From: Verrucomicrobiota bacterium
GTDB lineage: Bacteria > Verrucomicrobiota > Verrucomicrobiia > Limisphaerales > J093
Assembly (NCBI GenBank): GCA_050012855.1
Contig: JBEKGJ010000019.1
Span: 837 to 64,836 of the forward strand
DNA length: 64,000 bases
Direction: 5' to 3'
Shown: piece after piece, positions 1 to 64,000 of the stretch
Layout of the letters: each line of letters starts with the position of its first letter
Position numbering within the stretch: position 1 is the first letter of the stretch
Made by a program: the position numbers and the translations under genes
The notes under the pieces: model-generated
The model's input: the letters and a program-made list of their open reading frames with translations, nothing else
What the model was told of the DNA's origin: nothing
The model's database searches: none

Positions 1-75
1 CTTCGAACCGGGAAGCGTGGAATACAGCCTTTTCTTAGCCCTTCTCAATCTCAGCATTAATCAAGGAGGTCATCC

Positions 76-516
76 ATGAGCCGAGCCGTTATTACTTACG
101 AACATCGCCTCAATGCCATGTCCGATTCTGCGCCAACGCAGGGCAAACCCACGCCGCTGCCAGAAGACAAATACAAGGATCGGTTGCTCAAATACATACC
201 AGGTGAGGTTGTAACCTTTTATCTTTGCCTCACGGCGAGCGTCGCGGCATCGACAAATGCGCCGCCGTGGCTTAGTTGGGCGATCTTCGTCGTAGGCGTC
301 GTAGCCACGCCGTTTTATCTGCATTTCTACTTGGACGTCTCCGACCGCATCCAGCTCACGGTTTCGACCGTGGCGTTCATCGTATGGGTGTTGGCACTAA
401 ACGCTCTTCCGTTCGAGGGCAAGAGTTGGTACAACCCGGTTTATGGCAGAGTGCTCCTGCCCGTATTTACGTTCTTCGTTGCCGGAGTCAAAACAACGCC
501 TCAACCAGCGCCGTAG
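76..516 (+). CDS. hypothetical integral membrane protein (146 aa)
   Basis: ATG at 76 preceded by AAGGAGG at 63-69. Several hydrophobic helices (VVTFYLCLTASVAAS, WAIFVVGVVATPFYL, VSTVAFIVWVLAL, LLPVFTFFVAGV). No family recognised. Confidence 0.6.
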   Translation: MSRAVITYEHRLNAMSDSAPTQGKPTPLPEDKYKDRLLKYIPGEVVTFYLCLTASVAASTNAPPWLSWAIFVVGVVATPFYLHFYLDVSDRIQLTVSTVAFIVWVLALNALPFEGKSWYNPVYGRVLLPVFTFFVAGVKTTPQPAP

Positions 517-523
517 TTCTGCT

Positions 524-578
524 TCACCCGCGCAGCGTCAATAAACCGGCGGGGCCCAAAAAGCAATTTCCTATCAGT
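524..578. repeat. 55-bp interspersed repeat, copy A (other copies 1653-1707 and 4323-4378)
   Basis: TCACCCGCGCAGCGTCAATAAACCGGCGGGGCCCAAAAAGCAATTTCCTATCAGT read directly. Near-identical strings in the same orientation at the two other loci. Confidence 0.9.
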
Positions 579-626
579 CTCCGTTTTGTATTTGCACCTA
601 CAATAGCCGGATCTCACCTTACAATT

Positions 627-1064
627 ATGAATGAACAACCGGCAGCAGACGAATCGACATCCGATCAAGCGGCAGCAACCGATCCACCGCAAAAGTCCGC
701 GCATAGTCACCAGTCCGGGCGGGAATCGCGCTCTTATCTTGGAAGAGAGCTGCTTGTCGCAATCCTCGCTGCCGTTGTGACGCTAGTCGGGTCCCAGTGG
801 CTACAAAAACGCGAAGAAACACTTCGGCAAGAAGCCGTCGTCCGCGTAATCTACTCGACAGTCCAAAACGATCTTCAGCTTACTATTGGTGTGGTGAGCG
901 GCTTTCGCAGTGCGATCCTCAAGAAAAACTTGAGTGGCGATGACCCAGCGATGTTCCGGCAGATTTATCACCCTTGGGTCGGTTTGCCCGAGTTTTCTGA
1001 AAAGGGGTCGGTTCTTGATAATGGATACTTCGGCAAGTGTGAGTTCTGGATGGCGCTTAGATAA
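627..1064 (+). CDS. hypothetical protein with one predicted TM helix (145 aa)
   Basis: In-frame ATG at 627 inside track ORF 276-1064; the upstream part of that ORF overlaps the previous gene and repeat A. Polar/acidic N-terminus followed by helix LLVAILAAVVTLVGSQWL. Confidence 0.45.
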   Translation: MNEQPAADESTSDQAAATDPPQKSAHSHQSGRESRSYLGRELLVAILAAVVTLVGSQWLQKREETLRQEAVVRVIYSTVQNDLQLTIGVVSGFRSAILKKNLSGDDPAMFRQIYHPWVGLPEFSEKGSVLDNGYFGKCEFWMALR

Positions 1065-1128
1065 GGCAGTTCTTCGCGATTTTCGATGGAACGGATCGGT
1101 AGCCTGAGGGCATGACACCTGGCAAGTG

Positions 1129-1650
1129 TTAGTCCTCACTTTTGACACAAGGTCCGCGGCGTGGCTTTGCGTGCAGGAGGTTCGAGACGTACGTCCAAGT
1201 GCCCATCTGCAGCTGTTGGGCGATCCACTTTAAACTCATTGTCGTTTCCTCTCCGCAACCGCCGCGCCACCCTCACCTTCCCCGCATCCCCTTTGCGCCG
1301 CTGGGGCAAGTCGTCCTCCGCCCAGCCCAATCGCTGCATTTCCTCCCGCACGGTGCGCTGCGCCTTGTGCTCACCGGTCTCCTGCCGGTCCGCTCCGTAG
1401 TGACTGGCCCCAACCCGTTCCGGCCGCCGCCGCCAGCAACCGCGGCAGCGCCGGATGATCGGAAAGGCGTCCTCACAATTGACACAAGTCACGTCATTGC
1501 GGTGGTCGAGATCGAGAAACTCCTGGATTTCCGGGCGGGGAACCACCGTCCGGAACCTCATGAACCGGTGGTCGAGGGCCGGCTGGGAGAGCGCGTAAAG
1601 CAGCTCGCGCATCCGCGGTTTGTCGGTGGGCGCGCTCGGCCGGAAACGGA
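1129..1650 (-). pseudogene. remnant of a Y1 (IS200/RAYT-like) transposase-family gene: C-terminal HTH part only, frameshifted
   Basis: GASHYGADRQETGEHKAQRTVREEMQRLGWAEDDLPQRRKGDAGKVRVARRLR is followed, after a shift near 1250, by ETTMSLKWIAQQLQMGTWTYVSNLLHAKPRRGPCVKSED and a stop at 1129-1131. A further 1-nt indel is seen relative to the paralogous remnant at 4379-4900. The N-terminal catalytic domain is absent. Confidence 0.6.
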
Positions 1651-1652
1651 TC

Positions 1653-1707
1653 TCACCCGCGCAGCTTCAATGACGGGCGGGGCCGCAAAAAGCAATTTCC
1701 TGTCAGT
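1653..1707. repeat. 55-bp interspersed repeat, copy B
   Basis: TCACCCGCGCAGCTTCAATGACGGGCGGGGCCGCAAAAAGCAATTTCCTGTCAGT. Sits exactly at the truncated 5' boundary of the minus-strand transposase remnant. Confidence 0.9.
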
Positions 1708-1736
1708 TTGACATATCCTTAAAAGGGCTTTATAAG

Positions 1737-2039
1737 GTGACTGTGAAATTGATCGCGATCCAGGATTTGAAGCAGCCGCGCCGGCTCAAGGAACGGTTGC
1801 GGGCGGAGAAGGAATTGCTGCTGACCAGCGATGGCCGGCCCGTGGCCGTGCTGGTGAACGTGGACGCCTCGGAAGACCCGGAGACGGTGATTCAGTCCAT
1901 CCGCGATTCGCGCAGCCGGCTGGCCTTGAGCCGCATTCGCGAGGCGGCAGCCCACAGCGGAGCCGCCCGGCTGTCGCTGGCTGAAATCGATCGTGAAATC
2001 GCCGCCACCCGCAAGGCGCGCCGTTCTTCCCGGCGATGA
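1737..2039 (+). CDS. putative type II antitoxin paired with the PIN toxin (100 aa)
   Basis: GTG start. Its stop overlaps the start of the PIN gene (ATGA at 2036-2039). The N-terminal segment ELLLTSDGRPVAVLVNVD resembles Phd/YefM-type antitoxins, and the tail is basic. Confidence 0.7.
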   Translation: MTVKLIAIQDLKQPRRLKERLRAEKELLLTSDGRPVAVLVNVDASEDPETVIQSIRDSRSRLALSRIREAAAHSGAARLSLAEIDREIAATRKARRSSRR

Positions 2040-2455
2040 ACCGCGCGGTGTTTGACACGAACGTGGTGGTGTCCGGCTTCCTGTCGCCCACGGGGCCGCC
2101 GGGCCGCATTGTGGAGTGGCTGCGCCACGGCGGCGTGCAGGCCGTGCTGGATGACCGGATTATGGCTGAATATCGCGGGGTGTTGTCGCGGGCCGTTTTC
2201 CAATTGCCCGCCCCCGAAGTGGAACTGGTGCTCACGGCCATCCGCGCCCGGGCGTTTTGGATCGAAGCAGCGGCAGTCCACACGGTGCGCGGCTTGCCAG
2301 ACCTGGATGATGCGCCGTTTCTGGAGTGCGCGCAGGCGGCAGGCGTGCCCTTGGTCACCGGCAACACCCGTCACTATCCGAAATCGGCGGCGGGCGGAGT
2401 TGAATTGCTCACTCCCGCACAATTCGTCGCGAGGTTGAAAAGCAAGGAGCCATAA
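2036..2455 (+). CDS. PIN-domain toxin (PIN_3 / TIGR00305-like, 139 aa)
   Basis: MNRAVFDTNVVVSGFLSPTGPPGRIV..., LDDAPFLECAQAAGVPLVTGNTRHY. Has the typical N-terminal D-T-N motif and later acidic residues of this PIN subfamily. Confidence 0.85.
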   Translation: MNRAVFDTNVVVSGFLSPTGPPGRIVEWLRHGGVQAVLDDRIMAEYRGVLSRAVFQLPAPEVELVLTAIRARAFWIEAAAVHTVRGLPDLDDAPFLECAQAAGVPLVTGNTRHYPKSAAGGVELLTPAQFVARLKSKEP

Positions 2456-2487
2456 ACTCCCTTTGCGCGCTGAATGTGACGATTTCA

Positions 2488-2557
2488 GTCGTGAAGGGGT
2501 CGCCCAGTTCTTACAATTGACAACTCGAGGCGGCGTCACACCGCTGGCCCCGGCACC
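2488..2557 (-). repeat. about 65-70-bp repeat, copy a (partner 30219-30277 in opposite orientation)
   Basis: The reverse complement reads GGTGCCGGGGCCAGCGGTGTGACGCCGCCTCGAGTTGTCAATTGTAAGAAC(TGGGCGA)CCCCTTCACGAC. It aligns with 30219-30277, sharing a 17-mer TTGTCAATTGTAAGAAC and differing by a 7-nt indel. Confidence 0.8.
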
Positions 2558-2941
2558 GTGCTGCCCCCGTTGAGCAGCGTCCCGATGTATCGCTGACAGT
2601 AGCTGGTGTGCGTCTTGTTAATGGACAACCGCTTCAATCCCTCCGCTGTAACTCTCGGTCAAGAGTTCGTTGGCGTCGTTGTAGGTCAAGGCGAAGCGGA
2701 CGAGACTGAGGATTTCATTCCACCAAGCCCCGTCCAAGCAGCCAATGATCGTCGATTATAAGCACCGCCCCTTCATGCGGCAAAAGAAATCTATGTAAAT
2801 GTTGCTTTGAACGACGAAAAAGTGAAGCAGTTTCTCATTGAAAGGATCGTCAAAAAGGACATTGTCGTTCCAAATACAATGATTAGCTTCGTCACAGGCT
2901 CAGCGCCGCAAGCTGGAGAATAATCTGAAGCTGATTGCCAT

Positions 2942-3493
2942 CTACGACAAGAGGTGTTGAATACAGCGAGGCAACACTCGGTCTTTGTGGCCCAGCTTCT
3001 CCACCCACGGTTGCAACGAAGCTAGGATTTCCAGCTTGATGTCGGAGAATCGCTCCAAATCTCGCACGAAGCACTCAAAGCCAGCAGCGCAGAAATCCGC
3101 CGGGAGTTTGACGTTATCATCGTGAAAGCCGTGTTTGTATTTCTGCGGATACTCAAGATCCAAGCCGAACAGGGTCTTTATGGTGCTGGCACACGGCTGA
3201 ACAAAATAGGGAATTCTGACGATTGTGTAGCCAAGTTCTCCAAAGTGTTCATCTTTCATTTGGTCTAAAAAAACATCCTCGGATTTGGTGTAGTGTCCAA
3301 ATCCGTCGAACTCCACCAACATTTTCAGGTTTTTACACTGGAAATCAGGTCTCATTTTACAACCCGATCCGGCGACCTGTCTGTCGCGCACAAAATCAGA
3401 TTTGGGGTATAGGACTAAAAGCAGTTTCCCCAGGTTGTGTTCGTTCAGAAAATCCCTTTGGGCGAACTCTGCTTTTGTCGGCCCCTTACCCAT
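2942..3493 (-). CDS. DUF559/Vsr-like (PD-(D/E)xK fold) endonuclease-domain protein (183 aa from the preferred start)
   Basis: MRPDFQCKNLKMLVEFDGFGHY...DQMKDEHFGELGYTIVRIPYF matches the R-x-D...VE-x-DG-x-x-H...D...LGY-x-V-x-R pattern of DUF559-type nuclease domains. The ATG at 3493 has AGGAG 8 nt upstream; the longer track ORF starts at 3547. Lies in a low-GC region. Confidence 0.55.
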   Translation of the reverse strand: MGKGPTKAEFAQRDFLNEHNLGKLLLVLYPKSDFVRDRQVAGSGCKMRPDFQCKNLKMLVEFDGFGHYTKSEDVFLDQMKDEHFGELGYTIVRIPYFVQPCASTIKTLFGLDLEYPQKYKHGFHDDNVKLPADFCAAGFECFVRDLERFSDIKLEILASLQPWVEKLGHKDRVLPRCIQHLLS

Positions 3494-3558
3494 TTTTCTT
3501 CTCCTGTATTGAAATGGCGTTGTTTGGGTTTTGGAATGGATGTTCATTTACAGGACTT

Positions 3559-4056
3559 TTACGGTTTGGGCCAAAGTTTTAAGGCGAGCGTTGCATCGTG
3601 GGAATATTGTGCAACGACACCGTGTTTTGTTTGTCCATCCGGCGTTGGCTCCATTGCGACCGGAGTCATGGATGCGGCGAGGTATTCCCAGCATTTCCAA
3701 GACTGGGTTGGCATCCAGTATTCCGAGATAATATTTGTCAAAACCTCTAATTTTTCAAGGAAGTGTCTTGCGTAACTGACCAAATACATTGGGTGGTGGA
3801 GGGATGGATTGACCATTTGAACGCGGTAAACATTGATTGGTGTTTCTGCGGTTCCGCGTTCTGAAACAAGGTAAGCAGCACAAAATACCGGATCGTCTCC
3901 AGCGAATAAAGCCCCGGATCGAGAAATAGCAGCAGCCGGTTTGAGTTGGTCGAATTCCCTGTCGATTCTGGCCTGAATTCTCGTCAAGGTTCGGATAGGG
4001 GCAGTCTTTGGCTGATTAAGTTCCAAAATTGAGGTGGTTGCATGGAATAATGGCAT
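3559..4056 (-). CDS. hypothetical protein (165 aa), upstream partner of the nuclease-like gene
   Basis: Clean ORF in the low-GC island. Its stop is 11 nt before the 3547 ATG of the next gene, and about 65 nt before the preferred 3493 start. No family recognised. Confidence 0.5.
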   Translation of the reverse strand: MPLFHATTSILELNQPKTAPIRTLTRIQARIDREFDQLKPAAAISRSGALFAGDDPVFCAAYLVSERGTAETPINVYRVQMVNPSLHHPMYLVSYARHFLEKLEVLTNIISEYWMPTQSWKCWEYLAASMTPVAMEPTPDGQTKHGVVAQYSHDATLALKLWPKP

Positions 4057-4322
4057 ATTTTTAGCCGGGTAACAGCCTACACAATCCGCAGTTTATTTTG
4101 CGAGCGAAGGGTCTTTGACGTATTTGAACCATCTCCCGACCATGGAATCCTTCTCAAATTGATTCCAGTAGGTGAAGAGAAATGGCGGAGTAATTACGTC
4201 GTTTGACATGGCGAAAAATGATTTGTTGTGCCGAAGCGGTAGTCTGCGTTCACAACAAACCAACTATGGTTCCGGACGAGGAAAGTCAAGCCCTTCCGCC
4301 GGAAAAACTATCAAGAAAGTCA

Positions 4323-4378
4323 TCACCCGCGCAGCGTCAATAAACCGGCGGCGCGGTGAATAGCGAATTTCTATCAGT
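4323..4378. repeat. 55-bp interspersed repeat, copy C
   Basis: TCACCCGCGCAGCGTCAATAAACCGGCGGCGCGGTGAATAGCGAATTTCTATCAGT. Abuts the point where homology to the 1129-1650 remnant starts (4379 corresponds to about 1337). Confidence 0.85.
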
Positions 4379-4900
4379 ATTTCCTCCCGCACGATGCGTT
4401 GCGCCTTGTGCAAGCCGGTCTCCAGCCGGTCCGATCCGTAGTGGCTGGCGCCAACCCGCTCCACCGCCGCCGCCAGCAACTCCTGGCGAAACTCCTCGCT
4501 GCCCAGGCACCAACCCCGCTGAATGGAACGCTCATCCGCCGATCCCGCTTCCCGCCGCCGACGGTAGCTGTCCTGATTCCGTGGGTCGTGGACCGCCGGG
4601 CCGCGACGGTCGGGGAACACAGGCCGCCGGCGTGTGGTTTTCGGCGGCTCGCCGAGAACATCCCCAAACAGCCAGGGAAGGCGTCCGGCGGGCCGCCGGA
4701 CGCCGCACGCGAGCCGCGCGCGCTCCCCGAGCCGCGACGGTCCGGGAGCAAAGGTCGCCGGCGAACAAGAACTACGTGCGTGACGGTCTGAAACCGATGG
4801 CGGGCTTGACTTATCGGGCGACATCGGTAAGTAACGGCGAGCCTTCGGGCTGCATGACCATGGGATTCATTGAACCGGCCGGCCAAACCCGCGGCGGGCG
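4379..4900 (-). pseudogene. second Y1-transposase-family remnant, 3'-truncated and frame-disrupted
   Basis: RGWCLGSEEFRQELLAAAVERVGASHYGSDRLETGLHKAQRIVREE ends abruptly at repeat C. Another minus frame upstream shows a possible degenerate catalytic-domain trace (GRFNESHGH...RHRFQTVTHVVLV). Confidence 0.5.
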
Positions 4901-4984
4901 CCGCGGACCATCGCCACGCCCTGCGCCACTGGTGAATCCCAGCCAGGTTGTTTCCTTCGGTCAACCCACGCTTCCCCAACTCGC

Positions 4985-6490
4985 ATGAACATTTTCCGTC
5001 GCAAGTCCGTGGCCGACCTCCAGGCGGAAGCGTTGAACGACCAGCGGCTGCATCGCGCCCTTGGACCGTTGAACCTGACGACCCTGGGCATCGGGGCGAT
5101 CGTCGGCGCGGGCATTTTTGTGCTCACCGGCCAGGCCGCCGCGCAGTACGCCGGTCCGGGCATCGTTTTCTCCTTCATTCTGGCCGGGATTGCCTGCACG
5201 TTTGCCGGCCTGTGCTACGCCGAGTTTTCGGCGATGATCCCAATTTCGGGGTCGGCCTATACCTACGGCTATGCCACGCTCGGTGAATTTGTCGCCTGGA
5301 TTATCGGGTGGGATTTGATCCTCGAGTATTTGTTCGCGGCCTCGACCGTGGCGGTGGGGTGGTCGGGTTATGTCACTGCGTTCCTGAAGGACCTGGGGAT
5401 TGTCATCCCGGCGGCCTTCACCTCGGCGCCTTACGATCACAAGGCGTCACTGGAAGCCGGCTTCAACGTCTGGCGATTGTTCACCGAGGGCTGGGTCAGC
5501 ACCGGGGCGGTCCTCAACATTCCCGCCATGGTGGTCGTGGCGGTCATCACGATCCTCCTCATCATCGGCATCAAGGAATCCGCCACCTTCAACAACGTGA
5601 TCGTCGCCGTCAAGCTGGCGGTGATCTTCCTCTTCATCGGCATCGGCGTCGCCTACATCAACCGGCAGAACTGGCACCCCTTCATTCCCGAGAACATCGG
5701 CACCTGGGGCCAGTTTGGATGGTCGGGCGTCCTCCGGGCCGCGGGCGTGATTTTCTTCGCCTACATCGGATTCGATTCGGTGTCCACGGCCGCCCAGGAG
5801 GCCAAGAACCCACAACGGGACATGCCGATTGGCATCCTGTGCTCGCTGGCGGTCTGCACGGTCCTCTACATCGTCGTTTCCGTGATTCTGACCGGCATCG
5901 TTTCCTACAAGGACCTCAATGTCCCGCACCCGATCTCGGTCGCCATCAGTTCGCTCGGCCCCAGACTGGCTTGGCTGCGGGTGCTCATCAACATTGGCGC
6001 CATTGCGGGTCTCTCGTCCGTCATCCTGGTCATGATGCTCGGCCAGCCGCGCATTTTCTACACGATGGCCAAGGACGGGTTGCTGCCGTCGGTGTTCAGC
6101 ACGGTGCATCCGCGGTTCCGCACCCCCTGGGTGGCGCAACTGCTGACCGGGTTGCTCGCCATGCTGATCGCGGGTCTGTTTCCCATCGGTCTGTTGGGGG
6201 AACTGGTTTCGATCGGCACGCTGCTGGCCTTCGTGATCGTCTGCGCCGGGGTGCTGGTGCTGCGATTCACCGATCCGCAAATTCACCGGCCCTTCCGGAC
6301 CCCGATGGTCGGCGTGGTCGCGCCGCTGGGCATCCTGTTCTGCGGCTGGTTGATGTACGGCCTGCCGCGCGATACCTGGGCACGGTTGCTCGTCTGGATG
6401 GCCATCGGGCTGGTCATCTACTTCAGCTACGGCAGGCGCCGGAGCACGCTGGCGCGGACGCAAGCACCGTCATCGAGCCCATTGACCTGA
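4985..6490 (+). CDS. APC-superfamily amino-acid permease (cationic amino acid transporter-like, 501 aa)
   Basis: LTTLGIGAIVGAGIFVLTG, AYAEFSAMIPISGSAYTY, IFFAYIGFDSVSTAAQEAKNPQRDMP. About 12-14 TM helices. Confidence 0.9.
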   Translation: MNIFRRKSVADLQAEALNDQRLHRALGPLNLTTLGIGAIVGAGIFVLTGQAAAQYAGPGIVFSFILAGIACTFAGLCYAEFSAMIPISGSAYTYGYATLGEFVAWIIGWDLILEYLFAASTVAVGWSGYVTAFLKDLGIVIPAAFTSAPYDHKASLEAGFNVWRLFTEGWVSTGAVLNIPAMVVVAVITILLIIGIKESATFNNVIVAVKLAVIFLFIGIGVAYINRQNWHPFIPENIGTWGQFGWSGVLRAAGVIFFAYIGFDSVSTAAQEAKNPQRDMPIGILCSLAVCTVLYIVVSVILTGIVSYKDLNVPHPISVAISSLGPRLAWLRVLINIGAIAGLSSVILVMMLGQPRIFYTMAKDGLLPSVFSTVHPRFRTPWVAQLLTGLLAMLIAGLFPIGLLGELVSIGTLLAFVIVCAGVLVLRFTDPQIHRPFRTPMVGVVAPLGILFCGWLMYGLPRDTWARLLVWMAIGLVIYFSYGRRRSTLARTQAPSSSPLT

Positions 6491-6681
6491 GCGGGCGGTG
6501 CCTTTACGGTTTCCACCCGGCGTGCCGTGGACGACCGTCGGAGGCTTGGGCTCAAGCCAGACTCGCATGGCAGGCAGCTCATGGGAACTGCTCATGCGCT
6601 CTTTACCGAACCGGGAAATCCTTTGGTACCTTTGCCAAGAAGAAGCTTACAAGCGCCGGCCGCGGCCGGCATCGTCAAGTC

Positions 6682-7809
6682 ATGAAAGGTAAAATCGCCG
6701 TCGCGGTGGTGCTGGTGCTCGTGGTCATGGGCGGGCTCGCCGGGCCCAAAGTGATGCAATTCCGGAAACTCATCGCCAGCAACAAGGAAATGGTCCAGGC
6801 GCCCGAAGTGGTGTCGGCCACCGTGGCCCACGAGGAAAAATGGCAGGGCACCCTCAGCGCCATCGGCACCGTGACGGCGGTCCAGGGCGTGAATGTCACC
6901 ACCGAGATTCCCGGCATCCTGAACGTGATCGCGTTTGAATCCGGCGCCACGGTCGCGAAGGGCGACCTGCTGGTGCAGTTGGACACGTCCTCCGAGGAGG
7001 CGCAGTTGCGCGCGATCGAGGCGCAGGTCGAACTCGGCCGGCTCACCCTGGTCCGCATGCAGGCGCTCCGGCAGGACAAGACCGTGTCGCAGTCCGATCT
7101 CGACACCGCGGACGCGACGCTCAAGCAAGCCCAGGCGAACGCCGACAACATCCGTGCAACGATCGCCAAGAAGACCATTCGCGCACCCTTCGCCGGCCGG
7201 CTCGGCATCCGGTTGATCAACCTCGGACAATACCTGGAGGCCGGCAAACCGATCGTTTCGCTCCAGGCGTTGACGCCCATCCACGCGGACTTCTCGCTGC
7301 CGCAGCAGGAGTTGGCCCGGCTCCAAACCGGGATGAACGTGCATTTGACCACGGACACGTATCCCGGCCGGGAGTTCGCGGGGTCGCTGACGGCGCTCAA
7401 CCCGGACCTCGACGCCTCGACGCGCAGCGTGGGACTCCAGGCCACCTTCGAGAATGCCGACCAGGTCCTGCGGCCCGGCATGTTCGGCCGCGTCGAAGTC
7501 TTGCTGCCGGAAGAGGAAACCGTGCTCGTGATTCCCGCCACGGCCGTGCTCAGCGCCCCCTACGGCGACTCGGTCTATGTGATCGAGCCTGGCGCCAGCC
7601 AGGCCGGCAAGGCCGGCTCGGTGGTGCGCCAGCAGTTCATCCGCACCGGGCACGCCCGCGGCGACCTGTTGAGCGTCGTGTCCGGCCTGAAGCCGGGCGA
7701 GAAGATCGTCAGCGCCGGCGTGTTCAAGCTGCGCAACCGCATGGCCGTGGAGGAGGACAACACGCTGTCGCCGAAAGCCTCCGCCACCCCCCGGCCCAGC
7801 GACAGTTAA
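6682..7809 (+). CDS. RND efflux periplasmic adaptor (membrane fusion protein, 375 aa)
   Basis: ATG at 6682 inside track ORF 5308-7809. N-terminal anchor KIAVAVVLVLVVMGGL. Lipoyl/hairpin/beta-barrel motifs (GDLLVQLD, IRAPFAGRLGIRLINLGQYL, RPGMFGRVEV). Confidence 0.9.
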   Translation: MKGKIAVAVVLVLVVMGGLAGPKVMQFRKLIASNKEMVQAPEVVSATVAHEEKWQGTLSAIGTVTAVQGVNVTTEIPGILNVIAFESGATVAKGDLLVQLDTSSEEAQLRAIEAQVELGRLTLVRMQALRQDKTVSQSDLDTADATLKQAQANADNIRATIAKKTIRAPFAGRLGIRLINLGQYLEAGKPIVSLQALTPIHADFSLPQQELARLQTGMNVHLTTDTYPGREFAGSLTALNPDLDASTRSVGLQATFENADQVLRPGMFGRVEVLLPEEETVLVIPATAVLSAPYGDSVYVIEPGASQAGKAGSVVRQQFIRTGHARGDLLSVVSGLKPGEKIVSAGVFKLRNRMAVEEDNTLSPKASATPRPSDS

Positions 7810-7824
7810 GGTCCGGGAGTCGTC

Positions 7825-10800
7825 ATGAAGTCGTTTACTGACCTTTTCATCCGGCGGCCCATTCTGGCGCTGGTGGTGAACCTGGTGATCGTCATCGCCG
7901 GAGTCCAGGCCATCCGAAACCTGACGGTCCGGCAATACCCGCGCAGCGAAAACGCCACCATCACCGTGACCACGGTGTACGTGGGCGCCAGCGCGGACCT
8001 GGTGCGCGGTTTCATCACCACGCCGCTCGAACGGACCATCGCCGCGGCCGATGGAATTGATTACCTCTCGTCTTCGAGCACGCTCGGCCTTTCCACCATC
8101 ACCGCCCGGCTCAAGCTCAACTACGACGCGAACAAGGCGTTGGCGGAAATCAGCTCGAAGGTGGACCAGGTGCGCAACGATCTGCCGCCCGAGGCCCAGG
8201 TGCCGGTCATCAACATCACCTCGGCCGATTCCCAGTTCGCCTCGGCCTATCTGAATTTCACTTCCGACATCCTCGAGGCCAACCAGATCACCGATTACCT
8301 GGTGCGGGTGGTCCAGCCCCGGCTTTCGGCGCTGGCGGGGGTGCAGCGCGCCGACATTCTGGGCGGCCGCACCTTTGCGATGCGGATCTGGCTCAAGCCC
8401 GATCGCATGGCCGCCTTCAACATCAACCCGTCCCAGGTGCGGGATGCGCTGGCGGCGAACAACTTCCTCTCCGCCATCGGCCAGACCAAGGGCTCGCTGA
8501 TCCAGGTCAACCTGACCGCGAACACGGACCTGCGGTCGGTCGAGGAGTTCCGCAACCTCGTCGTGCGCCAGGAGGGCGACCGCCTGGTACGGTTGCGCGA
8601 CCTCGCCGACGTGGTGCTGGGGGCGGAGAACTACGACGCCGAAGTGCGGTTCGGCGGCGCGCGCGCGGTCTTCATGGGCATCTGGCCGCTGCCCAACGCG
8701 AACTCGCTCGAGGTCATCCAGCGGGTGCGCGCCGAACTGGCCTCGATCCAGAAGGAACTGCCGACCGGGCTGACGGGCGGCATGGCCTACGACGCAACGA
8801 AGTACATTGACGACGCGATTCATGAAGTGTTGAAGACGCTGAGCGAAACCCTGCTGATCGTGGCGATCGTAATCTTCCTGTTCCTCGGCTCGCTGCGTTC
8901 GGTGTTGGTCCCGCTGGTGGCCATCCCGGTCTCGCTCATCGGCGCCGTGTTCCTCATGCAGGTTTTCGGTTTCAGCCTCAATCTGCTCACGCTGCTGGCG
9001 ATTGTGTTGTCCGTCGGACTCGTGGTGGACGACGCCATCGTGATCGTCGAGAACGTGGAACGGCATATTCGGGAAGGCCAGTTGCCCGTGAAGGCGGCGG
9101 TGTTGGGCGCGCGCGAACTGGTCAGCCCGGTCATCGCCATGACCATCACCCTGGCGGCGGTGTACGCCCCGATCGGCCTGCAAGGCGGGCTGACGGGTTC
9201 CCTGTTCCGCGAATTTGCCTTCACCCTGGCGGGCGCCGTGTTCATCTCCGGCATCGTGGCCCTCACCCTTTCGCCCGTGATGTCGTCGCGGCTGCTGGAT
9301 CCCGGACGCGAGGAGCACGGACTGGTGGGCCGGATCAACCGCGACTTCGACCGTCTCCGGCGGGCGTATGGCCGGGTGCTTAACGTCACGCTCTCGGCGC
9401 GGCCAGCCGTTTATGTCGTCTGGATCGTGTTGAGCCTGCTGGCGATCCCGATGTTTGTGATGGCGCCCAAGGAACTGGCCCCGCTCGAGGACCAGGGATT
9501 CGTCATGGGCGTCGTCGAGGCCCCGGCCGATGCGACAATTGACCAGACGGTCTTCTACACCGAGGCGCTCAACCGCGAGTTGCTCAGCGTTCCGGAGGCC
9601 GCCCAGACGTTCCAAATCACGTTTCCCGACAACGGCTTCAGCGGCCTCGTGCTCAAACCGTGGGGCGAACGCAAGCGCACGGCGTTTCAGATCACGCCCT
9701 GGTTGCAGCCGAAGGTCAATCGCATCACCGGCATTCGCACGTTCGTGGCGCTGCCCCCGGCGCTGCCGGGCGGAGGCCAGTTCCCGGTGGAGATGGTCAT
9801 TGTCGCCACCGCCGAGCCCGAGACGATCCTGAAGTTCGCCGAGCAGTTGCAGGCCAAGGCGGCCGCCAGCGGCATGTTTGCTTTTCCACCGCAGATTGAC
9901 ACGAAGATTGACCAGCCGCAGATCGAGGTTCAACTGGACCGCGACAAGGTGGCCGCCCTCGGCCTGAACATGGCGGACGTGGGCGCCGACCTCGGCACCT
10001 TGGTGGGCGGCAACTACGTGAATCGTTTCAGCTTCGATGGCCGAAGCTACAAGGTGATTCCGCAGGTCAAGCGGATCGAACGCCTCAACGCCGACCAGCT
10101 TGAGCGCACCTATGTGAAGGGACCAAGCGGGCGCCTGGTGCCGTTGAGCACCTTCGCCACGCTCAAGAAGACCGTGCAACCGCGCTCGCTGAACCGGTTC
10201 CAGCAGTTCAACGCGGTGAAACTCAGCGGGGTTGCCATCCGCCCATTGGACGAGGCGCTCCGATTCCTGGAGGACGAGGCGGCGCGGATTCTGCCCAAGG
10301 GTTACAAGCTGGATTACACCGGCGAATCGCGGCAACTGCGGGTCGAAGGCACCAAGTTCCTGCCGGCGTTCCTGCTCGCGATGACCTTGATCTTCCTGGT
10401 GCTGGCCGCCCAGTTCAACAGCTTCCGCGATCCCCTCATCATCCTGCTCGGTTCGGTACCGCTGGCCATGTTCGGCGCGCTGATCTTCAGCTTCCTCAAG
10501 ATGCCCGGCCAGGGCACGCCGTTCTTTACCAACGGGTGGACCACCACGCTGAACATTTATTCGCAGGTCGGGCTGGTCACCCTTGTCGGCCTGGTTTCCA
10601 AGAACGGCATTCTGATCGTGCAATTCGCCAACGAACTGCAACGCACCGGCCTGACGAAACTCGAGGCCGTGCGGCAGGCCGCGCTGGTCCGGCTGCGTCC
10701 GGTGTTGATGACCAGCGCCGCCACCATCTGCGGCCACTTCCCGCTCACGCTGGTCAGCGGCGCCGGCGCGGCAGCGCGGAATTCCATCGGCATCACCATC

Positions 10801-10974
10801 GTGGCGGGCATGAGCCTGGGCACGATCTTCACGCTGCTGGTGATTCCTTCGATCTACGTGCTGATCGCCCGCCAGCACGCGGGCGAGGAGCCCGGCGCCA
10901 TCGCCCGGGACTTCGAGCAGGCCGCCCACGACCACACCGGCGGCCCGCTGGCTCTGGCGGCCGCGCCAAAATGA
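7825..10974 (+). CDS. RND efflux permease (AcrB/MdtB-like, 1049 aa)
   Basis: MKSFTDLFIRRPILALVVNLVIVIAG..., VGLVVDDAIVIVENVERH, VGLVSKNGILIVQFANE. Follows the adaptor gene after 15 nt. Confidence 0.95.
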   Translation: MKSFTDLFIRRPILALVVNLVIVIAGVQAIRNLTVRQYPRSENATITVTTVYVGASADLVRGFITTPLERTIAAADGIDYLSSSSTLGLSTITARLKLNYDANKALAEISSKVDQVRNDLPPEAQVPVINITSADSQFASAYLNFTSDILEANQITDYLVRVVQPRLSALAGVQRADILGGRTFAMRIWLKPDRMAAFNINPSQVRDALAANNFLSAIGQTKGSLIQVNLTANTDLRSVEEFRNLVVRQEGDRLVRLRDLADVVLGAENYDAEVRFGGARAVFMGIWPLPNANSLEVIQRVRAELASIQKELPTGLTGGMAYDATKYIDDAIHEVLKTLSETLLIVAIVIFLFLGSLRSVLVPLVAIPVSLIGAVFLMQVFGFSLNLLTLLAIVLSVGLVVDDAIVIVENVERHIREGQLPVKAAVLGARELVSPVIAMTITLAAVYAPIGLQGGLTGSLFREFAFTLAGAVFISGIVALTLSPVMSSRLLDPGREEHGLVGRINRDFDRLRRAYGRVLNVTLSARPAVYVVWIVLSLLAIPMFVMAPKELAPLEDQGFVMGVVEAPADATIDQTVFYTEALNRELLSVPEAAQTFQITFPDNGFSGLVLKPWGERKRTAFQITPWLQPKVNRITGIRTFVALPPALPGGGQFPVEMVIVATAEPETILKFAEQLQAKAAASGMFAFPPQIDTKIDQPQIEVQLDRDKVAALGLNMADVGADLGTLVGGNYVNRFSFDGRSYKVIPQVKRIERLNADQLERTYVKGPSGRLVPLSTFATLKKTVQPRSLNRFQQFNAVKLSGVAIRPLDEALRFLEDEAARILPKGYKLDYTGESRQLRVEGTKFLPAFLLAMTLIFLVLAAQFNSFRDPLIILLGSVPLAMFGALIFSFLKMPGQGTPFFTNGWTTTLNIYSQVGLVTLVGLVSKNGILIVQFANELQRTGLTKLEAVRQAALVRLRPVLMTSAATICGHFPLTLVSGAGAAARNSIGITIVAGMSLGTIFTLLVIPSIYVLIARQHAGEEPGAIARDFEQAAHDHTGGPLALAAAPK

Positions 10975-11107
10975 GCCGCGCCCCCGGCATCCTCCCGACC
11001 GAAGAGCGGTGTCGCCGTGAGTGAGGCCGGGGGGCTTTGCATCCACGCGCAGGATTGCAAATTGTCGTGCCGGTGATACATGCTCTTTTAGTTGTGAGTG
11101 AGTAATT

Positions 11108-11461
11108 ATGCCCACATATCATTACATCTGCGAAAAGTGCGGACACGAGTTTGACTACTTTCAGTCCATGAACGACAGACCTTTGCGGCTCTGTCTGCGA
11201 GATAATTGCGGCCGGAAAACGTGGGGCAAGGGCCGCGTCCGACGCGAAGTGGGCACGGGCGCCGGCTTCCTTTTCAAGGGCGCGGGTTTCTACGCGACCG
11301 ATTATCGCAGCGCCACTTACCAGAAGGGAGCCAAGGAAGCCGCCGCCAGCAACGCGGCCGGCGACAAGGCCAAACCCGGCGCGGGCGGAAACGACACCGC
11401 CAAGCCGGCCAAAACCGACAGCCCAGCGCCGACGAAACCCGCCGGCGACGGCGCGAAATAG
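11108..11461 (+). CDS. FmdB-family zinc-ribbon protein (117 aa)
   Basis: MPTYHYICEKCGHEFDYFQSMNDRPLRLC...C, with CxxC...CxxxxC spacing and a GAGFYATDYRS motif typical of the family. Confidence 0.8.
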   Translation: MPTYHYICEKCGHEFDYFQSMNDRPLRLCLRDNCGRKTWGKGRVRREVGTGAGFLFKGAGFYATDYRSATYQKGAKEAAASNAAGDKAKPGAGGNDTAKPAKTDSPAPTKPAGDGAK

Positions 11462-11462
11462 C

Positions 11463-12929
11463 ATGATGACGTGCGCCCGACGACCCTTCCGGACGCTGCC
11501 TGCCGGGCTGTGGGTGACGCTGGCGTGGCTGGCCGCGGCGGGTGGCTGGCTGGAGGCGGCCGCGACCGACGGGCCCGGGTTCCCGCACCAGCCCACCATC
11601 TACAGTCGCTCTGGCCAGTTCGTCATCCACAGCCGGCAGTTCACCACGCCGACCCTGCGGCAACCCCTCGGCGCCACGAACCGCGCCTACGTCGTAATCC
11701 AGCCCGACGCCCTGGCAGTGTCGGCGGAGCGGGTCAAGCAACGGTTGTTGGGCGAACTGGCGGCGCCCGACCGGTGGCGCAATCGGATTCATCTGTTAAT
11801 CGTGAAGGGAGACCAAGTCGCCGCGCCCCCGGTCCCGATGGCCGCCCTGTTTTCCGACGGTTGGCAGTATAGTCTTCGGGTTCCCGAGCGGGTCGAAGCC
11901 GGGGCGCTGGTGCGCGCGCTCGTCGAGGTGCTCCTGATGGAAATCGCCAACCGCTACCCGGGTTCGCACCCGCCCGAAATCCCGCGCTGGCTGGCGGATG
12001 GGCTCGCCGGCCTCATGCTGACGGAAGTGGGCCCCGATCTGGTGCCGCAGAGCAACGACCTGCTGGATCGGCTCGCGAATGGCTGGGGCCAGTTGCGCGA
12101 GAACACGCGCGTGGGGCGTTACTTTGGGCGCGACACGGAATTGCGGAACTTTCTACAGCAGCATCCGCCCCTGACCTTCAATGACCTGACGTTGCCACCG
12201 CCCGAGGTCCTGGCAGGCAACCAGCGCAATGTGTTTGAGGCTTGTTCGCAGTTGCTCGTGCAGGAACTGCTCCGCCTGCCCAACGGCCGGGCCTTGTGCT
12301 GGGAAATGCTGGCGCGGCTCACGCAGTCCTTCAACTGGCAGACGGCTTTCATGCGGACTTATGGACGGTATTTTCCGCAGATGGTGGACGTGGAGAAATG
12401 GTGGGCGGTAACCCTGCTCCAGTTTTCCGGCCGCGAGGCGGCGAACAATTGGTCCCGGGCCGCCACCCTACAGGAACTCGACCAGGTGCTCGGCGTGCCG
12501 GTGGCGGTGCGCCCCAGCCGGGAGGCCGCGCCCGAAAACGCGGTCGTGCCGATTCAACGGGCCGTCGCCGAACTGCCGCTGCCGCAGCAGGCGCGCGTGC
12601 TCCGCACCAAGATCGGGCAGTTGGAGATGTTGCAGGCCAACGCCGCACCGGAACTCGTGCCGCTCGTCACCGGCTACCTCGTGGCCATCCAAGAATACCT
12701 GGCCGAGCGCGCCGGAGCCAGCACCAGCCTGGGCGAAAAGGGTCGGCCCGCGGCCAACGTCCCGCTGACCTTGCGCCGCCTCACCCTGCGCCTGGCCGCC
12801 CTCGACACGGAGCGCGCGACGGCGACGCAGGCGCCGCAGCCCAATCCGCCGGCGGGCGGAAAAGTCTCCGCCCCGACGCCGGTGGCGGTGGGGAAAGCTT
12901 CGCGGGCGGCCCCGGCGGGCGCACGGTGA
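11463..12929 (+). CDS. hypothetical secreted protein (488 aa)
   Basis: Signal-peptide-like N-terminus (LPAGLWVTLAWLAAAGGWLEAAA). Long clean ORF with codon-position GC bias. No family recognised. Confidence 0.6.
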   Translation: MMTCARRPFRTLPAGLWVTLAWLAAAGGWLEAAATDGPGFPHQPTIYSRSGQFVIHSRQFTTPTLRQPLGATNRAYVVIQPDALAVSAERVKQRLLGELAAPDRWRNRIHLLIVKGDQVAAPPVPMAALFSDGWQYSLRVPERVEAGALVRALVEVLLMEIANRYPGSHPPEIPRWLADGLAGLMLTEVGPDLVPQSNDLLDRLANGWGQLRENTRVGRYFGRDTELRNFLQQHPPLTFNDLTLPPPEVLAGNQRNVFEACSQLLVQELLRLPNGRALCWEMLARLTQSFNWQTAFMRTYGRYFPQMVDVEKWWAVTLLQFSGREAANNWSRAATLQELDQVLGVPVAVRPSREAAPENAVVPIQRAVAELPLPQQARVLRTKIGQLEMLQANAAPELVPLVTGYLVAIQEYLAERAGASTSLGEKGRPAANVPLTLRRLTLRLAALDTERATATQAPQPNPPAGGKVSAPTPVAVGKASRAAPAGAR

Positions 12930-12996
12930 CCGGCGGCACGGGGCACGAGAGCACATTTGGCTTGGAAGCCGGCGAAACTCATTTTAACTTCGGGTC

Positions 12997-13284
12997 ATGT
13001 CGAAGACATCCGGCAAGCACCGGCAGGCGATCATGCTTGGCGTCGGCCTTGACACCGACGGACACAAGCGGCTGACAACGGGGCCGAATTTTGCCCTGGT
13101 CGGCGGCACCGCGGAGACGCACGAGTCCATGACCGAAACCGCCCTCAAGATCAACGAGAAGCTCGCCGAGCGTGGCAAGCGCCTCGAAGAGGTGTGCCCG
13201 CAGGAATTCGACGACATCGCCCAGTCGGTGGGACTGCAGCGCCATGAACCGCGAACCGGCCCCCGGCCCCCGGCCACCAACTGA
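12997..13284 (+). CDS. small conserved hypothetical protein (95 aa)
   Basis: MSKTSGKHRQAIMLGVGLDTDGHKRLTTGPNFALVGGTAETHESM... Plausible globular composition; lies just upstream of nuoA. Confidence 0.5.
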   Translation: MSKTSGKHRQAIMLGVGLDTDGHKRLTTGPNFALVGGTAETHESMTETALKINEKLAERGKRLEEVCPQEFDDIAQSVGLQRHEPRTGPRPPATN

Positions 13285-13375
13285 CCGGCACCGCCCCGCT
13301 TGACGTGCCGCGCGGGCGCTCCTAGGGTTGGTCCCTGCGTGCGCGGGAGAATGCGGCGCGGGTTAAGCAAACGAT

Positions 13376-13753
13376 ATGCCGGATAACGGTCATCCTTATT
13401 TGTTCCTGGCCCTCTTTGTCGGCATCGGGGCGGCTTTCTGCCTGGGAATGCTGGGCCTGGCCCGGCTCTGGGCGGCGCTGGTGTCCCCGGCCAAACCCGG
13501 CCCTTCCAAGAACGCCCCCTACGAATGCAGCGTCGAAGCGCGCGGCGATGCCTGGGTGCGGTTCCGTTCCGCTTATTACCTGTATGCAATCATCTTTCTG
13601 ATCTTCGATGTGGAGACGGTGTTTCTGCTGCCGTTTGCGGTGGCCTTCACGCGTCTGTCGGCCGGGGCGTTTGTGGCGATGATGGTGTTCCTGTTGCTGC
13701 TGGTGGAGGGGCTGGTCTGGGCCTGGCGGAAAGGCGTGCTGGCATGGCACTGA
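13376..13753 (+). CDS. nuoA: NADH-quinone oxidoreductase subunit A
   Basis: [41 protein letters not shown] is the hallmark NuoA/ND3 segment. Confidence 0.9.
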
Positions 13754-13790
13754 CCCGCCCCAACGGATCGCCGGCACCGGGAGGCGACCC

Positions 13791-14411
<621 letters not shown>

Positions 14412-14450
14412 GCGGCAGCGCGGGAACGTCCATTTGAGCTGAATCGTTTC

Positions 14451-15082
14451 GTGGAAAACCTGGAAGCCATCAAAGCGCGTTTGGAATCGCTCGTCCCCGG
14501 TGCGCAACTGGCCGTCGTGCCGAACAGCGCGGTCCCCGCGGCGGCTTCCCTGGCCGTGGACCCCGCGCACGCGGTCGCCGTGGCCCGGTTCCTGCGCGAC
14601 GATCCCGGGCTCCGGCTCGACTTCTGTTCCAACGTCACCGGCGTGGACTGGCTCGAAGCGGTCGTCAAGGAGAAGGTCAAGTCGCGCAAGCTGGTTGACG
14701 GGATGGAGAAGGAGGTCGAGGAAACCGTCGAGCACAAGCGCCCCGGCTATCTGGAGGCGGTGTATCATCTCTACTCGGTGGAACTGAAACACGGGCCGCT
14801 GGTGTTGCGGCAGCGCACGGCCAACCGCATGGATCAGGTGCGCGTGACCTCCCTCACGCCGGTCTGGCGCAGCGCCGAGTTCCAGGAACGCGAAGCCTAC
14901 GATCTCTTCGGGATTCTCTTCGACGGTCATCCGGACCTCCGCCGCATCCTGATGTGGGAGGAGTTTCAGGATCATCCGATGCGGAAGGATTATGTGGAGC
15001 CGGACGACTTCGAGTACGAGCCCACGCCGCACAACGAGGTGCTGGCGAAGGCCCGGCGCCATTATCCGTTGGAGGAGCGCGC

Positions 15083-15086
<4 letters not shown>
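14451..15086 (+). CDS. nuoC: NADH-quinone oxidoreductase subunit C
   Basis: [35 protein letters not shown] is the NuoC signature. GTG start. Its stop overlaps the nuoD start (ATGA). Confidence 0.9.
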
Positions 15087-16326
<1,240 letters not shown>

Positions 16327-16330
<4 letters not shown>

Positions 16331-16938
16331 GTCTGTTGGGGGCCGGCATCATCAAGGGCCTGGTCGAAACGGCCCGGAATTTCGTGGGCAGCTACCATGA
16401 CCCGGAGCGGTTGACGACCGTCGAGTATCCGGAGGAACGGCTGGCGCTGCCCGAGAACGCGCGCAGCTTTCCGATGCTCATCTTCGACAACGACCCGGTC
16501 AAGGGGCTCCGGTGCGTGGCCTGCAAGATTTGCGAGAAGGAATGCCCGCCGCAGTGCATCTACATTGTCCAGGACCGGGACCCGCGGGGCAAGCCGCTCA
16601 AATTCCCGCGCATCTTCGACATTGACCTCTCGGTTTGCATGAGCTGCCAGATCTGCGTCGAGGTGTGCCCGTTCGACGCGATCAAGATGAACACCGAGTT
16701 CGAGTTGAGCACGGAGGATCGCTTCGGCGGGCTGATCCTGCGCCGGGAGGACCTGGCGAAGTCGAACGAATACTACCTCGAAATCCACCCGACCGAGGCG
16801 GCCGAAACGGATGCCCGTCTCGCCGCTGAAAACGCCAAGGCAGAAGCCAAGTCCAGGGCGCCCGCGCCGGCAACGCCCGCGCCTCCGGCGGCCCTTCCAA
16901 AACCGCCCGCCGCGGCGAGCCCCGCCCCAACCACCTGA
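16327..16938 (+). CDS. nuoI: NADH-quinone oxidoreductase subunit I (2x[4Fe-4S])
   Basis: [12 protein letters not shown] and [12 protein letters not shown] motifs. ATGA overlap with nuoD. Placed before nuoH, unlike the usual H-I order. Pro/Ala-rich C-terminal tail. Confidence 0.9.
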
Positions 16939-16941
16939 GCC

Positions 16942-18138
16942 ATGGCGAACGCGCTCGACCAGATTTTTGTCAACCTCAAGCACTGGCTGCTGGCCTGGTT
17001 TCCATCGGCCTGGCAGCCGCTGATTTCGATGGTCATCTCCGCCGCGGCGATCATCGCTGTGTTCGGCTCGCTGTTCGCTGTCACCACGCTCGCCGAACGG
17101 AAGGGCCTCGGCCGGATTCAGAACCGGCCCGGCCCGAACCGGGTGGGCCCTTTCGGCATTTTGCAGCCGCTGGCGGATGCCGTGAAGATGCTCACCAAGG
17201 AGAGCATCATGCCGCAGGTGGCGGACCGGTTCATCTTTTTCCTGGCGCCTACGATGATGCTCATCCCCACCTTGCTCTCCTTCGCGGTGCTCCCCTACGG
17301 CCGCAACATGGCGGCGGTGGACTTCGACGCCGGGCTGCTGTTTTTCTTCGCCGTCGGCGCCAGCATTGAGATGTCCGTGTTCATGGCCGGCTGGTCGAGC
17401 CGCAACAAGCTCGCCCTGCTCGGCGCGATGCGCGCCATCGCCCAGATGATCTGTTACGAGCTGCCGCTGATCCTCTCGAGTGTGACGGTGGTGATGGTGA
17501 CAGGCTCGCTGTCGCTGGGACAGATTGTGGACAGCCAGGCCGGCTTTCATGGTGGCTGGCTGGCGCGCTGGCACGTTTTCACGCCCTGGGGTCTGGCGGG
17601 GTTCCTCCTGTTCATGACCGCCGCCACCGCCGAGTCCAACCGCGCGCCCTTCGACCTGCCGGAGGGCGAATCCGAACTCGTGGCCGGCCATCTCATCGAA
17701 TACTCGGGGTTCAAATACGCGTTGTTTTTCATGGGCGAGTACTTCGGAATGATGGCGGTGAGCGGACTCGGCATCACGCTGTTCCTCGGCGGCTGGCGGG
17801 CGCCGGTGGCCGGTCTGGACTGGGTGCCGTCCTATCTGTGGTTCTTCGGCAAGCTGGGGGTCTGCATCGCGGTGTTCATCTGGGTGCGGGGAACGCTGCC
17901 GCGGTTGCGGGCCGACCAGTTGATGAACTTCGCCTGGAAGTTCATGCTGCCGCTGACGTTGATCAACCTCGTCGCGGCCGCGGTCTGGCACTACACCGGG
18001 GTTTGGAGTTTCGGCGGGGCGGCGGCGGTGCGCTGGCTGCTGGGGGCGGCCCTAATCGGCGTGCCCTATGTCGTGCTCGGGCGGGCGCTCTACACCGGGC
18101 ACGGCCACGGACCGCGCACCTACCGTTACGCCACCTGA
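16942..18138 (+). CDS. nuoH: NADH-quinone oxidoreductase subunit H
   Basis: AERKGLGRIQNRPGPNRVGPFGILQPLADAVKM, ESNRAPFDLPEGESELVAGH, EYSG. Confidence 0.95.
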   Translation: MANALDQIFVNLKHWLLAWFPSAWQPLISMVISAAAIIAVFGSLFAVTTLAERKGLGRIQNRPGPNRVGPFGILQPLADAVKMLTKESIMPQVADRFIFFLAPTMMLIPTLLSFAVLPYGRNMAAVDFDAGLLFFFAVGASIEMSVFMAGWSSRNKLALLGAMRAIAQMICYELPLILSSVTVVMVTGSLSLGQIVDSQAGFHGGWLARWHVFTPWGLAGFLLFMTAATAESNRAPFDLPEGESELVAGHLIEYSGFKYALFFMGEYFGMMAVSGLGITLFLGGWRAPVAGLDWVPSYLWFFGKLGVCIAVFIWVRGTLPRLRADQLMNFAWKFMLPLTLINLVAAAVWHYTGVWSFGGAAAVRWLLGAALIGVPYVVLGRALYTGHGHGPRTYRYAT

Positions 18139-18142
18139 AACC

Positions 18143-18649
18143 ATGCACACCGGCTCACTCCTGCTTCTCGTCCTGACCCTCGGCAGCGCGGTCGCCGCAA
18201 TGTCCCTGCGGAACCTGGTGCACTGCGCGCTCTGCGCCGCCATCACCTTCCTCTGCCTGGCGGCGTATTTCCTCGCCCTCAGCGCGGAATTCGTCGGCTT
18301 CGCCCAGATCCTGGTCTATGTGGGCGCGGTCGCCATCCTGATTGTGATTGCGATCCTGGTGACCCGCGACATCGCTGAGCGGGGCGAGCCGCTCGTGTTC
18401 AAGCCGTGGATTCTCGGGGTCGGCGTGGCGGTGCTGGTGGCCGGCAGCCTCGTTTCTGCGGTGACCAGCAGTGCGTTGGCACGCGACCCGCTGCCGCCGG
18501 CACCGACGGCGACGGTCGAGGCGATCGGGGAAAAGCTGATGACCCACTACGTCGTGCCCCTGGAAGTCATCGGCCTGCTGCTGACGGTGGCGCTGCTGGG
18601 TGCGGTGCTGCTGGCGCGGCCGCAGAAGGAGGGAGGCAACCGTCCATGA
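18143..18649 (+). CDS. nuoJ: NADH-quinone oxidoreductase subunit J
   Basis: ATG at 18143 inside track ORF 18068-18649. AEFVGFAQILVYVGAVAILIVIAIL. Confidence 0.85.
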   Translation: MHTGSLLLLVLTLGSAVAAMSLRNLVHCALCAAITFLCLAAYFLALSAEFVGFAQILVYVGAVAILIVIAILVTRDIAERGEPLVFKPWILGVGVAVLVAGSLVSAVTSSALARDPLPPAPTATVEAIGEKLMTHYVVPLEVIGLLLTVALLGAVLLARPQKEGGNRP

Positions 18650-18957
18650 TGAGTCTGCAAAGCTATTTGATTCTCGCCGCGCTCTTGTTCAGCATCGGGC
18701 TGGCGGGCGCGCTGACGCGCCGCAACGCCGTCCTGGTCTTGGTCGGGATCGAACTCATGCTGAACGCCGCCAATCTCAATTTCATCGCCTTCTGGCGCTT
18801 CGGGCCGCATCCCGAGGCCCTGACCGGCATCCTGTTCGCCTTGTTTTCCATCGGCATCGCCGCGGCGGAGGCGGCCGTTGGCCTCTCCCTCATCATCGCC
18901 ATCCAACGCCACTATCAAACCACCAGCCTGGACCGGGTGGATTCGCTGAAGGGGTGA
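18646..18957 (+). CDS. nuoK: NADH-quinone oxidoreductase subunit K
   Basis: RRNAVLVLVGIELMLNAANLNFIAF...AAAEAAVGLSLIIAI. ATGA overlap with nuoJ. Confidence 0.9.
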   Translation: MMSLQSYLILAALLFSIGLAGALTRRNAVLVLVGIELMLNAANLNFIAFWRFGPHPEALTGILFALFSIGIAAAEAAVGLSLIIAIQRHYQTTSLDRVDSLKG

Positions 18958-18958
18958 G

Positions 18959-21052
18959 ATGGGAACGATGGTCAACATCCTCGGCTTGATCCCCGGATTG
19001 CCGTTGCTGGCGGCGGGCGTGAGCGCGCTGGCTCCGCGGCGCTGCCGGCGGCTCTCGGCTGGGCTTGCCATCGGGGCAATGGCACTCGCCTTCCTGCTCT
19101 CGCTGGCCGCCTTCGCGGAAACGCTGCAGCGTCACGGCGAGCAAGCGCGGCAGGTGTTCAACTTCCCGTGGTTCCAGTTCGGTGACGCCTGGCTTCAACT
19201 CGGCTGGGTGCTTGATCCTCTCGCGGCCGTGATGCTCGTGATGGTCACGTTCGTCGGCCTGGTGATCTTCATTTACAGCGTCGGTTACATGGCGCAGGAC
19301 GCGAACTTCACGCGCTTCTTCACGTTCCTGTCGTTGTTCGCCGGCGCCATGCTCGGCGTGGTCATTGCCAACAGCCTGCTGTTGCTCTTCATCTGCTGGG
19401 AACTGGTCGGCCTCACCTCCTACCTGCTCATCGGCTTCTGGTTCCACAAGCCCAGCGCGGCGGCGGCGGCGAAAAAGGCCTTCGTCACCACGCGCGTCGG
19501 TGACATCGCGCTCTTGCTGGGAATGGTCTGGCTCTACGCGAAGACGGGGACGCTGTTGTTCTACGATCACGGCCAGGGCTGCCTGGAGGCACCCGTCCTG
19601 GCGAAAGCGTTTCCGATCGATGAATTCGGCGACCTCCCGCTGCTGGGGATCGCCCTCCTCATTTTCGTGGGCGCGATGGGCAAATCGGGCCAGGTGCCGC
19701 TGCATGTCTGGCTGCCCGACGCGATGGAGGGCCCAACCCCGGTGAGTGCGCTGATCCACGCGGCGACCATGGTGGCGGCGGGCGTGTTCCTGGTGGCGCG
19801 GGTGTTCGCCTTGATGAAACCGAATTGGGCGGCCTTCGTCGGTCCCCACGCGTGGGTCAGCCTGCCTCCCCCGGATGCGACGCTGGTGATCACGTGGGTC
19901 GGCGCCATCACGGCCGTGTTCGCCGCGCTGATTGCCGTGGCCCAGACCGACATCAAGCGCATCCTCGCCTACTCGACCGTCTCGCAACTCGGTTACATGA
20001 TGCTGGGCCTGGGTGTCGGCGGCGTGGCGGTCGGCATGTTCCATCTCATCACCCACGCGTTTTTCAAGGCGCTGCTGTTCCTCGGCGCAGGCTCGGTCAT
20101 CCACGGCGTCCACGAGGAGCAGGACATCCGGCGCATGGGCGGGCTGCGTCGGTTCATGCCGGTGACCTTCGCCACCTACGCCATCGGCATGCTGGCGCTC
20201 GCCGGCTTTCCCCTGCTCTTCTCGGGTTTCTGGAGCAAGGACGAGATTCTCCATGCCGCGCACAGTTGGCCGGTGTCGCGCTGGCCCTTCTACCTCGGGC
20301 TGTTCGGGGCGCTGCTGACCGCCTTTTACATGACGCGCCAGGTATGTTGCGTGTTCTTCGGAAATCAGCGGGCGCCGGTGGCGGAAGCGGAGACCGTGCA
20401 GGCGGACAAGGCGCAGGCGCCGCACGAAAGTCCGAAAGTGATGACCGTGCCGCTCCTGCTGCTGGCGGCGGGCGCGATTCTACTCGGGTTTGTGGGCACG
20501 CCGGCGTGGCCGTGGTTCCAGAGTTTTCTCGAAGGCGAAAGTCCCGCACTCGATTGGGGCCGCCTGGTGGCCGGCGGGACCCTCGGCCTGATGGTGGTTT
20601 CCTCCCTGGTTGTTTTCACGGGCCTGGGCCTGGGCTGGTGGCTCTATGGCCGCCGACCGAGGCGGAGCGCCACGGATGCGGATGCGCTCGAGCGCCTGAT
20701 GCCGGAGGTGTTCGGGGTGTTGCGGGGCAAGTTCTTCGTGGACGAACTTTATGAAGCGACGGTCATCCGCTGGCATGCCGCCTGGGCGCAGTGCTGCGAC
20801 CTGCTCGACCGCTGGGTCTGGGGCGGCCTGGTGCTCGGGGCGCAATTCGGCACCCTTGGGCTGTCCTGGCTGAGCAAGCTCTGCGATGACTGGGTGGTAA
20901 ACCTGGGTTTTGACCGGAGTTGCGATGGAATCCAGCGGAGCGCCAGGTTCACGTGCGCGCTCCAGGACGGCCAGGTGCATAACTATCTGCGGGCGCTGGC
21001 GCTGGCCTTCGCTGTTCTCGTGCTGTTGCTGACCTGGGCATGTGCGGGATGA
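18959..21052 (+). CDS. nuoL: NADH-quinone oxidoreductase subunit L (697 aa, long form)
   Basis: LLFICWELVGLTSYLLIGFWF, SALIHAATMVAAGVFLVAR, and a C-terminal FFVDELY...LQDGQVHNYL lateral-helix segment that looks extended. Confidence 0.9.
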   Translation: MGTMVNILGLIPGLPLLAAGVSALAPRRCRRLSAGLAIGAMALAFLLSLAAFAETLQRHGEQARQVFNFPWFQFGDAWLQLGWVLDPLAAVMLVMVTFVGLVIFIYSVGYMAQDANFTRFFTFLSLFAGAMLGVVIANSLLLLFICWELVGLTSYLLIGFWFHKPSAAAAAKKAFVTTRVGDIALLLGMVWLYAKTGTLLFYDHGQGCLEAPVLAKAFPIDEFGDLPLLGIALLIFVGAMGKSGQVPLHVWLPDAMEGPTPVSALIHAATMVAAGVFLVARVFALMKPNWAAFVGPHAWVSLPPPDATLVITWVGAITAVFAALIAVAQTDIKRILAYSTVSQLGYMMLGLGVGGVAVGMFHLITHAFFKALLFLGAGSVIHGVHEEQDIRRMGGLRRFMPVTFATYAIGMLALAGFPLLFSGFWSKDEILHAAHSWPVSRWPFYLGLFGALLTAFYMTRQVCCVFFGNQRAPVAEAETVQADKAQAPHESPKVMTVPLLLLAAGAILLGFVGTPAWPWFQSFLEGESPALDWGRLVAGGTLGLMVVSSLVVFTGLGLGWWLYGRRPRRSATDADALERLMPEVFGVLRGKFFVDELYEATVIRWHAAWAQCCDLLDRWVWGGLVLGAQFGTLGLSWLSKLCDDWVVNLGFDRSCDGIQRSARFTCALQDGQVHNYLRALALAFAVLVLLLTWACAG

Positions 21053-22605
21053 GCAACCTCCCGTTCATCACGTTGCTGACCCTGCTGCCGCTCGTCGGCG
21101 GCGGGGTGCTGATCGCTTTCGGCCGGGTGCAGGCCGCGCAGGCCCGCCGGCTGGCGCTCGGCGTGAGCGCGGGGGCGCTGGCACTGGTACTCGCCATGAT
21201 GATCATGTTCGAGCCGGGTTCCGGCGTACTCCAGTTCGTTCAGCGACTCGACTGGGTGCCGGCTCTAGGGGTTCAGTATTTCGTCGGCGCGGATGGCCTG
21301 GGCCTGCTGATGCTGCTGTTGACGGCGCTGGTGGTTCCCATGGCGGTGCTGGCGTCCAACCGGATCACGGAACGGGCGCACCTCTATTTCGCGCTGGTGT
21401 TGTTCCTTGAGGCCGGGTTGTTCGGCACGTTCACCGCGCAAAACTTTTTCCACTGGTTTCTGTTCTGGGAGCTGAGCCTGGTGCCCGCGTTCTTTCTCAT
21501 CAAGCTGTGGGGCGGACCGGAGCGCGGCCCCGCCGCCACCCAGTTCTTCATCTACACGATGGTCGGCAGCGTGGCCATGCTGCTGAGTTTCCTGGCCATC
21601 TTCCTGGCCACCGGCCAGTTTAACTTTCCCGAACTGGCGGAACTCAGCCGGCAGGGGCGATTGGGCGCCAGCCTGGCGAGCAAACTGACCTGGGCGGGGC
21701 TCTCGCCCGAAACGGTGCGGTTCCTGGTTTTCGGCGGCGTTTTCCTTGGGCTGGCCGTCAAGGTGCCGGTCATGCCGTTCCACACCTGGCTGCCCACCGC
21801 TTACGCCGAGGCGCCGACGCCGGTAACCATGCTGCTCACCGGCGTCATGTCGAAGATGGGCGTGTACGGTTTCCTGCGCATCCTGGTGCCGCTGTTCCCG
21901 GCGGAACTGCGGGCACTGATGACACCGCTGCTGGTGCTGGCGGTGCTCACCATCGTCGCCGGGGCCGCGGCGGCGTTCGCCCAACGCGATCTCAAGCGGA
22001 TGCTCGCCTACTCCTCGATCAATCACCTTGGCTACTGCTTGTTGGGCATTTTTGCGGTGGTGAAGTTCACGGCCAACACCCCCGCGCTGGTGACGGAGAA
22101 GGCCGCGGTGCTCAACGGCGTGTTGCTGCAGATGTTCAACCACGGGCTGACGGCGGCCACCCTCTTCGGCTTCGTCGGCCTGCTCGAACAGCGCAGCGGC
22201 GGCCGGCGCGGGTTGGATGATTTCGGCGGGCTGCGCATGGTTGCCCCGGTCTTCGCCGGCCTGATGGGCATCGCAGTGTTCGCCTCGCTGGGGTTGCCGG
22301 GGCTGAACGGATTCGTTGGCGAATTCCTGATTTTCAAGGGCGCTTTTCCGCTGGCGACATGGGCCACGGCCGTGGCGGCACTGGGACTTCTGATCACGGC
22401 CGTGTTCCTGCTGACCCTGCTCCAGCGCGTGTTCCAGGGACCGCTGAATCCGCAATGGGCGCAATTCCCCGACCTCTCGACCCGCGAGCGCTGGCTCTTC
22501 GGCCCGGCGGTGGCACTGATGTTCGTGGTCGGGGTGGGTCCGCAAATCCTGATCCGCCTGTTCAATGCCACCGCGCTGCACTGGGTGACCCGCCTGCTCT
22601 CCTGA
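21049..22605 (+). CDS. nuoM: NADH-quinone oxidoreductase subunit M, copy 1
   Basis: FFHWFLFWELSLVPAFFLIKLWGG, PFHTWLPTAYAEAPTPVTMLLTGVMSKMG. ATG at 21049 overlaps the nuoL stop (ATGA); the track ORF starts at 21040. Confidence 0.85.
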   Translation: MSNLPFITLLTLLPLVGGGVLIAFGRVQAAQARRLALGVSAGALALVLAMMIMFEPGSGVLQFVQRLDWVPALGVQYFVGADGLGLLMLLLTALVVPMAVLASNRITERAHLYFALVLFLEAGLFGTFTAQNFFHWFLFWELSLVPAFFLIKLWGGPERGPAATQFFIYTMVGSVAMLLSFLAIFLATGQFNFPELAELSRQGRLGASLASKLTWAGLSPETVRFLVFGGVFLGLAVKVPVMPFHTWLPTAYAEAPTPVTMLLTGVMSKMGVYGFLRILVPLFPAELRALMTPLLVLAVLTIVAGAAAAFAQRDLKRMLAYSSINHLGYCLLGIFAVVKFTANTPALVTEKAAVLNGVLLQMFNHGLTAATLFGFVGLLEQRSGGRRGLDDFGGLRMVAPVFAGLMGIAVFASLGLPGLNGFVGEFLIFKGAFPLATWATAVAALGLLITAVFLLTLLQRVFQGPLNPQWAQFPDLSTRERWLFGPAVALMFVVGVGPQILIRLFNATALHWVTRLLS

Positions 22606-22607
22606 CC

Positions 22608-24104
22608 ATGCTCGCTTGGACCATTTACCTCTCGTTCCTGGGCGCTGGGCTGCTGACGCTGCTGCCGCGGAACCGCGCGGCGGCGGCGCGCTGGCTGGCC
22701 TTGCTGACGGCGCTGGCCGGCCTCGCGGCGGCGGTGGCCGGCACGGTTCAATTCCCAGGGGGCGCGGGGGCAACCACCTTGATCAAGACCCGCTGGATTC
22801 CGCCGCTGCACATCCAGTATTTCCTCGCCGCTGACGGCATCAGCGTGACGCTGGTGCTGCTCACGGGCATCGCGGCGGTCGCCGGCATTCTCTTTTCCTG
22901 GAACATCGAGCATCGGGCCAAGGAGTTTTTCGCCTTCTACCTCGCGCTCATCGGCGGCGTCTATGGCGTGTTCCTGAGCTTCGATCTGTTCCTGCTGTTT
23001 GTGTTTTACGAAATCGCCATTATTCCCAAGTATTTTATCATCGCCATCTGGGGTTCGACCCGCCGCGAATACGGGGCGATGAAGCTGGCGCTGTATTCCT
23101 TTGTCGGCAGCGCCATGGTGCTGGTGGGCATGATCGCCGCCTATGTAGTCGCCGGCCACTTGACCGGCCGGTACACGTTCGATCTGACGGCGCTGGCGCA
23201 GGTGCATTTCCCGGCGGGTTTCCAGCGCTGGGCGTTTCCGCTGGTGTTTGTCGGGTTCGGCATTCTCGCGGGTCTGTGGCCGTTCCACACTTGGGCGCCC
23301 ACCGGTCATGTGGCGGCGCCGACGGCCGCTTCGATGCTGCTCGCCGGCGTGGTGATGAAACTCGGCGCCTACGGCTGTCTGCGCGTGGCGATGACGCTGT
23401 TTCCGGCCGGCGTGATGATGTGGCGGACGGAGATCGCGGCGCTGGCGGTCATCGGGATCGTTTATGGCGCGATGGTCGCCTTGGTGCAGCGGGACTTCAA
23501 GTTCGTGATTGGCTACTCGAGCGTCAGTCACATGGGCTTCGTACTGCTCGGCCTGATGACGCTCAACCAGATCGGGTTGGACGGCGCGGTGCTGCAGATG
23601 TTTTCCCACGGCATCCTCGCGGGACTGTTGTTCGCCGTGGTGGGCCGCATGGTGTATGACCGCACGCATACTCGGGATCTGGGCGAACTGGAAACGATGG
23701 GCCTGAGCCACGCGCTGCCGTTCGCGGCAGCCACTTTCGTCCTCGCCGCCCTGGCCTCGATGGGCCTGCCCGGGTTCAGCGGTTTTGTGGCCGAGTTGCA
23801 GGTGCTGATCGGCGCCTGGTCCGCCTTCCCGACGGCCGGCGTCTGCGCGGGGATCGGCATCGTGATTGGCGTCGCCTACCTGCTGCGGGCCGTCCAGCGC
23901 GCGTTCTTCGCGGAAGGCGCGGAGAAACCCGGGAAGGCCGCGGCGCCTGAGCTGCCGCCCATTTCGTGGCCGGAACGGCTGGGGGCCGGGCTGCTCCTGC
24001 TGGCTTCGCTGGTGGTCGGCTTGTATCCGCAGGTGTTACTCAACCTGATTGCGCCCAGCGTGACGTCCCTGCTCGAGACCATGCGGAAAGGAGGCGCGCT
24101 GTGA
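22608..24104 (+). CDS. nuoM: NADH-quinone oxidoreductase subunit M, copy 2
   Basis: ATG at 22608 inside track ORF 22359-24104. LFVFYEIAIIPKYFIIAIWGSTRREYGAMKLALYSFVGSAMVL, PFHTWAPTGHVAAPTAASMLLAGVMKLG. Confidence 0.85.
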   Translation: MLAWTIYLSFLGAGLLTLLPRNRAAAARWLALLTALAGLAAAVAGTVQFPGGAGATTLIKTRWIPPLHIQYFLAADGISVTLVLLTGIAAVAGILFSWNIEHRAKEFFAFYLALIGGVYGVFLSFDLFLLFVFYEIAIIPKYFIIAIWGSTRREYGAMKLALYSFVGSAMVLVGMIAAYVVAGHLTGRYTFDLTALAQVHFPAGFQRWAFPLVFVGFGILAGLWPFHTWAPTGHVAAPTAASMLLAGVVMKLGAYGCLRVAMTLFPAGVMMWRTEIAALAVIGIVYGAMVALVQRDFKFVIGYSSVSHMGFVLLGLMTLNQIGLDGAVLQMFSHGILAGLLFAVVGRMVYDRTHTRDLGELETMGLSHALPFAAATFVLAALASMGLPGFSGFVAELQVLIGAWSAFPTAGVCAGIGIVIGVAYLLRAVQRAFFAEGAEKPGKAAAPELPPISWPERLGAGLLLLASLVVGLYPQVLLNLIAPSVTSLLETMRKGGAL

Positions 24105-25609
24105 GCGGCTTCGATTATCTCGACCTGCTGAGCCTGCTGGCGCCGGAGACGATTCTGGTCGTGGCCTCCCTGGCGGTGCTGGTGGTGGATCTCGGCTTCA
24201 TGCGGGCCCAACCCCTGCCCGCGCGGTGGCTCGCCGGCGGCGTGGTCACCGGCCTCGGCGGCCTGCTCGCAATCCTCTGGCTCGTGAACGTGCAGGTGCA
24301 GGCCAACGTCGCCGAAGGCATCCTCGTCGTGGACGCGTTGACGCAACTGGTCAAGACGGTGCTGGTGGCCATGCTGCTGTTCACCGCAGCGATCTCCCTG
24401 CGCGCGACCTTCACCGAGCAGGTCGGCGAGTATTTCTGCCTCCTGACGCTGGCCACGGTCGGTATGATGTTCATGGTCAGTTCCGAGGATGTGCTGATGA
24501 TTTTCGTCGCCCTCGAACTGACCAGTCTCTCGCTCTACATCCTGACGGCCTTCAACCAGCAGAACCGGGCGCCGGCGGAGGCGGGATTGAAATACTTTCT
24601 CTTCGGCGGCATGGCGGCGGCCTTCACCCTGTTCGGTCTGAGTCTGGTTTACGGCCTTACCGAGGCAACCAATCTGCGCGACATCGCCGCGCAACTCCAC
24701 GGCAAAACCCTCGACCCGCTGTTCACCGTGGCGCTGGTCATGGTGGTGATGGGTTTCGGTTTCAAAATCGCGGCCGTGCCGTTCCATCTCTGGGCGCCGG
24801 ATGCCTACCAGGGCGCACCGACACCGTCCGCCGCGCTGATTGCCTCCGGGTCCAAAGTGGCGAGCTTCTTCGTGTTCGCCAAGGTCATGGCGTTGGGCTT
24901 CGCGGGGGCGGAAGGCAGCGGCGCCGGGCGTCAGTTCGCACCCGGCTGGGTGCCCGTGCTGGCCACCCTCTCGGTCGCTTCGATGCTGCTGGGCAACCTC
25001 GCCGCCATCGCGCAAACCAGTGTGAAACGCCTGCTCGCCTACTCGGCCATCGCCCACGCGGGCTACATGCTCCTTGGTCTGCTGGCCATGAGTGACCCGG
25101 CGCGGCGCGCCGACGGCATGGCGGCCCTCGTTTATTACGCAACCACCTACGGCTTGACCACGATCGGCGCCTTCGGAGTGGTCGGGGTGGTCGAGCGCAA
25201 CGGCGGCGAAACCCTCGAACACTTTGCGGGGCTGAGCCGCCGATCGCCGCTGGCGGCCGTCTGCCTGATGGTGTTCCTGCTGTCTCTGGCCGGCATTCCG
25301 CCGCTCGCGGGATTCTTCGGCAAATTCTATCTGTTTACGGCTGCGGCCGGGGCGGGAGCCGGGAGCCTCGGCTTGATCTGGCTGGTGATTCTCGCCATCG
25401 CCATGAGCGCCGTGTCCCTTTATTACTACCTGCAGGTTCTGAAGCGGGCCTTCGTGGCACCGCTTCCCGAGGGGGTGCCGCCGTTCGCGGCTTCGCCCAT
25501 CGAGAGCCTGGCCTTGGGCGCCCTGGCGTTGGCCGTGATCGTGCTCGGCGCGCTGCCGATGCTGCTGCTTGGCGCGTTGGTCGAGGCCGTCAAGACTGTC
25601 GGATTCTGA
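24101..25609 (+). CDS. nuoN: NADH-quinone oxidoreductase subunit N
   Basis: GTG at 24101 overlapping the nuoM2 stop (GTGA). MIFVALELTSLSLYILTAF, PFHLWAPDAYQGAPTPSAALIASGSK. Confidence 0.85.
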   Translation: MSGFDYLDLLSLLAPETILVVASLAVLVVDLGFMRAQPLPARWLAGGVVTGLGGLLAILWLVNVQVQANVAEGILVVDALTQLVKTVLVAMLLFTAAISLRATFTEQVGEYFCLLTLATVGMMFMVSSEDVLMIFVALELTSLSLYILTAFNQQNRAPAEAGLKYFLFGGMAAAFTLFGLSLVYGLTEATNLRDIAAQLHGKTLDPLFTVALVMVVMGFGFKIAAVPFHLWAPDAYQGAPTPSAALIASGSKVASFFVFAKVMALGFAGAEGSGAGRQFAPGWVPVLATLSVASMLLGNLAAIAQTSVKRLLAYSAIAHAGYMLLGLLAMSDPARRADGMAALVYYATTYGLTTIGAFGVVGVVERNGGETLEHFAGLSRRSPLAAVCLMVFLLSLAGIPPLAGFFGKFYLFTAAAGAGAGSLGLIWLVILAIAMSAVSLYYYLQVLKRAFVAPLPEGVPPFAASPIESLALGALALAVIVLGALPMLLLGALVEAVKTVGF

Positions 25610-25666
25610 TCCGCGCCACCCGTCTCTCGGCGCCGCCATCGCCAAGTTACCGGCCGGCGCAGGCAA

Positions 25667-26989
25667 TCAAGTCCCGCCTGAACCCGACGCCACGTCCACG
25701 GCCGGCAGTTTCGCGGCGTCCCGGTCTAGTTTGAGCACCACCACGGTGTCGCTCGGATCGCGGGCGCCGGGCGCGACCGAAAGTTCGATCCCGCCGGAGG
25801 TCTGGCGCACCGCGGCCCGGCCGCCGGATAAGACGCGACCGTTGATGATTCGAGCGGGAATGGCCGGCAGCCGAAGCGGTCCTTCGGGCCAGTTCAGCAC
25901 ATGCACGTAAATGGTCCGGCCCCGGAGGGTCGAGGCTCCAAAAGCGGCCGGCTTGAACGGGCCGCCGCGCGTGCCGTAGATGCTGGCGTGGTGGCGCCGG
26001 ACCCAGGTGCCGACCGCGCGCAGCACGTCCGCCTGGCGCGGCTCGATCCGCCCGTCGGGCATCGGGCCAACATCAAGCAGCAGGTTGCCATCGCCGCCCA
26101 CCGTCCGCGCCAGGATGCCGATCACCTCCCGCGGCGTTTTGATCGTGTCGTCCGGCTTCCATGACCACTGGGTTCCCAGCGTCATGCAGGTTTCCCAGGG
26201 CCGCTCATCGTCATAGCGGCCAATGCGCTGTTCCGGGGTGTAGTAGTCGGCGTGGGGGCTGAGAATCTGGTTGTCGTTGTTGCCCACGCCCAGGTCGAGG
26301 CGGTTGTTGATGACGATGCGCGGCTGCAGCGCTCGGGTGAGGGCATACGTCGTCGCCTGGTCGTAAACCGGCTCGTGGCCGTCCCAGTCAAACCACATCA
26401 GATCAATGCGACCGTAGTGACTCAGGACTTCGCGCAACTCCCCTTGGATCCGGCCGAGGAAGGCGGCGTTGCGCTCCGTGCGAAAGTCCGGATCGCGCCA
26501 GTCCATCGGGGAAAAATACCAGCCCAGCCGCAAGCCGCTGCGGTGCGCGGCGGTCGCCAGTTCCGCGCAGACATCGCGACGGAACGGGGTGGCGGCGATG
26601 TTGTACGGATCAACCTGCGAATGCCAGAGCAGGAAGCCGTCGCAATGCTTGGCCGTCAGGACGACGTATTTCATGCCGGCGGCCTGGGCCAAGGCGGTCC
26701 ACTTGCCCGCGTTGAAATTCGTCGGGTTGAACTGGCGGTAGAGCTGGTCGTAAACCGCCACTGGCGTGGGGCCGTTGTTCGGGCACTTGGGATTCGAGTT
26801 GGCGCGGGACCAACTGATTTCCTGCCCGGTCAGGCTCACCGGCCCCCAGTGAACGAACAGGCCGAAGCGCCCGTCGCGCCACCACGCCAGACGCGCCTCG
26901 TGCTGCGCCGGGGTTTCCGGCGGTTGCGCCAGCGCCGTCACCGAGAGCAGACCGGCCAACAAAAGACGGAGGCTATTCATGGTTCGCAC
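25667..26989 (-). CDS. alpha-L-fucosidase (GH29, 440 aa, secreted)
   Basis: Signal peptide. RFGLFVHWGPVS, AGMKYVVLTAKHCDGFLLWHS, GLRLGWYFSPMDW. Convergent with nuoN. Confidence 0.85.
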   Translation of the reverse strand: MRTMNSLRLLLAGLLSVTALAQPPETPAQHEARLAWWRDGRFGLFVHWGPVSLTGQEISWSRANSNPKCPNNGPTPVAVYDQLYRQFNPTNFNAGKWTALAQAAGMKYVVLTAKHCDGFLLWHSQVDPYNIAATPFRRDVCAELATAAHRSGLRLGWYFSPMDWRDPDFRTERNAAFLGRIQGELREVLSHYGRIDLMWFDWDGHEPVYDQATTYALTRALQPRIVINNRLDLGVGNNDNQILSPHADYYTPEQRIGRYDDERPWETCMTLGTQWSWKPDDTIKTPREVIGILARTVGGDGNLLLDVGPMPDGRIEPRQADVLRAVGTWVRRHHASIYGTRGGPFKPAAFGASTLRGRTIYVHVLNWPEGPLRLPAIPARIINGRVLSGGRAAVRQTSGGIELSVAPGARDPSDTVVVLKLDRDAAKLPAVDVASGSGGT

Positions 26990-27430
26990 CTTGAGACCGC
27001 TGGATGGATGGAGTTCACGCCACGATCAACTGCTTGATGCCGCTCACTCAGGCCCCGCGGACGGCCAGGCCGCGGTTCCGCGCACGCTCGTTCACGGCGG
27101 ACGCTAAACCTCCGGGTGCTCCCATTTCCACGAGAATCGGAGAAGCGGAGAAGCTGTCGGGGCGGGAAAGCGACCGCCGAACACCGCCCGCAATGGCTTC
27201 AAATCTTCGGCCGGCGTGCCGAGCAAGCCGTTCAGCGGCAGGTTGGCCGCCGGGAGGACGGGCGAATGGGGGCGAGGCTTGGAGACGGGGATTGAACACG
27301 AGTGCTGAATACCGGGTCTGTTCTTCAGGTCTATTTTTCAGATGACAAGGAGGGCGGGCGGGCGGAGAGTGCCGTCCGCCGCTCCAGGCGAACGCCTGGA
27401 TGACAGGCAGAGGATTGGAGAAAGAAATCC

Positions 27431-28456
27431 GTGAAACGAAACCATCGGTTGGACTTTAACGCGCACGTATTTGACGCCATTACCGGCTTGCTCTTCGGAT
27501 GGGCCGTGGTGAGTGCGGGCAATACCTGTAGTGCCCAAGAACCGCCACCGCCGCCGCCCGGTCCCGCCGTGGCCGCGCCGGCCCAACCTCCTCCGCCACC
27601 ACCGCCGGGAACGCCCGTGGTCAATCAGGCGTATTTTCAGGCGCAACTGGCGCCTTACGGCACCTGGATGCAAGTCGGGGGCGTTTTGTGCTGGCGTCCT
27701 GACTCCGCCCTCCGGGCCAATCCCGACTGGCGTCCGTACTACGACCTGGGGCGGTGGGTTTACACGGAGAATGGTTGGTTTTGGCAGTCCGATTATGGCT
27801 GGGGCGACATCCCGTTCCACTACGGCCGTTGGTTCCGGGACCCCGTGCAGGGCTGGCTCTGGGTGCCGGATTATACATGGGGTCCGGCCTGGGTTTGCTG
27901 GCGTCAGGCGGAAGCGGACGCCTGCATTGGCTGGGCTCCTTTGCCGCCCGGCGCTGTTTTCATTGACGGGGGATGGATGTATCACGGCGCCCGCGTCGCC
28001 GTCGGTTTTGATTTTGGCCTGGGCGCAGGCGTGTTCGTGTTCATGGGCTACGATCACTTCCATGACGGGTTTTTCCGGATGCGCGGGCGGGAATATGCTT
28101 TCCACGTGCATCCGGATCGGGTGCACGCCTTCTATGGAAGGAGCGTTCTCCGAAATGAGTTTCACGCCGACGCGCATGGCCGGTTGGTCAACGAAGGACT
28201 GGGCCGCGAACGCGTCGAGCGCTTGACGAATCACAAGGTGGAAGCCGTGCACTTTGAAGAACGACATCCGGCGGTCAGGGCGGACGCCAAGCCGACGGGA
28301 GGCGCCGGTCCGGCCAAGCCTGCGGCTGGCGCGGGACCAGCCAAACCGGCCGGAGGCGCCGCCGCGCCCGCCTCAGTCAACAAGGTCTATCGTCCGCCCG
28401 TGGCAACCGCGAAACCAGCCACTCCGGCAAGAACCGCCGCGCCCCAGAAAAAGTAA
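27431..28456 (+). CDS. Trp/Pro-rich repeat protein (YxWGxW / DUF6600-like, 341 aa)
   Basis: GTG start. Poly-Pro tract, then repeated W-x-x-D/G-Y-G-W motifs (WFWQSDYGWGDIPFHYGRWF, GWLWVPDYTWGPAWVCW). Ala/Pro/Lys-rich tail. Confidence 0.6.
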   Translation: MKRNHRLDFNAHVFDAITGLLFGWAVVSAGNTCSAQEPPPPPPGPAVAAPAQPPPPPPPGTPVVNQAYFQAQLAPYGTWMQVGGVLCWRPDSALRANPDWRPYYDLGRWVYTENGWFWQSDYGWGDIPFHYGRWFRDPVQGWLWVPDYTWGPAWVCWRQAEADACIGWAPLPPGAVFIDGGWMYHGARVAVGFDFGLGAGVFVFMGYDHFHDGFFRMRGREYAFHVHPDRVHAFYGRSVLRNEFHADAHGRLVNEGLGRERVERLTNHKVEAVHFEERHPAVRADAKPTGGAGPAKPAAGAGPAKPAGGAAAPASVNKVYRPPVATAKPATPARTAAPQKK

Positions 28457-28608
28457 CCGGCCTGGGCAGGGAGATTTGCCCGGTTGAAAAACTCGGCGGG
28501 CCAGTTGGCGGGTAGTGTCCGAATTCGCCTGGCACGGTGGGGCGAGCCGTTCATGCCGTGGAGTTGAACGCCCCACCAAGCTGAGACGCTGCCAGTCAGC
28601 GGCGGAAG

Positions 28609-29310
28609 TTGACAATCGAGAATATAACAACCGAAGAAACGAGAAAAACCGTGAAATTAATCCAGCGAACTATTGAAGTAACTTTGGTGTCCGTGGCCGT
28701 GGTGTTGGCGACCGGGTGCAACACGCCTTCCGGCGCGTTTGCCGGTGGTGCGGTCGGCGGCGTCCTGGGGGGAGTGATCGGGCACGCCACCGGGAATACC
28801 CGGGCGGGCATCTTGATCGGCGCGACAACCGGCGCCATCGCCGGTGGCATCATCGGCCATTTGAACGCGCAGCAACAGGCCCGACTCCAGCAACAGTCGC
28901 CGCAAACGCTCGTCATTATCCAGCATAACGATGAGGTCCTTCGTCAACAGGCGGCCCAACCGCCGCCGCCGCCGCCGTACGCGCCGCCGCAACCGGGCCA
29001 ACCGGCGCCGCCCGTGTACACGTCGCCCCAGCCCGCTCAGCCACAGCCGACTCAGCCGCCGCCCGCTCAGCCGCAGGCAGCTCAGCCACCGCCGGACTCA
29101 GGGCAAACGCAGAATCTCAACCTCATTCCGCTCGGGGTGGAAGACATCAAGGCCCTCGCCGCGGCCGGGGTTAAGCCCGAGGTCATCATTGAAGAGATTG
29201 GCAAATCGAAATCCGTTTACAGCCAGCAGGACATTGCCGCCGTCCAACAAGCCACTCCTCCCGTTGATCCCAGCGTCATCGAGTTCATGAAGAAGACGAA
29301 GCCCAGTTAA
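28609..29310 (+). CDS. glycine-zipper lipoprotein with Pro/Gln-rich linker (up to 233 aa)
   Basis: Lipobox VVLATGC. Glycine zipper GGAVGGVLGGVIGHATGNTRAGILIGATTGAIAGGIIG. The real start may be the GTG at 28651, which would give a normal-length signal peptide. Confidence 0.6.
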   Translation: MTIENITTEETRKTVKLIQRTIEVTLVSVAVVLATGCNTPSGAFAGGAVGGVLGGVIGHATGNTRAGILIGATTGAIAGGIIGHLNAQQQARLQQQSPQTLVIIQHNDEVLRQQAAQPPPPPPYAPPQPGQPAPPVYTSPQPAQPQPTQPPPAQPQAAQPPPDSGQTQNLNLIPLGVEDIKALAAAGVKPEVIIEEIGKSKSVYSQQDIAAVQQATPPVDPSVIEFMKKTKPS

Positions 29311-29484
29311 CCCGCCGTCAACAACGGCCCGACAGCCGGTCGAGCCCTCCGGCAAGCCCGAGGCATCGTCCGCCAGACGATGGGTGCCTTCTTCAATCGC
29401 ATGGACGACGTCCACCCCGCGCCGCCGCAATTGCTCGGCGATCGCCAGCGGGACGTGGACGTCAAGGTAAAGCGGGACAGGCAT
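29307..29484 (-). pseudogene. DUF5615 (Mut7-C/PIN-like) toxin remnant, frameshifted and truncated
   Basis: MPVPLYLDVHVPLAIAEQLRRRGVDVVHAIEEGTHRLADDA matches DUF5615 N-termini. After about 29370 the plausible continuation (...ARPAVGPLLTAG-stop at 29307) is in another frame. Less than half of a normal-length protein remains. Confidence 0.45.
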
Positions 29485-29809
29485 GACGACGCTTCAAGGC
29501 GCGGAGCCGTTCCATCCCGGGCGAGGTGGGCGTGTTCCGGGCCAACCGTTCGCTCTCCCGCCACTCCAGGTCGTTCTCCTCGTCAATCTCCGCCGGGTGA
29601 TCGAAGTAGCAGGCCAGCGCGGCGTGGATTTCGGCCAGGGTCAGGTAGGGGTGCTGCCGCTGAATCTCGTCGGGCGACCAGCCGTGGCCCACGTAGTCCA
29701 TGACGATCTGGGCCACCCGGGTACGCGGGTGGCTCTCCAATCGGGCCGGTTCTCCGGCGGCCTTCACGATGTGCGGATAAACGGTCGCCGCAACCAGGGC
29801 GGGTGTCAA
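29462..29809 (-). CDS. DUF433-domain antitoxin-like protein (115 aa)
   Basis: RVAQIVMDYVGHGWSPDEIQRQHPYLTLAEIHAALACYFDHPAEID is the typical DUF433 HTH core. Overlaps the start of the DUF5615 remnant by 23 nt. Confidence 0.7.
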   Translation of the reverse strand: MTPALVAATVYPHIVKAAGEPARLESHPRTRVAQIVMDYVGHGWSPDEIQRQHPYLTLAEIHAALACYFDHPAEIDEENDLEWRESERLARNTPTSPGMERLRALKRRHACPALP

Positions 29810-29968
29810 CGCGCGCTATTCGTATTCGACGCGAATCCGGTAGAAACGAGCCGGGCTGTTCGCCGCGCTGTCAGTGAGAGTGATCGTGCCACCTGTGCCC
29901 GGCAATGTCTGAACGGCGCTCCAATTCGCACGAGATTCGCGAAGACAAGGCTGCGCGTGACGTCGCCT

Positions 29969-30053
29969 GTCCGTGAACGCAGCCCGGCCGATAGCAGGAT
30001 GCCAGAATCAAGACCTGAGTCGTCTAAAGCACGATACTACGGACCCCTTCACC
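29969..30053 (+). repeat. about 100-nt interspersed repeat, copy 1 (partial; other copies 42204-42304 on + and 46448-46547 on -)
   Basis: GTCCGTGAACGCAGCCCGGCCGATAGCAGGATGCCAGAATCAAGACCTGAGTCGTCTAAAGCACGATACTACGGACCCCTTCACC, aligned by eye to the other two copies. Confidence 0.85.
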
Positions 30054-30218
30054 ACTCTGAATGATTCGATTACCGACTCAGCCGGGCTGGCGCGCGCCCT
30101 GCCGGCGGGCGGGCGAACGAAGCGCTGCGGGCAGGGTTGGGATTGGATCCGAACTTCGCCAGGTGCAGCAGCAGGCTTCCGGATTTCTCAACGGTGTGAA
30201 TGGTGAGGACTGAGAGTC

Positions 30219-30277
30219 GCCGGGGCCACCGCATGACGGCGCCTCGCATTGTCAATTGTAAGAACCCCTTCAAGGAC
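30219..30277 (+). repeat. about 65-70-bp repeat, copy b (partner 2488-2557)
   Basis: GCCGGGGCCACCGCATGACGGCGCCTCGCATTGTCAATTGTAAGAACCCCTTCAAGGAC. Confidence 0.8.
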
Positions 30278-30344
30278 GCCCTTGTACCAGCATCGAAAGT
30301 GTTCAAGGTGGGTGGACACGTGTAGTTTGGGCTAACGCTCTGCG

Positions 30345-30980
30345 TCAGGCGCGCGGGGCACCTGGGCCAGGATAAACAGGAAGGCGCGACCCCGCGTCGC
30401 CTGCACGCAGTTGTTGGGCGGCCGCCCAATCCGAGCGCAGCAAAGCGTAGATGTAGAAGTCGTGTGGTTGCCCACGACACACACGATAACTCCGCAGACA
30501 GCCCTCACGCACAAACCCGCTGCGTTCAAGCAAGCGCTCCGACCGCCTGTTGTCGACCCTGACGAAGGCGTGTATGCGATTGACGTGGTCCTGTCGGTAA
30601 GTCCACTGAAGTACCGCGGCCACGGCTTGGCCCATCAGCCCCTTGCCCCAGTGAGCTTGCGCTAGGTCGAACGCCAGCTCCGCCCAGCAGTGTACCTTGG
30701 ACCACTCGTTAAAGCCGCAGGTGCCGACAAGCTGATCATCCTGTTGGAGAGCGACCCCCCATTTGGACAGCTCACCCGCCGCCCAACGGCTCAGAGCCCG
30801 CTCGATGATTGCCTCGACCATCGGTACCGATGCAACGGGATAGCTGGTCAATTCTGTAACGACGGGATCCCGCAGGTAGGCGTACAGCGCGGCAGCGTCG
30901 GCCACCCGGAGCGGGCGCAGGCGCGCTCCGTCGAGGTCAATCGTTGGCGGATGTTGTGTCTTGTCTGCCATGAGTCTCAC
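30345..30980 (-). CDS. GNAT-family N-acetyltransferase (RimJ/RimL-like, 211 aa)
   Basis: LRPLRVADAAALYAYLRDP..., GTCGFNEW..., AELAFDLAQAHWGKGLMGQAVAAVLQWTY..., RIHAFVRVDNRRSERLLERSGFVREG. Confidence 0.85.
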   Translation of the reverse strand: MRLMADKTQHPPTIDLDGARLRPLRVADAAALYAYLRDPVVTELTSYPVASVPMVEAIIERALSRWAAGELSKWGVALQQDDQLVGTCGFNEWSKVHCWAELAFDLAQAHWGKGLMGQAVAAVLQWTYRQDHVNRIHAFVRVDNRRSERLLERSGFVREGCLRSYRVCRGQPHDFYIYALLRSDWAAAQQLRAGDAGSRLPVYPGPGAPRA

Positions 30981-31126
30981 TGCCTCGCTCCGTCATGTCC
31001 GCCCAACGAAAAAAGCTGAGCCACCGCCGACTCGCGACGCGAACCGCGATAGCGGAACTGACCGCGCCAACGGCGGTTGGCTCCGGCGACTTGTTAGGCG
31101 AATGAATAATTTCTCATAAACAACAA

Positions 31127-31390
31127 TCATTGCTTCTTTCTTGCCATCCAATGCAAAGCCAGAGCCGTCACAAGAAATAGAAATACCAGCACAATCCTCA
31201 AGGTCATAAAAAACACCAGCGCTAGTCTTCCCAACTCCTTTTCATCCACTTTGAAAAAAGAAGACACCCAAGACACCCAAGTGTTCCAAAATGCGTAGGT
31301 GAGGAAAACATAAAACAGGGCGAATGCAACGCCGATGATAAATGCCCGGAATAAGAAGTTCCGAAAGAATATGATTTTGTCGTGTTCCAT
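31127..31390 (-). CDS. small hypothetical membrane protein (87 aa)
   Basis: Low-GC ORF with three hydrophobic segments (FIIGVAFALFYVFLTYAF, LALVFFMTLRIVLVFLFLVTALAL). No family recognised. Confidence 0.55.
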   Translation of the reverse strand: MEHDKIIFFRNFLFRAFIIGVAFALFYVFLTYAFWNTWVSWVSSFFKVDEKELGRLALVFFMTLRIVLVFLFLVTALALHWMARKKQ

Positions 31391-31628
31391 ACGTTTACAT
31401 TTGGGCTTTGGCTGGATTTGTCAACCTCACAAGCGCGCTCAGTCGCCTAACGTGCAAATATAGGACATCCGGCGTTATTCATCCGGGGGCAAGGCGGGCG
31501 CAGCGAACCCACCGCCGCCGAAAGGAGCGGTGGAGCGCACGAGGCGCTGCCGAAATGCCGCCCGGCTCTGAACGTGGAAGCGGGGCGGCGGTTCGACTCC
31601 ACCGCCTTGTTGGACACCATTTCCATCA

Positions 31629-32159
31629 TTAGCGGAATAGTTTGTGGGTATTTATCACCATCAGCATGCAAACGGTGCTGCCGAGTATCCAGCCGTTAAT
31701 AGCGATGAAACCAAATTTGAGCGTGAGGCTGCCTTTCCAAACTAGCGCAAGCAAGATTGAGCAAACGATGATCGCGGCAGTATATTTTCCAAATTCCAGC
31801 GATGCGGATATTCCTGCTTCGTCCTGAGCCGCAAACCCCCCGAGGGTCAATGCGAACAAACGCGAAAAGAGGGGGAAGAACAGGAAGGGAAAAGCAAAGA
31901 CTGTCCTACGCTTTTCAACGAAGATGAAGGCAATCAAGGCCATCAGGATCGAAAAAGCGGGGCCTCCGATTCCGACGGCAGGCGAGTGCCATTCCTGATG
32001 ATAGCCGCCACTGGTCGGCCAAGTGCCGTCCAAGCTCATGCTCATCTGATTGCCAAGGATTGTCCCCACGAGCCAGTGGCCGAACTCGTGAAACAGGTTG
32101 TGAGCATAGGCCGCAACGAGGAGCAAGAGCCCAAGTAGTGCAATGCGCTTTCGATCCAT
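31629..32159 (-). CDS. putative membrane zincin peptidase (HExxH, DUF3267-like, about 176 aa)
   Basis: LLLLVAAYAHNLFHEFGHWLVG carries an HEFGH (HExxH) motif at the end of TM1. Four to five further TM helices. Low GC. The track ORF extends to 32234; the ATG at 32159 (MDRKRIALL) is preferred. Confidence 0.6.
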   Translation of the reverse strand: MDRKRIALLGLLLLVAAYAHNLFHEFGHWLVGTILGNQMSMSLDGTWPTSGGYHQEWHSPAVGIGGPAFSILMALIAFIFVEKRRTVFAFPFLFFPLFSRLFALTLGGFAAQDEAGISASLEFGKYTAAIIVCSILLALVWKGSLTLKFGFIAINGWILGSTVCMLMVINTHKLFR

Positions 32160-32681
32160 CTTTCTCGCAGAAGAAGCATCAGTGTGCATGACTAGCTCGT
32201 CCTTTCTCGAAGGACTTTCTTCTGGCGGGTCCAACAGTATTATTGGGACAAAGCCAGGGGCGAAAGCGGAAGTTGCAGGTCGCTTTTCATGGGATCGAGT
32301 GTATCCGGTTCGGCTTGGCGTAGCAAGCGTAATCTCAAGGGCTTCTGCACGCTGGGTGGCTGCGGTGGACGGCCGTCCGACTTGTGCATATCGCTCCGGG
32401 CCAAGGACAAAGTCAGTTTGTCCTTTGTCGGGGCAATATCACGGTGGCGCGGTGGAGGTACGGGACGGTCTGCGTTTCTGGTTCCGTTTTCAGGGGGCGA
32501 ATGGTGGTCGTTCGTGGTCCAGGGGTGTCGCTCTGCCTCAGCCCCTGGCTAAGTTCTTGCGTCCCTTAAGGATGCTTCTCGCGGCCCGGCGGCCCGCGAG
32601 CCACCTGGACGGCTCGCCGGGCGTCTCGCCCCACCAACGCGGCCTGGCAGTCCGCGAGCCGCCATTCGGGAGGCATGTTGG

Positions 32682-33019
32682 TCAGGTTGCGGCGAGGATG
32701 GCTTCAAGCTTACGAATCAAGTCCGGCAGGTCGCGCTCGATCACCTGCCAGAGTTCGTCGTCATCAATTTGGTCGTAGCCGTGCGTGACGATGCTTCTCA
32801 GGCCGATCATGTCCCGCCAAGGCACTTCCGGATGAACGGCGCGGATTTCCGGCGAAAGCCGGCGGGCGGCCTCTCCCATGACGACCAGTTCGTAAAGGAC
32901 GGCATCCAGCCGCATCGGCACGGCGGCAGCGTCTCGCGGGTGGTGTCGCGGGCATAGGCGATGACTTTGCGCGCGGCACCGAGCAGGTCTTTAAGTGACT
33001 GGCGATCACGATTCGGCAT
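32682..33019 (-). pseudogene. HepT (DUF86, HEPN RNase) toxin gene, frameshifted
   Basis: The N-terminal part MPNRDRQSLKDLLGAARKVIAYARDTTRETL is in one frame (from 33019). The C-terminal part RLDAVLYELVVMGEAARRLSPEIRAVHPEVPWRDMIGLRSIVTHGYDQID, with the R-x4-H motif, is in another. The shift is near 32920-32935. Confidence 0.65.
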
Positions 33020-33290
33020 AAAGCAACTGGGTGTGGGCCAGAATGACGGCCGACCGGCCGTCGCCTCTTTGCAGGGCGCGACGGTTGAGCAAGTCCACCT
33101 CCCGTCCGAGCATGTCCTCCAACTCGTGTTTCATGTGAACGCGGTCGAGCAGGCTCCAGTGCGCTTCGGGAGCATAGCTGGCGATCAAATCCACGTCGCT
33201 GTCAGGACGGAAGTCATCGCACAGGACTGAACCAAAGACCTCCAGCCGGGCAATGGACCACCGCCGGCAGAACCGGGCGATGCCTTCCAA
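33006..33290 (-). CDS. MNT-type nucleotidyltransferase antitoxin (94 aa)
   Basis: LEVFGSVLCDDFRPDSDVDLIASY is the G-S-x(n)-D-x-D minimal nucleotidyltransferase motif. Overlaps the HepT start by 14 nt. Confidence 0.8.
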   Translation of the reverse strand: MEGIARFCRRWSIARLEVFGSVLCDDFRPDSDVDLIASYAPEAHWSLLDRVHMKHELEDMLGREVDLLNRRALQRGDGRSAVILAHTQLLYAES

Positions 33291-33526
33291 GGGCAGATTG
33301 ACCTTCAGATTGGGTGGCGCGGCAATCGTGATTTCGATTTCGTGATGAACTCACGCGCAGTATGACCGGCTTCCCACGGTTCGGCAATCCCCACGAATGC
33401 CCAGCGGCCAAAACCATGCGGGAGGCGGGCGGGCGATCGGAAGTTGGAAAGTGGAAATTGGAAAGCAAAAGGGAGTCGCGGCCCGGTGGTCTGCGAGCCA
33501 CCACAAGAGGGCGCGGACGGGGGACA

Positions 33527-33687
33527 ATGGCGGATGGCCGATGGCGGATGGCGGATGGCGGATGGCGGATGGCGGATGGCGGATGGCGGATGGCGGATGG
33601 CGGATGGCCGATGGCCGATGGCCGATGGCCGATGGCCGATGGCCGATGGCCGATGGCCGATGGCCGATGGCCGATGGCCGATGGCGG
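33527..33687. repeat. heptanucleotide microsatellite, 23 units in two blocks (ATGGCGG and ATGGCCG)
   Basis: Counted directly: 1x ATGGCGG, 1x ATGGCCG, 9x ATGGCGG (33541-33603), 11x ATGGCCG (33604-33680), 1x ATGGCGG. All six frames stay open across it. Confidence 0.97.
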
Positions 33688-33944
33688 CCAGGCCGTTGCA
33701 CAGCATCCGTTCCTGTTTTTGCCCCGGGGAGCAGAGGAACTTCCGGTCGGTGGGCGCGCTGACACCCAAGCCGAGGTGGAACCCGTCGGCAACGCGACCA
33801 AGTTTCTTGTAATGAAAGTCCTCCCAACCTGTCATATAGTTCTGAAGGCCTGCTTGCCCGAAGCGACTTCTTCCCCGGGATGGGGTCGGAAAGGGTGCTC
33901 CGGGCGGCTTGGTCTCAAAAAAAACCGATCAACCCTCAACCTCC

Positions 33945-34649
33945 ATGAAGAAAAGCATCCTGTCCGGTCTCGCCGTCCTGATGACGGGTTCCCTCCTCGC
34001 CGCCGATCTCACGCCCAAGGAGATCGTTACCGCCGCCGCCAAGAAGTTGGGCGCGCAGACGAATTACGCCTGGACCGCCACGGCGGTGGTGCCGGACGAC
34101 GCCCCGTTCAAACCCGGCCCCACGCAGGGCAAGGCCGGGAAGGACGGGCTCGCCACCATCAACCTGCGCTTCTTCGACAATCAGATTCAGGTGGTCCTGA
34201 AAGGCACCAACGCGGCGGCCACGAGCGAGGACGGTTCCTGGAAGACCCTGGCGGAACTCGATCAAGCGGAAGGCCCGGGCCGTTTCATGGGCGGCCTCGT
34301 GCGCGCCATGAAGCGGCCGGCCGACGAAGCGGCTGCGCTCGCCTCGTTCGCCAATGAACTCAAGCTGGAGGGCGACGCGTATGCCAGCGATCTGACCGAG
34401 CAAGGTGCCAAGACGCTCCAGACCTTCAAAATGCCGGGCGGCGAAAGCTCGGTCGTCAATGACGCCAAAGGGTCCGCCAAGTTCTGGATCAAGGACGGGA
34501 TGCTGACCAAGTATGAATTCAAGTTGAAGGGCAAGCTGAAGTTCGGCGATAACGAGTTTCCCAACGACCGCACCACCACGGTCGAAATCAAGGACGTGAA
34601 CAACACCAAGGTGGAAGTGCCCGAAGCCGCGCAGAAGAAGCTGTCGTAA
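33945..34649 (+). CDS. hypothetical secreted protein (234 aa), first gene of the ABC exporter cluster
   Basis: ATG at 33945 with signal peptide MKKSILSGLAVLMTGSLLAA. Beta-rich, Lys-rich sequence. No family recognised with confidence. Confidence 0.65.
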   Translation: MKKSILSGLAVLMTGSLLAADLTPKEIVTAAAKKLGAQTNYAWTATAVVPDDAPFKPGPTQGKAGKDGLATINLRFFDNQIQVVLKGTNAAATSEDGSWKTLAELDQAEGPGRFMGGLVRAMKRPADEAAALASFANELKLEGDAYASDLTEQGAKTLQTFKMPGGESSVVNDAKGSAKFWIKDGMLTKYEFKLKGKLKFGDNEFPNDRTTTVEIKDVNNTKVEVPEAAQKKLS

Positions 34650-34696
34650 GCCCGAACGCGCGCCGGCCCGTCCTGCGCCTGCCGCCACTCCCGTTC

Positions 34697-35431
34697 ATGG
34701 ATCGCGACGTTCTGGTCAAGGCCTGCGGGTTGAGCCGGCGTTACACCGCCGGTGGCGTGGTCGTGCCGGCGCTCGACGGCGTTGACTTCACGGTTTTCCG
34801 TGGCGAGTTCCTCGCCCTGGTCGGACCTTCAGGCTCGGGCAAGTCCACGATGCTCAATCTGATTGGCGCCTTGGACCGGCCCAGCCAGGGCAAACTTTCC
34901 GTGGACGGACTCTCGCTGGGCGAAGCAACGGAGCCGCAATGGGTGCGTCATCGGCGCGAACGGGTGGGCTTCATTTTTCAAAGCTTCAACCTGCTGCCCA
35001 CGCTCAGCGCCGCGGAGAACGTGGAAACTCCGCTGACCCTGGCCGAGGTCGCGCGACCGGAACGCCGGCGTCGGGCGCTGGAATTGCTCGCGTCAGTCGG
35101 GCTCGCCCACCGCGCGCTGCACCGCCCCACCGAACTCTCCGGCGGCGAGAAACAACGGGTGGCCATCGCCCGCGCCCTGGCCAATCGTCCGCCCCTCCTG
35201 CTCGCCGATGAACCCACCGGGAACCTGGATTCCAAGACCGGCGCCCTCATCCTCGACCTGCTTTGCGGCCTGCTCCGCTCGCAGCAGTTGACGATGATCA
35301 TGGTGACGCACGATCTGCAATTGGCGGCCCGGGCCGACCGCATCATTCATCTGCAGGACGGACGAATTCGCCTGGTGGAAAGCCGCGCCGCTGCTCAGGC
35401 GTCCACGGTCGCAGCAGAGCCCGAGATATGA
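34697..35431 (+). CDS. ABC transporter ATP-binding protein (MacB/LolD-like)
   Basis: Walker A GPSGSGKST, signature LSGGEKQRVAIARAL, Walker B LLLADEPTGNLD. Confidence 0.9.
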   Translation: MDRDVLVKACGLSRRYTAGGVVVPALDGVDFTVFRGEFLALVGPSGSGKSTMLNLIGALDRPSQGKLSVDGLSLGEATEPQWVRHRRERVGFIFQSFNLLPTLSAAENVETPLTLAEVARPERRRRALELLASVGLAHRALHRPTELSGGEKQRVAIARALANRPPLLLADEPTGNLDSKTGALILDLLCGLLRSQQLTMIMVTHDLQLAARADRIIHLQDGRIRLVESRAAAQASTVAAEPEI

Positions 35432-36693
35432 CCTTTGCCGATCAAGTGCGCACGGCCTGGTCTAATCTAGGCCGCCGGAAGACGCGAGTGGTGCTGGCCT
35501 CATTGGGGGTCGTGGTCGGTACGGTGACGATCGTGCTGCTGGTGTCGCTGGCTTCGGGCGTACGCCGACAGATCAACCGGCAGTTCGAATCCATCGGGTT
35601 GGATCGGCTCACCGTGCTTCCACCCGGGAACTGGGGCGGCTTTGGTCCCCCTGGCGAGGCCAAACGCAGCAAGCTCATCACGCCAACGGAGATTACCCGT
35701 TGGAAGAGTTGGCCCGGAGTTGCCAAAGCGACGCCTGAAGTGAATCTGCCCGGGTCGGTGAACCTGGAGGTGAAGTGGAAGGACAGAAGCCAGTCCGTGC
35801 GGATGGGCGGCGGCCTGCCCCGGCCGGGGCCAGGACCAGGGATGTTGCCTGGAACTCCGGAACCTGTGGCCGGGACGCTCGATCTTCCCGAGCAGGGCGC
35901 GATCATTTTGAGCCAGGGAACAGCCCAGGCCTTGGGCATCGCCAGCAACGAATGGGCGCACGTCCTGGGGCAGTCCGTGGAAACGGTCCTGCGCACGCCC
36001 CGCGGCGAGACTCAAAGCTTCGCGCTACACATCCAGGGCATCTCCTCGGAGCGATCCTCCGCCGTCCAGGCATCCCCCACCGATTGCCTCGCCATGAAGA
36101 GTTGGTGGTTCAACACCACCAACCTCCTGCAACGCGAAGGCTACGACTCGGTGGCGATCCGGGCCACCGACGTGACCCAGGCCCGGGCGTTGATTCCGCG
36201 GCTGCGGCAGGAAGGGTTTCAGGTGCAGTCAATGGACATGTTCATGGAAGTGGCGAACCGGGTGGTGATCGCCATTACGGTCATGCTCGCGCTGATCGGC
36301 GGCGTGGCGCTGCTCGTGGCCTCCATCGGCATCGCCAACACGATGGTGATGGCCGTTTATGAACGCACCCGTGAAATCGGCATTCTCAAGGCCATGGGCG
36401 CCTCGCGCACCGACATCCGCCGGCTGTTCATGATCGAAGCGGGTTTCATCGGCTTAGCCGGTGGGGTGATCGGGTTGCTGCTGGGTTGGGGATTGGGCCT
36501 GATCCTGAATCAGGGCATCCGCTGGTATCTGCAACATCGCGAGTTGCCGATGCGGGACGGCTTCTTCATCGTGACGCCGCTGCTGGCGTTGGGGGTAACG
36601 TTGTTCGCCGCCGGCATCGGCATCGTGGCGGGGTTGCTCCCGGCGCATCGGGCGGCCACCCTCGATCCGCTGACGGCCCTGCGCCACGAGTGA
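35428..36693 (+). CDS. ABC transporter permease (FtsX/MacB-type, 421 aa)
   Basis: ATG at 35428 overlaps the ATPase stop (ATGA). N-terminal TM, large periplasmic domain, and a C-terminal FtsX-type 3-TM bundle (IGILKAMGASRTDIRRLFMIEAGFIGLAGG). Confidence 0.85.
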   Translation: MTFADQVRTAWSNLGRRKTRVVLASLGVVVGTVTIVLLVSLASGVRRQINRQFESIGLDRLTVLPPGNWGGFGPPGEAKRSKLITPTEITRWKSWPGVAKATPEVNLPGSVNLEVKWKDRSQSVRMGGGLPRPGPGPGMLPGTPEPVAGTLDLPEQGAIILSQGTAQALGIASNEWAHVLGQSVETVLRTPRGETQSFALHIQGISSERSSAVQASPTDCLAMKSWWFNTTNLLQREGYDSVAIRATDVTQARALIPRLRQEGFQVQSMDMFMEVANRVVIAITVMLALIGGVALLVASIGIANTMVMAVYERTREIGILKAMGASRTDIRRLFMIEAGFIGLAGGVIGLLLGWGLGLILNQGIRWYLQHRELPMRDGFFIVTPLLALGVTLFAAGIGIVAGLLPAHRAATLDPLTALRHE

Positions 36694-36747
36694 CTCAACG
36701 TTTGTCCAAAATCCGCGGTTTGAATGAAGTAAAGATGGAAACACTCT

Positions 36748-37295
36748 GTGCCGTCCGATCCGAACCGTTCGAGTGGCGACCAGGCTGCTGCGCAGCAGCA
36801 GTTCCTTTCCCTGTGTTTGCGCGGTGAGCGGGAAGTGTTTCGGTATGTGGCGGCGCTCGTGCCAAATGTGGCGGATGCGGAAGACATCGTGCAGCAGACG
36901 GGGCTGGCGCTGTGGAAGAAATTCGAGGCGTATGATCCGGCCAGGCCGTTCACGCCCTGGGCCTGCCGGTTCGCCCTGAACAAAGCCCGCCAGTGGATCG
37001 AGCGGCGCCAGCGGTGGCAGGCTTTGCTGGCAGGAGGTTTGGCCGAAGAACTGGCGACCCGTCGCGAGGAACTGCGGCCGGAATTCGAGCGCCGTCTGAC
37101 CCACCTGGAAGGCTGCCTGGCCAACTGCCGGCCGACCAGCGGGGGTTGGCTGAAGGCTACTACTATCGGCGCACGAATATCGAGGGACTGGCCCACGCGT
37201 CCGACCGGACCGTGGAGGCCACGTACAAGATGCTGCAGCGCATTCGTCACGTTTTACAGGAGTGCATCGAAAACACCGCGCGTCAGGAGGAGGCC
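36748..37295 (+). pseudogene. ECF-type sigma-70 factor, frameshifted
   Basis: Region 2: DAEDIVQQTGLALWKKFEAYDPARPFTPWACRFALNKA. Region 4: LPADQRGLAEGYYYRRTNIEGLAHASDRTVEATYKMLQRIRHVLQECI. Region 4 is in a different frame, with a 1-nt loss near 37123. Confidence 0.7.
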
Positions 37296-37937
37296 ATCTG
37301 GGCTTCCGGGTGGAGCCTCCCCAATGTGGCCGCCGTTGGCAGCGCCGTGCCGGACGCAACCATCGTGGGCTGCCAGGGAACGGAAGGCCGCTGGCCAGGG
37401 AAACAAGCCCTGGAGTTTCGCAGCGTGAGTGACCGCGTGCGGTTCAATGCGCCGGGGGAGTTTGGCGCGCTGACGCTTTCCGCATGGGTCAATGTCAAAG
37501 GCCTGGACCGGCAGTTCAATTCGCTGTTCATGTGCGACGGTTTTGACCCCGGGAAGATTCACTGGCAGATCCGCAACGAGGGGTGCTGGACCTGGGGGTG
37601 CAAGGGCCGCGCATCAAAGATGTCCAAATCTTCGCCAGCCCGGCAGTGGTTGGATTCAATCAGTTCGGCCAGTGGCTGCATCTGGCCGTTGTGGTGGATG
37701 GCGCGAACGGGCAGGTGGTTCATTATGTCAACGGCGTGGCGGTGAGCCGTCATACGCTTCGACTTCCACCGCCCCACCGGCTCGGACCCGCGGAACTGGG
37801 CAACTGGAATCCGGGTGAGCTTCCGCACAAGCCGCCCTTTCTGATCCGGCATTTCAGCGGGGTGATGGATGAATTTGCGTTGTTCAGCCGGGCGTTAAGC
37901 GGCGCCGAAATCCGCGCGCTCTATTCCGAAGGCAAAC
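37296..37937 (+). pseudogene. LamG-domain (anti-sigma-associated) protein remnant, 5'-deleted and frameshifted
   Basis: Continues in frame from the sigma tail with no stop or anti-sigma TM part. GRWPGKQALEFRSVSDRVRFNAPGEFGALTLSAWVNVKG...FMCDGF; shift near 37585; then LHLAVVVDGANGQVVHYVNGV...GVMDEFALFSRALSGAEIRALYSEGK. Confidence 0.65.
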
Positions 37938-37940
37938 TCC

Positions 37941-38300
37941 TTCGAGCCGGTTGCGGACATCATCCATGCCAAAGGCCTGAAGTTTGGCCTGCACCTCCTG
38001 CGAGGCATCCCCCGCCAGGCTGTGGATCAGAACGTCCCCATCCTGGGCACGAACGTGCGCGCTGCGGAGATCGCCGACAAAAGCTCCGTCTGCTTCTGGA
38101 ACGGCGACATGTACGGGGTGGACATGTCCAAGCCCGGCGCGCAGGAGTACTACAACCTGTGGCGGATCAGTGGCGACTTTGGGGACGATTGGGGGCCGCT
38201 CTACGCGCAGTTCCAACGGCTGAAGGACTGGACCCCATTCCGCGCCCCGGGACACTGGCCCGACGCCGACATGCTCCCGCTGGGCAACATCCGCGCCTGC
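37941..38300 (+). pseudogene. GH27-like alpha-galactosidase internal fragment
   Basis: FEPVADIIHAKGLKFGLHLLRGIPRQAVDQNVPILGT...CFWNGDMYGVDMSKPGAQEYYN / WRISGDFGDDW...PGHWPDADMLPLGNI. Lacks N- and C-terminal parts and has an internal deletion. Joined directly to the LamG remnant. Confidence 0.55.
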
Positions 38301-38474
38301 CATCTGGCTCCCCGCCTCACGATCTTGATCCGCCCGTTAACGTGGCGCGCGGCGCGGGATGAGTCTCTGTAACATTGACCGGTTCTTTCCGGTTTGGAGC
38401 GATTGCGGCCCGCCCTTCGGACCCGGCCGCGCTCCAGGAAGCGCCTTGCCCCAACCGCCTAAATCGGATAAGTC

Positions 38475-40163
38475 GTGGGCATGGAACTCTGTCTGCGCCT
38501 GGCAACCATGTTGCTCGTCGGCACATTTTTGCACCTGGGGCAAACAGGCTTCGCCGCGCCCGCCGCGCCCGGCTCTCCCCCGACGCCGCAGGGCGCCTAC
38601 TTCGCCCGGAAGGCTTATCGAGCGGCGCCGTTGCCCGAGTTCGCCCGGACGCGGGACCTGCTGCCGTCGCCGATCTTGGCGGAGCGGCCGGAGTGGGTGG
38701 CCATGTACTGGAAGGCCTGGGAACTCGCCTTCAAAAACTTCCACGAACCGGCCCCGGGCAGCGGCTACGTTTCGCAATTCATTGACGCCGCTTTCAACCA
38801 GAACATTTTTCAGTGGGACACCTGCTTCATGACGATGTTCTGCAATTACGGGCATCCCCTGGTCCCGGGCATTGGATCGCTCGACAACTTCTACGCCAAG
38901 CAACACGCGGACGGGGAAATCTGCCGGGAAATTGACCGCAGCACGGGCGGCGATTACCGCGAATGGGTCAACCACGAAGACCAACCGCTGTTCAGCCGCT
39001 GGGGGTGGGCTGGCGTTCGTAATGACCCCGTCATTTACCTGGGCCGGCCGGTCCCGGAGCCGCACCCCGTTCTCACGCTCGATGGGCTCAACCACCCGAT
39101 CCTGGCCTGGGCCGAATTGGAGAGTCTCCGCCTTACGGGCGACCGGGAACGGTTGGGCCGCGTCTATGGGCCGCTGGTTCACTACTACCGCGCGCTCGAG
39201 AAATACCTTCGACAAGGCACCGGGCTTTACATGACCGACTGGGCCAGCATGGACAACTCGCCGCGCAACGCCTTCCTGAAAGGCGGCGGCGGCGCCATTG
39301 ACACCTCCAGCCAGATGGTCCTCTTTGCCCGCAACCTCGGCACCATGGCCGCGTTGCTGGGCAAACCCGCCGAGGCGAAGGCGTTCGCCCGCGAGGCCGA
39401 TGAGTTGAGCGCGAAGATCAACAAACAGATGTGGGACTCCCGACGGCACTTCTACTTCGATCTCACGCTCGCCGGTCAACCCGCGACGGTCAAAACCGTG
39501 GCGGGATTCTGGACGCTCATTGCCGGCGTGGCTTCGCCTGCGCGCGCGCAAGACCTGGTGAACGAGCTGAACAATCCGGCGACGTTCAAGCGCCCGCACC
39601 GGGTGCCCACACTCGCCGCCGATCAAGCCGAATACGATCCCGCGGGCGGTTACTGGCGCGGCGCGGTCTGGGCGCCGACGACCACCATGGTGGTGCGCGG
39701 ACTCGAGCGTTACGGGCACACGGCTTTGGCCCGCGAGATTGCCCTGAACCACCTGGAAGTCATGGGCGAGGTGTTTCTGAAGACCGGAACCCTTTGGGAA
39801 AACTACGCGCCCGACGCTCCCAGCCCGGGCAAGCCGGCCAAGCCCGACCTCGTGGGGTGGAGCGGGATCGGGCCAATTCTCTACCTGCTCGAATTTGCCA
39901 TCGGCTTGAAGGCGGACGCCATGGCCAATGAACTGGTTTGGGAAGTTGATTCCGCAAAAGTCGTCGGCTGTGAACGGTTCCGTTTCAACGGGCACATTGT
40001 CTCCCTGAAGGCCGAGCCGGTGGCTGACGACCCTCATCGGCTGACCCTCTCGATCGAATCGGACAGCCCCTTCAAGCTGGTGGTCCGCCATGCCGGACGC
40101 CAGGAGAGTTACTCGGTGGTGCAGGGAAAAAGGAAGCTGGCGTTCCCCACCGCCAGGAATTAA
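38475..40163 (+). CDS. six-hairpin glycoside hydrolase (GH63/MGH1-like, 562 aa, secreted)
   Basis: Signal peptide. FNQNIFQWDTCFMTMF, GGYWRGAVWAPTTTMVVRGLERYG, GTLWENYAPD. An ATG at 38481 is an alternative start. Confidence 0.8.
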   Translation: MGMELCLRLATMLLVGTFLHLGQTGFAAPAAPGSPPTPQGAYFARKAYRAAPLPEFARTRDLLPSPILAERPEWVAMYWKAWELAFKNFHEPAPGSGYVSQFIDAAFNQNIFQWDTCFMTMFCNYGHPLVPGIGSLDNFYAKQHADGEICREIDRSTGGDYREWVNHEDQPLFSRWGWAGVRNDPVIYLGRPVPEPHPVLTLDGLNHPILAWAELESLRLTGDRERLGRVYGPLVHYYRALEKYLRQGTGLYMTDWASMDNSPRNAFLKGGGGAIDTSSQMVLFARNLGTMAALLGKPAEAKAFAREADELSAKINKQMWDSRRHFYFDLTLAGQPATVKTVAGFWTLIAGVASPARAQDLVNELNNPATFKRPHRVPTLAADQAEYDPAGGYWRGAVWAPTTTMVVRGLERYGHTALAREIALNHLEVMGEVFLKTGTLWENYAPDAPSPGKPAKPDLVGWSGIGPILYLLEFAIGLKADAMANELVWEVDSAKVVGCERFRFNGHIVSLKAEPVADDPHRLTLSIESDSPFKLVVRHAGRQESYSVVQGKRKLAFPTARN

Positions 40164-40365
40164 TCCCGGTCCCGGTCCCTTTCCATCCATCAACGCACCG
40201 TCACCGATTTGTGTACGCAGGAAGGGTACTCTGGGAGGCGGTTGGAAACGATCAGATCGCTCAAAGCATACCGGAAAAACTTCCGACTTTCCAACCGGTC
40301 AAATCAAGTAGAAGCGTGCTTCCGCTTTTTCATCTTGCGGTCCATCGAGCTCGCTGATCCCGCGG

Positions 40366-41205
40366 CTACTGCCCCCGAACCGTGGCATGAGTGCGCAGCC
40401 ACTGTAAGTCCAGGTTGTTCGCAGCGACCGGCATGAATTCCCATTTCGTGGCTTGCGTCCCCATTTGTTGCGACCGCAGGACTTCCGGAGTGCGCCACCG
40501 ATGGATCTCCGCGTGACCGTCAGCGAAAGTCAGACCGCCGGATCCGCCGTGGTAGCTGGCGGGCACATTGGGAATCTGGTTCGCGACCATATCGATGGCA
40601 AACTCGCCGTCATCAATGCTGTCATCACGCTCATCCACGAAGACGAGCGCATCGCTGGGGGAAATGCCGGTGATGGTGGCGCTCTTCCGATACGACTGAA
40701 ATCCGTCGTTCCAAGGCTCAGTGCGAAACCCCATCCACACACTCATGGAAACCGTGCGGACGACGGGATAAGTGCCGCTTCCTTCCTTCGCCATGATTTT
40801 GCTGGCCAGGCAGCGATACACGCCCGCCGACTTGGAGTAAGGTCCCAGGACGCCATATTTCGGATCCAACAAGTACACGGTGTTGGTGTTGTCCTGGTTG
40901 TTGACCTGCCGTGGGTCCAGCCAGCCGCTGACCCAGTTGCCAACGTTGGTGACGTGATTTGCCTCATCCTGCCAGTAGTTGCCCGCCAGGAAGTCGTTGT
41001 TGTCGTCGGCGTACATCACCCAGGCGAGCTGCAACTGCTTCAAGTTTCCCAGGCAATGGGCGGCGGTGGCCTTGGCCTTGGCTTTGGCCAGTGCGGGGAG
41101 CAACAGGCCCGCGAGGATCGCGATAATGGCGATGACGACCAGCAACTCGATCAGGGTGAAACCATACCCCCTCCGGGTCGGGGTAGTGGGCGCAGAAAAC
41201 TTCAT
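40366..41205 (-). CDS. prepilin-type N-terminal cleavage/methylation protein with H-X9-DG motif (pseudopilin-like, about 279 aa)
   Basis: [29 protein letters not shown], and [14 protein letters not shown] (H, nine residues, DG). ATG at 41205 preferred over the track start at 41250. Confidence 0.8.
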
Positions 41206-41416
41206 AACGTGACTCGCACTCGTTGTTGTTGCGTGTGTTTCGCCAAGCATTTACTGGACAGACCGTTGCTTGGCAAGTGTGCATCGTGTGGCACACCAGA
41301 AGAAATTGCCCGGTGGATGTCCCACTGCTCGCGGCCAACCCGTTTCACACGACGGGTATTCCCGGCATGGCGAGCTCGCCCCGGAGAACGGCGCTCACGA
41401 CCACGAACGACGGCGT

Positions 41417-42010
41417 TCACGGGCTGGATTTCGTCACCGGCTCCCCTCGAAGCAGCCTGACTTCGAGGGGGGACAATGTCAGCGAAGTGTCCACTTGACC
41501 GCCGGTCAGAACATCGTGTGCGGAGGCAAACCGTCCACTTTGGCTGAACGTCACGGTCATCGGCTCTCGGCAGTAATTGCACAGGTTCACCACCACGATA
41601 TCACGGGTTTAGGCGCTCCGCCATTCCACGCCCCAGACGGGCAGTTGATCGGCCCCGCGCAGTTCCAATGCCGGGCGGAGGTTCCAAACCGGTAATCGGG
41701 CCGTGAGTTGCGCGTGCACTTCGCGGGCGGAAGTCGAGCCCAGGCGGGAATTGATTCTCTCGGCGGGCAAGCTGGAAGCTCGCGGGCGCTCAAATTCGTC
41801 GCGCGTCAGCAAGTCCCCCTCGCCGATGAGAACAAACCGGCCCTTGAATCGCTTCCGCCCAGGCCGTCGCCTCTGGACAGCGACGAACTTGCGTTCCCGA
41901 GCGGGTTTTTGAAACCGACCCGCTCGGAGTGTTTGGGCTCCCACATTCACGCGCGCCGGCTGCAAAATCGGATACAATTCTGGTGGAGGATTCAAGTCCA
42001 TCCGCGCCAC
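41417..42010 (-). pseudogene. possible glycoside-hydrolase C-terminal remnant with in-frame stop
   Basis: After the TAA at about 41606 the same frame continues: RDIVVVNLCNYCREPMTVTFSQSGRFASAHDVLTGGQVDTSLTLSPLEVRLLRG. This resembles the terminal beta-sandwich of GH13-type enzymes. The assignment is weak. Confidence 0.3.
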
Positions 42011-42203
42011 CTACTCCAGCGCACCCCGCCAGATGTGCTCCCCCATCCGGCTTTCCAGTTCGTGGCTCCCGATGGACGGGCTCAGGCACTCGACTCCACG
42101 CTTGCCGGTGAGCACTGACCGCGAGTGGCCGGTTGCTCCGGTTGGCAGGCCGGGCGCGTCCGATCGATACGGGGCACGGGCCGCTGAAATGGGCCCCTCC
42201 GCG

Positions 42204-42304
42204 CCGGCATGGCATGCCCATGAACGCAGCGCGGCCGATAGCAACATGTCCAAATCAAGAATTGAGTCGTCAAGCGCATGATACTATGGACTGACCCCTC
42301 ACCC
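42204..42304 (+). repeat. about 100-nt interspersed repeat, copy 2
   Basis: CCGGCATGGCATGCCCATGAACGCAGCGCGGCCGATAGCAACATGTCCAAATCAAGAATTGAGTCGTCAAGCGCATGATACTATGGACTGACCCCTCACCC. Confidence 0.85.
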
Positions 42305-42403
42305 ACGGAAATGGCTTGGTCGCCACCGCCTGCTCAAAGACATCGTTGGGGACAATAATTGACTTGACCGTATAGGGATGGATGTTGGAAACAGGAACTG
42401 ATC

Positions 42404-43702
42404 ATGAGGGAAAAAACCGCGCCTCAGAGATTTGTGCTGGTCGTTGCGCTCATCGCGGTGGGCGTTGCCATGCCCGTGCTGTGGTACGGCGCATGCATTG
42501 GACGAGCACCCAGTATTGGGGCACCGGAGGCAAAGCGTCTGGTGAATGGGCAAAAGGCAGTGCTGGTCGACCTCGGCACGGCCTCGGAGTTGGCGGTCTA
42601 TCTCCCGAATCCAGTAAAATGGCCCTTCGAGTCCATCATGGAAACCCAGGTTCTGGATGACGTGCCTGATGAACTGCGCGGCCGGAAGCTACTGTTGGTC
42701 AGCACGGCTGGCATTCAGAGCGCACGCGCTGCGATGCACTTGCAGCGGATCGGAATTGACGCGGCGATGGTGCGCGGCGGCGCCCAGCAATACGCGTGTG
42801 CGGTGCCGGGCTGTTCCAAAGGAATGCTCCTTCGCGGCGACCGGGAGACGGATGCGGACATTCCAGCCTTCCGCGAAGCCACGCTGTATGAACAGTGGGC
42901 GCTGGTGATTTCCTTCTTTGGGATAAAGAGCGTCTATACCCTGATAACCGCGGGCATCGTGCTGATGCTATGGCGGCGACGAGAAGCGGATTTGGCAGCC
43001 ATCCGCTGGTCCATGATCTTGTTCTTTTTGGGCGAGGGCTGCTGCTTCCTGAACGTAATGTTCTTTTTCGAGGATTCCATGCTTCTGGAGCACCTACACG
43101 GTGTCGGCATGGTGCTGTCGCTCGGCTTTGCTTGCTATGGAGTTCTAGAAGGCGTTGACGCCCGGTTTGTCCACTATAGCAGTGATTTGCGTTGTGCCAT
43201 GCTGGGGCTCTGTTGCGTCTGCGACAAGCACGGCGCAACGGGATGCGCGTTGCGAAAGGTGTTTTTGTTATTGATTCCAGCCACGGCAGTCCTGGCGACC
43301 ATGCCGTTGTGCTCCCCGTTCCGGAGCATTGCGTACAATACACGGGTACTTGGCGTGCTGCACAGCTACCGGCATCCAGTCGTTCATCAATTGTATGAAC
43401 TGCGCTACCTGCCGGTGTTGGCCGTGGTCTTGCTCTGCGGATGTTTTGTGATCCTGTCGCTGATCGAGCGACGCCCGCTGCTGTATTCCAAAGTTCTGTT
43501 CTCGGCAGCACTGGGAGCGATGGGTTTCAGCTTGCTGCGGCTCATGCTGGTGGCCCCATTCAGTAACAACCAGGTGTGGTTCGCCTTCTGGGAAGAGGCG
43601 ACCGAGCTGTTATACGTCGGATTGGTTGGTGCGGTGCTGGTGTTTTTTCGGCGCGGATTGCTGGTGAACCCGCGACACAGTGAAGGAGACACGGGCGCAT
43701 GA
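42404..43702 (+). CDS. membrane protein: N-terminal anchor, Cys-less rhodanese-like domain, 7-TM Cys-rich domain (432 aa)
   Basis: The rhodanese-like segment is KAVLVDLGTASE...GRKLLLVSTAGIQSARAAMHLQRIGIDAAMVRGG, with Ser where the catalytic Cys normally sits. Seven hydrophobic helices follow, plus the loop CAMLGLCCVCDKHGATGC. Confidence 0.7.
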   Translation: MREKTAPQRFVLVVALIAVGVAMPVLWYGACIGRAPSIGAPEAKRLVNGQKAVLVDLGTASELAVYLPNPVKWPFESIMETQVLDDVPDELRGRKLLLVSTAGIQSARAAMHLQRIGIDAAMVRGGAQQYACAVPGCSKGMLLRGDRETDADIPAFREATLYEQWALVISFFGIKSVYTLITAGIVLMLWRRREADLAAIRWSMILFFLGEGCCFLNVMFFFEDSMLLEHLHGVGMVLSLGFACYGVLEGVDARFVHYSSDLRCAMLGLCCVCDKHGATGCALRKVFLLLIPATAVLATMPLCSPFRSIAYNTRVLGVLHSYRHPVVHQLYELRYLPVLAVVLLCGCFVILSLIERRPLLYSKVLFSAALGAMGFSLLRLMLVAPFSNNQVWFAFWEEATELLYVGLVGAVLVFFRRGLLVNPRHSEGDTGA

Positions 43703-45960
43703 TGTTTCCTGTACGGCTGCATTTATTTGGCCTGACCATGAGCGCGCACCAGCTCCTGGAACTGTTGGCTTACGGTCTCGGGTTTCAGTTGTATCGGTTC
43801 CTGCGGCGGCGCTGGCCACGGGGCCCCGCCATGACCCTGGAACAGACAGCCTGGGTGGTGGTCGGAGCGATCTTAGGTGCGCTGATCGGGGCCAAGATGC
43901 TGGCCTGGGTCGAATCGTTGCCGGTCTATTGGGCGCACCTCAACGACTGGAGGATTCTCATCGGAGGCAAGACCATCGTTGGGGCGTTGTTGGGGGGCTG
44001 GGCGGGGGTAACCCTGGCCAAGAGCAAGCTGGGCATCGGTCATCCCAGTGGCGATGTCTATGTGTTTCCGGTCATTCTGGGCATGTGCATCGGGCGGATC
44101 GGATGTTTCCTGGCGGGCTTGGAGGATCACACCTATGGCATCGCCACCCGGCTGCCTTGGGGTGTTGATTTTGGAGACGGGATCAGCCGCCATCCTACGC
44201 AGTTGTATGAAATTGCCTTTCTGGTGCCGCTGGCAGGCTGGTTCATGTGGCGGATCAGGACTGGACAGCAGCGGGGATGTATGTTCAGCCAGTTTCTGTT
44301 GGCGTACGTCGTTTTCCGCTTCTTCGTCGAGTTCATCAAACCCCGCTATGTCCTGCCGATGGCGCCGCTGAGCGCCATTCAACTAACCTGCCTTGCGGCA
44401 ATGGTGTACGCGGTTATTCAGTGGAACGCCAACTGTTGCGGCAACGTGGAGTCAGCCGGGAACTGCGGGGAGGTTCAGGACCCGGCGAAGTTCACATGGC
44501 TGTCGGAGGACAAGACATCGCTTCGGACAGATCGTCCGTCCGGCGAAAGCGAGTGCTACGGTTCTCAGGACGGATCGCCGCGGGTGGTCGAAAAGACCAT
44601 GAGTCTCTGCGCCCAATGCCTCCGGAGGATTGAAGCGCAGGTGGTGCTCGAGCACCGCAACGTGTATTTGCAGAAATCCTGCCCTGAACATGGCCCGCAG
44701 CGGGTCTTGATTGCAACCGACAATGCCTACTGGCAGCGCAGCCGCAACCTCTACCGTCAGGCTCCCACATCGCCCCGGCAGCGGAACACGGAGAGGCAGC
44801 ACGGCTGCCCCTGGGATTGCGGTCTCTGTCCCGATCACGAGCAGCACACCTGCCTTGCCGTCGTGGAGATTACCGAGAGATGCGATCTGGGCTGCCCAAT
44901 TTGCTATGCTGCGGCGGAAGCGGGTGGGGCACATCGGTCACTGGCGGAAATCGAGGACATGCTCGATCTCGTTGCGAACCGCGAAAGCAAGGTTGGCGTG
45001 CTGCAGATCAGCGGCGGTGAACCGGCACTGCACCCGGATTTGTTTACGATTCTCGACCGCGTGAAAGCCCGTTCGATTCGTCACCTCATGCTGAATACCA
45101 ACGGCCGCCGCATCGCCCAAGACGAGGAATTCGTCCGCCGTCTCGCCGGTTACATGCCGGGATTCGAGATCTACCTGCAATTCGATTCGTTGGTTCCGGC
45201 GACACTGCAACAGTTGCGCGGCGCTGATTTGACCGGCCTACGGCGCCAAGCCCTCAGGATGTTGAACCGCTATGATCTCGCCACGACACTGGTCGTCATG
45301 CTCGAGAAAGGCCTGAATGACCGGGAAATCGGTGGGATTCTGGATTTCGCCGCCAGTCAGCCATGCGTGCGCGGCGTCACCTTTCAGCCAATCCAGGCCG
45401 CCGGCCGTCTGGAAGGGTTTGACCCCGCCACGGACCGCCTGACGCTGACGGAAGTTCGCAGCGCGATCCTCCACCAGAGCCGCCTCTTCAGCTCGGCGGA
45501 TCTGGTTCCCGTGCCTTGTCATCCGGACGCCCTGACGGCCGGCTACGCTATCCGTCGCGGTGGGAAACTCACCCCGCTGTCGCATTGGGTTGATCCCCAG
45601 TCCCTGCTGGTCAGCCTGGGCGGCAATACGATTGCTTACGAACAGGATCCGAACCTGCGCCAGCACCTACAGTCATGCCTGCGAACCTCCCCGCAGGCGA
45701 TGGCGCGGAAACTGAAGCTGCAATGTTGTCTGCCGCTCCTCCCCGCCGCGGGCTCGCCGATCCAGTACCGAGATGTGTTCCGTGTGGTCATCATGCAATT
45801 CATGGACGCCTGGAGCATGGACCTGCGTTCCTTAAAACGCTCGTGTGTACATATTGCCAGTCCCGCGGGGCGCCTGGCACCGTTTGAAACCTATAATCTG
45901 CTGCACCGTAAGAAGACCTGGAAACCAAAACAACCCACCACGGAGGATCAATATGTCTGA
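43699..45960 (+). CDS. fusion protein: Lgt-like diacylglyceryl-transferase domain plus Tes/MJ0619-type radical SAM domain (753 aa)
   Basis: N-terminal part: IGRIGCFLAGLEDHTYG and GISRHPTQLYEIAFL, which are Lgt hallmarks. C-terminal part: CAQC...CPEHG, CPWDCGLCPDHEQHTC, and VVEITERCDLGCPICYA (CX3CX2C). Also ISGGEPALHPD. The start overlaps the upstream stop (ATGA). Confidence 0.8.
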   Translation: MMFPVRLHLFGLTMSAHQLLELLAYGLGFQLYRFLRRRWPRGPAMTLEQTAWVVVGAILGALIGAKMLAWVESLPVYWAHLNDWRILIGGKTIVGALLGGWAGVTLAKSKLGIGHPSGDVYVFPVILGMCIGRIGCFLAGLEDHTYGIATRLPWGVDFGDGISRHPTQLYEIAFLVPLAGWFMWRIRTGQQRGCMFSQFLLAYVVFRFFVEFIKPRYVLPMAPLSAIQLTCLAAMVYAVIQWNANCCGNVESAGNCGEVQDPAKFTWLSEDKTSLRTDRPSGESECYGSQDGSPRVVEKTMSLCAQCLRRIEAQVVLEHRNVYLQKSCPEHGPQRVLIATDNAYWQRSRNLYRQAPTSPRQRNTERQHGCPWDCGLCPDHEQHTCLAVVEITERCDLGCPICYAAAEAGGAHRSLAEIEDMLDLVANRESKVGVLQISGGEPALHPDLFTILDRVKARSIRHLMLNTNGRRIAQDEEFVRRLAGYMPGFEIYLQFDSLVPATLQQLRGADLTGLRRQALRMLNRYDLATTLVVMLEKGLNDREIGGILDFAASQPCVRGVTFQPIQAAGRLEGFDPATDRLTLTEVRSAILHQSRLFSSADLVPVPCHPDALTAGYAIRRGGKLTPLSHWVDPQSLLVSLGGNTIAYEQDPNLRQHLQSCLRTSPQAMARKLKLQCCLPLLPAAGSPIQYRDVFRVVIMQFMDAWSMDLRSLKRSCVHIASPAGRLAPFETYNLLHRKKTWKPKQPTTEDQYV

Positions 45961-46321
45961 TGATAATACCAACGCTCGAAGGCCTGAAGAACCGCCGGAA
46001 CCGCAAGACAACCCATCGCCTGCTGGGAATCAGATTCCCCCTCCTGAGGACAGGTCTTTCGCTCTACAGATGGTCTTAGGTGTCATTTCGTCGGGGTTGC
46101 TGGCCTCGGGAACGATCGGCTTGATAGTCGTCATAGTGCTTATGCAGCAACGCCTTCCCAATGGTGTGGGTTTCTTGGTATTGACGCTCATCCCGCTCTG
46201 CCTCGGGGTGCTGCTATTTGTCCAGCGACGCAAGTACGGACCGGGATTGGTGCCCGGACTACTCACGGGTGTCGGATTAATGGTCCTGGCCGCGGGACTG
46301 TGCTTTGCCATGGCCAGATAA
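45953..46321 (+). CDS. small membrane protein with Pro/Glu-rich N-terminus and three TM helices (122 aa)
   Basis: The ATG at 45953 lies 8 nt inside the end of the fusion gene. MSDDNTNARRPEEPPEPQDNPSPAGNQIPPPED, then VLGVISSGLLASGTIGLIVVIVL, FLVLTLIPLCLGVLLFV, LLTGVGLMVLAAGLCFAM. Confidence 0.6.
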   Translation: MSDDNTNARRPEEPPEPQDNPSPAGNQIPPPEDRSFALQMVLGVISSGLLASGTIGLIVVIVLMQQRLPNGVGFLVLTLIPLCLGVLLFVQRRKYGPGLVPGLLTGVGLMVLAAGLCFAMAR

Positions 46322-46447
46322 CTCGGGCGTTGGGCTTGCCCGGCAGCGGTCCTGATTTGGGTGCGGCACCGGATTCAACTGTGCGCACGGCATTCGTGCA
46401 GCAACACGCAGCTAGCGATCGTCGAGCTGGAAATGCGGGAAGGGGTC

Positions 46448-46547
46448 GGGAAGGGGTCGGTCCGTAGTATCGTGCTTTTGAGGACTCAATTCTTGATCTT
46501 GGCATATTGCTATCGGCCGGGCTGCGTTCACGGACATGCCATGCCGG
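46448..46547 (-). repeat. about 100-nt interspersed repeat, copy 3 (inverted)
   Basis: The reverse complement reads CCGGCATGGCATGTCCGTGAACGCAGCCCGGCCGATAGCAATATGCCAAGATCAAGAATTGAGTCCTCAAAAGCACGATACTACGGACCGACCCCTTCCC. Confidence 0.85.
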
Positions 46548-46766
46548 GGGCGGGCTTTTCTTCGCGAATCTCGCGCGAGCCGGCCAGATCAGCGGCGCCC
46601 CGACCACGGCACGCCACAGCCGGCAGGGTCACGCTCACCGACAGCGCGGCGAACAGCCCGGTTCGAAGGTGAAGGGGTCTGAAGGGGTCGCCGATTGGCC
46701 GACCTCTTGAAATGACGCATTTGCGCCGGTCCCCACAGGTCTTCGCGGCCTTCCGTCCGCCCGGTG

Positions 46767-48362
46767 TCAGGAACGCGGTCCGATCAGAAGGAACGTCGTC
46801 AACTCCCCCTTGCCCTTGATGTCCACCAGACCGCGGCGGCGCAGGACAAACCGGTCGGCCAGTTTCGCGGCGGTCGCTTCCGTGATCTGGATCGTGCCCG
46901 GCTCACCGTGCGATTCCATGCGGCTGGCCGTGTTCACCGTGTCGCCCCAGAGGTCATAGGTGAATTTGTGGCGGCCAATAACGCCGGCGACCACCGGGCC
47001 GGTGTTCATGCCGATGCGCATCTGCAGCGTGGTTTCGTGGGCCTGGTTGTAACGGGCCAGCTCAACGAGCATGTCCAGCGCCATGCGGGCCGCCGCCTCG
47101 GCGTGATCCGGGCGGGGCGAGGGCAACCCCGCCACCGCCATGTAGGCGTCCCCGATGGTCTTGATTTTCTCGAGGCCGTGCCGCGAGGCGAGTTCGTCGA
47201 AGGCGGTGAAAATCAGGTCCAGCGAGCGCACCATCAGTGGGGGCGAAAGTTGCTCCGCCAGCCGGGTAAAGCCCACCAGGTCGGCGAACAGGACGGTGAC
47301 CTCCTCGAAGCTGTCCACGATCAAGGTTTCACCCCCCTTGAGCCGGTCGGCGATCGGACGGGGAAGGACGTTCAGCAGGAGGCGCTCCGACCGGGCGCGT
47401 TCGTCCTCGATCTGTTTCAGGTAAACGCGCTCGGCGTCGAGCAACCGCTTTCGTTCCAGGGCGGCGCCGACGCGGGCCCGCAGCAACACCGGATCGAAGG
47501 GCTTGGGCAGATAATCCTCCGCACCGGCTTCGAGGCACCGCGCGATGCCTTCCGCCTGGTCCATGGCCGAGATCATGATGACCGGCAGCGCGGCAAGCAC
47601 AGGATCGGACTTCATCCTGGTCAGCACTTCGTAGCCGTCGAGACCGGGCATGACCAGGTCCAGGAGGACGAGATCGAATGGTTGCGCCCGCAGCGCCTGC
47701 AGGGCCTCCACGCCGCCGCCGGCCACCGTCGGTGTGAAACCCTGTTGGCGCAGGCGCCGCGCAAGCAGTTCGCGATTGGCCTCGTCGTCGTCCACCACCA
47801 GCAGCCGGTTTGCCGCCCGGCTCGGGTCGGTCTGGGCGACCGGGGCGGGCGGCGCGAAGTCGGAACCCGTGGTCAGCACCTCGGGCTTCTGCGGGCGGGC
47901 TTGCGGCGGGCTTGTCCCAGGGGTGACCAGGCGGGCTTCCATCGAGGCCAGCCAGAGGCGCGCGGCGCCGGTGATCTTCTGCAGATCGGCGAGGAGCTTC
48001 GGGAGACCGAGGTCCTCCGCCTGCTCCTGCAGCATCTCGCCGTAGCCGATGATGTGGTTCACCGGCGTACGCAGTTCGTGGCAGAGCTGGAACAAGTTGT
48101 GCCGGCGGCTCTCGAAAAGCTCGTCGTCGAAATACTCCGTCATCAGCGCCACCAATTTCCGGCCCCCGGCGTGGATCTTCCGCAAGTCTGGTTGAAACGA
48201 TGCGGGCGTGTGCTCATCCTCCTGCAACAGCTCGCAATAGCCGAGGATGTGATTGATGGGCGTGCGGAGATCATGCCGGATTTGCGAAAGGTCCAGCTTC
48301 GGTGAACTGCCTTTGACGGAACCGGGCTCCGGCCCCTCCGATTTGGCGGGCGGACGACTCAC
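46767..48362 (-). CDS. response-regulator-coupled class III nucleotidyl cyclase with two N-terminal DHp (H-box) modules (531 aa)
   Basis: GTG at 48362 overlaps the upstream stop (GTGA). H-boxes IRHDLRTPINHILGYCELL and LCHELRTPVNHIIGYGEML, with no ATPase domain. REC domain: LLVVDDDEANRELL...LVLLDLVMPGLDG. Cyclase domain: VLFADLVGFT, KTIGDAYMAV, WGDTVNTASRMES. Confidence 0.85.
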   Translation of the reverse strand: MSRPPAKSEGPEPGSVKGSSPKLDLSQIRHDLRTPINHILGYCELLQEDEHTPASFQPDLRKIHAGGRKLVALMTEYFDDELFESRRHNLFQLCHELRTPVNHIIGYGEMLQEQAEDLGLPKLLADLQKITGAARLWLASMEARLVTPGTSPPQARPQKPEVLTTGSDFAPPAPVAQTDPSRAANRLLVVDDDEANRELLARRLRQQGFTPTVAGGGVEALQALRAQPFDLVLLDLVMPGLDGYEVLTRMKSDPVLAALPVIMISAMDQAEGIARCLEAGAEDYLPKPFDPVLLRARVGAALERKRLLDAERVYLKQIEDERARSERLLLNVLPRPIADRLKGGETLIVDSFEEVTVLFADLVGFTRLAEQLSPPLMVRSLDLIFTAFDELASRHGLEKIKTIGDAYMAVAGLPSPRPDHAEAAARMALDMLVELARYNQAHETTLQMRIGMNTGPVVAGVIGRHKFTYDLWGDTVNTASRMESHGEPGTIQITEATAAKLADRFVLRRRGLVDIKGKGELTTFLLIGPRS

Positions 48363-48736
48363 GGTGCCGGAGGCGGCTGGAGGCAGGCCTGGATCTTCGC
48401 CAGAAGCCGTGGAAACTCCACTGGCTTGGTGTCGAAGTCGTCGCAGCCGGCTTCGCGGGCCTTCTGCTCGTCGCTGGCCATGGCGTGGGCGGTCAGCGCG
48501 ATGATGGGAATGGCCTTGGTCGCCGCGTCGGCTTTGAGTTGACGCGTCGCCTCCCATCCGTCGAGCACCGGCAGGCTCATGTCCATCAGGATCAGGTCCG
48601 GCTTTTGCGCCCGGGCCAGGCCGAGGCCTTCCTGGCCATCCACGGCGCAGGTGACGATGTGGCCCTTGCGTTCCAGGCGGCGCGAGAGCATGTCGCGGTT
48701 CATTTCGTTGTCTTCGACCAGGAGGATTCTAGCCAT
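48359..48736 (-). CDS. single-domain response regulator (125 aa)
   Basis: [17 protein letters not shown]...[17 protein letters not shown]...[11 protein letters not shown]...DDFDTKP. Its start overlaps the kinase stop by 8 nt. Confidence 0.9.
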
Positions 48737-51700
48737 GATTCGGTTGTTCCGGGTTGGTTCGAGGTCCCGGCACCACCGGCGGGGGCGCGGCCGTCGAGGC
48801 GCCCGCCACCAGCGCACGCACGGCCCCCAGCAGTTCGTCGAAACTCAGTGTGCCTTTTTGAACGATGCGCGCCACGCCACCATTCAGCCGGCGCCGGTCC
48901 GCCTCCGTCAGATCCTTGCTGGTGATCACCACCACCGGGATGCGGCGCCACTCGGGTCGGCGGCGCAATTCGTCGAGAAACTCAAACCCATCCATCTCGG
49001 GCATCAACAGGTCGAGCAGGATGATCGCGACCGGCCGGGCGGCCAGGATGGCGAGCGCCGCGCGGCCGTTGTCGGCGAGCGCCACCGACCAGCCGTCGCG
49101 CTCGAGGTTCCGTTCAAGCAGTTCCCGCGTGGCCGCGTCGTCCTCGACCACGAGCACCTGACCGCGGGCGGCGGTGTGGCGGTATTTGCGCAGGACGGCC
49201 GCCAGCCGGTTCCAGTCAATGGGCTTCGTGAGATACTCGGCCGCGCCGAGGGCAAAGCCGAGATTCCGGTCATCCACGATGGTCATCATGATCACCGGGA
49301 TGGCGGCCAGTTGCGGGTCGGCCTTGAGCGCGGCGAGCACGGCCCAGCCGTCCATGCCCGGCATCATGACGTCGAGCGCAATCACGGCCGGGTGGACGCG
49401 GCGGGCCAGTTCGAGGCCCTCCGGCCCGTTCGCCGCGCATTTCACGGCAAACCCCTCCTTGCTGAGCACGCGACCGGTCAGGTCCCGCGCGGCAGGGTCG
49501 TCGTCAATGACCAGGACGGTCGCGGCGTCCGGAGGGGGGCCGCCTTGTCGGTCCTCGGCGCGAAGATCCGCCTCCGCCGTCCCCGATTGGACCACGGCGG
49601 GCAGCGTGGCCGTGAAGGTGGAGCCTTTGCCCGGCTCGCTGGCGACCGTCAGGTCGCCGCCCATCATCCGGCAGAACTTGCGGCTGATCGCCAGCCCCAG
49701 GCCAGTGCCGCCGAACTTGCGCGTCGTGGACGGGTCGGCTTGGGCAAAGGCTTCGAACAGCCGCGCGATCTGCTCCCGGGACATGCCAATGCCCGTATCG
49801 GTGACGTAAAACGTGATGCGTGATGCGTGACTCGGCTCCACGGGCAGCGAACCGGCTTCACGATTCACGTCTTCACGTTTCACGCTCAGGCGAATCTGGC
49901 CCTTCTCAGTGAATTTCGCGGCATTGCTCAACAGGTTGAACAGCGTCTGGCGCACCTTGGTCAGATCCGCCCGCATGGAACCGATGTCAGCCGGGCACTC
50001 GACGGCGAACTGGTTGCCGTTGCGGGCGACGAGCGGTTGAATGGTGGTGGCGACCTCGCGGAGCATCGGCTCGACGGCGAACTCCTCGAGGTAGAGCGTT
50101 GTCTTGCCGGCCTCGATCTTGGAAAGATCGAGAATGTCGTTAATGAGGCTCAATTGATGCCTGGCCGCGGCGCCGATCTTCTCGAGATCGGGCACGTAGC
50201 CGGTGTGGCCGTCCTCCTGGGCCGATTCCTGGAGCATCTCCGAGTAGCCGATGATGGCGTTCAGGGGCGTGCGCAACTCGTGGCTCATGTTGGCGAGGAA
50301 CTGGCTCTTGGCCTGATTGGCGGCGTCGGCCGTCTGGCGGGCCTGTTCGGCCTGCCACTGTGCCTGCGCGAGCTGTTCATGCTTCTGCCGGATGCCGTCG
50401 AGCGCCACGCGCAGCTCCCGGTAAACGCGGGCGTAATTACGGGCCAGGTGCACCGAGGTGCAGGCCACGAAGACCACGACGCCGGCATTCGGAATGGAGT
50501 TGAACAGCAGCGAAAAGTGCCGGGCGGGGAGCACTCCCAGGAACAGCAGGCCCACCGACACCAGCCGTGCCAGCCAGCAGAGGACCAGGGTCAGGTATCC
50601 CAACCCGATCAGCCACGCGCCGTCCTTGCCCCGGAAGATGCTCACCAGGACGACGCGGACGGTTTCGACAAACATCGCGAACGTGACCAGGCTGGCAGCG
50701 CCGGACAAGATGCCCAGATTGCCCGGCTGTCCGGCCACCTGAGCACCAAAAACCTGTACCACGGTACCCAGCGTGGTCGGTTGGGGCATTTCCCCGACGA
50801 AAAACACCAACGCCAGCGGCCAGAGCAGGACGAGACCCAGAAAGACCCAGAAGACCCGGAGCGCGCGCGGATAGAATAGCGCGTAGAGGAGGCGCAGGCC
50901 GAGCAGACCGGCGGCCATCGCGGTGGAGGTTGCGAGCAGGTAATTGGCCGAACCGGAGCCGTTCACGTACGTTTGGGCGGCGGCGGCCAGCCCGAAGAGC
51001 GCGAAGTAGAGGTTGGTGGGTTGGCGGGGCAGCAACAGATAGAGCAGAAGATGGGTGCCGGTAAAGGCGAGCAGGAGACCGGCGAACAGATGGGCGATGG
51101 ACAGCGAACGCTTCTCGTAGATCGCCACCAGTGGTTGCGGCACCGGCAACCCCTTGAGCGAAAGCAGGGCGATCGCCCGGACCACCGGATTCTCGCTGTC
51201 GGCGGCACGGCTCAACGACTCCACCACGGGGACGCTGCTGCGCCCGGAGGCCCCCAGCAACGTGGCCGCGCGGATGCGGATCTCCACGCTCTGCGACTCC
51301 ATGGCGTTCACGAGAATCGGGTTGAGGGGCTCCAACTCGGGGCCTAACCGCATCAGGTCCAGGAAGCCGAGGTCCAACAGCGCATCGGGTGCCTGGCGCA
51401 TCGCGTCGGCCAGGGCCGTCACAAAGGCATTGGTCGTTGCCCTCGCAGCGGTCGGGCTCCCCAAGTCCAGCCCCACCGACTGCCGCGTGCCAGGTTGCAG
51501 GACCAGGCGCTGCGGCGCACTTACGCCGGCCGGAATGATCGCCACCAACTCGGCCGTGTCGTTGGTCGGATAAACGATCAGGGTGAACCGGCCGCGTGGA
51601 CCAGGTATCAAGGACTGAAGCAACTGCCCGCCCGAACGCAATTGAACCACGCTGGGCGGCAGCTCCCCGGCAGCGCGCGCCACGATTTGTCCGTCGATAA

Positions 51701-52538
51701 TCATCGGCACCGGGAAGGTCTCCGGCGCCGGCAGTTCGACCGCAGTGGTGGTGGCTTGCCCGACCAGTTTGCCGTGGCGGGCGTGCGGGGTGGCGTCATT
51801 CGCTGTGCCATCATCGAAGTTCCACAAGCCCTCCAGCCCCGGCTCTTTTCCGGTGAGACGCAGGAACATTCCCGCACGAATCTGCTCCGTCGTGCGCGCG
51901 TGGTTCCAGACCCGCACCTCGTCCATCTGGCCGCGCAGGCCGGTGACGGTCGGGTCGTTGGAGGTCCACACATTCCAGCCCAGCAGGTTCCTGCCCCCCG
52001 ACCCGAGCGCGGCGAAACTATCGGCAAACGCATTCGTCGCGATCCGGAGCCCGTCCAGGTAGAGGTGCATCCCCTGAGGTCCGGAGACGGCGGCGACGTG
52101 GTGCCAGCGGCCCGGCTGGAGCACATTGTGCCCCGCCACGCGCTCCGCGTTGCTGGCGGGCGACCCGTCCGGCCGGCGGGGCCAGATTTCGAATTCGAGA
52201 CCGGCCGTCCGTGCGTCCTGCGACACGGCCATGGTTCGGTAGGGCTGGCCGAAATCGAAGAACCGTGCCCAGTTGCCGAGGGCGTCCCATTTCACCCAGC
52301 CTTCAACCGTCGCCTCGGCCAGTGCGTTGAAGATGTCGGGCGGAAGTTCGACATAGCTGTTCGTGCCGTGAAGGTCGAGGACACGGTTGGGAACCTTCGG
52401 ATCCTGGGCGAACGCCGCGTGGAGTGGCAGCAGGAGGAGCACGAGGACGAACCGGGCAAGAACGTCGCAGGCGGAGGCTCGGAGCGAACGAGCCAACGGC
52501 GCGCTGGTCTTGGGCATGGAACTGCGGTCGTTTTTCAT
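48729..52538 (-). CDS. hybrid sensor histidine kinase: LamG-like periplasmic domain, HEAT-like repeats, 7-TM block, HisKA, HATPase, two REC domains (1269 aa)
   Basis: LamG-like: [14 protein letters not shown]...LYLDGLRIA...[18 protein letters not shown]. Multi-TM region. H-box [39 protein letters not shown] domains [13 protein letters not shown]...[11 protein letters not shown] and [13 protein letters not shown]...[11 protein letters not shown]. Confidence 0.9.
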
Positions 52539-52944
52539 GGAACCACGGTCTTCGCCACGAGTGGAGGCAAGCGTACCGCAACCGTCGAACCTTGACCAGC
52601 CTCACTTTGCACCGTTTTAGCGCGGTCGTTTTGTTTGCCACCCCAGTCATTTCGCGGGGGAATCATCCACGGCCTGAGTTTGGCCGTCGTCAAAACGGTC
52701 GTACGCGGGCCTGAATGAACTTGCCGTTGATGTTTGCCCGGCCATAGTAATCTCCGTTGCTGACGTAGTGCAGCCGATGCGGCACTTCTCGGAAACGAGC
52801 GCCACTTGACGTCTTGGGACGGATGTTCACCTCGCTTCGAGGCGGGTGGTGGAGTGTTCGTTTTGGTCCCACGAGCCACCAATGCGGGACCCAAAGCACA
52901 TCGGGAGCGAGCATGGTGGGTTGTAAGCAGTGGTAATCAGCAAT

Positions 52945-53029
52945 GGGCGCGTGGTGGAATTGGCAGACACGAAGGATTTAGGTTCCTTTGGCGAAAGCCG
53001 TGCAGGTTCAAGTCCTGTCGCGCCCACCA
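52945..53029 (+). tRNA. tRNA-Leu(TAG): tRNA-Leu, anticodon TAG, with encoded CCA
   Basis: Acceptor GGGCGCG/CGCGCCC. D-arm GGAATTGGCAGAC. Anticodon stem AAGGA/TCCTT with loop TTTAGGT. Long variable arm. T-arm GCAGGTTCAAGTCCTGT. Discriminator A plus CCA. Confidence 0.9.
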
Positions 53030-53661
53030 AACCGGTAATGTTTGGGTGCCCCGCTGGTGGAGTGGGCACCGGCGATCTCTCCCATCGTGTCCTTGTCCAG
53101 ATGAAACTTGGCGCCGACAACCACAACAGAGCATTGTCGCGCGGTTCAAGCGGGGCTGGTCCAAGCACAGGATTGCGCGGGATCGGGCCTTGGACTGGGC
53201 CATGGTGCGCAAATGCCTGGCTGGCGCGGCTCCCCAATCACCCATCCCGTAAACCGGGTCGGTGGCGCGTGGCGATGGGCAGTCTGCGGCAGCATTTGGC
53301 CAAAAAGCATGGCGGCTCTCCGCTCCAACGGTTCGGCAGCCTCAAGAACCTCAACCAGCGTCTTGGGGAGTGCTTCCGCTGTTCCGAACTGGGCAACAAA
53401 GCTTTTTCGACCGCCCCGTGCCAAATCCGCCTCGTTGACTCTTCCTCAAGCCCGCGCTGTCAACGGTCGCCAGGTTCAAACCGCCGAACCTCCGTTCAAA
53501 CGACCTGACTCCGGGCCGGCACCGCTTCGCCCTCTCACGCCCTCACAAAAACCGGTTTCGGATCACCCCCACCCTTGACGCAGATTCCAGCGGCCATTCC
53601 TCGGGGCTGATGCGCCAGAATGTCGCTTGTTCTGTGCCGGGAGACTGCTATTGTGTGACCC

Positions 53662-54552
53662 GTGAAACAATTGTCCTTCGATGACCTGGCACGGCTCCCC
53701 GTGCTCCAGTTCTACGAGGCGGCGTTTCGCAAGGCGACCGGGGTGCCGCTCAAGATCGTTTCCCCGGACGAGCCCCAGCGGCGACTGAGTTTCGGTGAAG
53801 CGGAAAACGCCTTTTGCGCGCTGATCGCCAGGACGCCGGCAGGGTGCGAGGCGTGCCGGGAAACCCAGGCGCGCGCCCAACGCGGTGCGGCAAAAAGACT
53901 CGGTCCCCAGCAAGTCTTCTGCTTCGCCGGGCTGACGGACGTGGCCGTGCCGGTGTTAATTGAGGGACGGCACGTGGCGACCTTGATGAGCGGGCAGATC
54001 TTCCGTCGAGAACCGACCGAACGCGATTTCACCATGGTGCTCCACATCCTTCAAGGCGGACAGGGGGCCGATTGGGAGAAGAAAGCCCGCCAGGCCTATT
54101 TCGACACGCCCGTGGTCACTGCGGAGCGGTTTCAGGCGATCATTCAGTTGCTGAACATGTTCGCGCATTATCTGGCCGACTACGCCAGCCGCCACGTGAT
54201 TGGCAGTTCCGATGCCGAGCCTCACGCGGTGGCCACCGCCAAGCAGTTTGTCCAGGCCCATGTCGAGGAACCCATCACCCTGGAGCAGGTGGTCCAACAC
54301 GTTCACGTCAGCCGGTTTTACTTCTGCAAATTGTTCAAGAAGGCCACCGGCATGACGCTGACCGACTATGTGACTCGTGTCCGCATCGAAAAGGCCAAAT
54401 CGCTGCTCGTGGATCCCTCGCGTCGCATCTCCGAGGTGGTCTTCGCGGCGGGTTTCGGGTCCATCCCACGGTTCAACAGCGTGTTCAAACGCCTGGTCGG
54501 CATGCCGCCGACGGAATATCGGGCCACGCTGCGCTCGCAGTTGCCGGTCTGA
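53662..54552 (+). CDS. AraC-family transcriptional regulator with PocR-like N-terminal sensor domain (296 aa)
   Basis: GTG start. N-terminal part FCALIARTPAGCEACRETQ...FCFAGLTDVAVPV. C-terminal HTH parts LEQVVQHVHVSRFYFCKLFKKATGMTLTDYVTRVRIEKAK and FGSIPRFNSVFKRLVGMPPTEYR. Confidence 0.85.
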   Translation: MKQLSFDDLARLPVLQFYEAAFRKATGVPLKIVSPDEPQRRLSFGEAENAFCALIARTPAGCEACRETQARAQRGAAKRLGPQQVFCFAGLTDVAVPVLIEGRHVATLMSGQIFRREPTERDFTMVLHILQGGQGADWEKKARQAYFDTPVVTAERFQAIIQLLNMFAHYLADYASRHVIGSSDAEPHAVATAKQFVQAHVEEPITLEQVVQHVHVSRFYFCKLFKKATGMTLTDYVTRVRIEKAKSLLVDPSRRISEVVFAAGFGSIPRFNSVFKRLVGMPPTEYRATLRSQLPV

Positions 54553-54913
54553 AACCAGATTCCCGGCGTGCCGGGCGCCGCTTCTCGTTCGCGTGTTCAG
54601 GGCGCGGTAGATTCCAACCTCCCGGTTTCCACGAATTGGAGTTTGTCGCCTGGTCATCGGCGCCGTGGCGGCGGTCGCTCCGGTCACACCAATAGCCAAT
54701 GAGTAATAGCCAACCGGCAAGTAGCCGGGCGGCGCTTCGTTTCGCTATAAACACCATGCTGTCAAGAGCGGCACGGGTGATCGGATCGTGGCCGGCGGCC
54801 GTTCGCGAGCAGCGGTTACAGGCGAACACAGCAAAACGAATTTGCCGGGAATGTGGCCGAGGACGTGGAGTCAGCGGCGCGCTTCCCAGGCGCAAACAAC
54901 AACCGGAGAAATT

Positions 54914-55270
54914 ATGAATTGGCCCAGTTCAATGAAACGGCGGTGGCGGACGGGCGCCGGCCTCGCACTGATCACCGCGGCGGTCCTCGCGGTGTCCGGC
55001 GCGTTGGCGCTGAGTGCGGACGCCCCGGCGGACAACCAGGCGGAAGCGAAAGCGGCAAAAAAACCGGCGGCCAAACCCTCCAGGAAAAAACTGACCGGGC
55101 AGGAATTGTACGCGATCAACTGCAATCGCTGTCATCCCGAGCGCTACCCGACGGAGTGGAACCCGAGCCAGTGGAAGACGCTCCTGCTCCACATGCGGGT
55201 GCGGGCCAACCTCCCCGCCAAACAGGCGAAGGCAATTCTCAGGTATCTCCAGGAGGACGCGGGCAACTAG
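54914..55270 (+). CDS. periplasmic monoheme c-type cytochrome (118 aa)
   Basis: ATG at 54914 inside track ORF 54788-55270. Signal peptide ending ALALSA. Single CNRCH heme motif. Confidence 0.75.
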   Translation: MNWPSSMKRRWRTGAGLALITAAVLAVSGALALSADAPADNQAEAKAAKKPAAKPSRKKLTGQELYAINCNRCHPERYPTEWNPSQWKTLLLHMRVRANLPAKQAKAILRYLQEDAGN

Positions 55271-55288
55271 CCAATCGAGGAGTTATTC

Positions 55289-56692
55289 ATGAAAAACCAT
55301 TCTTCGATTTGCAGTGTTGTTGCCGCGGGTTGCGCACTCGGCCTCGCCTTGCCCCGCCAAGCGTGGGCCACCGTCAGTGATGACGATTTCAATGCGTTGA
55401 AAAAGATCGTCCAGCAGTTGGGCGACAAGGTCCAGAAGTTGGAGCAGGGGCACGAACAGGACCAGCAGGTCCACCAACAAGACCAGCAGAAAATCGAGCA
55501 ACTCCAACAGCAGTTGGGCGTCACGCAGCAGCTTGCCACCAACGCGGTCCAGAAAGCCGAGGCCGCCGCTCAGGTGCAACCGGTGCATCCGCTTCCGGCC
55601 GGTCCGGCCGCGACGCACAATTTCACCCTGGCCGGCGACGCCGAAGTGGTCTTCGGCCGGGTTTCGGGGCAACACAGCGCCTTCGCGTTGGCGGATTTTG
55701 CGCCCATCTTCCTGTATCGGGCCAACGACAACATCCTCTTCGAGGCTGGGTTCGACTTCATGCTGGCCAATAACGCGCCGGCCGCTTCCGGCACCGCCTA
55801 TGGGTTCGATCTCAGCTTCGCGACGATTGATTACCTGCTGAACGATTACGTGACGGTGGTGGCGGGCAACATGCTGCTGCCACTCGGGACCTACTCCGAG
55901 CGCAGTGCCGGCTGGCTCAACAAATTCCCCGACAATCCTCTGCCGCGCGGCCTGCTGCCGGGCAACGGAATCGGCGCGCAGTTGCGCGGCGCTCTGCCGG
56001 TGGGCGACCGCGGCCAGATGGTCACTTACTCGATCTACGGAGCCAATGGACCGTCTTCCGTGGATGGCACCGGCAACTCCGGCTCGCTCGACCTCGGCGG
56101 CAATGTGGGCGTCTTGTCCGGAGCCACCAGCCTGCCACGGCAGTACGGTTACGGTTTGCCAGGCACGACCTTTTCGACCCTGGGCAACTTGCACTCAGAC
56201 CCCAGCGGCGGTGGGCGGGTGGGCTGGTTTTATCCGTGGAAACCGCACTATGACTTGGAACTGGGCGTTTCGGGCCAGACCGGCGAGTGGAACGACCTGG
56301 GCAATCGCTGGTCGGCCGTCGTCGTTGACGCCACCTTGCACGTCAGCCCTTATGTCGAGGTCAAGGGCGAGTTCATCAACACCTGGGTGGACACGAGCGA
56401 TCTGGGAACGATTCGCCCGAATGGCTGGTGGGTGCAGGCCGGCTACAAGTTCTCCGGCTTGAACCTCGACCTCCCCCTCGTGAACAACGTCGAGCTGGTT
56501 GGCCGCTATGACCAGTCGAACGACGCCCTGGCGCCGAGCACCAAGACCGACCGCTACACGGCGGGCTTCATTTATTACTTTTCCAACACCCTGTTGTTCG
56601 AGGGAGATTACGAGTGGCTTAATAGTCGGGGTCCCAACGCCAATCTGTATCCGTCCAACGAACTTCTCTTCCAACTGTCCTATGGATTCTAA
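55289..56692 (+). CDS. outer-membrane porin-like beta-barrel with N-terminal coiled coil (467 aa)
   Basis: Signal peptide (LALPRQAWA). Gln-rich heptad segment. Alternating-pattern beta strands. C-terminal LLFQLSYGF ending in Phe, as in outer-membrane proteins. Confidence 0.7.
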   Translation: MKNHSSICSVVAAGCALGLALPRQAWATVSDDDFNALKKIVQQLGDKVQKLEQGHEQDQQVHQQDQQKIEQLQQQLGVTQQLATNAVQKAEAAAQVQPVHPLPAGPAATHNFTLAGDAEVVFGRVSGQHSAFALADFAPIFLYRANDNILFEAGFDFMLANNAPAASGTAYGFDLSFATIDYLLNDYVTVVAGNMLLPLGTYSERSAGWLNKFPDNPLPRGLLPGNGIGAQLRGALPVGDRGQMVTYSIYGANGPSSVDGTGNSGSLDLGGNVGVLSGATSLPRQYGYGLPGTTFSTLGNLHSDPSGGGRVGWFYPWKPHYDLELGVSGQTGEWNDLGNRWSAVVVDATLHVSPYVEVKGEFINTWVDTSDLGTIRPNGWWVQAGYKFSGLNLDLPLVNNVELVGRYDQSNDALAPSTKTDRYTAGFIYYFSNTLLFEGDYEWLNSRGPNANLYPSNELLFQLSYGF

Positions 56693-56711
56693 CCGAACCA
56701 AAACGTCAAAT

Positions 56712-57188
56712 ATGAAAACAAACAATCGTTTTGCCCTGGTCCTCCTGAGCGTGGCCGCGCTTGCCTCTTTCGGGGCGTGCGTGGCCCGTGGCGCGGATGA
56801 ACCCCTGGATGCCGAAACCAAAGCGCGGGTCGAGCGCTTTGAAAAGGGCCCCGCAACCGTTGATATCTCCAAATACCCGGACGGCATCAAAGAGAACTAC
56901 GAAACGTTCAGCGCCAAGTGCTCCCAGTGCCACAAGCTGAGCCGGCCGATTAATTCGGACTACGCGACCCCGGACGAATGGTCACGCTACATCAAGCGCA
57001 TGATGCACAAGCCCGGGTCAGGCATCAGCAACGCCGACGGCAAAAAAATCTACGAGTTCCTCGCGTATGACTCCAGTGTCCGCAAGAAGGCGATGCTGGA
57101 CGCGAAACTGGCCAAGGCCACGCCGGAAGACAAGGCGTCGAATGAGAGCAAAATCAAGGAACTCCATACCAAGTACGACGACAAGTAA
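56712..57188 (+). CDS. monoheme c-type cytochrome, possible lipoprotein (158 aa)
   Basis: ATG at 56712 inside track ORF 56499-57188. Signal peptide with a possible lipobox SFGAC. Single CSQCH motif. Confidence 0.7.
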   Translation: MKTNNRFALVLLSVAALASFGACVARGADEPLDAETKARVERFEKGPATVDISKYPDGIKENYETFSAKCSQCHKLSRPINSDYATPDEWSRYIKRMMHKPGSGISNADGKKIYEFLAYDSSVRKKAMLDAKLAKATPEDKASNESKIKELHTKYDDK

Positions 57189-57238
57189 CTCGTCCGCGCG
57201 AGCGCCCCGCCGGCAGGCTGTCAGCCGCGCGTTAGAAC

Positions 57239-59161
57239 ATGTCCTCGACCTTTCCAGTCGAACTGCCCGATGTGAAGTACTTCACACGGCAGGTCCTCTG
57301 CCGTGAGGGTTGCCCGGTCCGCACGGACTCCGGCGGTTACGTCCAGGCCATCGCGGAAGGACGTTACGAGGATGCCTACATCCTGGCTCGGACACCCAAT
57401 CCATTTGCCTCGATCTGTGGCCGCGTCTGCGCGGCGCCGTGCGAGGCCAAATGCCGCCGCGGAGCGCTGGACGCGGCGGTTTCGATTCGTGCCTTGAAGC
57501 GGTTCGTTTGCGAGAAGTTCGGTGTCGAGTCAGACCGCTTTGATCTCGGTCGCGTCTATCCGGATCTGCGGGGTCAACGCCGCGAGCGCATTGGCGGCGG
57601 GCGCAAGGTGGCGATCATCGGTGCCGGTCCAGCGGGCTTGTCGTGCGCCCACGAGCTGGCGTTGATGGGCTTTGCGCCGACGGTGTTCGAGGCGCACGAG
57701 GTGGCGGGCGGCATGCTGGTGCTCGGCGTCCCGGAATACCGGCTGCCACGTGAGATTGTCCAGGCCGAGATCGAGGCCATCGAATCGCTGGGGGTGCAGA
57801 TTCAACTCAACGCCCGGCTCGGCCGCGATTTCCTGCTGGCCGACCTGCCGCGGCAGGGTTTTGAGGCGGTCTTCCTCGGCATTGGCGCGCACAAGAGCCG
57901 CGAGTTGAGCATCGAAGGCGTCCAACTCGACGGGGTGCTGCGCGCCATCGAGTTCCTCCTCAACGTCAACCTTGGCTTCCGGGTGACGCTCGGCCGCAAG
58001 GTCGTTGTTATTGGCGGGGGCAATGTCGCCTTCGACGTGGCGCGCTCGGTTGTCCGTCAGGCCGAGAAGTTCGCCGGGATGAGCGAGGCGGAGTTGCGCG
58101 TCGCGCTGCACCAGGCCGCGGCGGCGCTGGAGGAATTGACCGCGCAGGACGCCGAGGCGCCCGACGCCGTGCGTCTCGCGCTGGACGTGGCGCGCGAGGC
58201 CATCCGCAAAGGCGTGCCCGAAGTGCACATGTATTGTCTGGAAAGCCTCGACGAAATCCCGGCCGCGCGTGAGGAAATTGAGGAGGCGGAACGGGAAGGC
58301 ATCCAGCTCCACACGCGCTACGGTCCGAAACGCATTCTCGGCCGCGACGGCAAAGTCAGCGGCATCGAATTGATCAAGGCGAGCCGCGTGTTCGACGAGA
58401 ACCGCCGCTTCAATCCGCAGTTCGCCGACGGCAGCGAGGAGACGGTCGCCTGCGACACCGTGGTGCTCGCCATCGGCCAGTCGGCGGATCTGACGTGGCT
58501 GCGGCCCGAAGACAACCTGAAGGTGACCCCGCGCGGTACGCTGCAGACCGATCCGCAAACGATGGCGACTTCGCGGCCCGACGTGTTTGCCGGCGGCGAC
58601 GTGGCGTTCGGACCCCGCATCATCATCACCGCGGTGGCCGAAGGCAAACGGGCGGCGCGAGCGATCGCGAAGCACCTCACTGGCCACGAACCGGCCGAGC
58701 CGTGCCAGGCGCGCGTGACCATCTACAACCCGTTGCAGTACCGGATGAAGCCGGATTACGAGAAGCGGGTCCGCCGTCCGCCGCCGACGCTGCCGCTGGA
58801 CCGCCGCATCGGGATCGCCGAAGTGGAATTGAGTTATCCGGAAGCCGGTGCGCAGGAGCAGGCGGTTCGCTGCCTGAAATGCCACATCGGCCCGGTGTTC
58901 AACGGCGACGAATGCATCCTCTGCGGCGGCTGTGCGGATGTTTGCCCGGAGTTTTGCCTGCGGCTGGTAGATGCCGCCAGCCTGCGCGGCGACGACCGAT
59001 TGCCGGCCGCGTTCCTGGCGCGCTACGGACGCGTGCCCGGGCGTGGCGAGCAAGGCGCGATCATCAAGGACGAGACACGCTGCATTCGCTGCGGTCTGTG
59101 TGCCGCGCGTTGTCCCACCGGCGCGATCACGATGGAGCGGGTGGAACTGGTGCCGGCGTGA
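57239..59161 (+). CDS. GltD-like FAD/NAD(P)-binding oxidoreductase fused to a 2x[4Fe-4S] ferredoxin domain (640 aa, cytoplasmic)
   Basis: N-terminal Fe-S motif CREGCPV...[19 protein letters not shown]. Dinucleotide folds [14 protein letters not shown] and [12 protein letters not shown]; also VFAGGD. C-terminal CLKCH..., [12 protein letters not shown] and [12 protein letters not shown]. No signal peptide. Confidence 0.85.
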
Positions 59162-59324
59162 ACTGCCCATCCGAAATGCCCATGTCGAAGCCAGCAACCA
59201 ATCCAACCGACGAGGCCCGCCGAACGGCGCGCGGGCTTGCGCCTGCTTCAGTCGTGAGTCGGCGGACGAGGAAACAACCTCCAGGCTGCCGGCGGGCAGC
59301 GATGGGTTTCGGATTCCGGATTGC

Positions 59325-59795
59325 ATGAACCACCTTCCTTCCACCCCCGGCGTTCCCCGCCGGAGTTTCCTCCAACTCTCGCTTGGCTGGATGGCGGCCA
59401 CCTTCGCGACCGCCGCTTCGACCGTGGCGGCCGTACGGTTTCTGGTGCCCAACGTGCTGTACGAGCCGAGCGAGCGCTTCAAGGCGGGCAAGCCGGAGGA
59501 TTACCCGGACGGCGCGGTGACCTTCCTGGAAAACGAGCAGGTCTTTCTCCTTCGCAAAGGCAACACCTTCCGCTGTCTGTCCGCGGTTTGCACGCACCTG
59601 GGCTGCACCGTTAATCGTGCCGACCACGGCTACCACTGCCCCTGCCACGGCAGTGTGTTCAACGACCAGGGCGAAGTCGAAGGCGGCCCGGCCCCGCACC
59701 CGTTGCCGTGGTTCCAGGTGACGCTCAGCAAGGACGAGCGGTTGCTGGTGGACAAAAGCAAGGTGGTTTCCTCGGACAAACCCCTGGTGGTATGA
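59325..59795 (+). CDS. Rieske [2Fe-2S] protein with Tat signal (156 aa)
   Basis: RRSFLQ twin-arginine motif. CTHLGCTV and CPCHGS cluster-binding boxes. ATG at 59325 inside track ORF 58971-59795. Confidence 0.9.
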
Positions 59796-61078
59796 ACGTG
59801 CCGCTGCCCAAACGAATCTGGCAGGCGTTCGCCCGCACGCGCGTCGGCCGCTCGATCTTCCGCGTCGGCCTGCCGGAGAGCAACCTGGAGCGGTCGCAGG
59901 CGATGGTGTCCAGCTTCCTGCTGCACGTGCAGCCGGCCAAGGTCCACCGCCATTCCCTCCGCGCCGCCTACTCGCTTGGCCTGGGGCTGATCACGCTCTA
60001 CCTGTTCCTGATCCTGATCGGCACCGGCGTGCTGCTCATGTTCTACTACGTGCCGAGCACCCAGCAGGCCTACGACGCGATGAAGGACCTCCAGTTCGTC
60101 GTCTCCGCCGGCCTGCTCATGCGCAACATGCACCGCTGGGCCGCTCACTTGATGGTGTTGTTTGTCATGCTGCACCTGTGCCGCGTCTTTTACACCGGCG
60201 CCTACAAACGGCCGCGCGAGTTCAACTGGCTCCTTGGGGTCGGTCTGTTTCTCCTGACGGTGGCGCTGAGTTTTACCGGTTACCTGCTGCCGTGGGACCA
60301 ACTCGCGTTCTGGGCCATCAAAGTCGGCACCAGCATTGCCGGTTACGCGCCCGTCATTGGCCAGAAGCTTCGGTTCCTGATGCTGGGCGGACACACGGTC
60401 GGCCAGGAGGCGCTCATCCGGTTCTACGTGCTCCACGTCATCGTGCTGCCGGGCTTGGCCGTCCTGATGATCGCCCTGCACCTCTGGCGCGTACGCAAGG
60501 ACGGCGGGTTGTCGCGCCCCGATGAGCCCGGTGACGTCGTCGAACAGATCGAACTGGGCCAGTTGCCAACCAACAAAACCTACGGCCTGATGGAGCTGGC
60601 GCGCGGCACCACGCCGCAAGTCGGCCGGGATCCGGAGGACGAAGTGTTTTCCTGGCCGCATCTGGTGTTCCGCGAGTTGCTGCTGTTCCTGCTGGTGGTG
60701 GCGGTGGTGTTGTTCCTGGCGATCTTCTGGAACGCACCGCTGGAGGAATTTGCCAACCCGATCCACCCGCCCAACCCCGCCAAGGCGCCGTGGTATTTTC
60801 TCGGCCTGCAGGAATTGGTGAGTTACTCGGCGTTCTGGGGCGGGGTGGTGGTGCCAGGGCTGCTGGTGACCGCGCTGGCGTTGCTCCCTTATCTCGACCG
60901 CCGGCGCGTCGGCATCGGCCGGTGGTTCGCCCGCGAGCGCTGGGTGGCCAACACGATCTTCACCGTCTGTCTGCTGGCGGCCATCGTCTTCACCGTCATC
61001 GGCTCGTTTTTCCGCGGCCCGAACTGGGGCTGGGTGGAGCCGTGGCAGAAACCGCCGGCGGTATCGGAGGGATCCTGA
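59792..61078 (+). CDS. cytochrome b (fused b6 plus subunit IV type, 428 aa)
   Basis: ATGA overlap with the Rieske stop. [76 protein letters not shown]-like [10 protein letters not shown]. Confidence 0.9.
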
Positions 61079-61307
61079 TGCAATCCGAAAGCCGACAGCC
61101 TGGCGATGGCGGCGGATGGTTCGTGGCACGGTTCGCCCGACCGGTTGGGCCACCGACTTTCAACCCGGCCCCCGCTGCGCCGTTCGACGCGTGGTGGATT
61201 TGGCAGCCCGCGCCACGGGGCCGGCGGCTTGACGGCCACGCCCGGTCCGGGTTTCCGATTTCGGGTTTCCTTCAGTTTTCGATTCTCGGCCTTCGGATTT
61301 GTCGCGC

Positions 61308-62696
61308 ATGAACGACTCCTCTCTCCGCAAATTCTACGGCTGGTTCACGATCCTCGGCTTGCTCGTCGGCCTGCTGGTCGTCGTCGGCTATTACAAGGAC
61401 GAGTTCCGTGAGTGGAAGGTTTACCAGGGCAGCTACGTCCAGTTCGAGGTTCGCCGCGCCACGACGCCCCAACAGAGGCGGCTGGCCGAGGCCACCCCCG
61501 TCGAAATCCGCCAGATCAATTTGTCCGAACTCCATCGTCTGGACCGTTGCACCACCTGCCATCTGGCGGTGGAAGACCCAAGCTACGGTGGCTATCCACA
61601 ACCGCTGGCCTACCATCCGCTGCACGACCAGCACCCGTTCGAGAAATTCGGCTGTACGGTCTGCCACCGCGGCCAGGGCCGCGCCACTACCGTCGCCGAT
61701 GCCCACGGCCACGTCCCGCACTGGGATGAACCGATGCTGCCGCTGCGCTACATCCAGGCTTCCTGTGGCCAGTGCCACCAGGCGGCCGACAATCCCGCCG
61801 CGCCGGACCTGGCCCGCGGCCAGCAGGTGTTCGAGGAGAACGGTTGCCGCGGCTGCCACAAACTCGCCGGCGTAGGCGGCATCATCGGGCCGGAACTGGA
61901 CAAAGTCGGCGCGCGCCGTGCGCCCGAGTGGTTCCGGAAGCACTTCCTCGCCCCCGCCACCGTTACGCCCGGCTCCGCGATGCCGCCGCAGAAGCTCTCC
62001 GAAACCAACCTCGAAGCAATCACCTTGTTCATGCTCAGCCAGACGGGCGAAGCGTTGCCCGGCTATTACGCTTCGATGAAAGTGATTCCCAGTGCCAGTG
62101 AGGGCCGGCGGCTGTTCGAGCAAAAGGGCTGCATCGCCTGTCACTCCCTCGGCGGCAACGGCGGCAAGATCGGCCCGGCCTTGGACGACGTCGGCCTGCG
62201 GCGCACGCTGGAATGGATGGTCCAGCATTTCCGCGACCCGCAGACTGTTAGTCCCGGCTCAGTCATGCCGCGGTTTGGCTTCACGGAAGCGGAGGCGCGC
62301 GCCCTCGCCGACTTCCTGTTACATCTGCGCGACGCAAAGGTGGCATTGAGCCTGCCCGCCCTGATGAGCCCGGTCGAACGCGGCCGCGCGGTCTTCCGCA
62401 AGTACGGTTGCGCCGGTTGCCACGGTCCCGACGCCAAAGGCGGCGTGCCCAATCCCAACGCCAAGACGGCCCAGCAGGTGCCCGGTCTGCTCTACGTGGC
62501 CGACGGCTACACCAAGGCCGAACTGAAGGCACGCATCCTGAACGGCCAGAAAGAAATCACCGCGCTCGACCCCAAGCGTCCGCCGCCGCCGCTTTACATG
62601 CCGGCCTGGCGGGGCACCATTAGCGACACCGAAGTGGATGATTTGATCGCCCACCTCATCAGTCTGAAACCGAAGGGCGAGGAACCCGGCTTTTAG
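61308..62696 (+). CDS. membrane-anchored hexaheme c-type cytochrome (about 462 aa)
   Basis: Six CxxCH motifs read directly (CTTCH, CTVCH, CGQCH, CRGCH, CIACH, CAGCH). N-terminal TM helix FYGWFTILGLLVGLLVVVGYY. The track ORF starts at 61299. Confidence 0.85.
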   Translation: MNDSSLRKFYGWFTILGLLVGLLVVVGYYKDEFREWKVYQGSYVQFEVRRATTPQQRRLAEATPVEIRQINLSELHRLDRCTTCHLAVEDPSYGGYPQPLAYHPLHDQHPFEKFGCTVCHRGQGRATTVADAHGHVPHWDEPMLPLRYIQASCGQCHQAADNPAAPDLARGQQVFEENGCRGCHKLAGVGGIIGPELDKVGARRAPEWFRKHFLAPATVTPGSAMPPQKLSETNLEAITLFMLSQTGEALPGYYASMKVIPSASEGRRLFEQKGCIACHSLGGNGGKIGPALDDVGLRRTLEWMVQHFRDPQTVSPGSVMPRFGFTEAEARALADFLLHLRDAKVALSLPALMSPVERGRAVFRKYGCAGCHGPDAKGGVPNPNAKTAQQVPGLLYVADGYTKAELKARILNGQKEITALDPKRPPPPLYMPAWRGTISDTEVDDLIAHLISLKPKGEEPGF

Positions 62697-63134
62697 TCCG
62701 GCACAGAAACAGAAACCGTCCGATTTCTGCGTCAGGCTCACCCCGCAACCTGCCGCCGGGCCGTGTTCCATGCGAAGCCGGAAGGGAGCCATGTGTGCCG
62801 GGCTGGCGGCAAGGAACCGCGGCATTCTCGCCATGGCGGCCCCTCTCACCTCGCTTTACCTCGCCTGCGAACCGGTTGCGAAGCCCGAGAACCGTCCGAT
62901 GGTCATCGCCGTGGCCTTCCGGTTTCTTCAACCTCGCATAACCAACGGTTGGTTCGACACGGAGCCACTTCTTGCTCGCGACATTCTTACCCGGAGTCCG
63001 CAGCCGAGATTCTGAGCCGCCTGGCATTAAACGGTTAGCGCGGAAGGCGGCCACAATCGGAGGGTTTGATTCTTACTCTGGTTTTTTCCACCCATCCTTG
63101 AGCGAAAATGGGGGGCAATCCCAATTTGAGGAAG

Positions 63135-63175
63135 TGGTGGCTGGGGGCGGAATTGAACCGCCGAACCGATACACG
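63135..63175 (-). other. tRNA 3'-half fragment (T-arm, acceptor and CCA), putative att site
   Basis: The minus strand reads ...TATCGGTTCGGCGGTTCAATTCCGCCCCCAGCCACCA, a perfect T-arm GGCGG/TTCAATT/CCGCC. No matching 5' acceptor strand, D-arm or anticodon arm lies upstream, so this is not an intact tRNA. Confidence 0.55.
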
Positions 63176-63263
63176 TTTTCTAGTATATTGAATATCAGCA
63201 TCTTGTAAAATGTGAGTTTTTGGAAATTGACCTTTTTATTCCCACTTTTATTCTCACTCCTGT

Positions 63264-64000
63264 ATGGCAAGCGTTATCAAACGCCCACAGTCTGGCTACT
63301 GGTATGCGTGCTGCGCCGACCAGCAGGGGCGGCAGCTTACACGGTCCACGAAAACCTCCGACCGGCGCAAGGCGCTCCAGATCGCGATCGAGCTGGAACG
63401 CGTGGAGATGCAGAGCCTGACCACCACCCAACTCCGGAAAATCCTGAGTGACGTCTCGGAGAAGGTTAACGGGGACAATCTCTCCGTTCCCACGATCGAG
63501 GCGTACCTGAAAGACTGGTTGAAACTGATCGGGGCACGGATCAAGCCGGCCACCCTGATTCGTTACGACGGCACCGTGACGAAATTCCTTGCCCACATGG
63601 GAGCGAGGGCAAGGCAGGCCGTCACGTCCCTCACCCCCAGGATATCGAACGGTTCATGAGTGCCCGCTTGGCGGCCGGCTGCGCGCCGAAGACGACTATC
63701 GTGGACATGAAGACGCTCGGCACTGCCTTTCGCCGGGCCGAAGCCTACGGTGTCATCTTGAAGAATCCGGTGACCGCCGTGCGTCCACCCAGGGACGAAT
63801 CTTCCGAGCGCGATGGGTTCACCCAGAAAGAGGTCGAGAAGTTGCTGAAGGCCACTCCAACGGTCGAATGGCAGACCCTGATCCTCCTCGGCTATTTCTT
63901 GGGAGCGCGGCTCAGCGATTGCGTACACATGCAGTGGGAGAACGTGCTTCCCGAGAAAGGGGTCATCGCCTATGAGCAGATAAAGACCGGGAAGAAGGTA
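63264..64000 (+). pseudogene. tyrosine recombinase / phage-type integrase, frameshifted, runs off the window
   Basis: MASVIKRPQSGYWYACCADQQGRQLTRSTKTSDRRKAL...TIEAYLKDWL (SAM-like N domain). After a C5 run at 63634-63638 the reading continues in another frame: DIERFMSARLAAGCAPKTTIVDMKTLGTAFRRAE...LILLGYFLGARLSDCVHMQWENV (catalytic Arg box). Confidence 0.75.

Follow-up and report, generated by a model that had tools for sequence, protein, structure and literature searches.

A three-gene membrane operon fusing an Lgt-like domain with a tetraether-synthase-like radical SAM enzyme, a record of a conserved bacterial module

A three-gene membrane operon (geneA, geneB and geneC) was confirmed in the window, the whole 64,000-nucleotide stretch of Verrucomicrobiota DNA that was analysed. 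The central gene fuses an Lgt-like domain with a radical SAM (rSAM) enzyme resembling tetraether synthase (Tes), and this fusion records a conserved module. The core of the module, composed of an Lgt-like protein, a tetraether-synthase-like rSAM enzyme and a small Cys protein, was found in hundreds of bacterial species of many phyla, including Bacteroidota, Bacillota, Acidobacteriota, Pseudomonadota, Planctomycetota and others. Neither a publication on the module nor a published function for the domain combination of geneB was found in the literature searched, in agreement with the sequence-only reading, which had taken the function of the fusion to be unassigned. The product of the module is probably an unusual lipid or a link between lipid and protein.

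All features of the operon are located on the forward (+) strand. The ORFs of geneA (42404–43702; 432 aa, an accessory membrane protein), geneB (43699–45960; 753 aa) and geneC (45953–46321; a 122-aa small membrane protein) are arranged head to tail. The overlap between geneA and geneB is 4 nt (ATGA), and the geneC ATG at 45953 lies 8 nt within the end of geneB (ATGTCTGA), with a Shine-Dalgarno sequence, GGAGGA (45942–45947), 5 nt ahead of it. These overlaps bear out the single translationally coupled operon proposed earlier. Genes on either side (40366–41250 and 46767–48557) run on the opposite strand, leaving the three genes as a unit of their own.

Profile searches identified three Pfam domains in the geneB ORF: LGT (PF01790; aa 5–240, E 3e-24), Zn_ribbon_HMPTM (PF23545; aa 297–339, E 2e-16) and Radical_SAM (PF04055; aa 389–551, E 2.5e-19). 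The predicted LGT and radical SAM domains thus reside in one ORF, and the motifs quoted for them (GRIGCFLAG, RHPTQLYE, CPWDCGLCPDHEQHTC and CDLGCPIC) are all present. The two parts are joined by a disordered 44-aa linker (aa 247–290; 44437–44568; pLDDT 32–36). A CC pair at the linker start (aa 246–247) is kept in 8 of 9 aligned fused forms and absent in P0061 (alignment A1). All three domains occur in one polypeptide in 59 protein clusters from different sources with 50–100% identity, which disposes of the concern that the junction is an assembly artefact.

In the phyla listed above, a separate Lgt-like gene is located directly upstream of the rSAM gene, which is followed by 1–4 small membrane proteins. 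An Lgt-like ORF is present in 79 of 86 surveyed loci and the small-protein family in 69 of 88 by profile (a motif search adds five), counts to be read in the light of an 80-locus survey that was ranked with the fused query and favours loci with adjacent genes. A small sample of six stand-alone rSAM relatives from Bacteroidota, Bacillota and Chlorobi-like genomes, picked by rSAM similarity alone, corrects for this. All six have a PF01790 gene directly upstream (8-nt overlap in five, 42-nt gap in one) and 1–3 family-less small ORFs downstream, all with the Cys motif. Tandem small-protein copies (2–4) were found at 25 loci, and the small protein is not recognisable near about 15% of the surveyed loci, the fused L003 and L086 among them. 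No other conserved neighbours were identified among the surveyed loci. The sequence-only reading had treated geneA, geneB and geneC as the trio whose conservation was in question. Recurrence holds for the geneB-type and small-protein members, mostly with the Lgt-like and rSAM parts as separate genes, but not for the rhodanese/7-TM gene: geneA homologues (about 50 clusters, many sharing contigs with fusion proteins) co-occur only with fused forms, of the Planctomycetota/Verrucomicrobiota type.

In this operon geneC represents the module's third conserved member and is a candidate acceptor. No Pfam or NCBIfam family matched geneC. It clusters with small downstream ORFs of 53 other loci (profile match E 1.8e-7) and belongs to the module's small-protein family. 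The acidic Pro/Glu-rich head and three hydrophobic segments reported for geneC were verified, but the head is not conserved; what the family conserves is a helix at the C-terminus that resembles a signal peptide and bears a lipobox-like motif and an invariant Cys. This residue, Cys117 (TGC codon, 46301–46303), ends the last helix (…LMVLAAGLC-FAMAR). The Cys is present in 98 of 99 family members and, besides Met1, is the sole invariant residue in alignment A4, with a mean column identity of 14%. The C-terminal layout of the family comprises a basic stretch, a hydrophobic helix, the motif L-I-G-[FL]-[GSA]-[AITVS]-Cys and a tail of 3–22 residues that often ends with [FM]H. Position −1 is G, A or S in only about a third of the members; the window's version reads AGLC. 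The last helix resembles an internal lipoprotein signal peptide. The non-canonical nature of the lipobox-like motif counts against the Cys as an acceptor.

The Lgt-like domain (aa 1–246; 43699–44436) has seven TM helices and matches PDB 5AZB by profile (E 3e-13) and by Foldseek (E 2.5e-6, TMt 0.56), consistent with the Lgt hallmarks claimed for this part of geneB. In E. coli Lgt, Arg143 and Arg239, with Tyr235, Glu243 and the RHPxQLYE motif, are needed for holding phosphatidylglycerol. Residue mapping to 5AZB places the Arg pair at R133 and R207, and the equivalents of Tyr235 and Glu243 and the RHPxQLYE motif are kept as well. R133, C136, Y203, R207 and R164-x-P166 of the RHPxQLYE motif are invariant across the Lgt-like family, and H165 is present in at least 90% of it. 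Because Val replaces His103 and the position of Asn146 is taken by the invariant Cys, the domain is not an ordinary Lgt. His103 has been proposed to be important for Lgt catalysis, and its absence makes transferase activity less than certain; the essential Arg pair and the new invariant Cys suggest catalysis.

The rSAM part of geneB matches PDB 7TOL by sequence (E 1e-58) and by Foldseek (E 5e-29 over 494 columns, TMt 0.73), supporting its earlier placement in the MJ0619/Tes family. The rubredoxin-like ribbon C304-x2-C307-x20-C328-x2-H331 (44587–44715; PF23545) has spacing identical to GDGT-MAS C9x2C12x20C33x2H36. The N-terminal auxiliary [4Fe-4S] motif C370-x3-C374-x2-C377 with H380/H383 and C385 (44806–44853) corresponds to GDGT-MAS C73, C77, C80 plus His. 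Both this motif and the radical SAM CX3CX2C (C395, C399, C402; 44881–44904), which lies inside PF04055, are invariant in A1. The domain of the C-terminal auxiliary cluster (45496–45918, from alignments to 7TOL) contains Cys607, 676, 677 and 716. The four metal sites are all retained, as is the labile Met (M699 for Met439), but Tyr459 is replaced by I719; the roles of Met439 and Tyr459 in GDGT-MAS have been described (PMC9433317).

The AF2 model of geneA (pLDDT 82.8, pTM 0.82) contains eight TM helices, so the 7-TM domain reported earlier stands while the total rises by an N-terminal anchor helix. The rhodanese fold, also reported earlier, was recovered by Foldseek at about aa 35–135 (42506–42808), predicted to be periplasmic from positive-inside counts. 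It matches single-domain rhodaneses with TMt 0.68–0.78 and probability 1.0; NCBIfam matches are weak (MoeB/sulfurtransferase C-terminal), and relatives of geneA carry PF00581. The catalytic position is indeed Ser100 (AGC, 42701–42703), where relatives have Cys. Since at least 90% of the 19 sequences in alignment A3 retain the catalytic Cys, it does not follow that the rhodanese family is probably regulatory or binding, as had been suggested. The change is peculiar to this genome, in which the rhodanese would be inactivated; a protein identical to geneA was seen on 30 contigs. The 7-TM domain (42884–43645) has no significant PDB fold match in Foldseek, so that only the rhodanese part of the 432-aa model was matched. 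Its invariant polar residues in A3 include E211, C214, H232, Y311-N312-T313, Q329, E332 and R334, and W396-E397-E398 and E401 are also invariant. The CCVC...C loop noticed earlier is present, and four Cys (C264, C270, C273, C281; 43193–43246), all invariant in A3, mark a low-pLDDT loop between helices 226–256 and 282–303. Positive-inside counts suggest that this loop is cytoplasmic.

We favour Lgt-type lipid transfer to the Cys of the small protein coupled to radical cross-linking of lipid tails, with a probability of about 0.42. The operon would be a membrane machine joining Lgt-type phospholipid chemistry with Tes-type radical chemistry on inert lipid-tail carbons, and the small dedicated membrane proteins would be its likely acceptor or partner. 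Positive-inside counts predict an outward-facing Cys and Lgt-type site and a cytoplasmic rSAM enzyme. The Lgt-like part may move a diacylglyceryl unit from a phospholipid to the Cys at the outer face, with the rSAM enzyme tethered to it by the flexible 44-residue linker or, elsewhere, encoded by a separate coupled gene. At the terminal carbons of the acyl chains the rSAM enzyme may form a C-C bond or, through its cluster, a C-S bond, so that the protein would end up with a cyclised or membrane-spanning lipid as its anchor. The radical step would most plausibly precede transfer and act on the donor lipid while this is in the inner leaflet, but the order of steps is a guess because the rSAM active site is on one membrane face and the acceptor Cys on the other. 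The role of geneA may lie in processing of the product or in providing redox or sulfur equivalents. The GDGT-MAS active site binds ordinary bacterial phospholipids (PMC9433317). The earlier proposal of an "undescribed lipid or lipoprotein tailoring reaction" is plausible, and the small-protein finding strengthens it.

It is possible, but rather unlikely, that the module acts on free lipids, with the rSAM enzyme coupling the terminal carbons of two acyl chains (e.g., iso-C15) from ordinary phospholipids to give lipids of the iso-diabolic acid or brGDGT-precursor type, macrocyclic or spanning the membrane. The Lgt-like protein would then be a membrane anchor and lipid gate only, to which the loss of His103 is suited, and the small protein a structural subunit with its Cys in another role (cluster or redox contact). 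Iso-branched fatty acids are abundant in most of the module's host phyla, and the fold and cofactor sites of the rSAM enzyme are those of GDGT-MAS. A role as brGDGT enzymes has been put forward for bacterial Tes homologues (PMC8941075). Aerobic Acidobacteria produce iso-diabolic acid without having Mss (PMC13159169), and Acidobacteriota carry the module. Against this reading, a search under stringent criteria found Tes homologues in only 3 of 14 iso-diabolic-acid-producing Acidobacteria (PMC13159169). A gate-only role also sits poorly with the strictly conserved Arg pair and new invariant Cys of the Lgt-like part, and the signal-peptide-like end, invariant Cys and tandem copies make the small protein look like a substrate, not a subunit. 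Moreover, the module is frequent among aerobic Flavobacteriia, Chitinophagia, Sphingobacteriia and Bacilli, for which we know of no report of membrane-spanning lipids.

A lipopeptide (RiPP-like) pathway is improbable. The small proteins would be precursors, lipidated on the Cys and then cut before it by signal peptidase II or geneA to give a diacylglyceryl-Cys peptide of 4–23 residues, possibly modified further by the rSAM enzyme. Such a pathway would account for the short tails, their frequent [FM]H ends and the tandem paralogues, as with precursor peptides, and in one study a RiPP pathway reportedly co-opts lipoprotein processing. However, the tails are unconserved, mostly hydrophobic and helix-end-like, and the I, T or V that often occupies position −1 is unfavourable for signal peptidase II given general lipobox preferences. 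Enzymes of the Tes-like family act on lipids and are not peptide maturases, and no conserved protease or exporter was found near the surveyed loci. By far the least probable is an ordinary annotation, either a housekeeping Lgt fused by accident to an unrelated rSAM enzyme or the '7,8-dihydro-6-hydroxymethylpterin dimethyltransferase' named by JGI. PF01790 does exceed its gathering score, but the domain falls far under the Lgt equivalog cut-offs (47 vs 118.9; 64 vs 334) and lacks His103 and Asn146, and Lgt-like and rSAM genes are linked in many phyla. Attempts to corroborate the pterin methyltransferase role of MJ0619 failed, and the enzyme proved to be GDGT-MAS (PMC9433317).

Compared with Lgt (PF01790; PDB 5AZB), the Lgt-like domain shares the seven-TM fold, the GR-x-G signature with Arg143, the Tyr235/Arg239/Glu243 helix, the RHPxQLYE motif and a probably cytoplasmic C-terminus. 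Unlike Lgt, it scores under every NCBIfam Lgt cut-off, lacks Tyr26 and the periplasmic head domain, has Val for His103 and the invariant Cys for Asn146, and is genetically tied to an rSAM enzyme. His17, Glu21, Lys91, Lys108 and Asp160 are new invariant residues, and Asp119 is present in at least 90%. The last segment of the small protein resembles a bacterial lipoprotein signal peptide in its basic n-region, hydrophobic h-region of ~16 residues, small residues before the invariant Cys and predicted in-to-out orientation. It differs in lying at the C-terminal end of a 2–3-TM protein instead of the N-terminus, in having only 3–22 residues after the Cys, and in swapped preferences at −1 and −2 relative to the canonical lipobox [LVI][ASTVI][GAS]C. 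geneA shares the fold of its aa 35–135 with single-domain rhodaneses (e.g., PDB 3GK5, 1WV9; membrane-anchored or periplasmic types such as YgaP/PspE), and its relatives have the active-site Cys loop C-T-x-G-I-R-S. In contrast to these rhodaneses, geneA has Ser at the catalytic position and is joined to a 7-TM domain without a PDB fold match and with an invariant four-Cys loop.

The rSAM part of geneB is neither Tes nor TrsS by curated cut-offs. It shares with Tes/GDGT-MAS (MJ0619; PDB 7TOL/7TOM; NCBIfam NF045702) the fold over the entire enzyme, the CX3CX2C, the identically spaced Cx2Cx20Cx2H, the N-terminal Cx3Cx2C+His and the labile Met, but scores 259–262 bits against a cut-off of 450. Tyr459, strictly conserved among archaeal Tes homologues, is Ile in geneB, and the C-terminal cluster Cys are at other positions, so the chemistry may differ from that of Tes. 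Unlike archaeal Tes, the rSAM enzyme is from a bacterial host with ester lipids and is partnered with, or fused to, an Lgt-like membrane protein and a small protein bearing a Cys; for Tes no such partners are described. Among curated families, TrsS (NF045646, radical SAM (seleno)protein) gives the highest score, 322–324 bits, with an alignment from end to end (model positions 2–434 of 441); geneB and its stand-alone relatives (337 bits) are under the cut-off of 490. Mss, the membrane-spanning lipid synthase of Thermotoga and Clostridia, is a functional analogy only, as an rSAM enzyme acting, or proposed to act, on acyl-chain tail carbons. Its rSAM family is another one, with no more than a remote relationship to Tes (PMC13159169). 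By description, Mss is set apart from this module by its occurrence in anaerobes without reported Lgt-like or small-protein partners.

The Lgt-like and radical SAM (rSAM) fusion encoded by geneB (43699-45960, +; an ORF of 753 aa) records a conserved module of Lgt-like, rSAM and small-protein genes. The two domains proposed to be joined in geneB each have a separate Pfam match, LGT at aa 5-240 (E 3e-24) and Radical_SAM at aa 389-551, with an HMPTM zinc ribbon at aa 297-339. Assemblies from JGI, ENA, NCBI and Logan provided 59 protein clusters with the same three-domain architecture (50-100% identity), which excludes a frameshift or assembly artefact and shows that the fusion junction is genuine. 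In Foldseek comparisons of the AF2 model, E. coli Lgt (5AZB) matches the N-terminal part and the archaeal tetraether synthase MJ0619 (Tes, or GDGT-MAS; 7TOM) the rSAM part. The residues aa 247-290 form a disordered linker (pLDDT about 33), and the inter-domain geometry is not interpretable from this model (pTM 0.59, disordered linker). An annotation of geneB as a '7,8-dihydro-6-hydroxymethylpterin dimethyltransferase'-type protein was rejected. The nearest named relatives of geneA and geneB in the homology search are proteins from Verrucomicrobia and Tepidisphaerales MAGs, and the host probably belongs to the Planctomycetota/Verrucomicrobiota group. Where the linker begins, a Cys-Cys pair in the context N-x-x-C-C-G (aa 246-247; 44434-44439) is present in eight of nine aligned fused forms and absent in the fusion protein P0061; the C-termini of unfused Lgt-like proteins do not carry this pair. 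Between two loci from Tepidisphaeraceae MAGs, L031 and L066, one has separate Lgt-like and rSAM genes with an 8-nt overlap and the other has a fused gene; the occurrence of both states in one family indicates that the fusion or fission is evolutionarily recent.

Stand-alone rSAM proteins of about 470 aa, ranking after the fused proteins in the homology search, share 55-58% identity and occur in many phyla. Six of their loci (Flavilitoribacter, Metabacillus, a Chlorobi-like MAG, a Symbiobacteriaceae MAG, a Bacteroidetes MAG and a metagenome contig) were picked by rSAM similarity only and serve as an unbiased check on gene adjacency. In all six, the rSAM gene is immediately preceded by a separate PF01790 gene (about 250 aa), which overlaps it by 8 nt in five and is separated from it by a 42-nt gap in Flavilitoribacter. 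Directly downstream, all six have one to three small ORFs without a Pfam family. A pattern scan with one genome per species retrieved at least 595 loci. The best 80 of these include Chitinophagaceae, Flavobacteriaceae, Sphingobacteriaceae, Hymenobacter, Saprospiraceae, Paenibacillus, Brevibacillus, Neobacillus, Heyndrickxia, Burkholderiales and Rhodanobacteraceae, as well as Acidobacteriota, Planctomycetota, Longimicrobium, Fischerella and others. In the ORF survey, an Lgt-like ORF was present in 79 of 86 loci, a set in which gene adjacency is somewhat enriched because it was ranked with a fused query. All-against-all ORF clustering of 85 loci recovered the three module genes and other-frame shadow ORFs, with no further conserved neighbours.

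In the window, geneB is preceded by geneA (42404-43702, +; 432 aa), encoding a rhodanese/7-TM protein, and followed by geneC (45953-46321, +; 122 aa), encoding a small Cys-bearing membrane protein. The geneA/geneB junction is an ATGA overlap, and the geneC ATG lies 8 nt within geneB, preceded by GGAGGA at 45942-45947. Both flanking genes, encoding a prepilin-type N-methylation-motif protein on the geneA side (40366-41250, -) and a HisKA-receiver-cyclase protein on the geneC side (46767-48557, -), are on the minus strand, indicating that the three genes are a self-contained operon. The overlaps and opposite-strand flanks thus agree with the single operon proposed in the sequence-only reading. 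Promoter and terminator scans around the operon gave sites no more numerous than in shuffled sequence. The 1.15 kb upstream of the operon (41251-42403) contains no convincing gene, gives no Rfam match to a riboswitch or RNA leader at E up to 1, and includes one copy of a dispersed repeat of approximately 100-120 nt. Copies of this repeat, which has no Rfam match, are located at 42204-42306 (+), 46445-46547 (-) and 29926-30053 (+) and share 78-86% identity. Two of them form an inverted pair (103 nt) flanking the operon approximately 100 nt beyond each end, and the third lies 12 kb upstream. A mobile cassette was considered and rejected: given the third copy, we read the element as a dispersed genomic repeat and not as the termini of a mobile cassette. 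It may represent an intergenic repeat, a MITE or a small RNA.

The surroundings of the operon include a convergent signalling cluster (46767-52538, -) composed of a HisKA-receiver-adenylate/guanylate cyclase protein, a single receiver protein and a hybrid histidine kinase of 1269 aa that carries two receivers and, at its N-terminus, a Laminin_G_3 domain. A 562-aa MGH1-like/GH63/trehalase-type glycoside hydrolase is encoded at 38475-40163 (+). The sole tRNA gene of the whole window is at 52945-53026 (+; RF00005, 53 bits). At 18001-26000, roughly 8 kb with approximately 66% GC has a strongly negative AT skew (-0.20 to -0.30), suggesting that one strand carries a coding region that is very long or biased in composition.

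Within the module, geneA is an accessory confined to certain lineages. Its homologues fall into only about 50 clusters, of which at least nine appear to share a contig with a fusion-protein match. It immediately precedes the fused gene in the window, in L001, in the P0028 locus and in L086, where the copy is without the rhodanese part, and it is absent from the fused loci L003, L087 and P0031 and from all unfused loci. Conservation of the trio therefore extends to the Lgt-like, rSAM and small proteins, which recur, but not to geneA, which is limited to some fused loci. In the AF2 model of geneA (pLDDT 82.8), an N-terminal helix precedes the rhodanese domain, which is followed by another seven TM helices, so that the '7-TM' description fits the part after the rhodanese domain and misses the extra helix. 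The rhodanese fold is supported by Foldseek (probability 1.0, TMt 0.68-0.78 vs 3GK5, 3MZZ and 1WV9); for the membrane domain, Foldseek against PDB returned only rhodanese matches and high-rmsd GPCR matches. The active-site Cys is replaced by Ser100 (AGC), as the sequence-only reading had noted, but at least 90% of 19 aligned relatives retain the catalytic Cys. The identical Ser100 protein is found on 30 contigs, indicating that the loss is real and lineage-specific. Cys 264, 270, 273 and 281 are invariant in what is probably a cytoplasmic loop, and the outer half of the membrane domain contains an invariant polar cluster including a W-E-E-x-T-E motif.

The small downstream ORFs belong largely to one homology cluster, which contains 54 of 67 in the pairwise search, geneC among them. 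The family is present in 69 of 88 loci by profile and in five more by motif, with two to four tandem copies in 25 loci. Tandem loci include L008, L009, L016, L017, L020, L022, L026, L045, L072, L081, L082, L088 and others. Sequences diverge strongly within the family (mean column identity 14%), and Met1 and one Cys are its only invariant positions. This Cys is found in 98 of 99 members after a hydrophobic stretch preceded by K/R, the C-terminal segment reading K/R, about 16 hydrophobic residues, L-I-G-[FL]-[GSA]-[AITVS]-Cys and then 3-22 residues. GeneC ends in …QRRKYGPGLVPGLLTGVGLMVLAAGLC-FAMAR. Many family tails end in [FM]H, i.e., Phe-His or Met-His (…NFH, …GMH). The Pro/Glu-rich head emphasized earlier for geneC is present there but is not conserved in the family, whose informative feature is the Cys. 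By positive-inside counting, the basic loop would be cytoplasmic and the Cys would lie at the outer face. No Pfam or NCBIfam model corresponds to the family, weak matches to these databases being scattered and inconsistent. At the P0031 fused locus (JGI 3300075153), the small protein is replaced by a downstream 90-aa 2x[4Fe-4S] ferredoxin (Fer4), which adjoins an aldehyde:ferredoxin oxidoreductase gene and may be the electron donor for the rSAM.

We tentatively propose, with a probability of about one in four, that the module performs a new protein lipidation, in which the Lgt paralogue anchors a phospholipid-derived lipid on an internal Cys of dedicated small membrane proteins and the Tes-like rSAM cross-links the acyl tails of the anchor into a macrocyclic or membrane-spanning form. 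The small proteins would be the acceptors of an Lgt-type transfer, and the rSAM would act on acyl-tail carbons of that lipid by radical chemistry of the Tes type. The donor phospholipid would probably be modified before transfer; this order is favored because the rSAM is expected to be cytoplasmic, with the Lgt-type site and the Cys facing outward. The main rival is a free-lipid pathway that produces membrane-spanning or macrocyclic lipids, with the Lgt-like protein acting as a lipid gate only. Published work leaves room for such a pathway: brGDGT synthesis has been proposed for bacterial Tes homologues (PMC8941075), and iso-diabolic acid is made by aerobic Acidobacteria that lack Mss (PMC13159169). 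It accounts less well, however, for the transferase-type residues strictly conserved in the Lgt-like part and for the substrate-like small proteins. The abundance of the module in aerobes that are not known for membrane-spanning or macrocyclic lipids also argues against a free-lipid product.

If the protein lipidation reading is true, many of the 'bacterial Tes homologues' that have been considered as sources of brGDGTs would be part of another pathway, one linked to proteins and present in at least eight phyla. Such homologues have been noticed since 2022, and the question of their function is tied to the origin of the brGDGT palaeoclimate biomarkers. An Lgt-like gene and a Cys-bearing small protein beside many of them provide a testable handle and call for caution in using this subfamily as a brGDGT marker. 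No report linking an Lgt-like gene to Tes-like rSAM genes was found in the full-text literature searched. The earlier suggestion of an undescribed lipid or lipoprotein tailoring reaction is plausible. Neither an Lgt-like partner nor the small protein is mentioned in the papers on Tes, GDGT-MAS and Mss or in a review from 2026 on rSAM enzymes that modify lipids; the only pertinent statement found was that bacteria have GDGT-MAS/Tes homologues of unknown role. We see the module as widespread, assembled from known kinds of enzyme and open to experiment. Its carriers include aerobes that are easy to culture, such as Chitinophaga, Pedobacter, Mucilaginibacter, Paenibacillus and Brevibacillus, which makes experiments feasible.

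The Lgt-like domain was compared with Lgt itself. It scores above the gathering cut-off of PF01790 (85.9 vs 24.9 bits; aa 5-240) and below the NCBIfam equivalog cut-offs (TIGR00544, 47 vs 118.9; NF000778, 63.8 vs 334), and its unfused relatives likewise fall under the NCBIfam Lgt cut-offs. Its AF2 model shows seven helices in the seven-TM Lgt fold (Foldseek vs 5AZB: E 2.5e-6, TMt 0.56, 280 columns). Arg143 and Arg239 of Lgt are reportedly essential, and roles are also said to have been assigned to Tyr235 and Glu243, in work by Mao et al. in 2016 and Sankaran et al. in 1997. When 21 family members were aligned to 5AZB, Arg143, Tyr235 and Arg239 were found to be kept and invariant as R133, Y203 and R207, Glu243 corresponds to E211, which is acidic (E/D) in the 21 members, and the RHPxQLYE motif is conserved. 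In contrast, His103 (H-G-G-L-I-G) is replaced by Val94 (K-T-I-V-G-G-L-L-G-G), Asn146 (G-R-L-G-N-F) by an invariant Cys136 (G-R-I-G-C-F), and Tyr26 is not retained. The periplasmic head between the two signature motifs has shrunk to about 27 residues, and His17, Glu21, Lys91, Lys108 and Asp160 are new invariants, with Asp119 in at least 90% of members. The Lgt hallmarks described for geneB are thus present in fold and motifs, but with His103 and Asn146 gone this is not an ordinary Lgt. We read it as a paralogue that probably still clamps the phospholipid phosphate, with altered catalysis or specificity. Lgt is regarded as single-purpose; lipoprotein biology would be broadened by a paralogue that is widespread, differs in its catalytic residues and has candidate substrates of its own.

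The C-terminal segment of the small proteins resembles a lipoprotein signal peptide in having an n-region, an h-region and an invariant Cys. However, the canonical lipobox [LVI][ASTVI][GAS]C is not matched: of 98 members, 32 have A or S at position -1 and none has G, and geneC has A-G-L-C. The canonical lipobox is also N-terminal and followed by the mature protein, whereas this motif is C-terminal with only 3-22 residues beyond the Cys.

The rSAM half matches 7TOL with E 1e-58 as a single sequence and 9e-88 as a family profile, and its fold, including the C-terminal cluster domain, matches 7TOM/7TOL in Foldseek (E 5e-29, TMt 0.72-0.73, 494 columns). Its best curated families are Tes and TrsS, the latter reportedly defined by Haft and Tolstoy in 2025. 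It scores 322-324 bits against a cut-off of 490 for TrsS (NF045646) and 259-262 bits against 450 for Tes (NF045702), where only the N-terminal 311 of 486 model positions are aligned; stand-alone relatives are also under both cut-offs. By the GDGT-MAS metal-site motifs as defined in PMC9433317, three sites are kept and invariant in the rSAM-family alignment: the SAM motif CX3CX2C (C395/C399/C402), the rubredoxin-like site with GDGT-MAS spacing (C304-x2-C307-x20-C328-x2-H331), and the N-terminal auxiliary Cx3Cx2C+His cluster (C370/C374/C377 with H380/H383). The C-terminal cluster, which PMC9433317 associates with the C-S intermediate on the way to C-C coupling, has a labile ligand Met439, which corresponds to M699 and is present in at least 90% of the aligned family. 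Tyr459 (R-C-C-I-H-Y-A), described in that paper as completely conserved across 1000 archaeal homologues, is instead Ile719 (R-S-C-V-H-I-A) in geneB. In the alignment, Ile698 and Glu730 stand opposite the MJ0619 Cys residues of 'isCMHF' and 'PFCTYN', and C716 alone is common to both proteins. The invariant Cys residues around this cluster in the rSAM family are C607, C676, C677 and C716, a set that appears rewired relative to Tes. Membership in the tetraether-synthase/MJ0619 family, as first suggested, is borne out by fold and metal sites but not by the curated Tes cut-off or Tyr459, and by its sequence the rSAM part is Tes-like but distinct. As a natural variant of an enzyme for C(sp3)-C(sp3) coupling that retains the labile Met, has lost Tyr459 and appears to have rewired cluster ligands, it should be useful for dissecting the mechanism of this coupling.

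Follow-up and report, generated by a model that had tools for sequence, protein, structure and literature searches.

The window analysed here, a stretch of 64,000 nucleotides from a Verrucomicrobiota bacterium, carries at positions 54914-62696 of the + strand a set of seven genes coding, in this order, for a monoheme cytochrome, a porin, a second monoheme cytochrome, a flavoprotein, a Rieske protein, a fused cytochrome b and a hexaheme cytochrome (Table 1). We propose, with a probability of roughly 0.45, that they constitute one respiratory module built on an APWY-type Rieske/cytochrome b complex, which would oxidize menaquinol, using one of the electrons to reduce NAD+ and sending the second outwards. 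The core arrangement of Rieske protein, cytochrome b and flavoprotein has already been described in anammox bacteria and in other phyla; as judged from the sequence, the present variant is set apart by four traits, these being a fused cytochrome b, the lack of a CxGG motif, CLE in place of YRR and the lack of an HAO-like subunit. Four of the genes had been recognized in the initial annotation, and their reading frames and directions, the ATGA overlap joining the Rieske and cytochrome b genes, the lack of a signal peptide on the flavoprotein and the six CxxCH motifs were all confirmed. The flavoprotein had however been taken to lead the operon, whereas the set is larger than first described and starts further upstream, at 54914, with the porin and monoheme genes; the loss of the heme-cN motif had likewise escaped notice.

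Table 1. Operon genes and the preceding regulator gene, with positions in the window.
Feature	Position	Strand	Basis
AraC-family regulator with PocR sensory domain	53662..54552	+	Pfam PocR + HTH_18
cytS, small exported monoheme cytochrome c, 118 aa	54914..55270	+	one CxxCH, hydrophobic N-terminus
Outer-membrane beta-barrel (porin), no heme motif	55289..56692	+	AlphaFold model, Foldseek, weak Porin_O_P
cytc2, exported lysine-rich monoheme cytochrome c, 158 aa	56712..57188	+	one CxxCH, signal-like N-terminus
Cytoplasmic FAD/NAD(P) flavoprotein, 640 aa, four predicted Fe-S clusters	57239..59161	+	Pfam, PDB matches
Rieske [2Fe-2S] protein with twin-arginine motif, S-x-F signature	59325..59795	+	PF00355
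Fused cytochrome b (b6 + subunit IV), 428 aa	59792..61078	+	Pfam, NCBIfam, motifs
Membrane-anchored hexaheme cytochrome c	61308..62696	+	six CxxCH, Pfam Cytochrome_C7 + three Cytochrom_C stretches

The AraC/PocR gene upstream of 54914 is probably the regulator of the operon, and of the 62 related loci whose flanks are long enough, 42 have a homologue nearby. A scan found about as many promoters (2, with 1.6 expected) and terminators (13, with 12.2 expected) as chance would give. The operon genes have GC and GC3 values near those of nuo and acrB, and thus the composition shows no sign of recent foreign origin. In four RNA runs of one soil study, in which 9-15% of words matched, contigs that come from relatives bridge cytS and the porin (55120-55397), cytc2 and the flavoprotein (57039-57374), the flavoprotein and the start of the Rieske gene (58434-59321), and Rieske and cytochrome b (59258-59982). 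These contigs are a weak sign of co-transcription across the junctions, as DNA carry-over is possible and neither strand, level nor a single transcript is given by them.

The distribution of the operon is patchy. The Rieske gene follows the flavoprotein gene in all 75 related loci with enough flank, a synteny which had been set beforehand as a check, and cytochrome b (72/72 loci) and the hexaheme cytochrome (67/67) accompany the flavoprotein as regularly. The gap between flavoprotein and Rieske genes is ≤25 nt in 50 of the 60 measurable loci, being mostly 1-3 nt or an overlap. When the search was seeded with cytochrome b, the flavoprotein adjoined 36 of 53 informative loci and was not nearby in the other 17, 11 of which are also devoid of CxGG; loss of heme cN does not therefore require the flavoprotein. 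It stands beside 34 of 45 CxGG-less and 2 of 8 CxGG-bearing cytochromes b, although these counts include kin and are not independent. Given these frequencies, and since section 9 of PMC5600118 already describes such oxidoreductase genes as neighbours of cytochrome b genes of subfamily G "in many other cases", the pairing is not the surprise it was initially thought to be.

The flavoprotein has an N-terminus which is not hydrophobic and is devoid of RR within the first 40 residues; its Pfam content comprises Fer4_20, Pyr_redox_2 and two Fer4 motifs, and dinucleotide motifs are found at 128 (GAGPAG) and 259 (GGGNVA). The structure model has a pLDDT of 86, and the closest PDB structures are the large subunits of NfnABC/StnABC (8oh5, 9bov, 9n5u). 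A GltD-type Fe-S motif had been claimed, and a GltD-type domain is indeed present, but in permuted form: it has no N-terminal CxxC, and its C545xxC548 lines up with the equivalent late motif in NfnA (9bov), from which four clusters are expected in the protein, and the CxxCH string at 545 is read as an Fe-S motif rather than a heme site. Lys87, at the FAD-proximal cluster, is kept in 72/72 aligned relatives, the cluster cysteines are conserved, and the NAD(P) site reads CLE in 74/74 relatives, where anammox proteins have YRR. The nucleotide used is probably NAD rather than NADP. The protein falls outside GltD, as inferred from scores below every NCBIfam GltD cut-off (TIGR01318, 235 against 483 bits; TIGR01317, 204 against 448), from the permuted motif and from neighbours which are Rieske and cytochrome b, not gltB.

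Queried with Kuste4570 and Kustd1483, the genome returns this flavoprotein as the top full-length match (E 7e-88 and 1e-100, respectively), and the identities (34-35% over the full length, with 45-49% for cytochrome b) bear out the suggested kinship with the anammox complexes that carry an NAD(P) oxidoreductase. In a tree built by a quick method, with one gene entered twice, the protein groups with Rieske/cytochrome b-linked flavoproteins and apart from the GltD and NfnB-like proteins that the same genome encodes elsewhere, so that its phylogeny also agrees with the initial annotation. The flavoprotein of Kuste4569-4574 (locus L123) lies inside the same 100-supported node and Kustd1483 just outside it. 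A single pure clade of linked flavoproteins is not obtained, since, apart from the position of Kustd1483, six unlinked anammox proteins nest inside; these have MTHFR genes as neighbours instead (2 of 6 loci checked).

The Rieske N-terminus bears RRSFL, which we take to be a twin-arginine (Tat) motif. The nearest solved relatives of the protein are 9rk4 (Kuste4569; E 5.5e-23) and 9rk3 (Kustd1480), and its S-x-F signature, present in 71/72 relatives, predicts the mid+ to high potential that an excerpt of PMC4122944 attributes to S-F or S-Y proteins. The cytochrome b has seven hydrophobic segments (there are five in each anammox subunit IV), an APWY Qo motif shared by 65/65 aligned relatives, four heme-b histidines and His45. 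The class check advised at the outset places it on the APWY side: in a tree whose outgroups are five PEWY/PDWY-type sequences, with no reference bc1 or b6f rows, 42 flavoprotein-linked cytochromes b fall on one 99-supported side, and by motif and tree we assign the protein to the APWY clade, or subfamily G.

The inner quinone-reducing side of this cytochrome looks altered. The CxGG motif of heme cN is missing (LGLGL against WCMGG in anammox proteins), its Cys being absent in 69/69 close relatives, and the second His of LHLHP is replaced by Gln in 62/69 relatives, which suggests that the low-potential chain may depend on a different sink. R294-E295 presumably corresponds to the Lys-Asp pair of the bc1 Qi site; as E295 is kept in 64/66 close relatives, the inner quinone site may have remained functional, whereas 11 flavoprotein-linked loci have RRx at this place and lack the Glu, which suggests that the site is dispensable in some members. 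His45, equivalent to Kuste4571 His43 and thus to the ligand of the proposed interface heme b, occurs in 69/69 close relatives; however, it is also found in 20/20 flavoprotein-less loci of the clade and is therefore not diagnostic of flavoprotein-bearing complexes.

The hexaheme cytochrome has a single N-terminal TM segment and CxxCH motifs at 81, 116, 153, 180, 275 and 368, arranged as three N-terminal hemes plus three class I domains, and six hemes are found in 62/62 full-length relatives. A probable periplasmic carrier is cytc2, present in 66/71 loci and occurring also in Cyc2-type operons (L131, L145, L151, L155). The constant partner of the porin (52/67 loci) is cytS (51/67), which has a homologue beside 12/12 distant porins and keeps His93 and Met94 in at least 98% of the 52 sequences compared. 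An AlphaFold model of the porin (pLDDT 77) comprises about 16 strands plus a long N-terminal helix and has OprO (4rjw) and OprP (2o4v) as top Foldseek matches (E about 1e-13); Protein Atlas look-ups yielded clusters without names, then Porin_O_P and weak cytochrome c leads, and CxxCH is absent from 62/62 porin ORFs. Among 57 close loci the porin is found in 43 and a Cyc2-like gene instead in 10, never both, so that 53 have an outer-membrane gene. In other loci, 11 downstream genes bear PSFARQ...CxxCH, a motif absent from the ORFs of the host genome. At the level of sequence, the porin is rejected as a split Cyc2 homologue (profile probability 0.9%, with both profiles shallow), only the fold class being common. 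We regard the chances as even that the porin and its cytochrome act as the outer-membrane unit proposed below.

The host is a soil-type, apparently heterotrophic bacterium. Its genome contains menaquinone (futalosine) genes and three heme-copper oxidase-family genes; RuBisCO and acetyl-CoA synthase were not found in this 94% complete genome, and there is thus no obvious need for extra NADH. It returned no HAO-family matches, against 13 in the control genome G020, in agreement with its description as non-anammox. A complex I without N-module had also been noted, and the nuo cluster of the window (about 13.8-25.6 kb) indeed has matches to NuoB, C, D, I, H, J, K, L, M, M and N and none to NuoE, F or G among the 40 ORFs scanned, a subset of all ORFs. 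The hint is nevertheless weak, because contig C26 encodes a second complex I with NuoD, NuoF about 2 kb away and, as read by eye, a NuoG-like ORF alongside. With four NuoF-family genes in the genome and the nuo cluster >30 kb away, the data do not support the view that the flavoprotein supplies the N-module lacking from the complex I of the window.

The flavoprotein is very probably assembled as a physical subunit of the complex. Its C-terminal ferredoxin domain would dock beneath the cytochrome b dimer on the cytoplasmic side, and the four Fe-S clusters would connect the low-potential b hemes with FAD and NAD(H). Upon menaquinol oxidation at the periplasmic site, the first electron would pass from the Rieske protein to the hexaheme cytochrome, the periplasmic monoheme cytochromes and a high-potential sink, either an oxidase or the outer-membrane porin-cytochrome unit, and the second from the b hemes through the flavoprotein to NAD+ and not back to quinone; re-oxidation of NADH by complex I would then add proton pumping per electron delivered. 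The direction from menaquinol to NAD+ is proposed tentatively, at slightly less than even odds. Taking -70 mV for MK, -320 mV for NAD and an assumed proton-motive force of 150 mV, the acceptor would have to lie above about +330 mV, a value that most humic or neutral Fe(III) acceptors are not expected to reach. By this estimate the reduction of NAD+ from menaquinol is energetically marginal.

The same complex might operate with its inner flow reversed, the flavoprotein being an NADH dehydrogenase which feeds the b hemes and the inner quinone site, as FNR does on cytochrome b6f; the operon would then encode an NADH:cytochrome c oxidoreductase dumping surplus NADH to periplasmic or extracellular acceptors. 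This would agree with the usual behaviour of GltD-like modules, which normally supply a partner with electrons from NAD(P)H (PMC8097209), with the retained R294-E295, the failure to find RuBisCO or acetyl-CoA synthase and the outer-membrane gene of most close loci, and it would work with low-potential outside acceptors. However, it would bypass the two proton-pumping complexes I of the genome, an argument that PMC12954380 also makes for anammox, and Glu295 is lost in the 11 RRx loci, so that we consider it somewhat unlikely. Operation in the uptake sense, in which a surface unit oxidizes Fe(II) or reduced humic quinones and the complex, reversed or near equilibrium, delivers electrons to the quinone/NAD pool, appears improbable. 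A reversed periplasmic site uses one low-potential electron per outside electron and discharges the gradient, from which we infer that NAD+ reduction is not achieved that way; moreover, the host has neither the Cyc2 motif nor a carbon-fixation marker among those searched. What speaks for uptake is the Cyc2-like gene replacing the porin pair in 10/57 close loci, an excerpt of PMC4122944 linking APWY to reverse operation without biochemistry, and the iron-oxidase activity of Cyc2 from other clusters (bioRxiv 10.1101/228056); against it, that Cyc2 paper holds the function of divergent homologues to be uncertain.

It is also improbable that the flavoprotein is a co-regulated, unbound soluble ferredoxin/NAD(P) oxidoreductase beside an ordinary Q-cycle, with the porin serving only to let a small anionic substrate through, the role suggested for ExtI of Geobacter (PMC5877670). 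The flavoprotein is missing at 17/53 related cytochrome b loci, the porin has an OprO/OprP-like fold, the cytochrome b reaches 263.5 bits on ExtP, although under the cut-off of 290, and Geobacter ext pairs a similar porin with Rieske/cytochrome b with no flavoprotein among the listed genes, all of which would suit such an arrangement. Against it stand the Rieske gene following 75/75 close flavoproteins, mostly within 1-3 nt, the heme protein always beside the porin (12/12), and the reported co-migration of anammox complex subunits (PMC12954380, citing de Almeida 2016).

Quinol-bifurcating NAD(P)+ reduction by a Rieske/cytochrome b complex is a standing proposal from anammox research, and the present variant avoids the heme cN that complicates the anammox scheme; being simpler, with a fused cytochrome b and no HAO subunit, it may lend itself better to expression, cryo-EM and assay. 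That loci have either Cyc2 or the porin-cytochrome pair makes the latter a new candidate for an outer-membrane conduit in soil bacteria. A full wire from NAD(H) to the cell surface, composed of a heme-cN-free bifurcating complex and a hitherto unrecognized two-gene Cyc2 equivalent (an OprO/P-like barrel with a separate monoheme), is unlikely; if true, NADH made from menaquinol would loop electrons back via complex I while the high-potential branch exits the cell and, with Cyc2 and the porin pair interchangeable, half the system would go unnoticed when extracellular electron transfer in soil and peat bacteria is surveyed by motif.

In comparison with known systems, the flavoprotein shares an FAD and NAD(P) core and an Fe-S domain with GltD, NfnB (SudA) and NfnA-StnC and differs in its permuted first cluster, Lys for Glu and C-terminal ferredoxin. 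The porin pair resembles Cyc2 (bioRxiv 10.1101/228056) in combining a 16-strand OprO/OprP-like barrel with one c heme, but the heme is here on a separate gene and the porin has no PxFAR or AxPxFAR[QK] motif. Geobacter extHIJKLMNOPQS (PMC5877670) likewise clusters a phosphate-porin-like barrel, c cytochromes, Rieske and cytochrome b; there, however, the cytochrome b is split and is accompanied by a rhodanese and 10-12-heme cytochromes, and here the Ext models stay below cut-off (ExtP as above, ExtQ 78.4/150, ExtS 69.9/100 bits), with no match of the porin to ExtI. APWY and a nearby oxidoreductase are shared with subfamily G and the APWY clade in the excerpts of PMC5600118 and PMC4122944 used here; a long cytochrome b without CxGG fits the correlation described in the former, whose excerpt nevertheless ties the oxidoreductase to short cytochromes b and mentions neither Verrucomicrobiota nor a porin.

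The anammox complexes have CxGG and flavoprotein together, whereas here the flavoprotein occurs without CxGG. PMC12954380 reports +303 and +335 mV for their Rieske proteins and presents AlphaFold3 models in which an Fe-S path leads to FAD. Kuste4569-4574 contributes the closest solved Rieske protein (9rk4), a flavoprotein at 34% and a cytochrome b at 45% identity, and a hexaheme partner in common; the present operon and genome differ in having no HAO-like octaheme, in a hexaheme match over 106 aa only, in the lost heme-cN motif and in Arg511, replaced by G564. With respect to Kuenenia stuttgartiensis Kustd1480-1485, represented by locus L122 as L123 represents Kuste4569-4574, b6 and subunit IV are here fused into one protein with three C-terminal helices instead of five, in place of the anammox-type split into a four-helix cytochrome b and a five-helix subunit IV; CxGG is missing, there are six hemes instead of eight, CLE and a 48-residue segment replace YRR and 6-7 residues, the flavoprotein gene precedes Rieske, and a porin and two monoheme cytochromes are added. 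Nonetheless, all four core genes of Kustd1480-1485 have homologues here (Rieske 36%, with S-x-F; cytochrome b 49%; subunit IV part 37%, with APWY; flavoprotein 35% over the full length; multiheme cytochrome Kustd1485 32% over 328 aa), each being the genome's best match for its anammox counterpart. As in the anammox-type complex, Rieske, cytochrome b, multiheme c and FAD/Fe-S oxidoreductase genes are clustered, and the Kuste4570/Kustd1483-like flavoprotein has four cluster sites and the FAD-proximal Lys; of the residues highlighted by the anammox models, the interface His (H45, Kuste4571 H43), the buried Lys (K87), the Arg550 equivalent (R624, Kustd1483 R550) and RVRKD are all kept.

The flavoprotein of this operon is, with a probability of about 0.85, a bound cytoplasmic subunit of the Rieske/cytochrome b complex encoded next to it. 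The four genes recognized in the initial annotation, encoding this flavoprotein, the Rieske protein, a fused cytochrome b and a hexaheme cytochrome, were all found at the positions assigned to them; the 640-aa flavoprotein indeed carries no export signal, and the closing cytochrome is membrane-anchored and has the six CxxCH motifs ascribed to it. The proposed extent of the operon (57239–62696) holds for these core genes but not for its start, as the unit begins upstream at 54914, and an AraC/PocR gene lies upstream of the run from cytS to the flavoprotein.

Features of the operon and of its flanks, in window positions
Feature	Position	Strand	Remarks
tRNA-Leu(TAG)	52945–53029		upstream bound of the operon
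Monoheme cytochrome (cytS)	54914–55270	+	first gene of the unit
Porin	55289–56692	+	18 nt after cytS
Second monoheme cytochrome (cytc2)	56712–57188	+	19 nt after the porin, 50 nt before the flavoprotein
Flavoprotein, 640 aa	57239–59161	+	Fer4_20, Pyr_redox_2, two Fer4 motifs
Rieske	59325–59795	+	N-terminal RRSFL
Fused cytochrome b	59792–61078	+	ATGA overlap with the Rieske gene
Hexaheme cytochrome	61308–62696	+	one anchor helix, six CxxCH motifs
tRNA 3' fragment	63126–63164	-	downstream bound of the operon

Inspection of the flavoprotein sequence reveals two Rossmann glycine motifs. The GltD-type Fe-S domain attributed to it is present, but not in the standard arrangement, being permuted: the N-terminal first CxxC is absent, and the late motif of NfnA (9bov) is matched in the alignment by C545xxC548. 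Four Fe-S clusters are thus expected, with putative ligands assigned by GltD numbering and PMC12954380. The intergenic gaps at 59162–59324 and 61079–61307 considerably exceed those of most relatives (usually 1–13 nt), hold short TTTCGGATT-like words and have no second genomic copy at E 1e-3; the 163 nt separating flavoprotein and Rieske genes are unusual, this distance being ≤25 nt in 50 of the 60 measurable loci. In RNA data (four runs from a single soil study), contigs of relatives extend over the operon genes and bridge several junctions, which is weak evidence and does not demonstrate a single transcript.

Conservation was analyzed in the best 80 of 162 stretches, corresponding to 78 loci, tallies being restricted to loci with enough flank. 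Of the 78, 66 carry labels of Verrucomicrobiota lineages, 7 the label 'bacterium' and 5 those of other phyla, from which the host most likely belongs to Verrucomicrobiota. In agreement with the linkage first proposed, the flavoprotein is syntenic with the Rieske gene in 75/75 loci (a tally omitting three in which the sequence stops no more than 114 nt from the flavoprotein match), with cytochrome b in 72/72 and with the hexaheme cytochrome in 67/67; the accessory genes are found in 66/71 (cytc2), 52/67 (porin), 51/67 (cytS) and 42/62 (AraC). The operon is patchy, occurring in 2 of the 32 members of the family and in 4 of 60 relatives, and a survey of 300 genomes of the phylum yielded the close form in 3 and, by way of cytochrome b, a more remote flavoprotein-linked form in 5 more. 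These five (L210–L214) have a flavoprotein-Rieske-cytochrome b-heptaheme operon, followed in L210 by genes which by eye look like those of a cbb3-type oxidase. Some loci depart from the common layout. A paralogous operon, at L101 and L129 (G282:C3), includes a 10-haem cytochrome and leads directly into the gene of a Tat-exported molybdopterin enzyme, and genome G282 has three APWY-clade cytochromes b. A pentaheme/molybdopterin/NrfD-type gene block lies between cytc2 and the flavoprotein at L048:1860–7973, and an NrfD-type block stands upstream in place of the porin in L069, L071 and L127 (PF03916 checked for L071). Among the papers listed in literature searches, mainly outside subscription journals, no title or abstract beginning describes the present Verrucomicrobiota form or the porin-cytS pair; the figures and supplements of PMC5600118 may list this variant.

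A metagenome scan seeded with the cytochrome b alignment avoids selection on the flavoprotein. From the best 80 of at least 598 loci, we have kept 53 with at least 1.5 kb upstream, 27 being dropped for short flanks; the flavoprotein is present in 36 and absent in 17. The cytochrome b clade occurs with and without the flavoprotein, and in every case observed the close flavoprotein had cytochrome b with it. Within these 53 loci (best 80 of at least 598), the flavoprotein adjoins 34/45 cytochromes b lacking CxGG versus 2/8 bearing it, and 18/21 versus 1/3 where both flanks reach at least 2.5 kb, kin not being independent in either comparison, so that the p value is given no weight.

At the outer end of the operon, the porin is modelled as a roughly 16-strand barrel with OprO and OprP as top structural matches, the same templates cited for the Cyc2 barrel in 10.1101/228056. 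A haem motif is absent from it, and its profile shows no homology to those of Cyc2-like proteins. Of the 57 close loci in which both flanks are available, the porin occurs upstream in 43 and a Cyc2-like gene (PSFARQ...CxxCH) downstream in 10; 4 loci lack the two and none combines them. The 10 Cyc2-like loci, mostly labelled Opitutaceae, may reflect a single event. In the more distant lineages of the cytochrome b-seeded set, where flanks are limited, the porin and the Cyc2-like gene are found in 5 loci each among the 36 bearing the flavoprotein, never together, and in none of the 17 without it. A cytS homologue adjoins 12/12 distant porins, 8 of these unlinked to any cytochrome b. From the either-or pattern and this constant neighbourhood, porin and cytS are a mobile two-gene unit, standing where Cyc2 stands. 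This unit would transport electrons; alternatively the porin may be a solute channel, by analogy with Geobacter ExtI (PMC5877670). In L222–L229 the pair forms a cassette of its own, unlinked to cytochrome b, with a second monoheme cytochrome in 6/8, and in L223 it precedes MtrA/B-like genes.

In respect to the downstream flank, the tRNA 3' fragment has a 30-nt copy on contig C7 of the same genome and is extended by an RNA contig into a tRNA which we read as Phe; ARAGORN lists no tRNA-Phe in this genome. The fragment looks like an integration scar. At 63264–64000 the GC content goes down to 56.5% and there are two short overlapping ORFs, which from their appearance we take to be pieces of a tyrosine integrase; the first has no Pfam match. 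The orientation of the tRNA fragment places the operon outside this putative element.

The supposition that the host is not an anammox bacterium is sustained by 0 HAO-family matches in its genome versus 13 in the control genome G020. RuBisCO and acetyl-CoA synthase were not found in the host genome (94% complete), which has futalosine menaquinone genes, three haem-copper oxidase-family genes and two cytochrome b genes besides the operon copy. The reported complex I without N-module is correct for the nuo cluster at 13791–25609, which has two NuoM genes and no match to NuoE, F or G, but not for the genome, as on contig C26 NuoD adjoins NuoF in a second, NuoF-bearing complex I. Read by eye, positions 73000–92000 of contig C3 of the host genome hold at least 7 multihaem cytochromes, one large ORF reminiscent of a beta-barrel and another ORF resembling NrfD, making it a candidate second extracellular electron transfer locus. 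At 43699–45960 of the window, there is a single 753-aa ORF whose N-terminus resembles prolipoprotein diacylglyceryl transferase and which also has a TrsS/Tes-type radical SAM domain, all matches being below cut-off.

Residues were counted in the intact ORFs of the 78 loci (L001–L078, from the best 80 of 162 stretches), excluding frameshifted or cut ones. Cytochrome b retains the four haem-b histidines, APWY (65/65) and His45 (69/69), the latter being a clade marker only, since all 20 flavoprotein-less clade members tallied carry it; the flavoprotein retains Lys87 and Arg624 (both 72/72). The S-x-F of the Rieske protein (71/72) is the pattern of Kustd1480, measured at +335 mV (PMC12954380). Other features set the operon apart: unlike in the anammox complexes, cytochrome b is fused, CxGG is absent (69/69) and the second His of LHLHP is replaced by Gln (62/69), and the NAD(P) domain of the flavoprotein differs by a 48-residue helical segment, modelled with low confidence, and has CLE (74/74) where they have YRR. 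In this flavoprotein family both arginines of YRR contact the 2'-phosphate of NADPH, and their replacement makes NAD, rather than NADP, the more likely nucleotide as judged from sequence. CLE and YRR are both found among anammox-type flavoprotein orthologues, and the tandem flavoprotein genes within one Rieske/cytochrome b operon at L110:2900–7053, one YRR and one CLE, are possibly an NADP version beside an NAD version.

As to the direction of electron flow, bifurcation accords with the changes on the inner side and with the high-potential signature of the Rieske protein, and we tentatively favour it following the model laid out for the anammox complexes in PMC12954380. One quinol electron would go to Rieske and the other, at low potential, through the b haems to NAD+. 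Assuming a 150 mV gradient and the potentials used there (MK −70 mV, NAD −320 mV), we estimate that the acceptor must lie above ~+330 mV; the reaction would therefore run near equilibrium, needing oxygen or another strong sink, and a heterotroph would gain by passing electrons through complex I a second time.

The chief alternative, in which the flavoprotein is the entry point of electrons from NADH, matches the usual role of GltD-like modules (PMC8097209), the R294-E295 pair that is kept and the fact that many outside acceptors have a low potential; we regard it as somewhat less likely than bifurcation. An uptake mode is unlikely, and so, to a similar degree, is a flavoprotein working unbound.

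Coming back to the flavoprotein as a bound subunit, the nearest solved relatives of the Rieske protein are Kuste4569 (9rk4) and Kustd1480 (9rk3), represented here by two loci of G020 (L123 and L122, respectively) that carry identical Rieske sequences and whose residue numbering agrees with PMC12954380. An anammox HAO-like octaheme used as query had no match in the present genome. The 690-aa anammox-type flavoprotein relatives with a C-terminal FlpD domain (L082, L085; also L083, L084, L086, L117) adjoin MTHFR genes, as checked for 2 of the 6 loci, and nest inside the Rieske/cytochrome b-linked flavoproteins in a quick IQ-TREE of 65 flavoprotein cores. In the same tree the node holding our flavoprotein (support 100) comprises 49 rows. 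Of these, 43 are flavoproteins linked to Rieske/cytochrome b, Kuste4570 among them, and the other 6 are anammox proteins without such linkage; Kustd1483 falls just outside and the genome's own four paralogues are distant, which groups our flavoprotein with the linked ones. In a tree of 47 cytochromes b, which contains no bc1 or b6f references, the 42 linked to a flavoprotein fall on a single side (support 99), facing 5 outgroups. Every anammox core protein has an operon gene as top match within this genome, identities to the two counterparts being 34 and 35% for the flavoprotein (full length), 45 and 49% for cytochrome b and 39 and 36% for Rieske, and the multihaem cytochrome being 32% identical to Kustd1485 over 328 aa. 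The operon is real and conserved, and its product probably works in the manner of the anammox NAD(P)-linked complexes, two of whose structural features it lacks.
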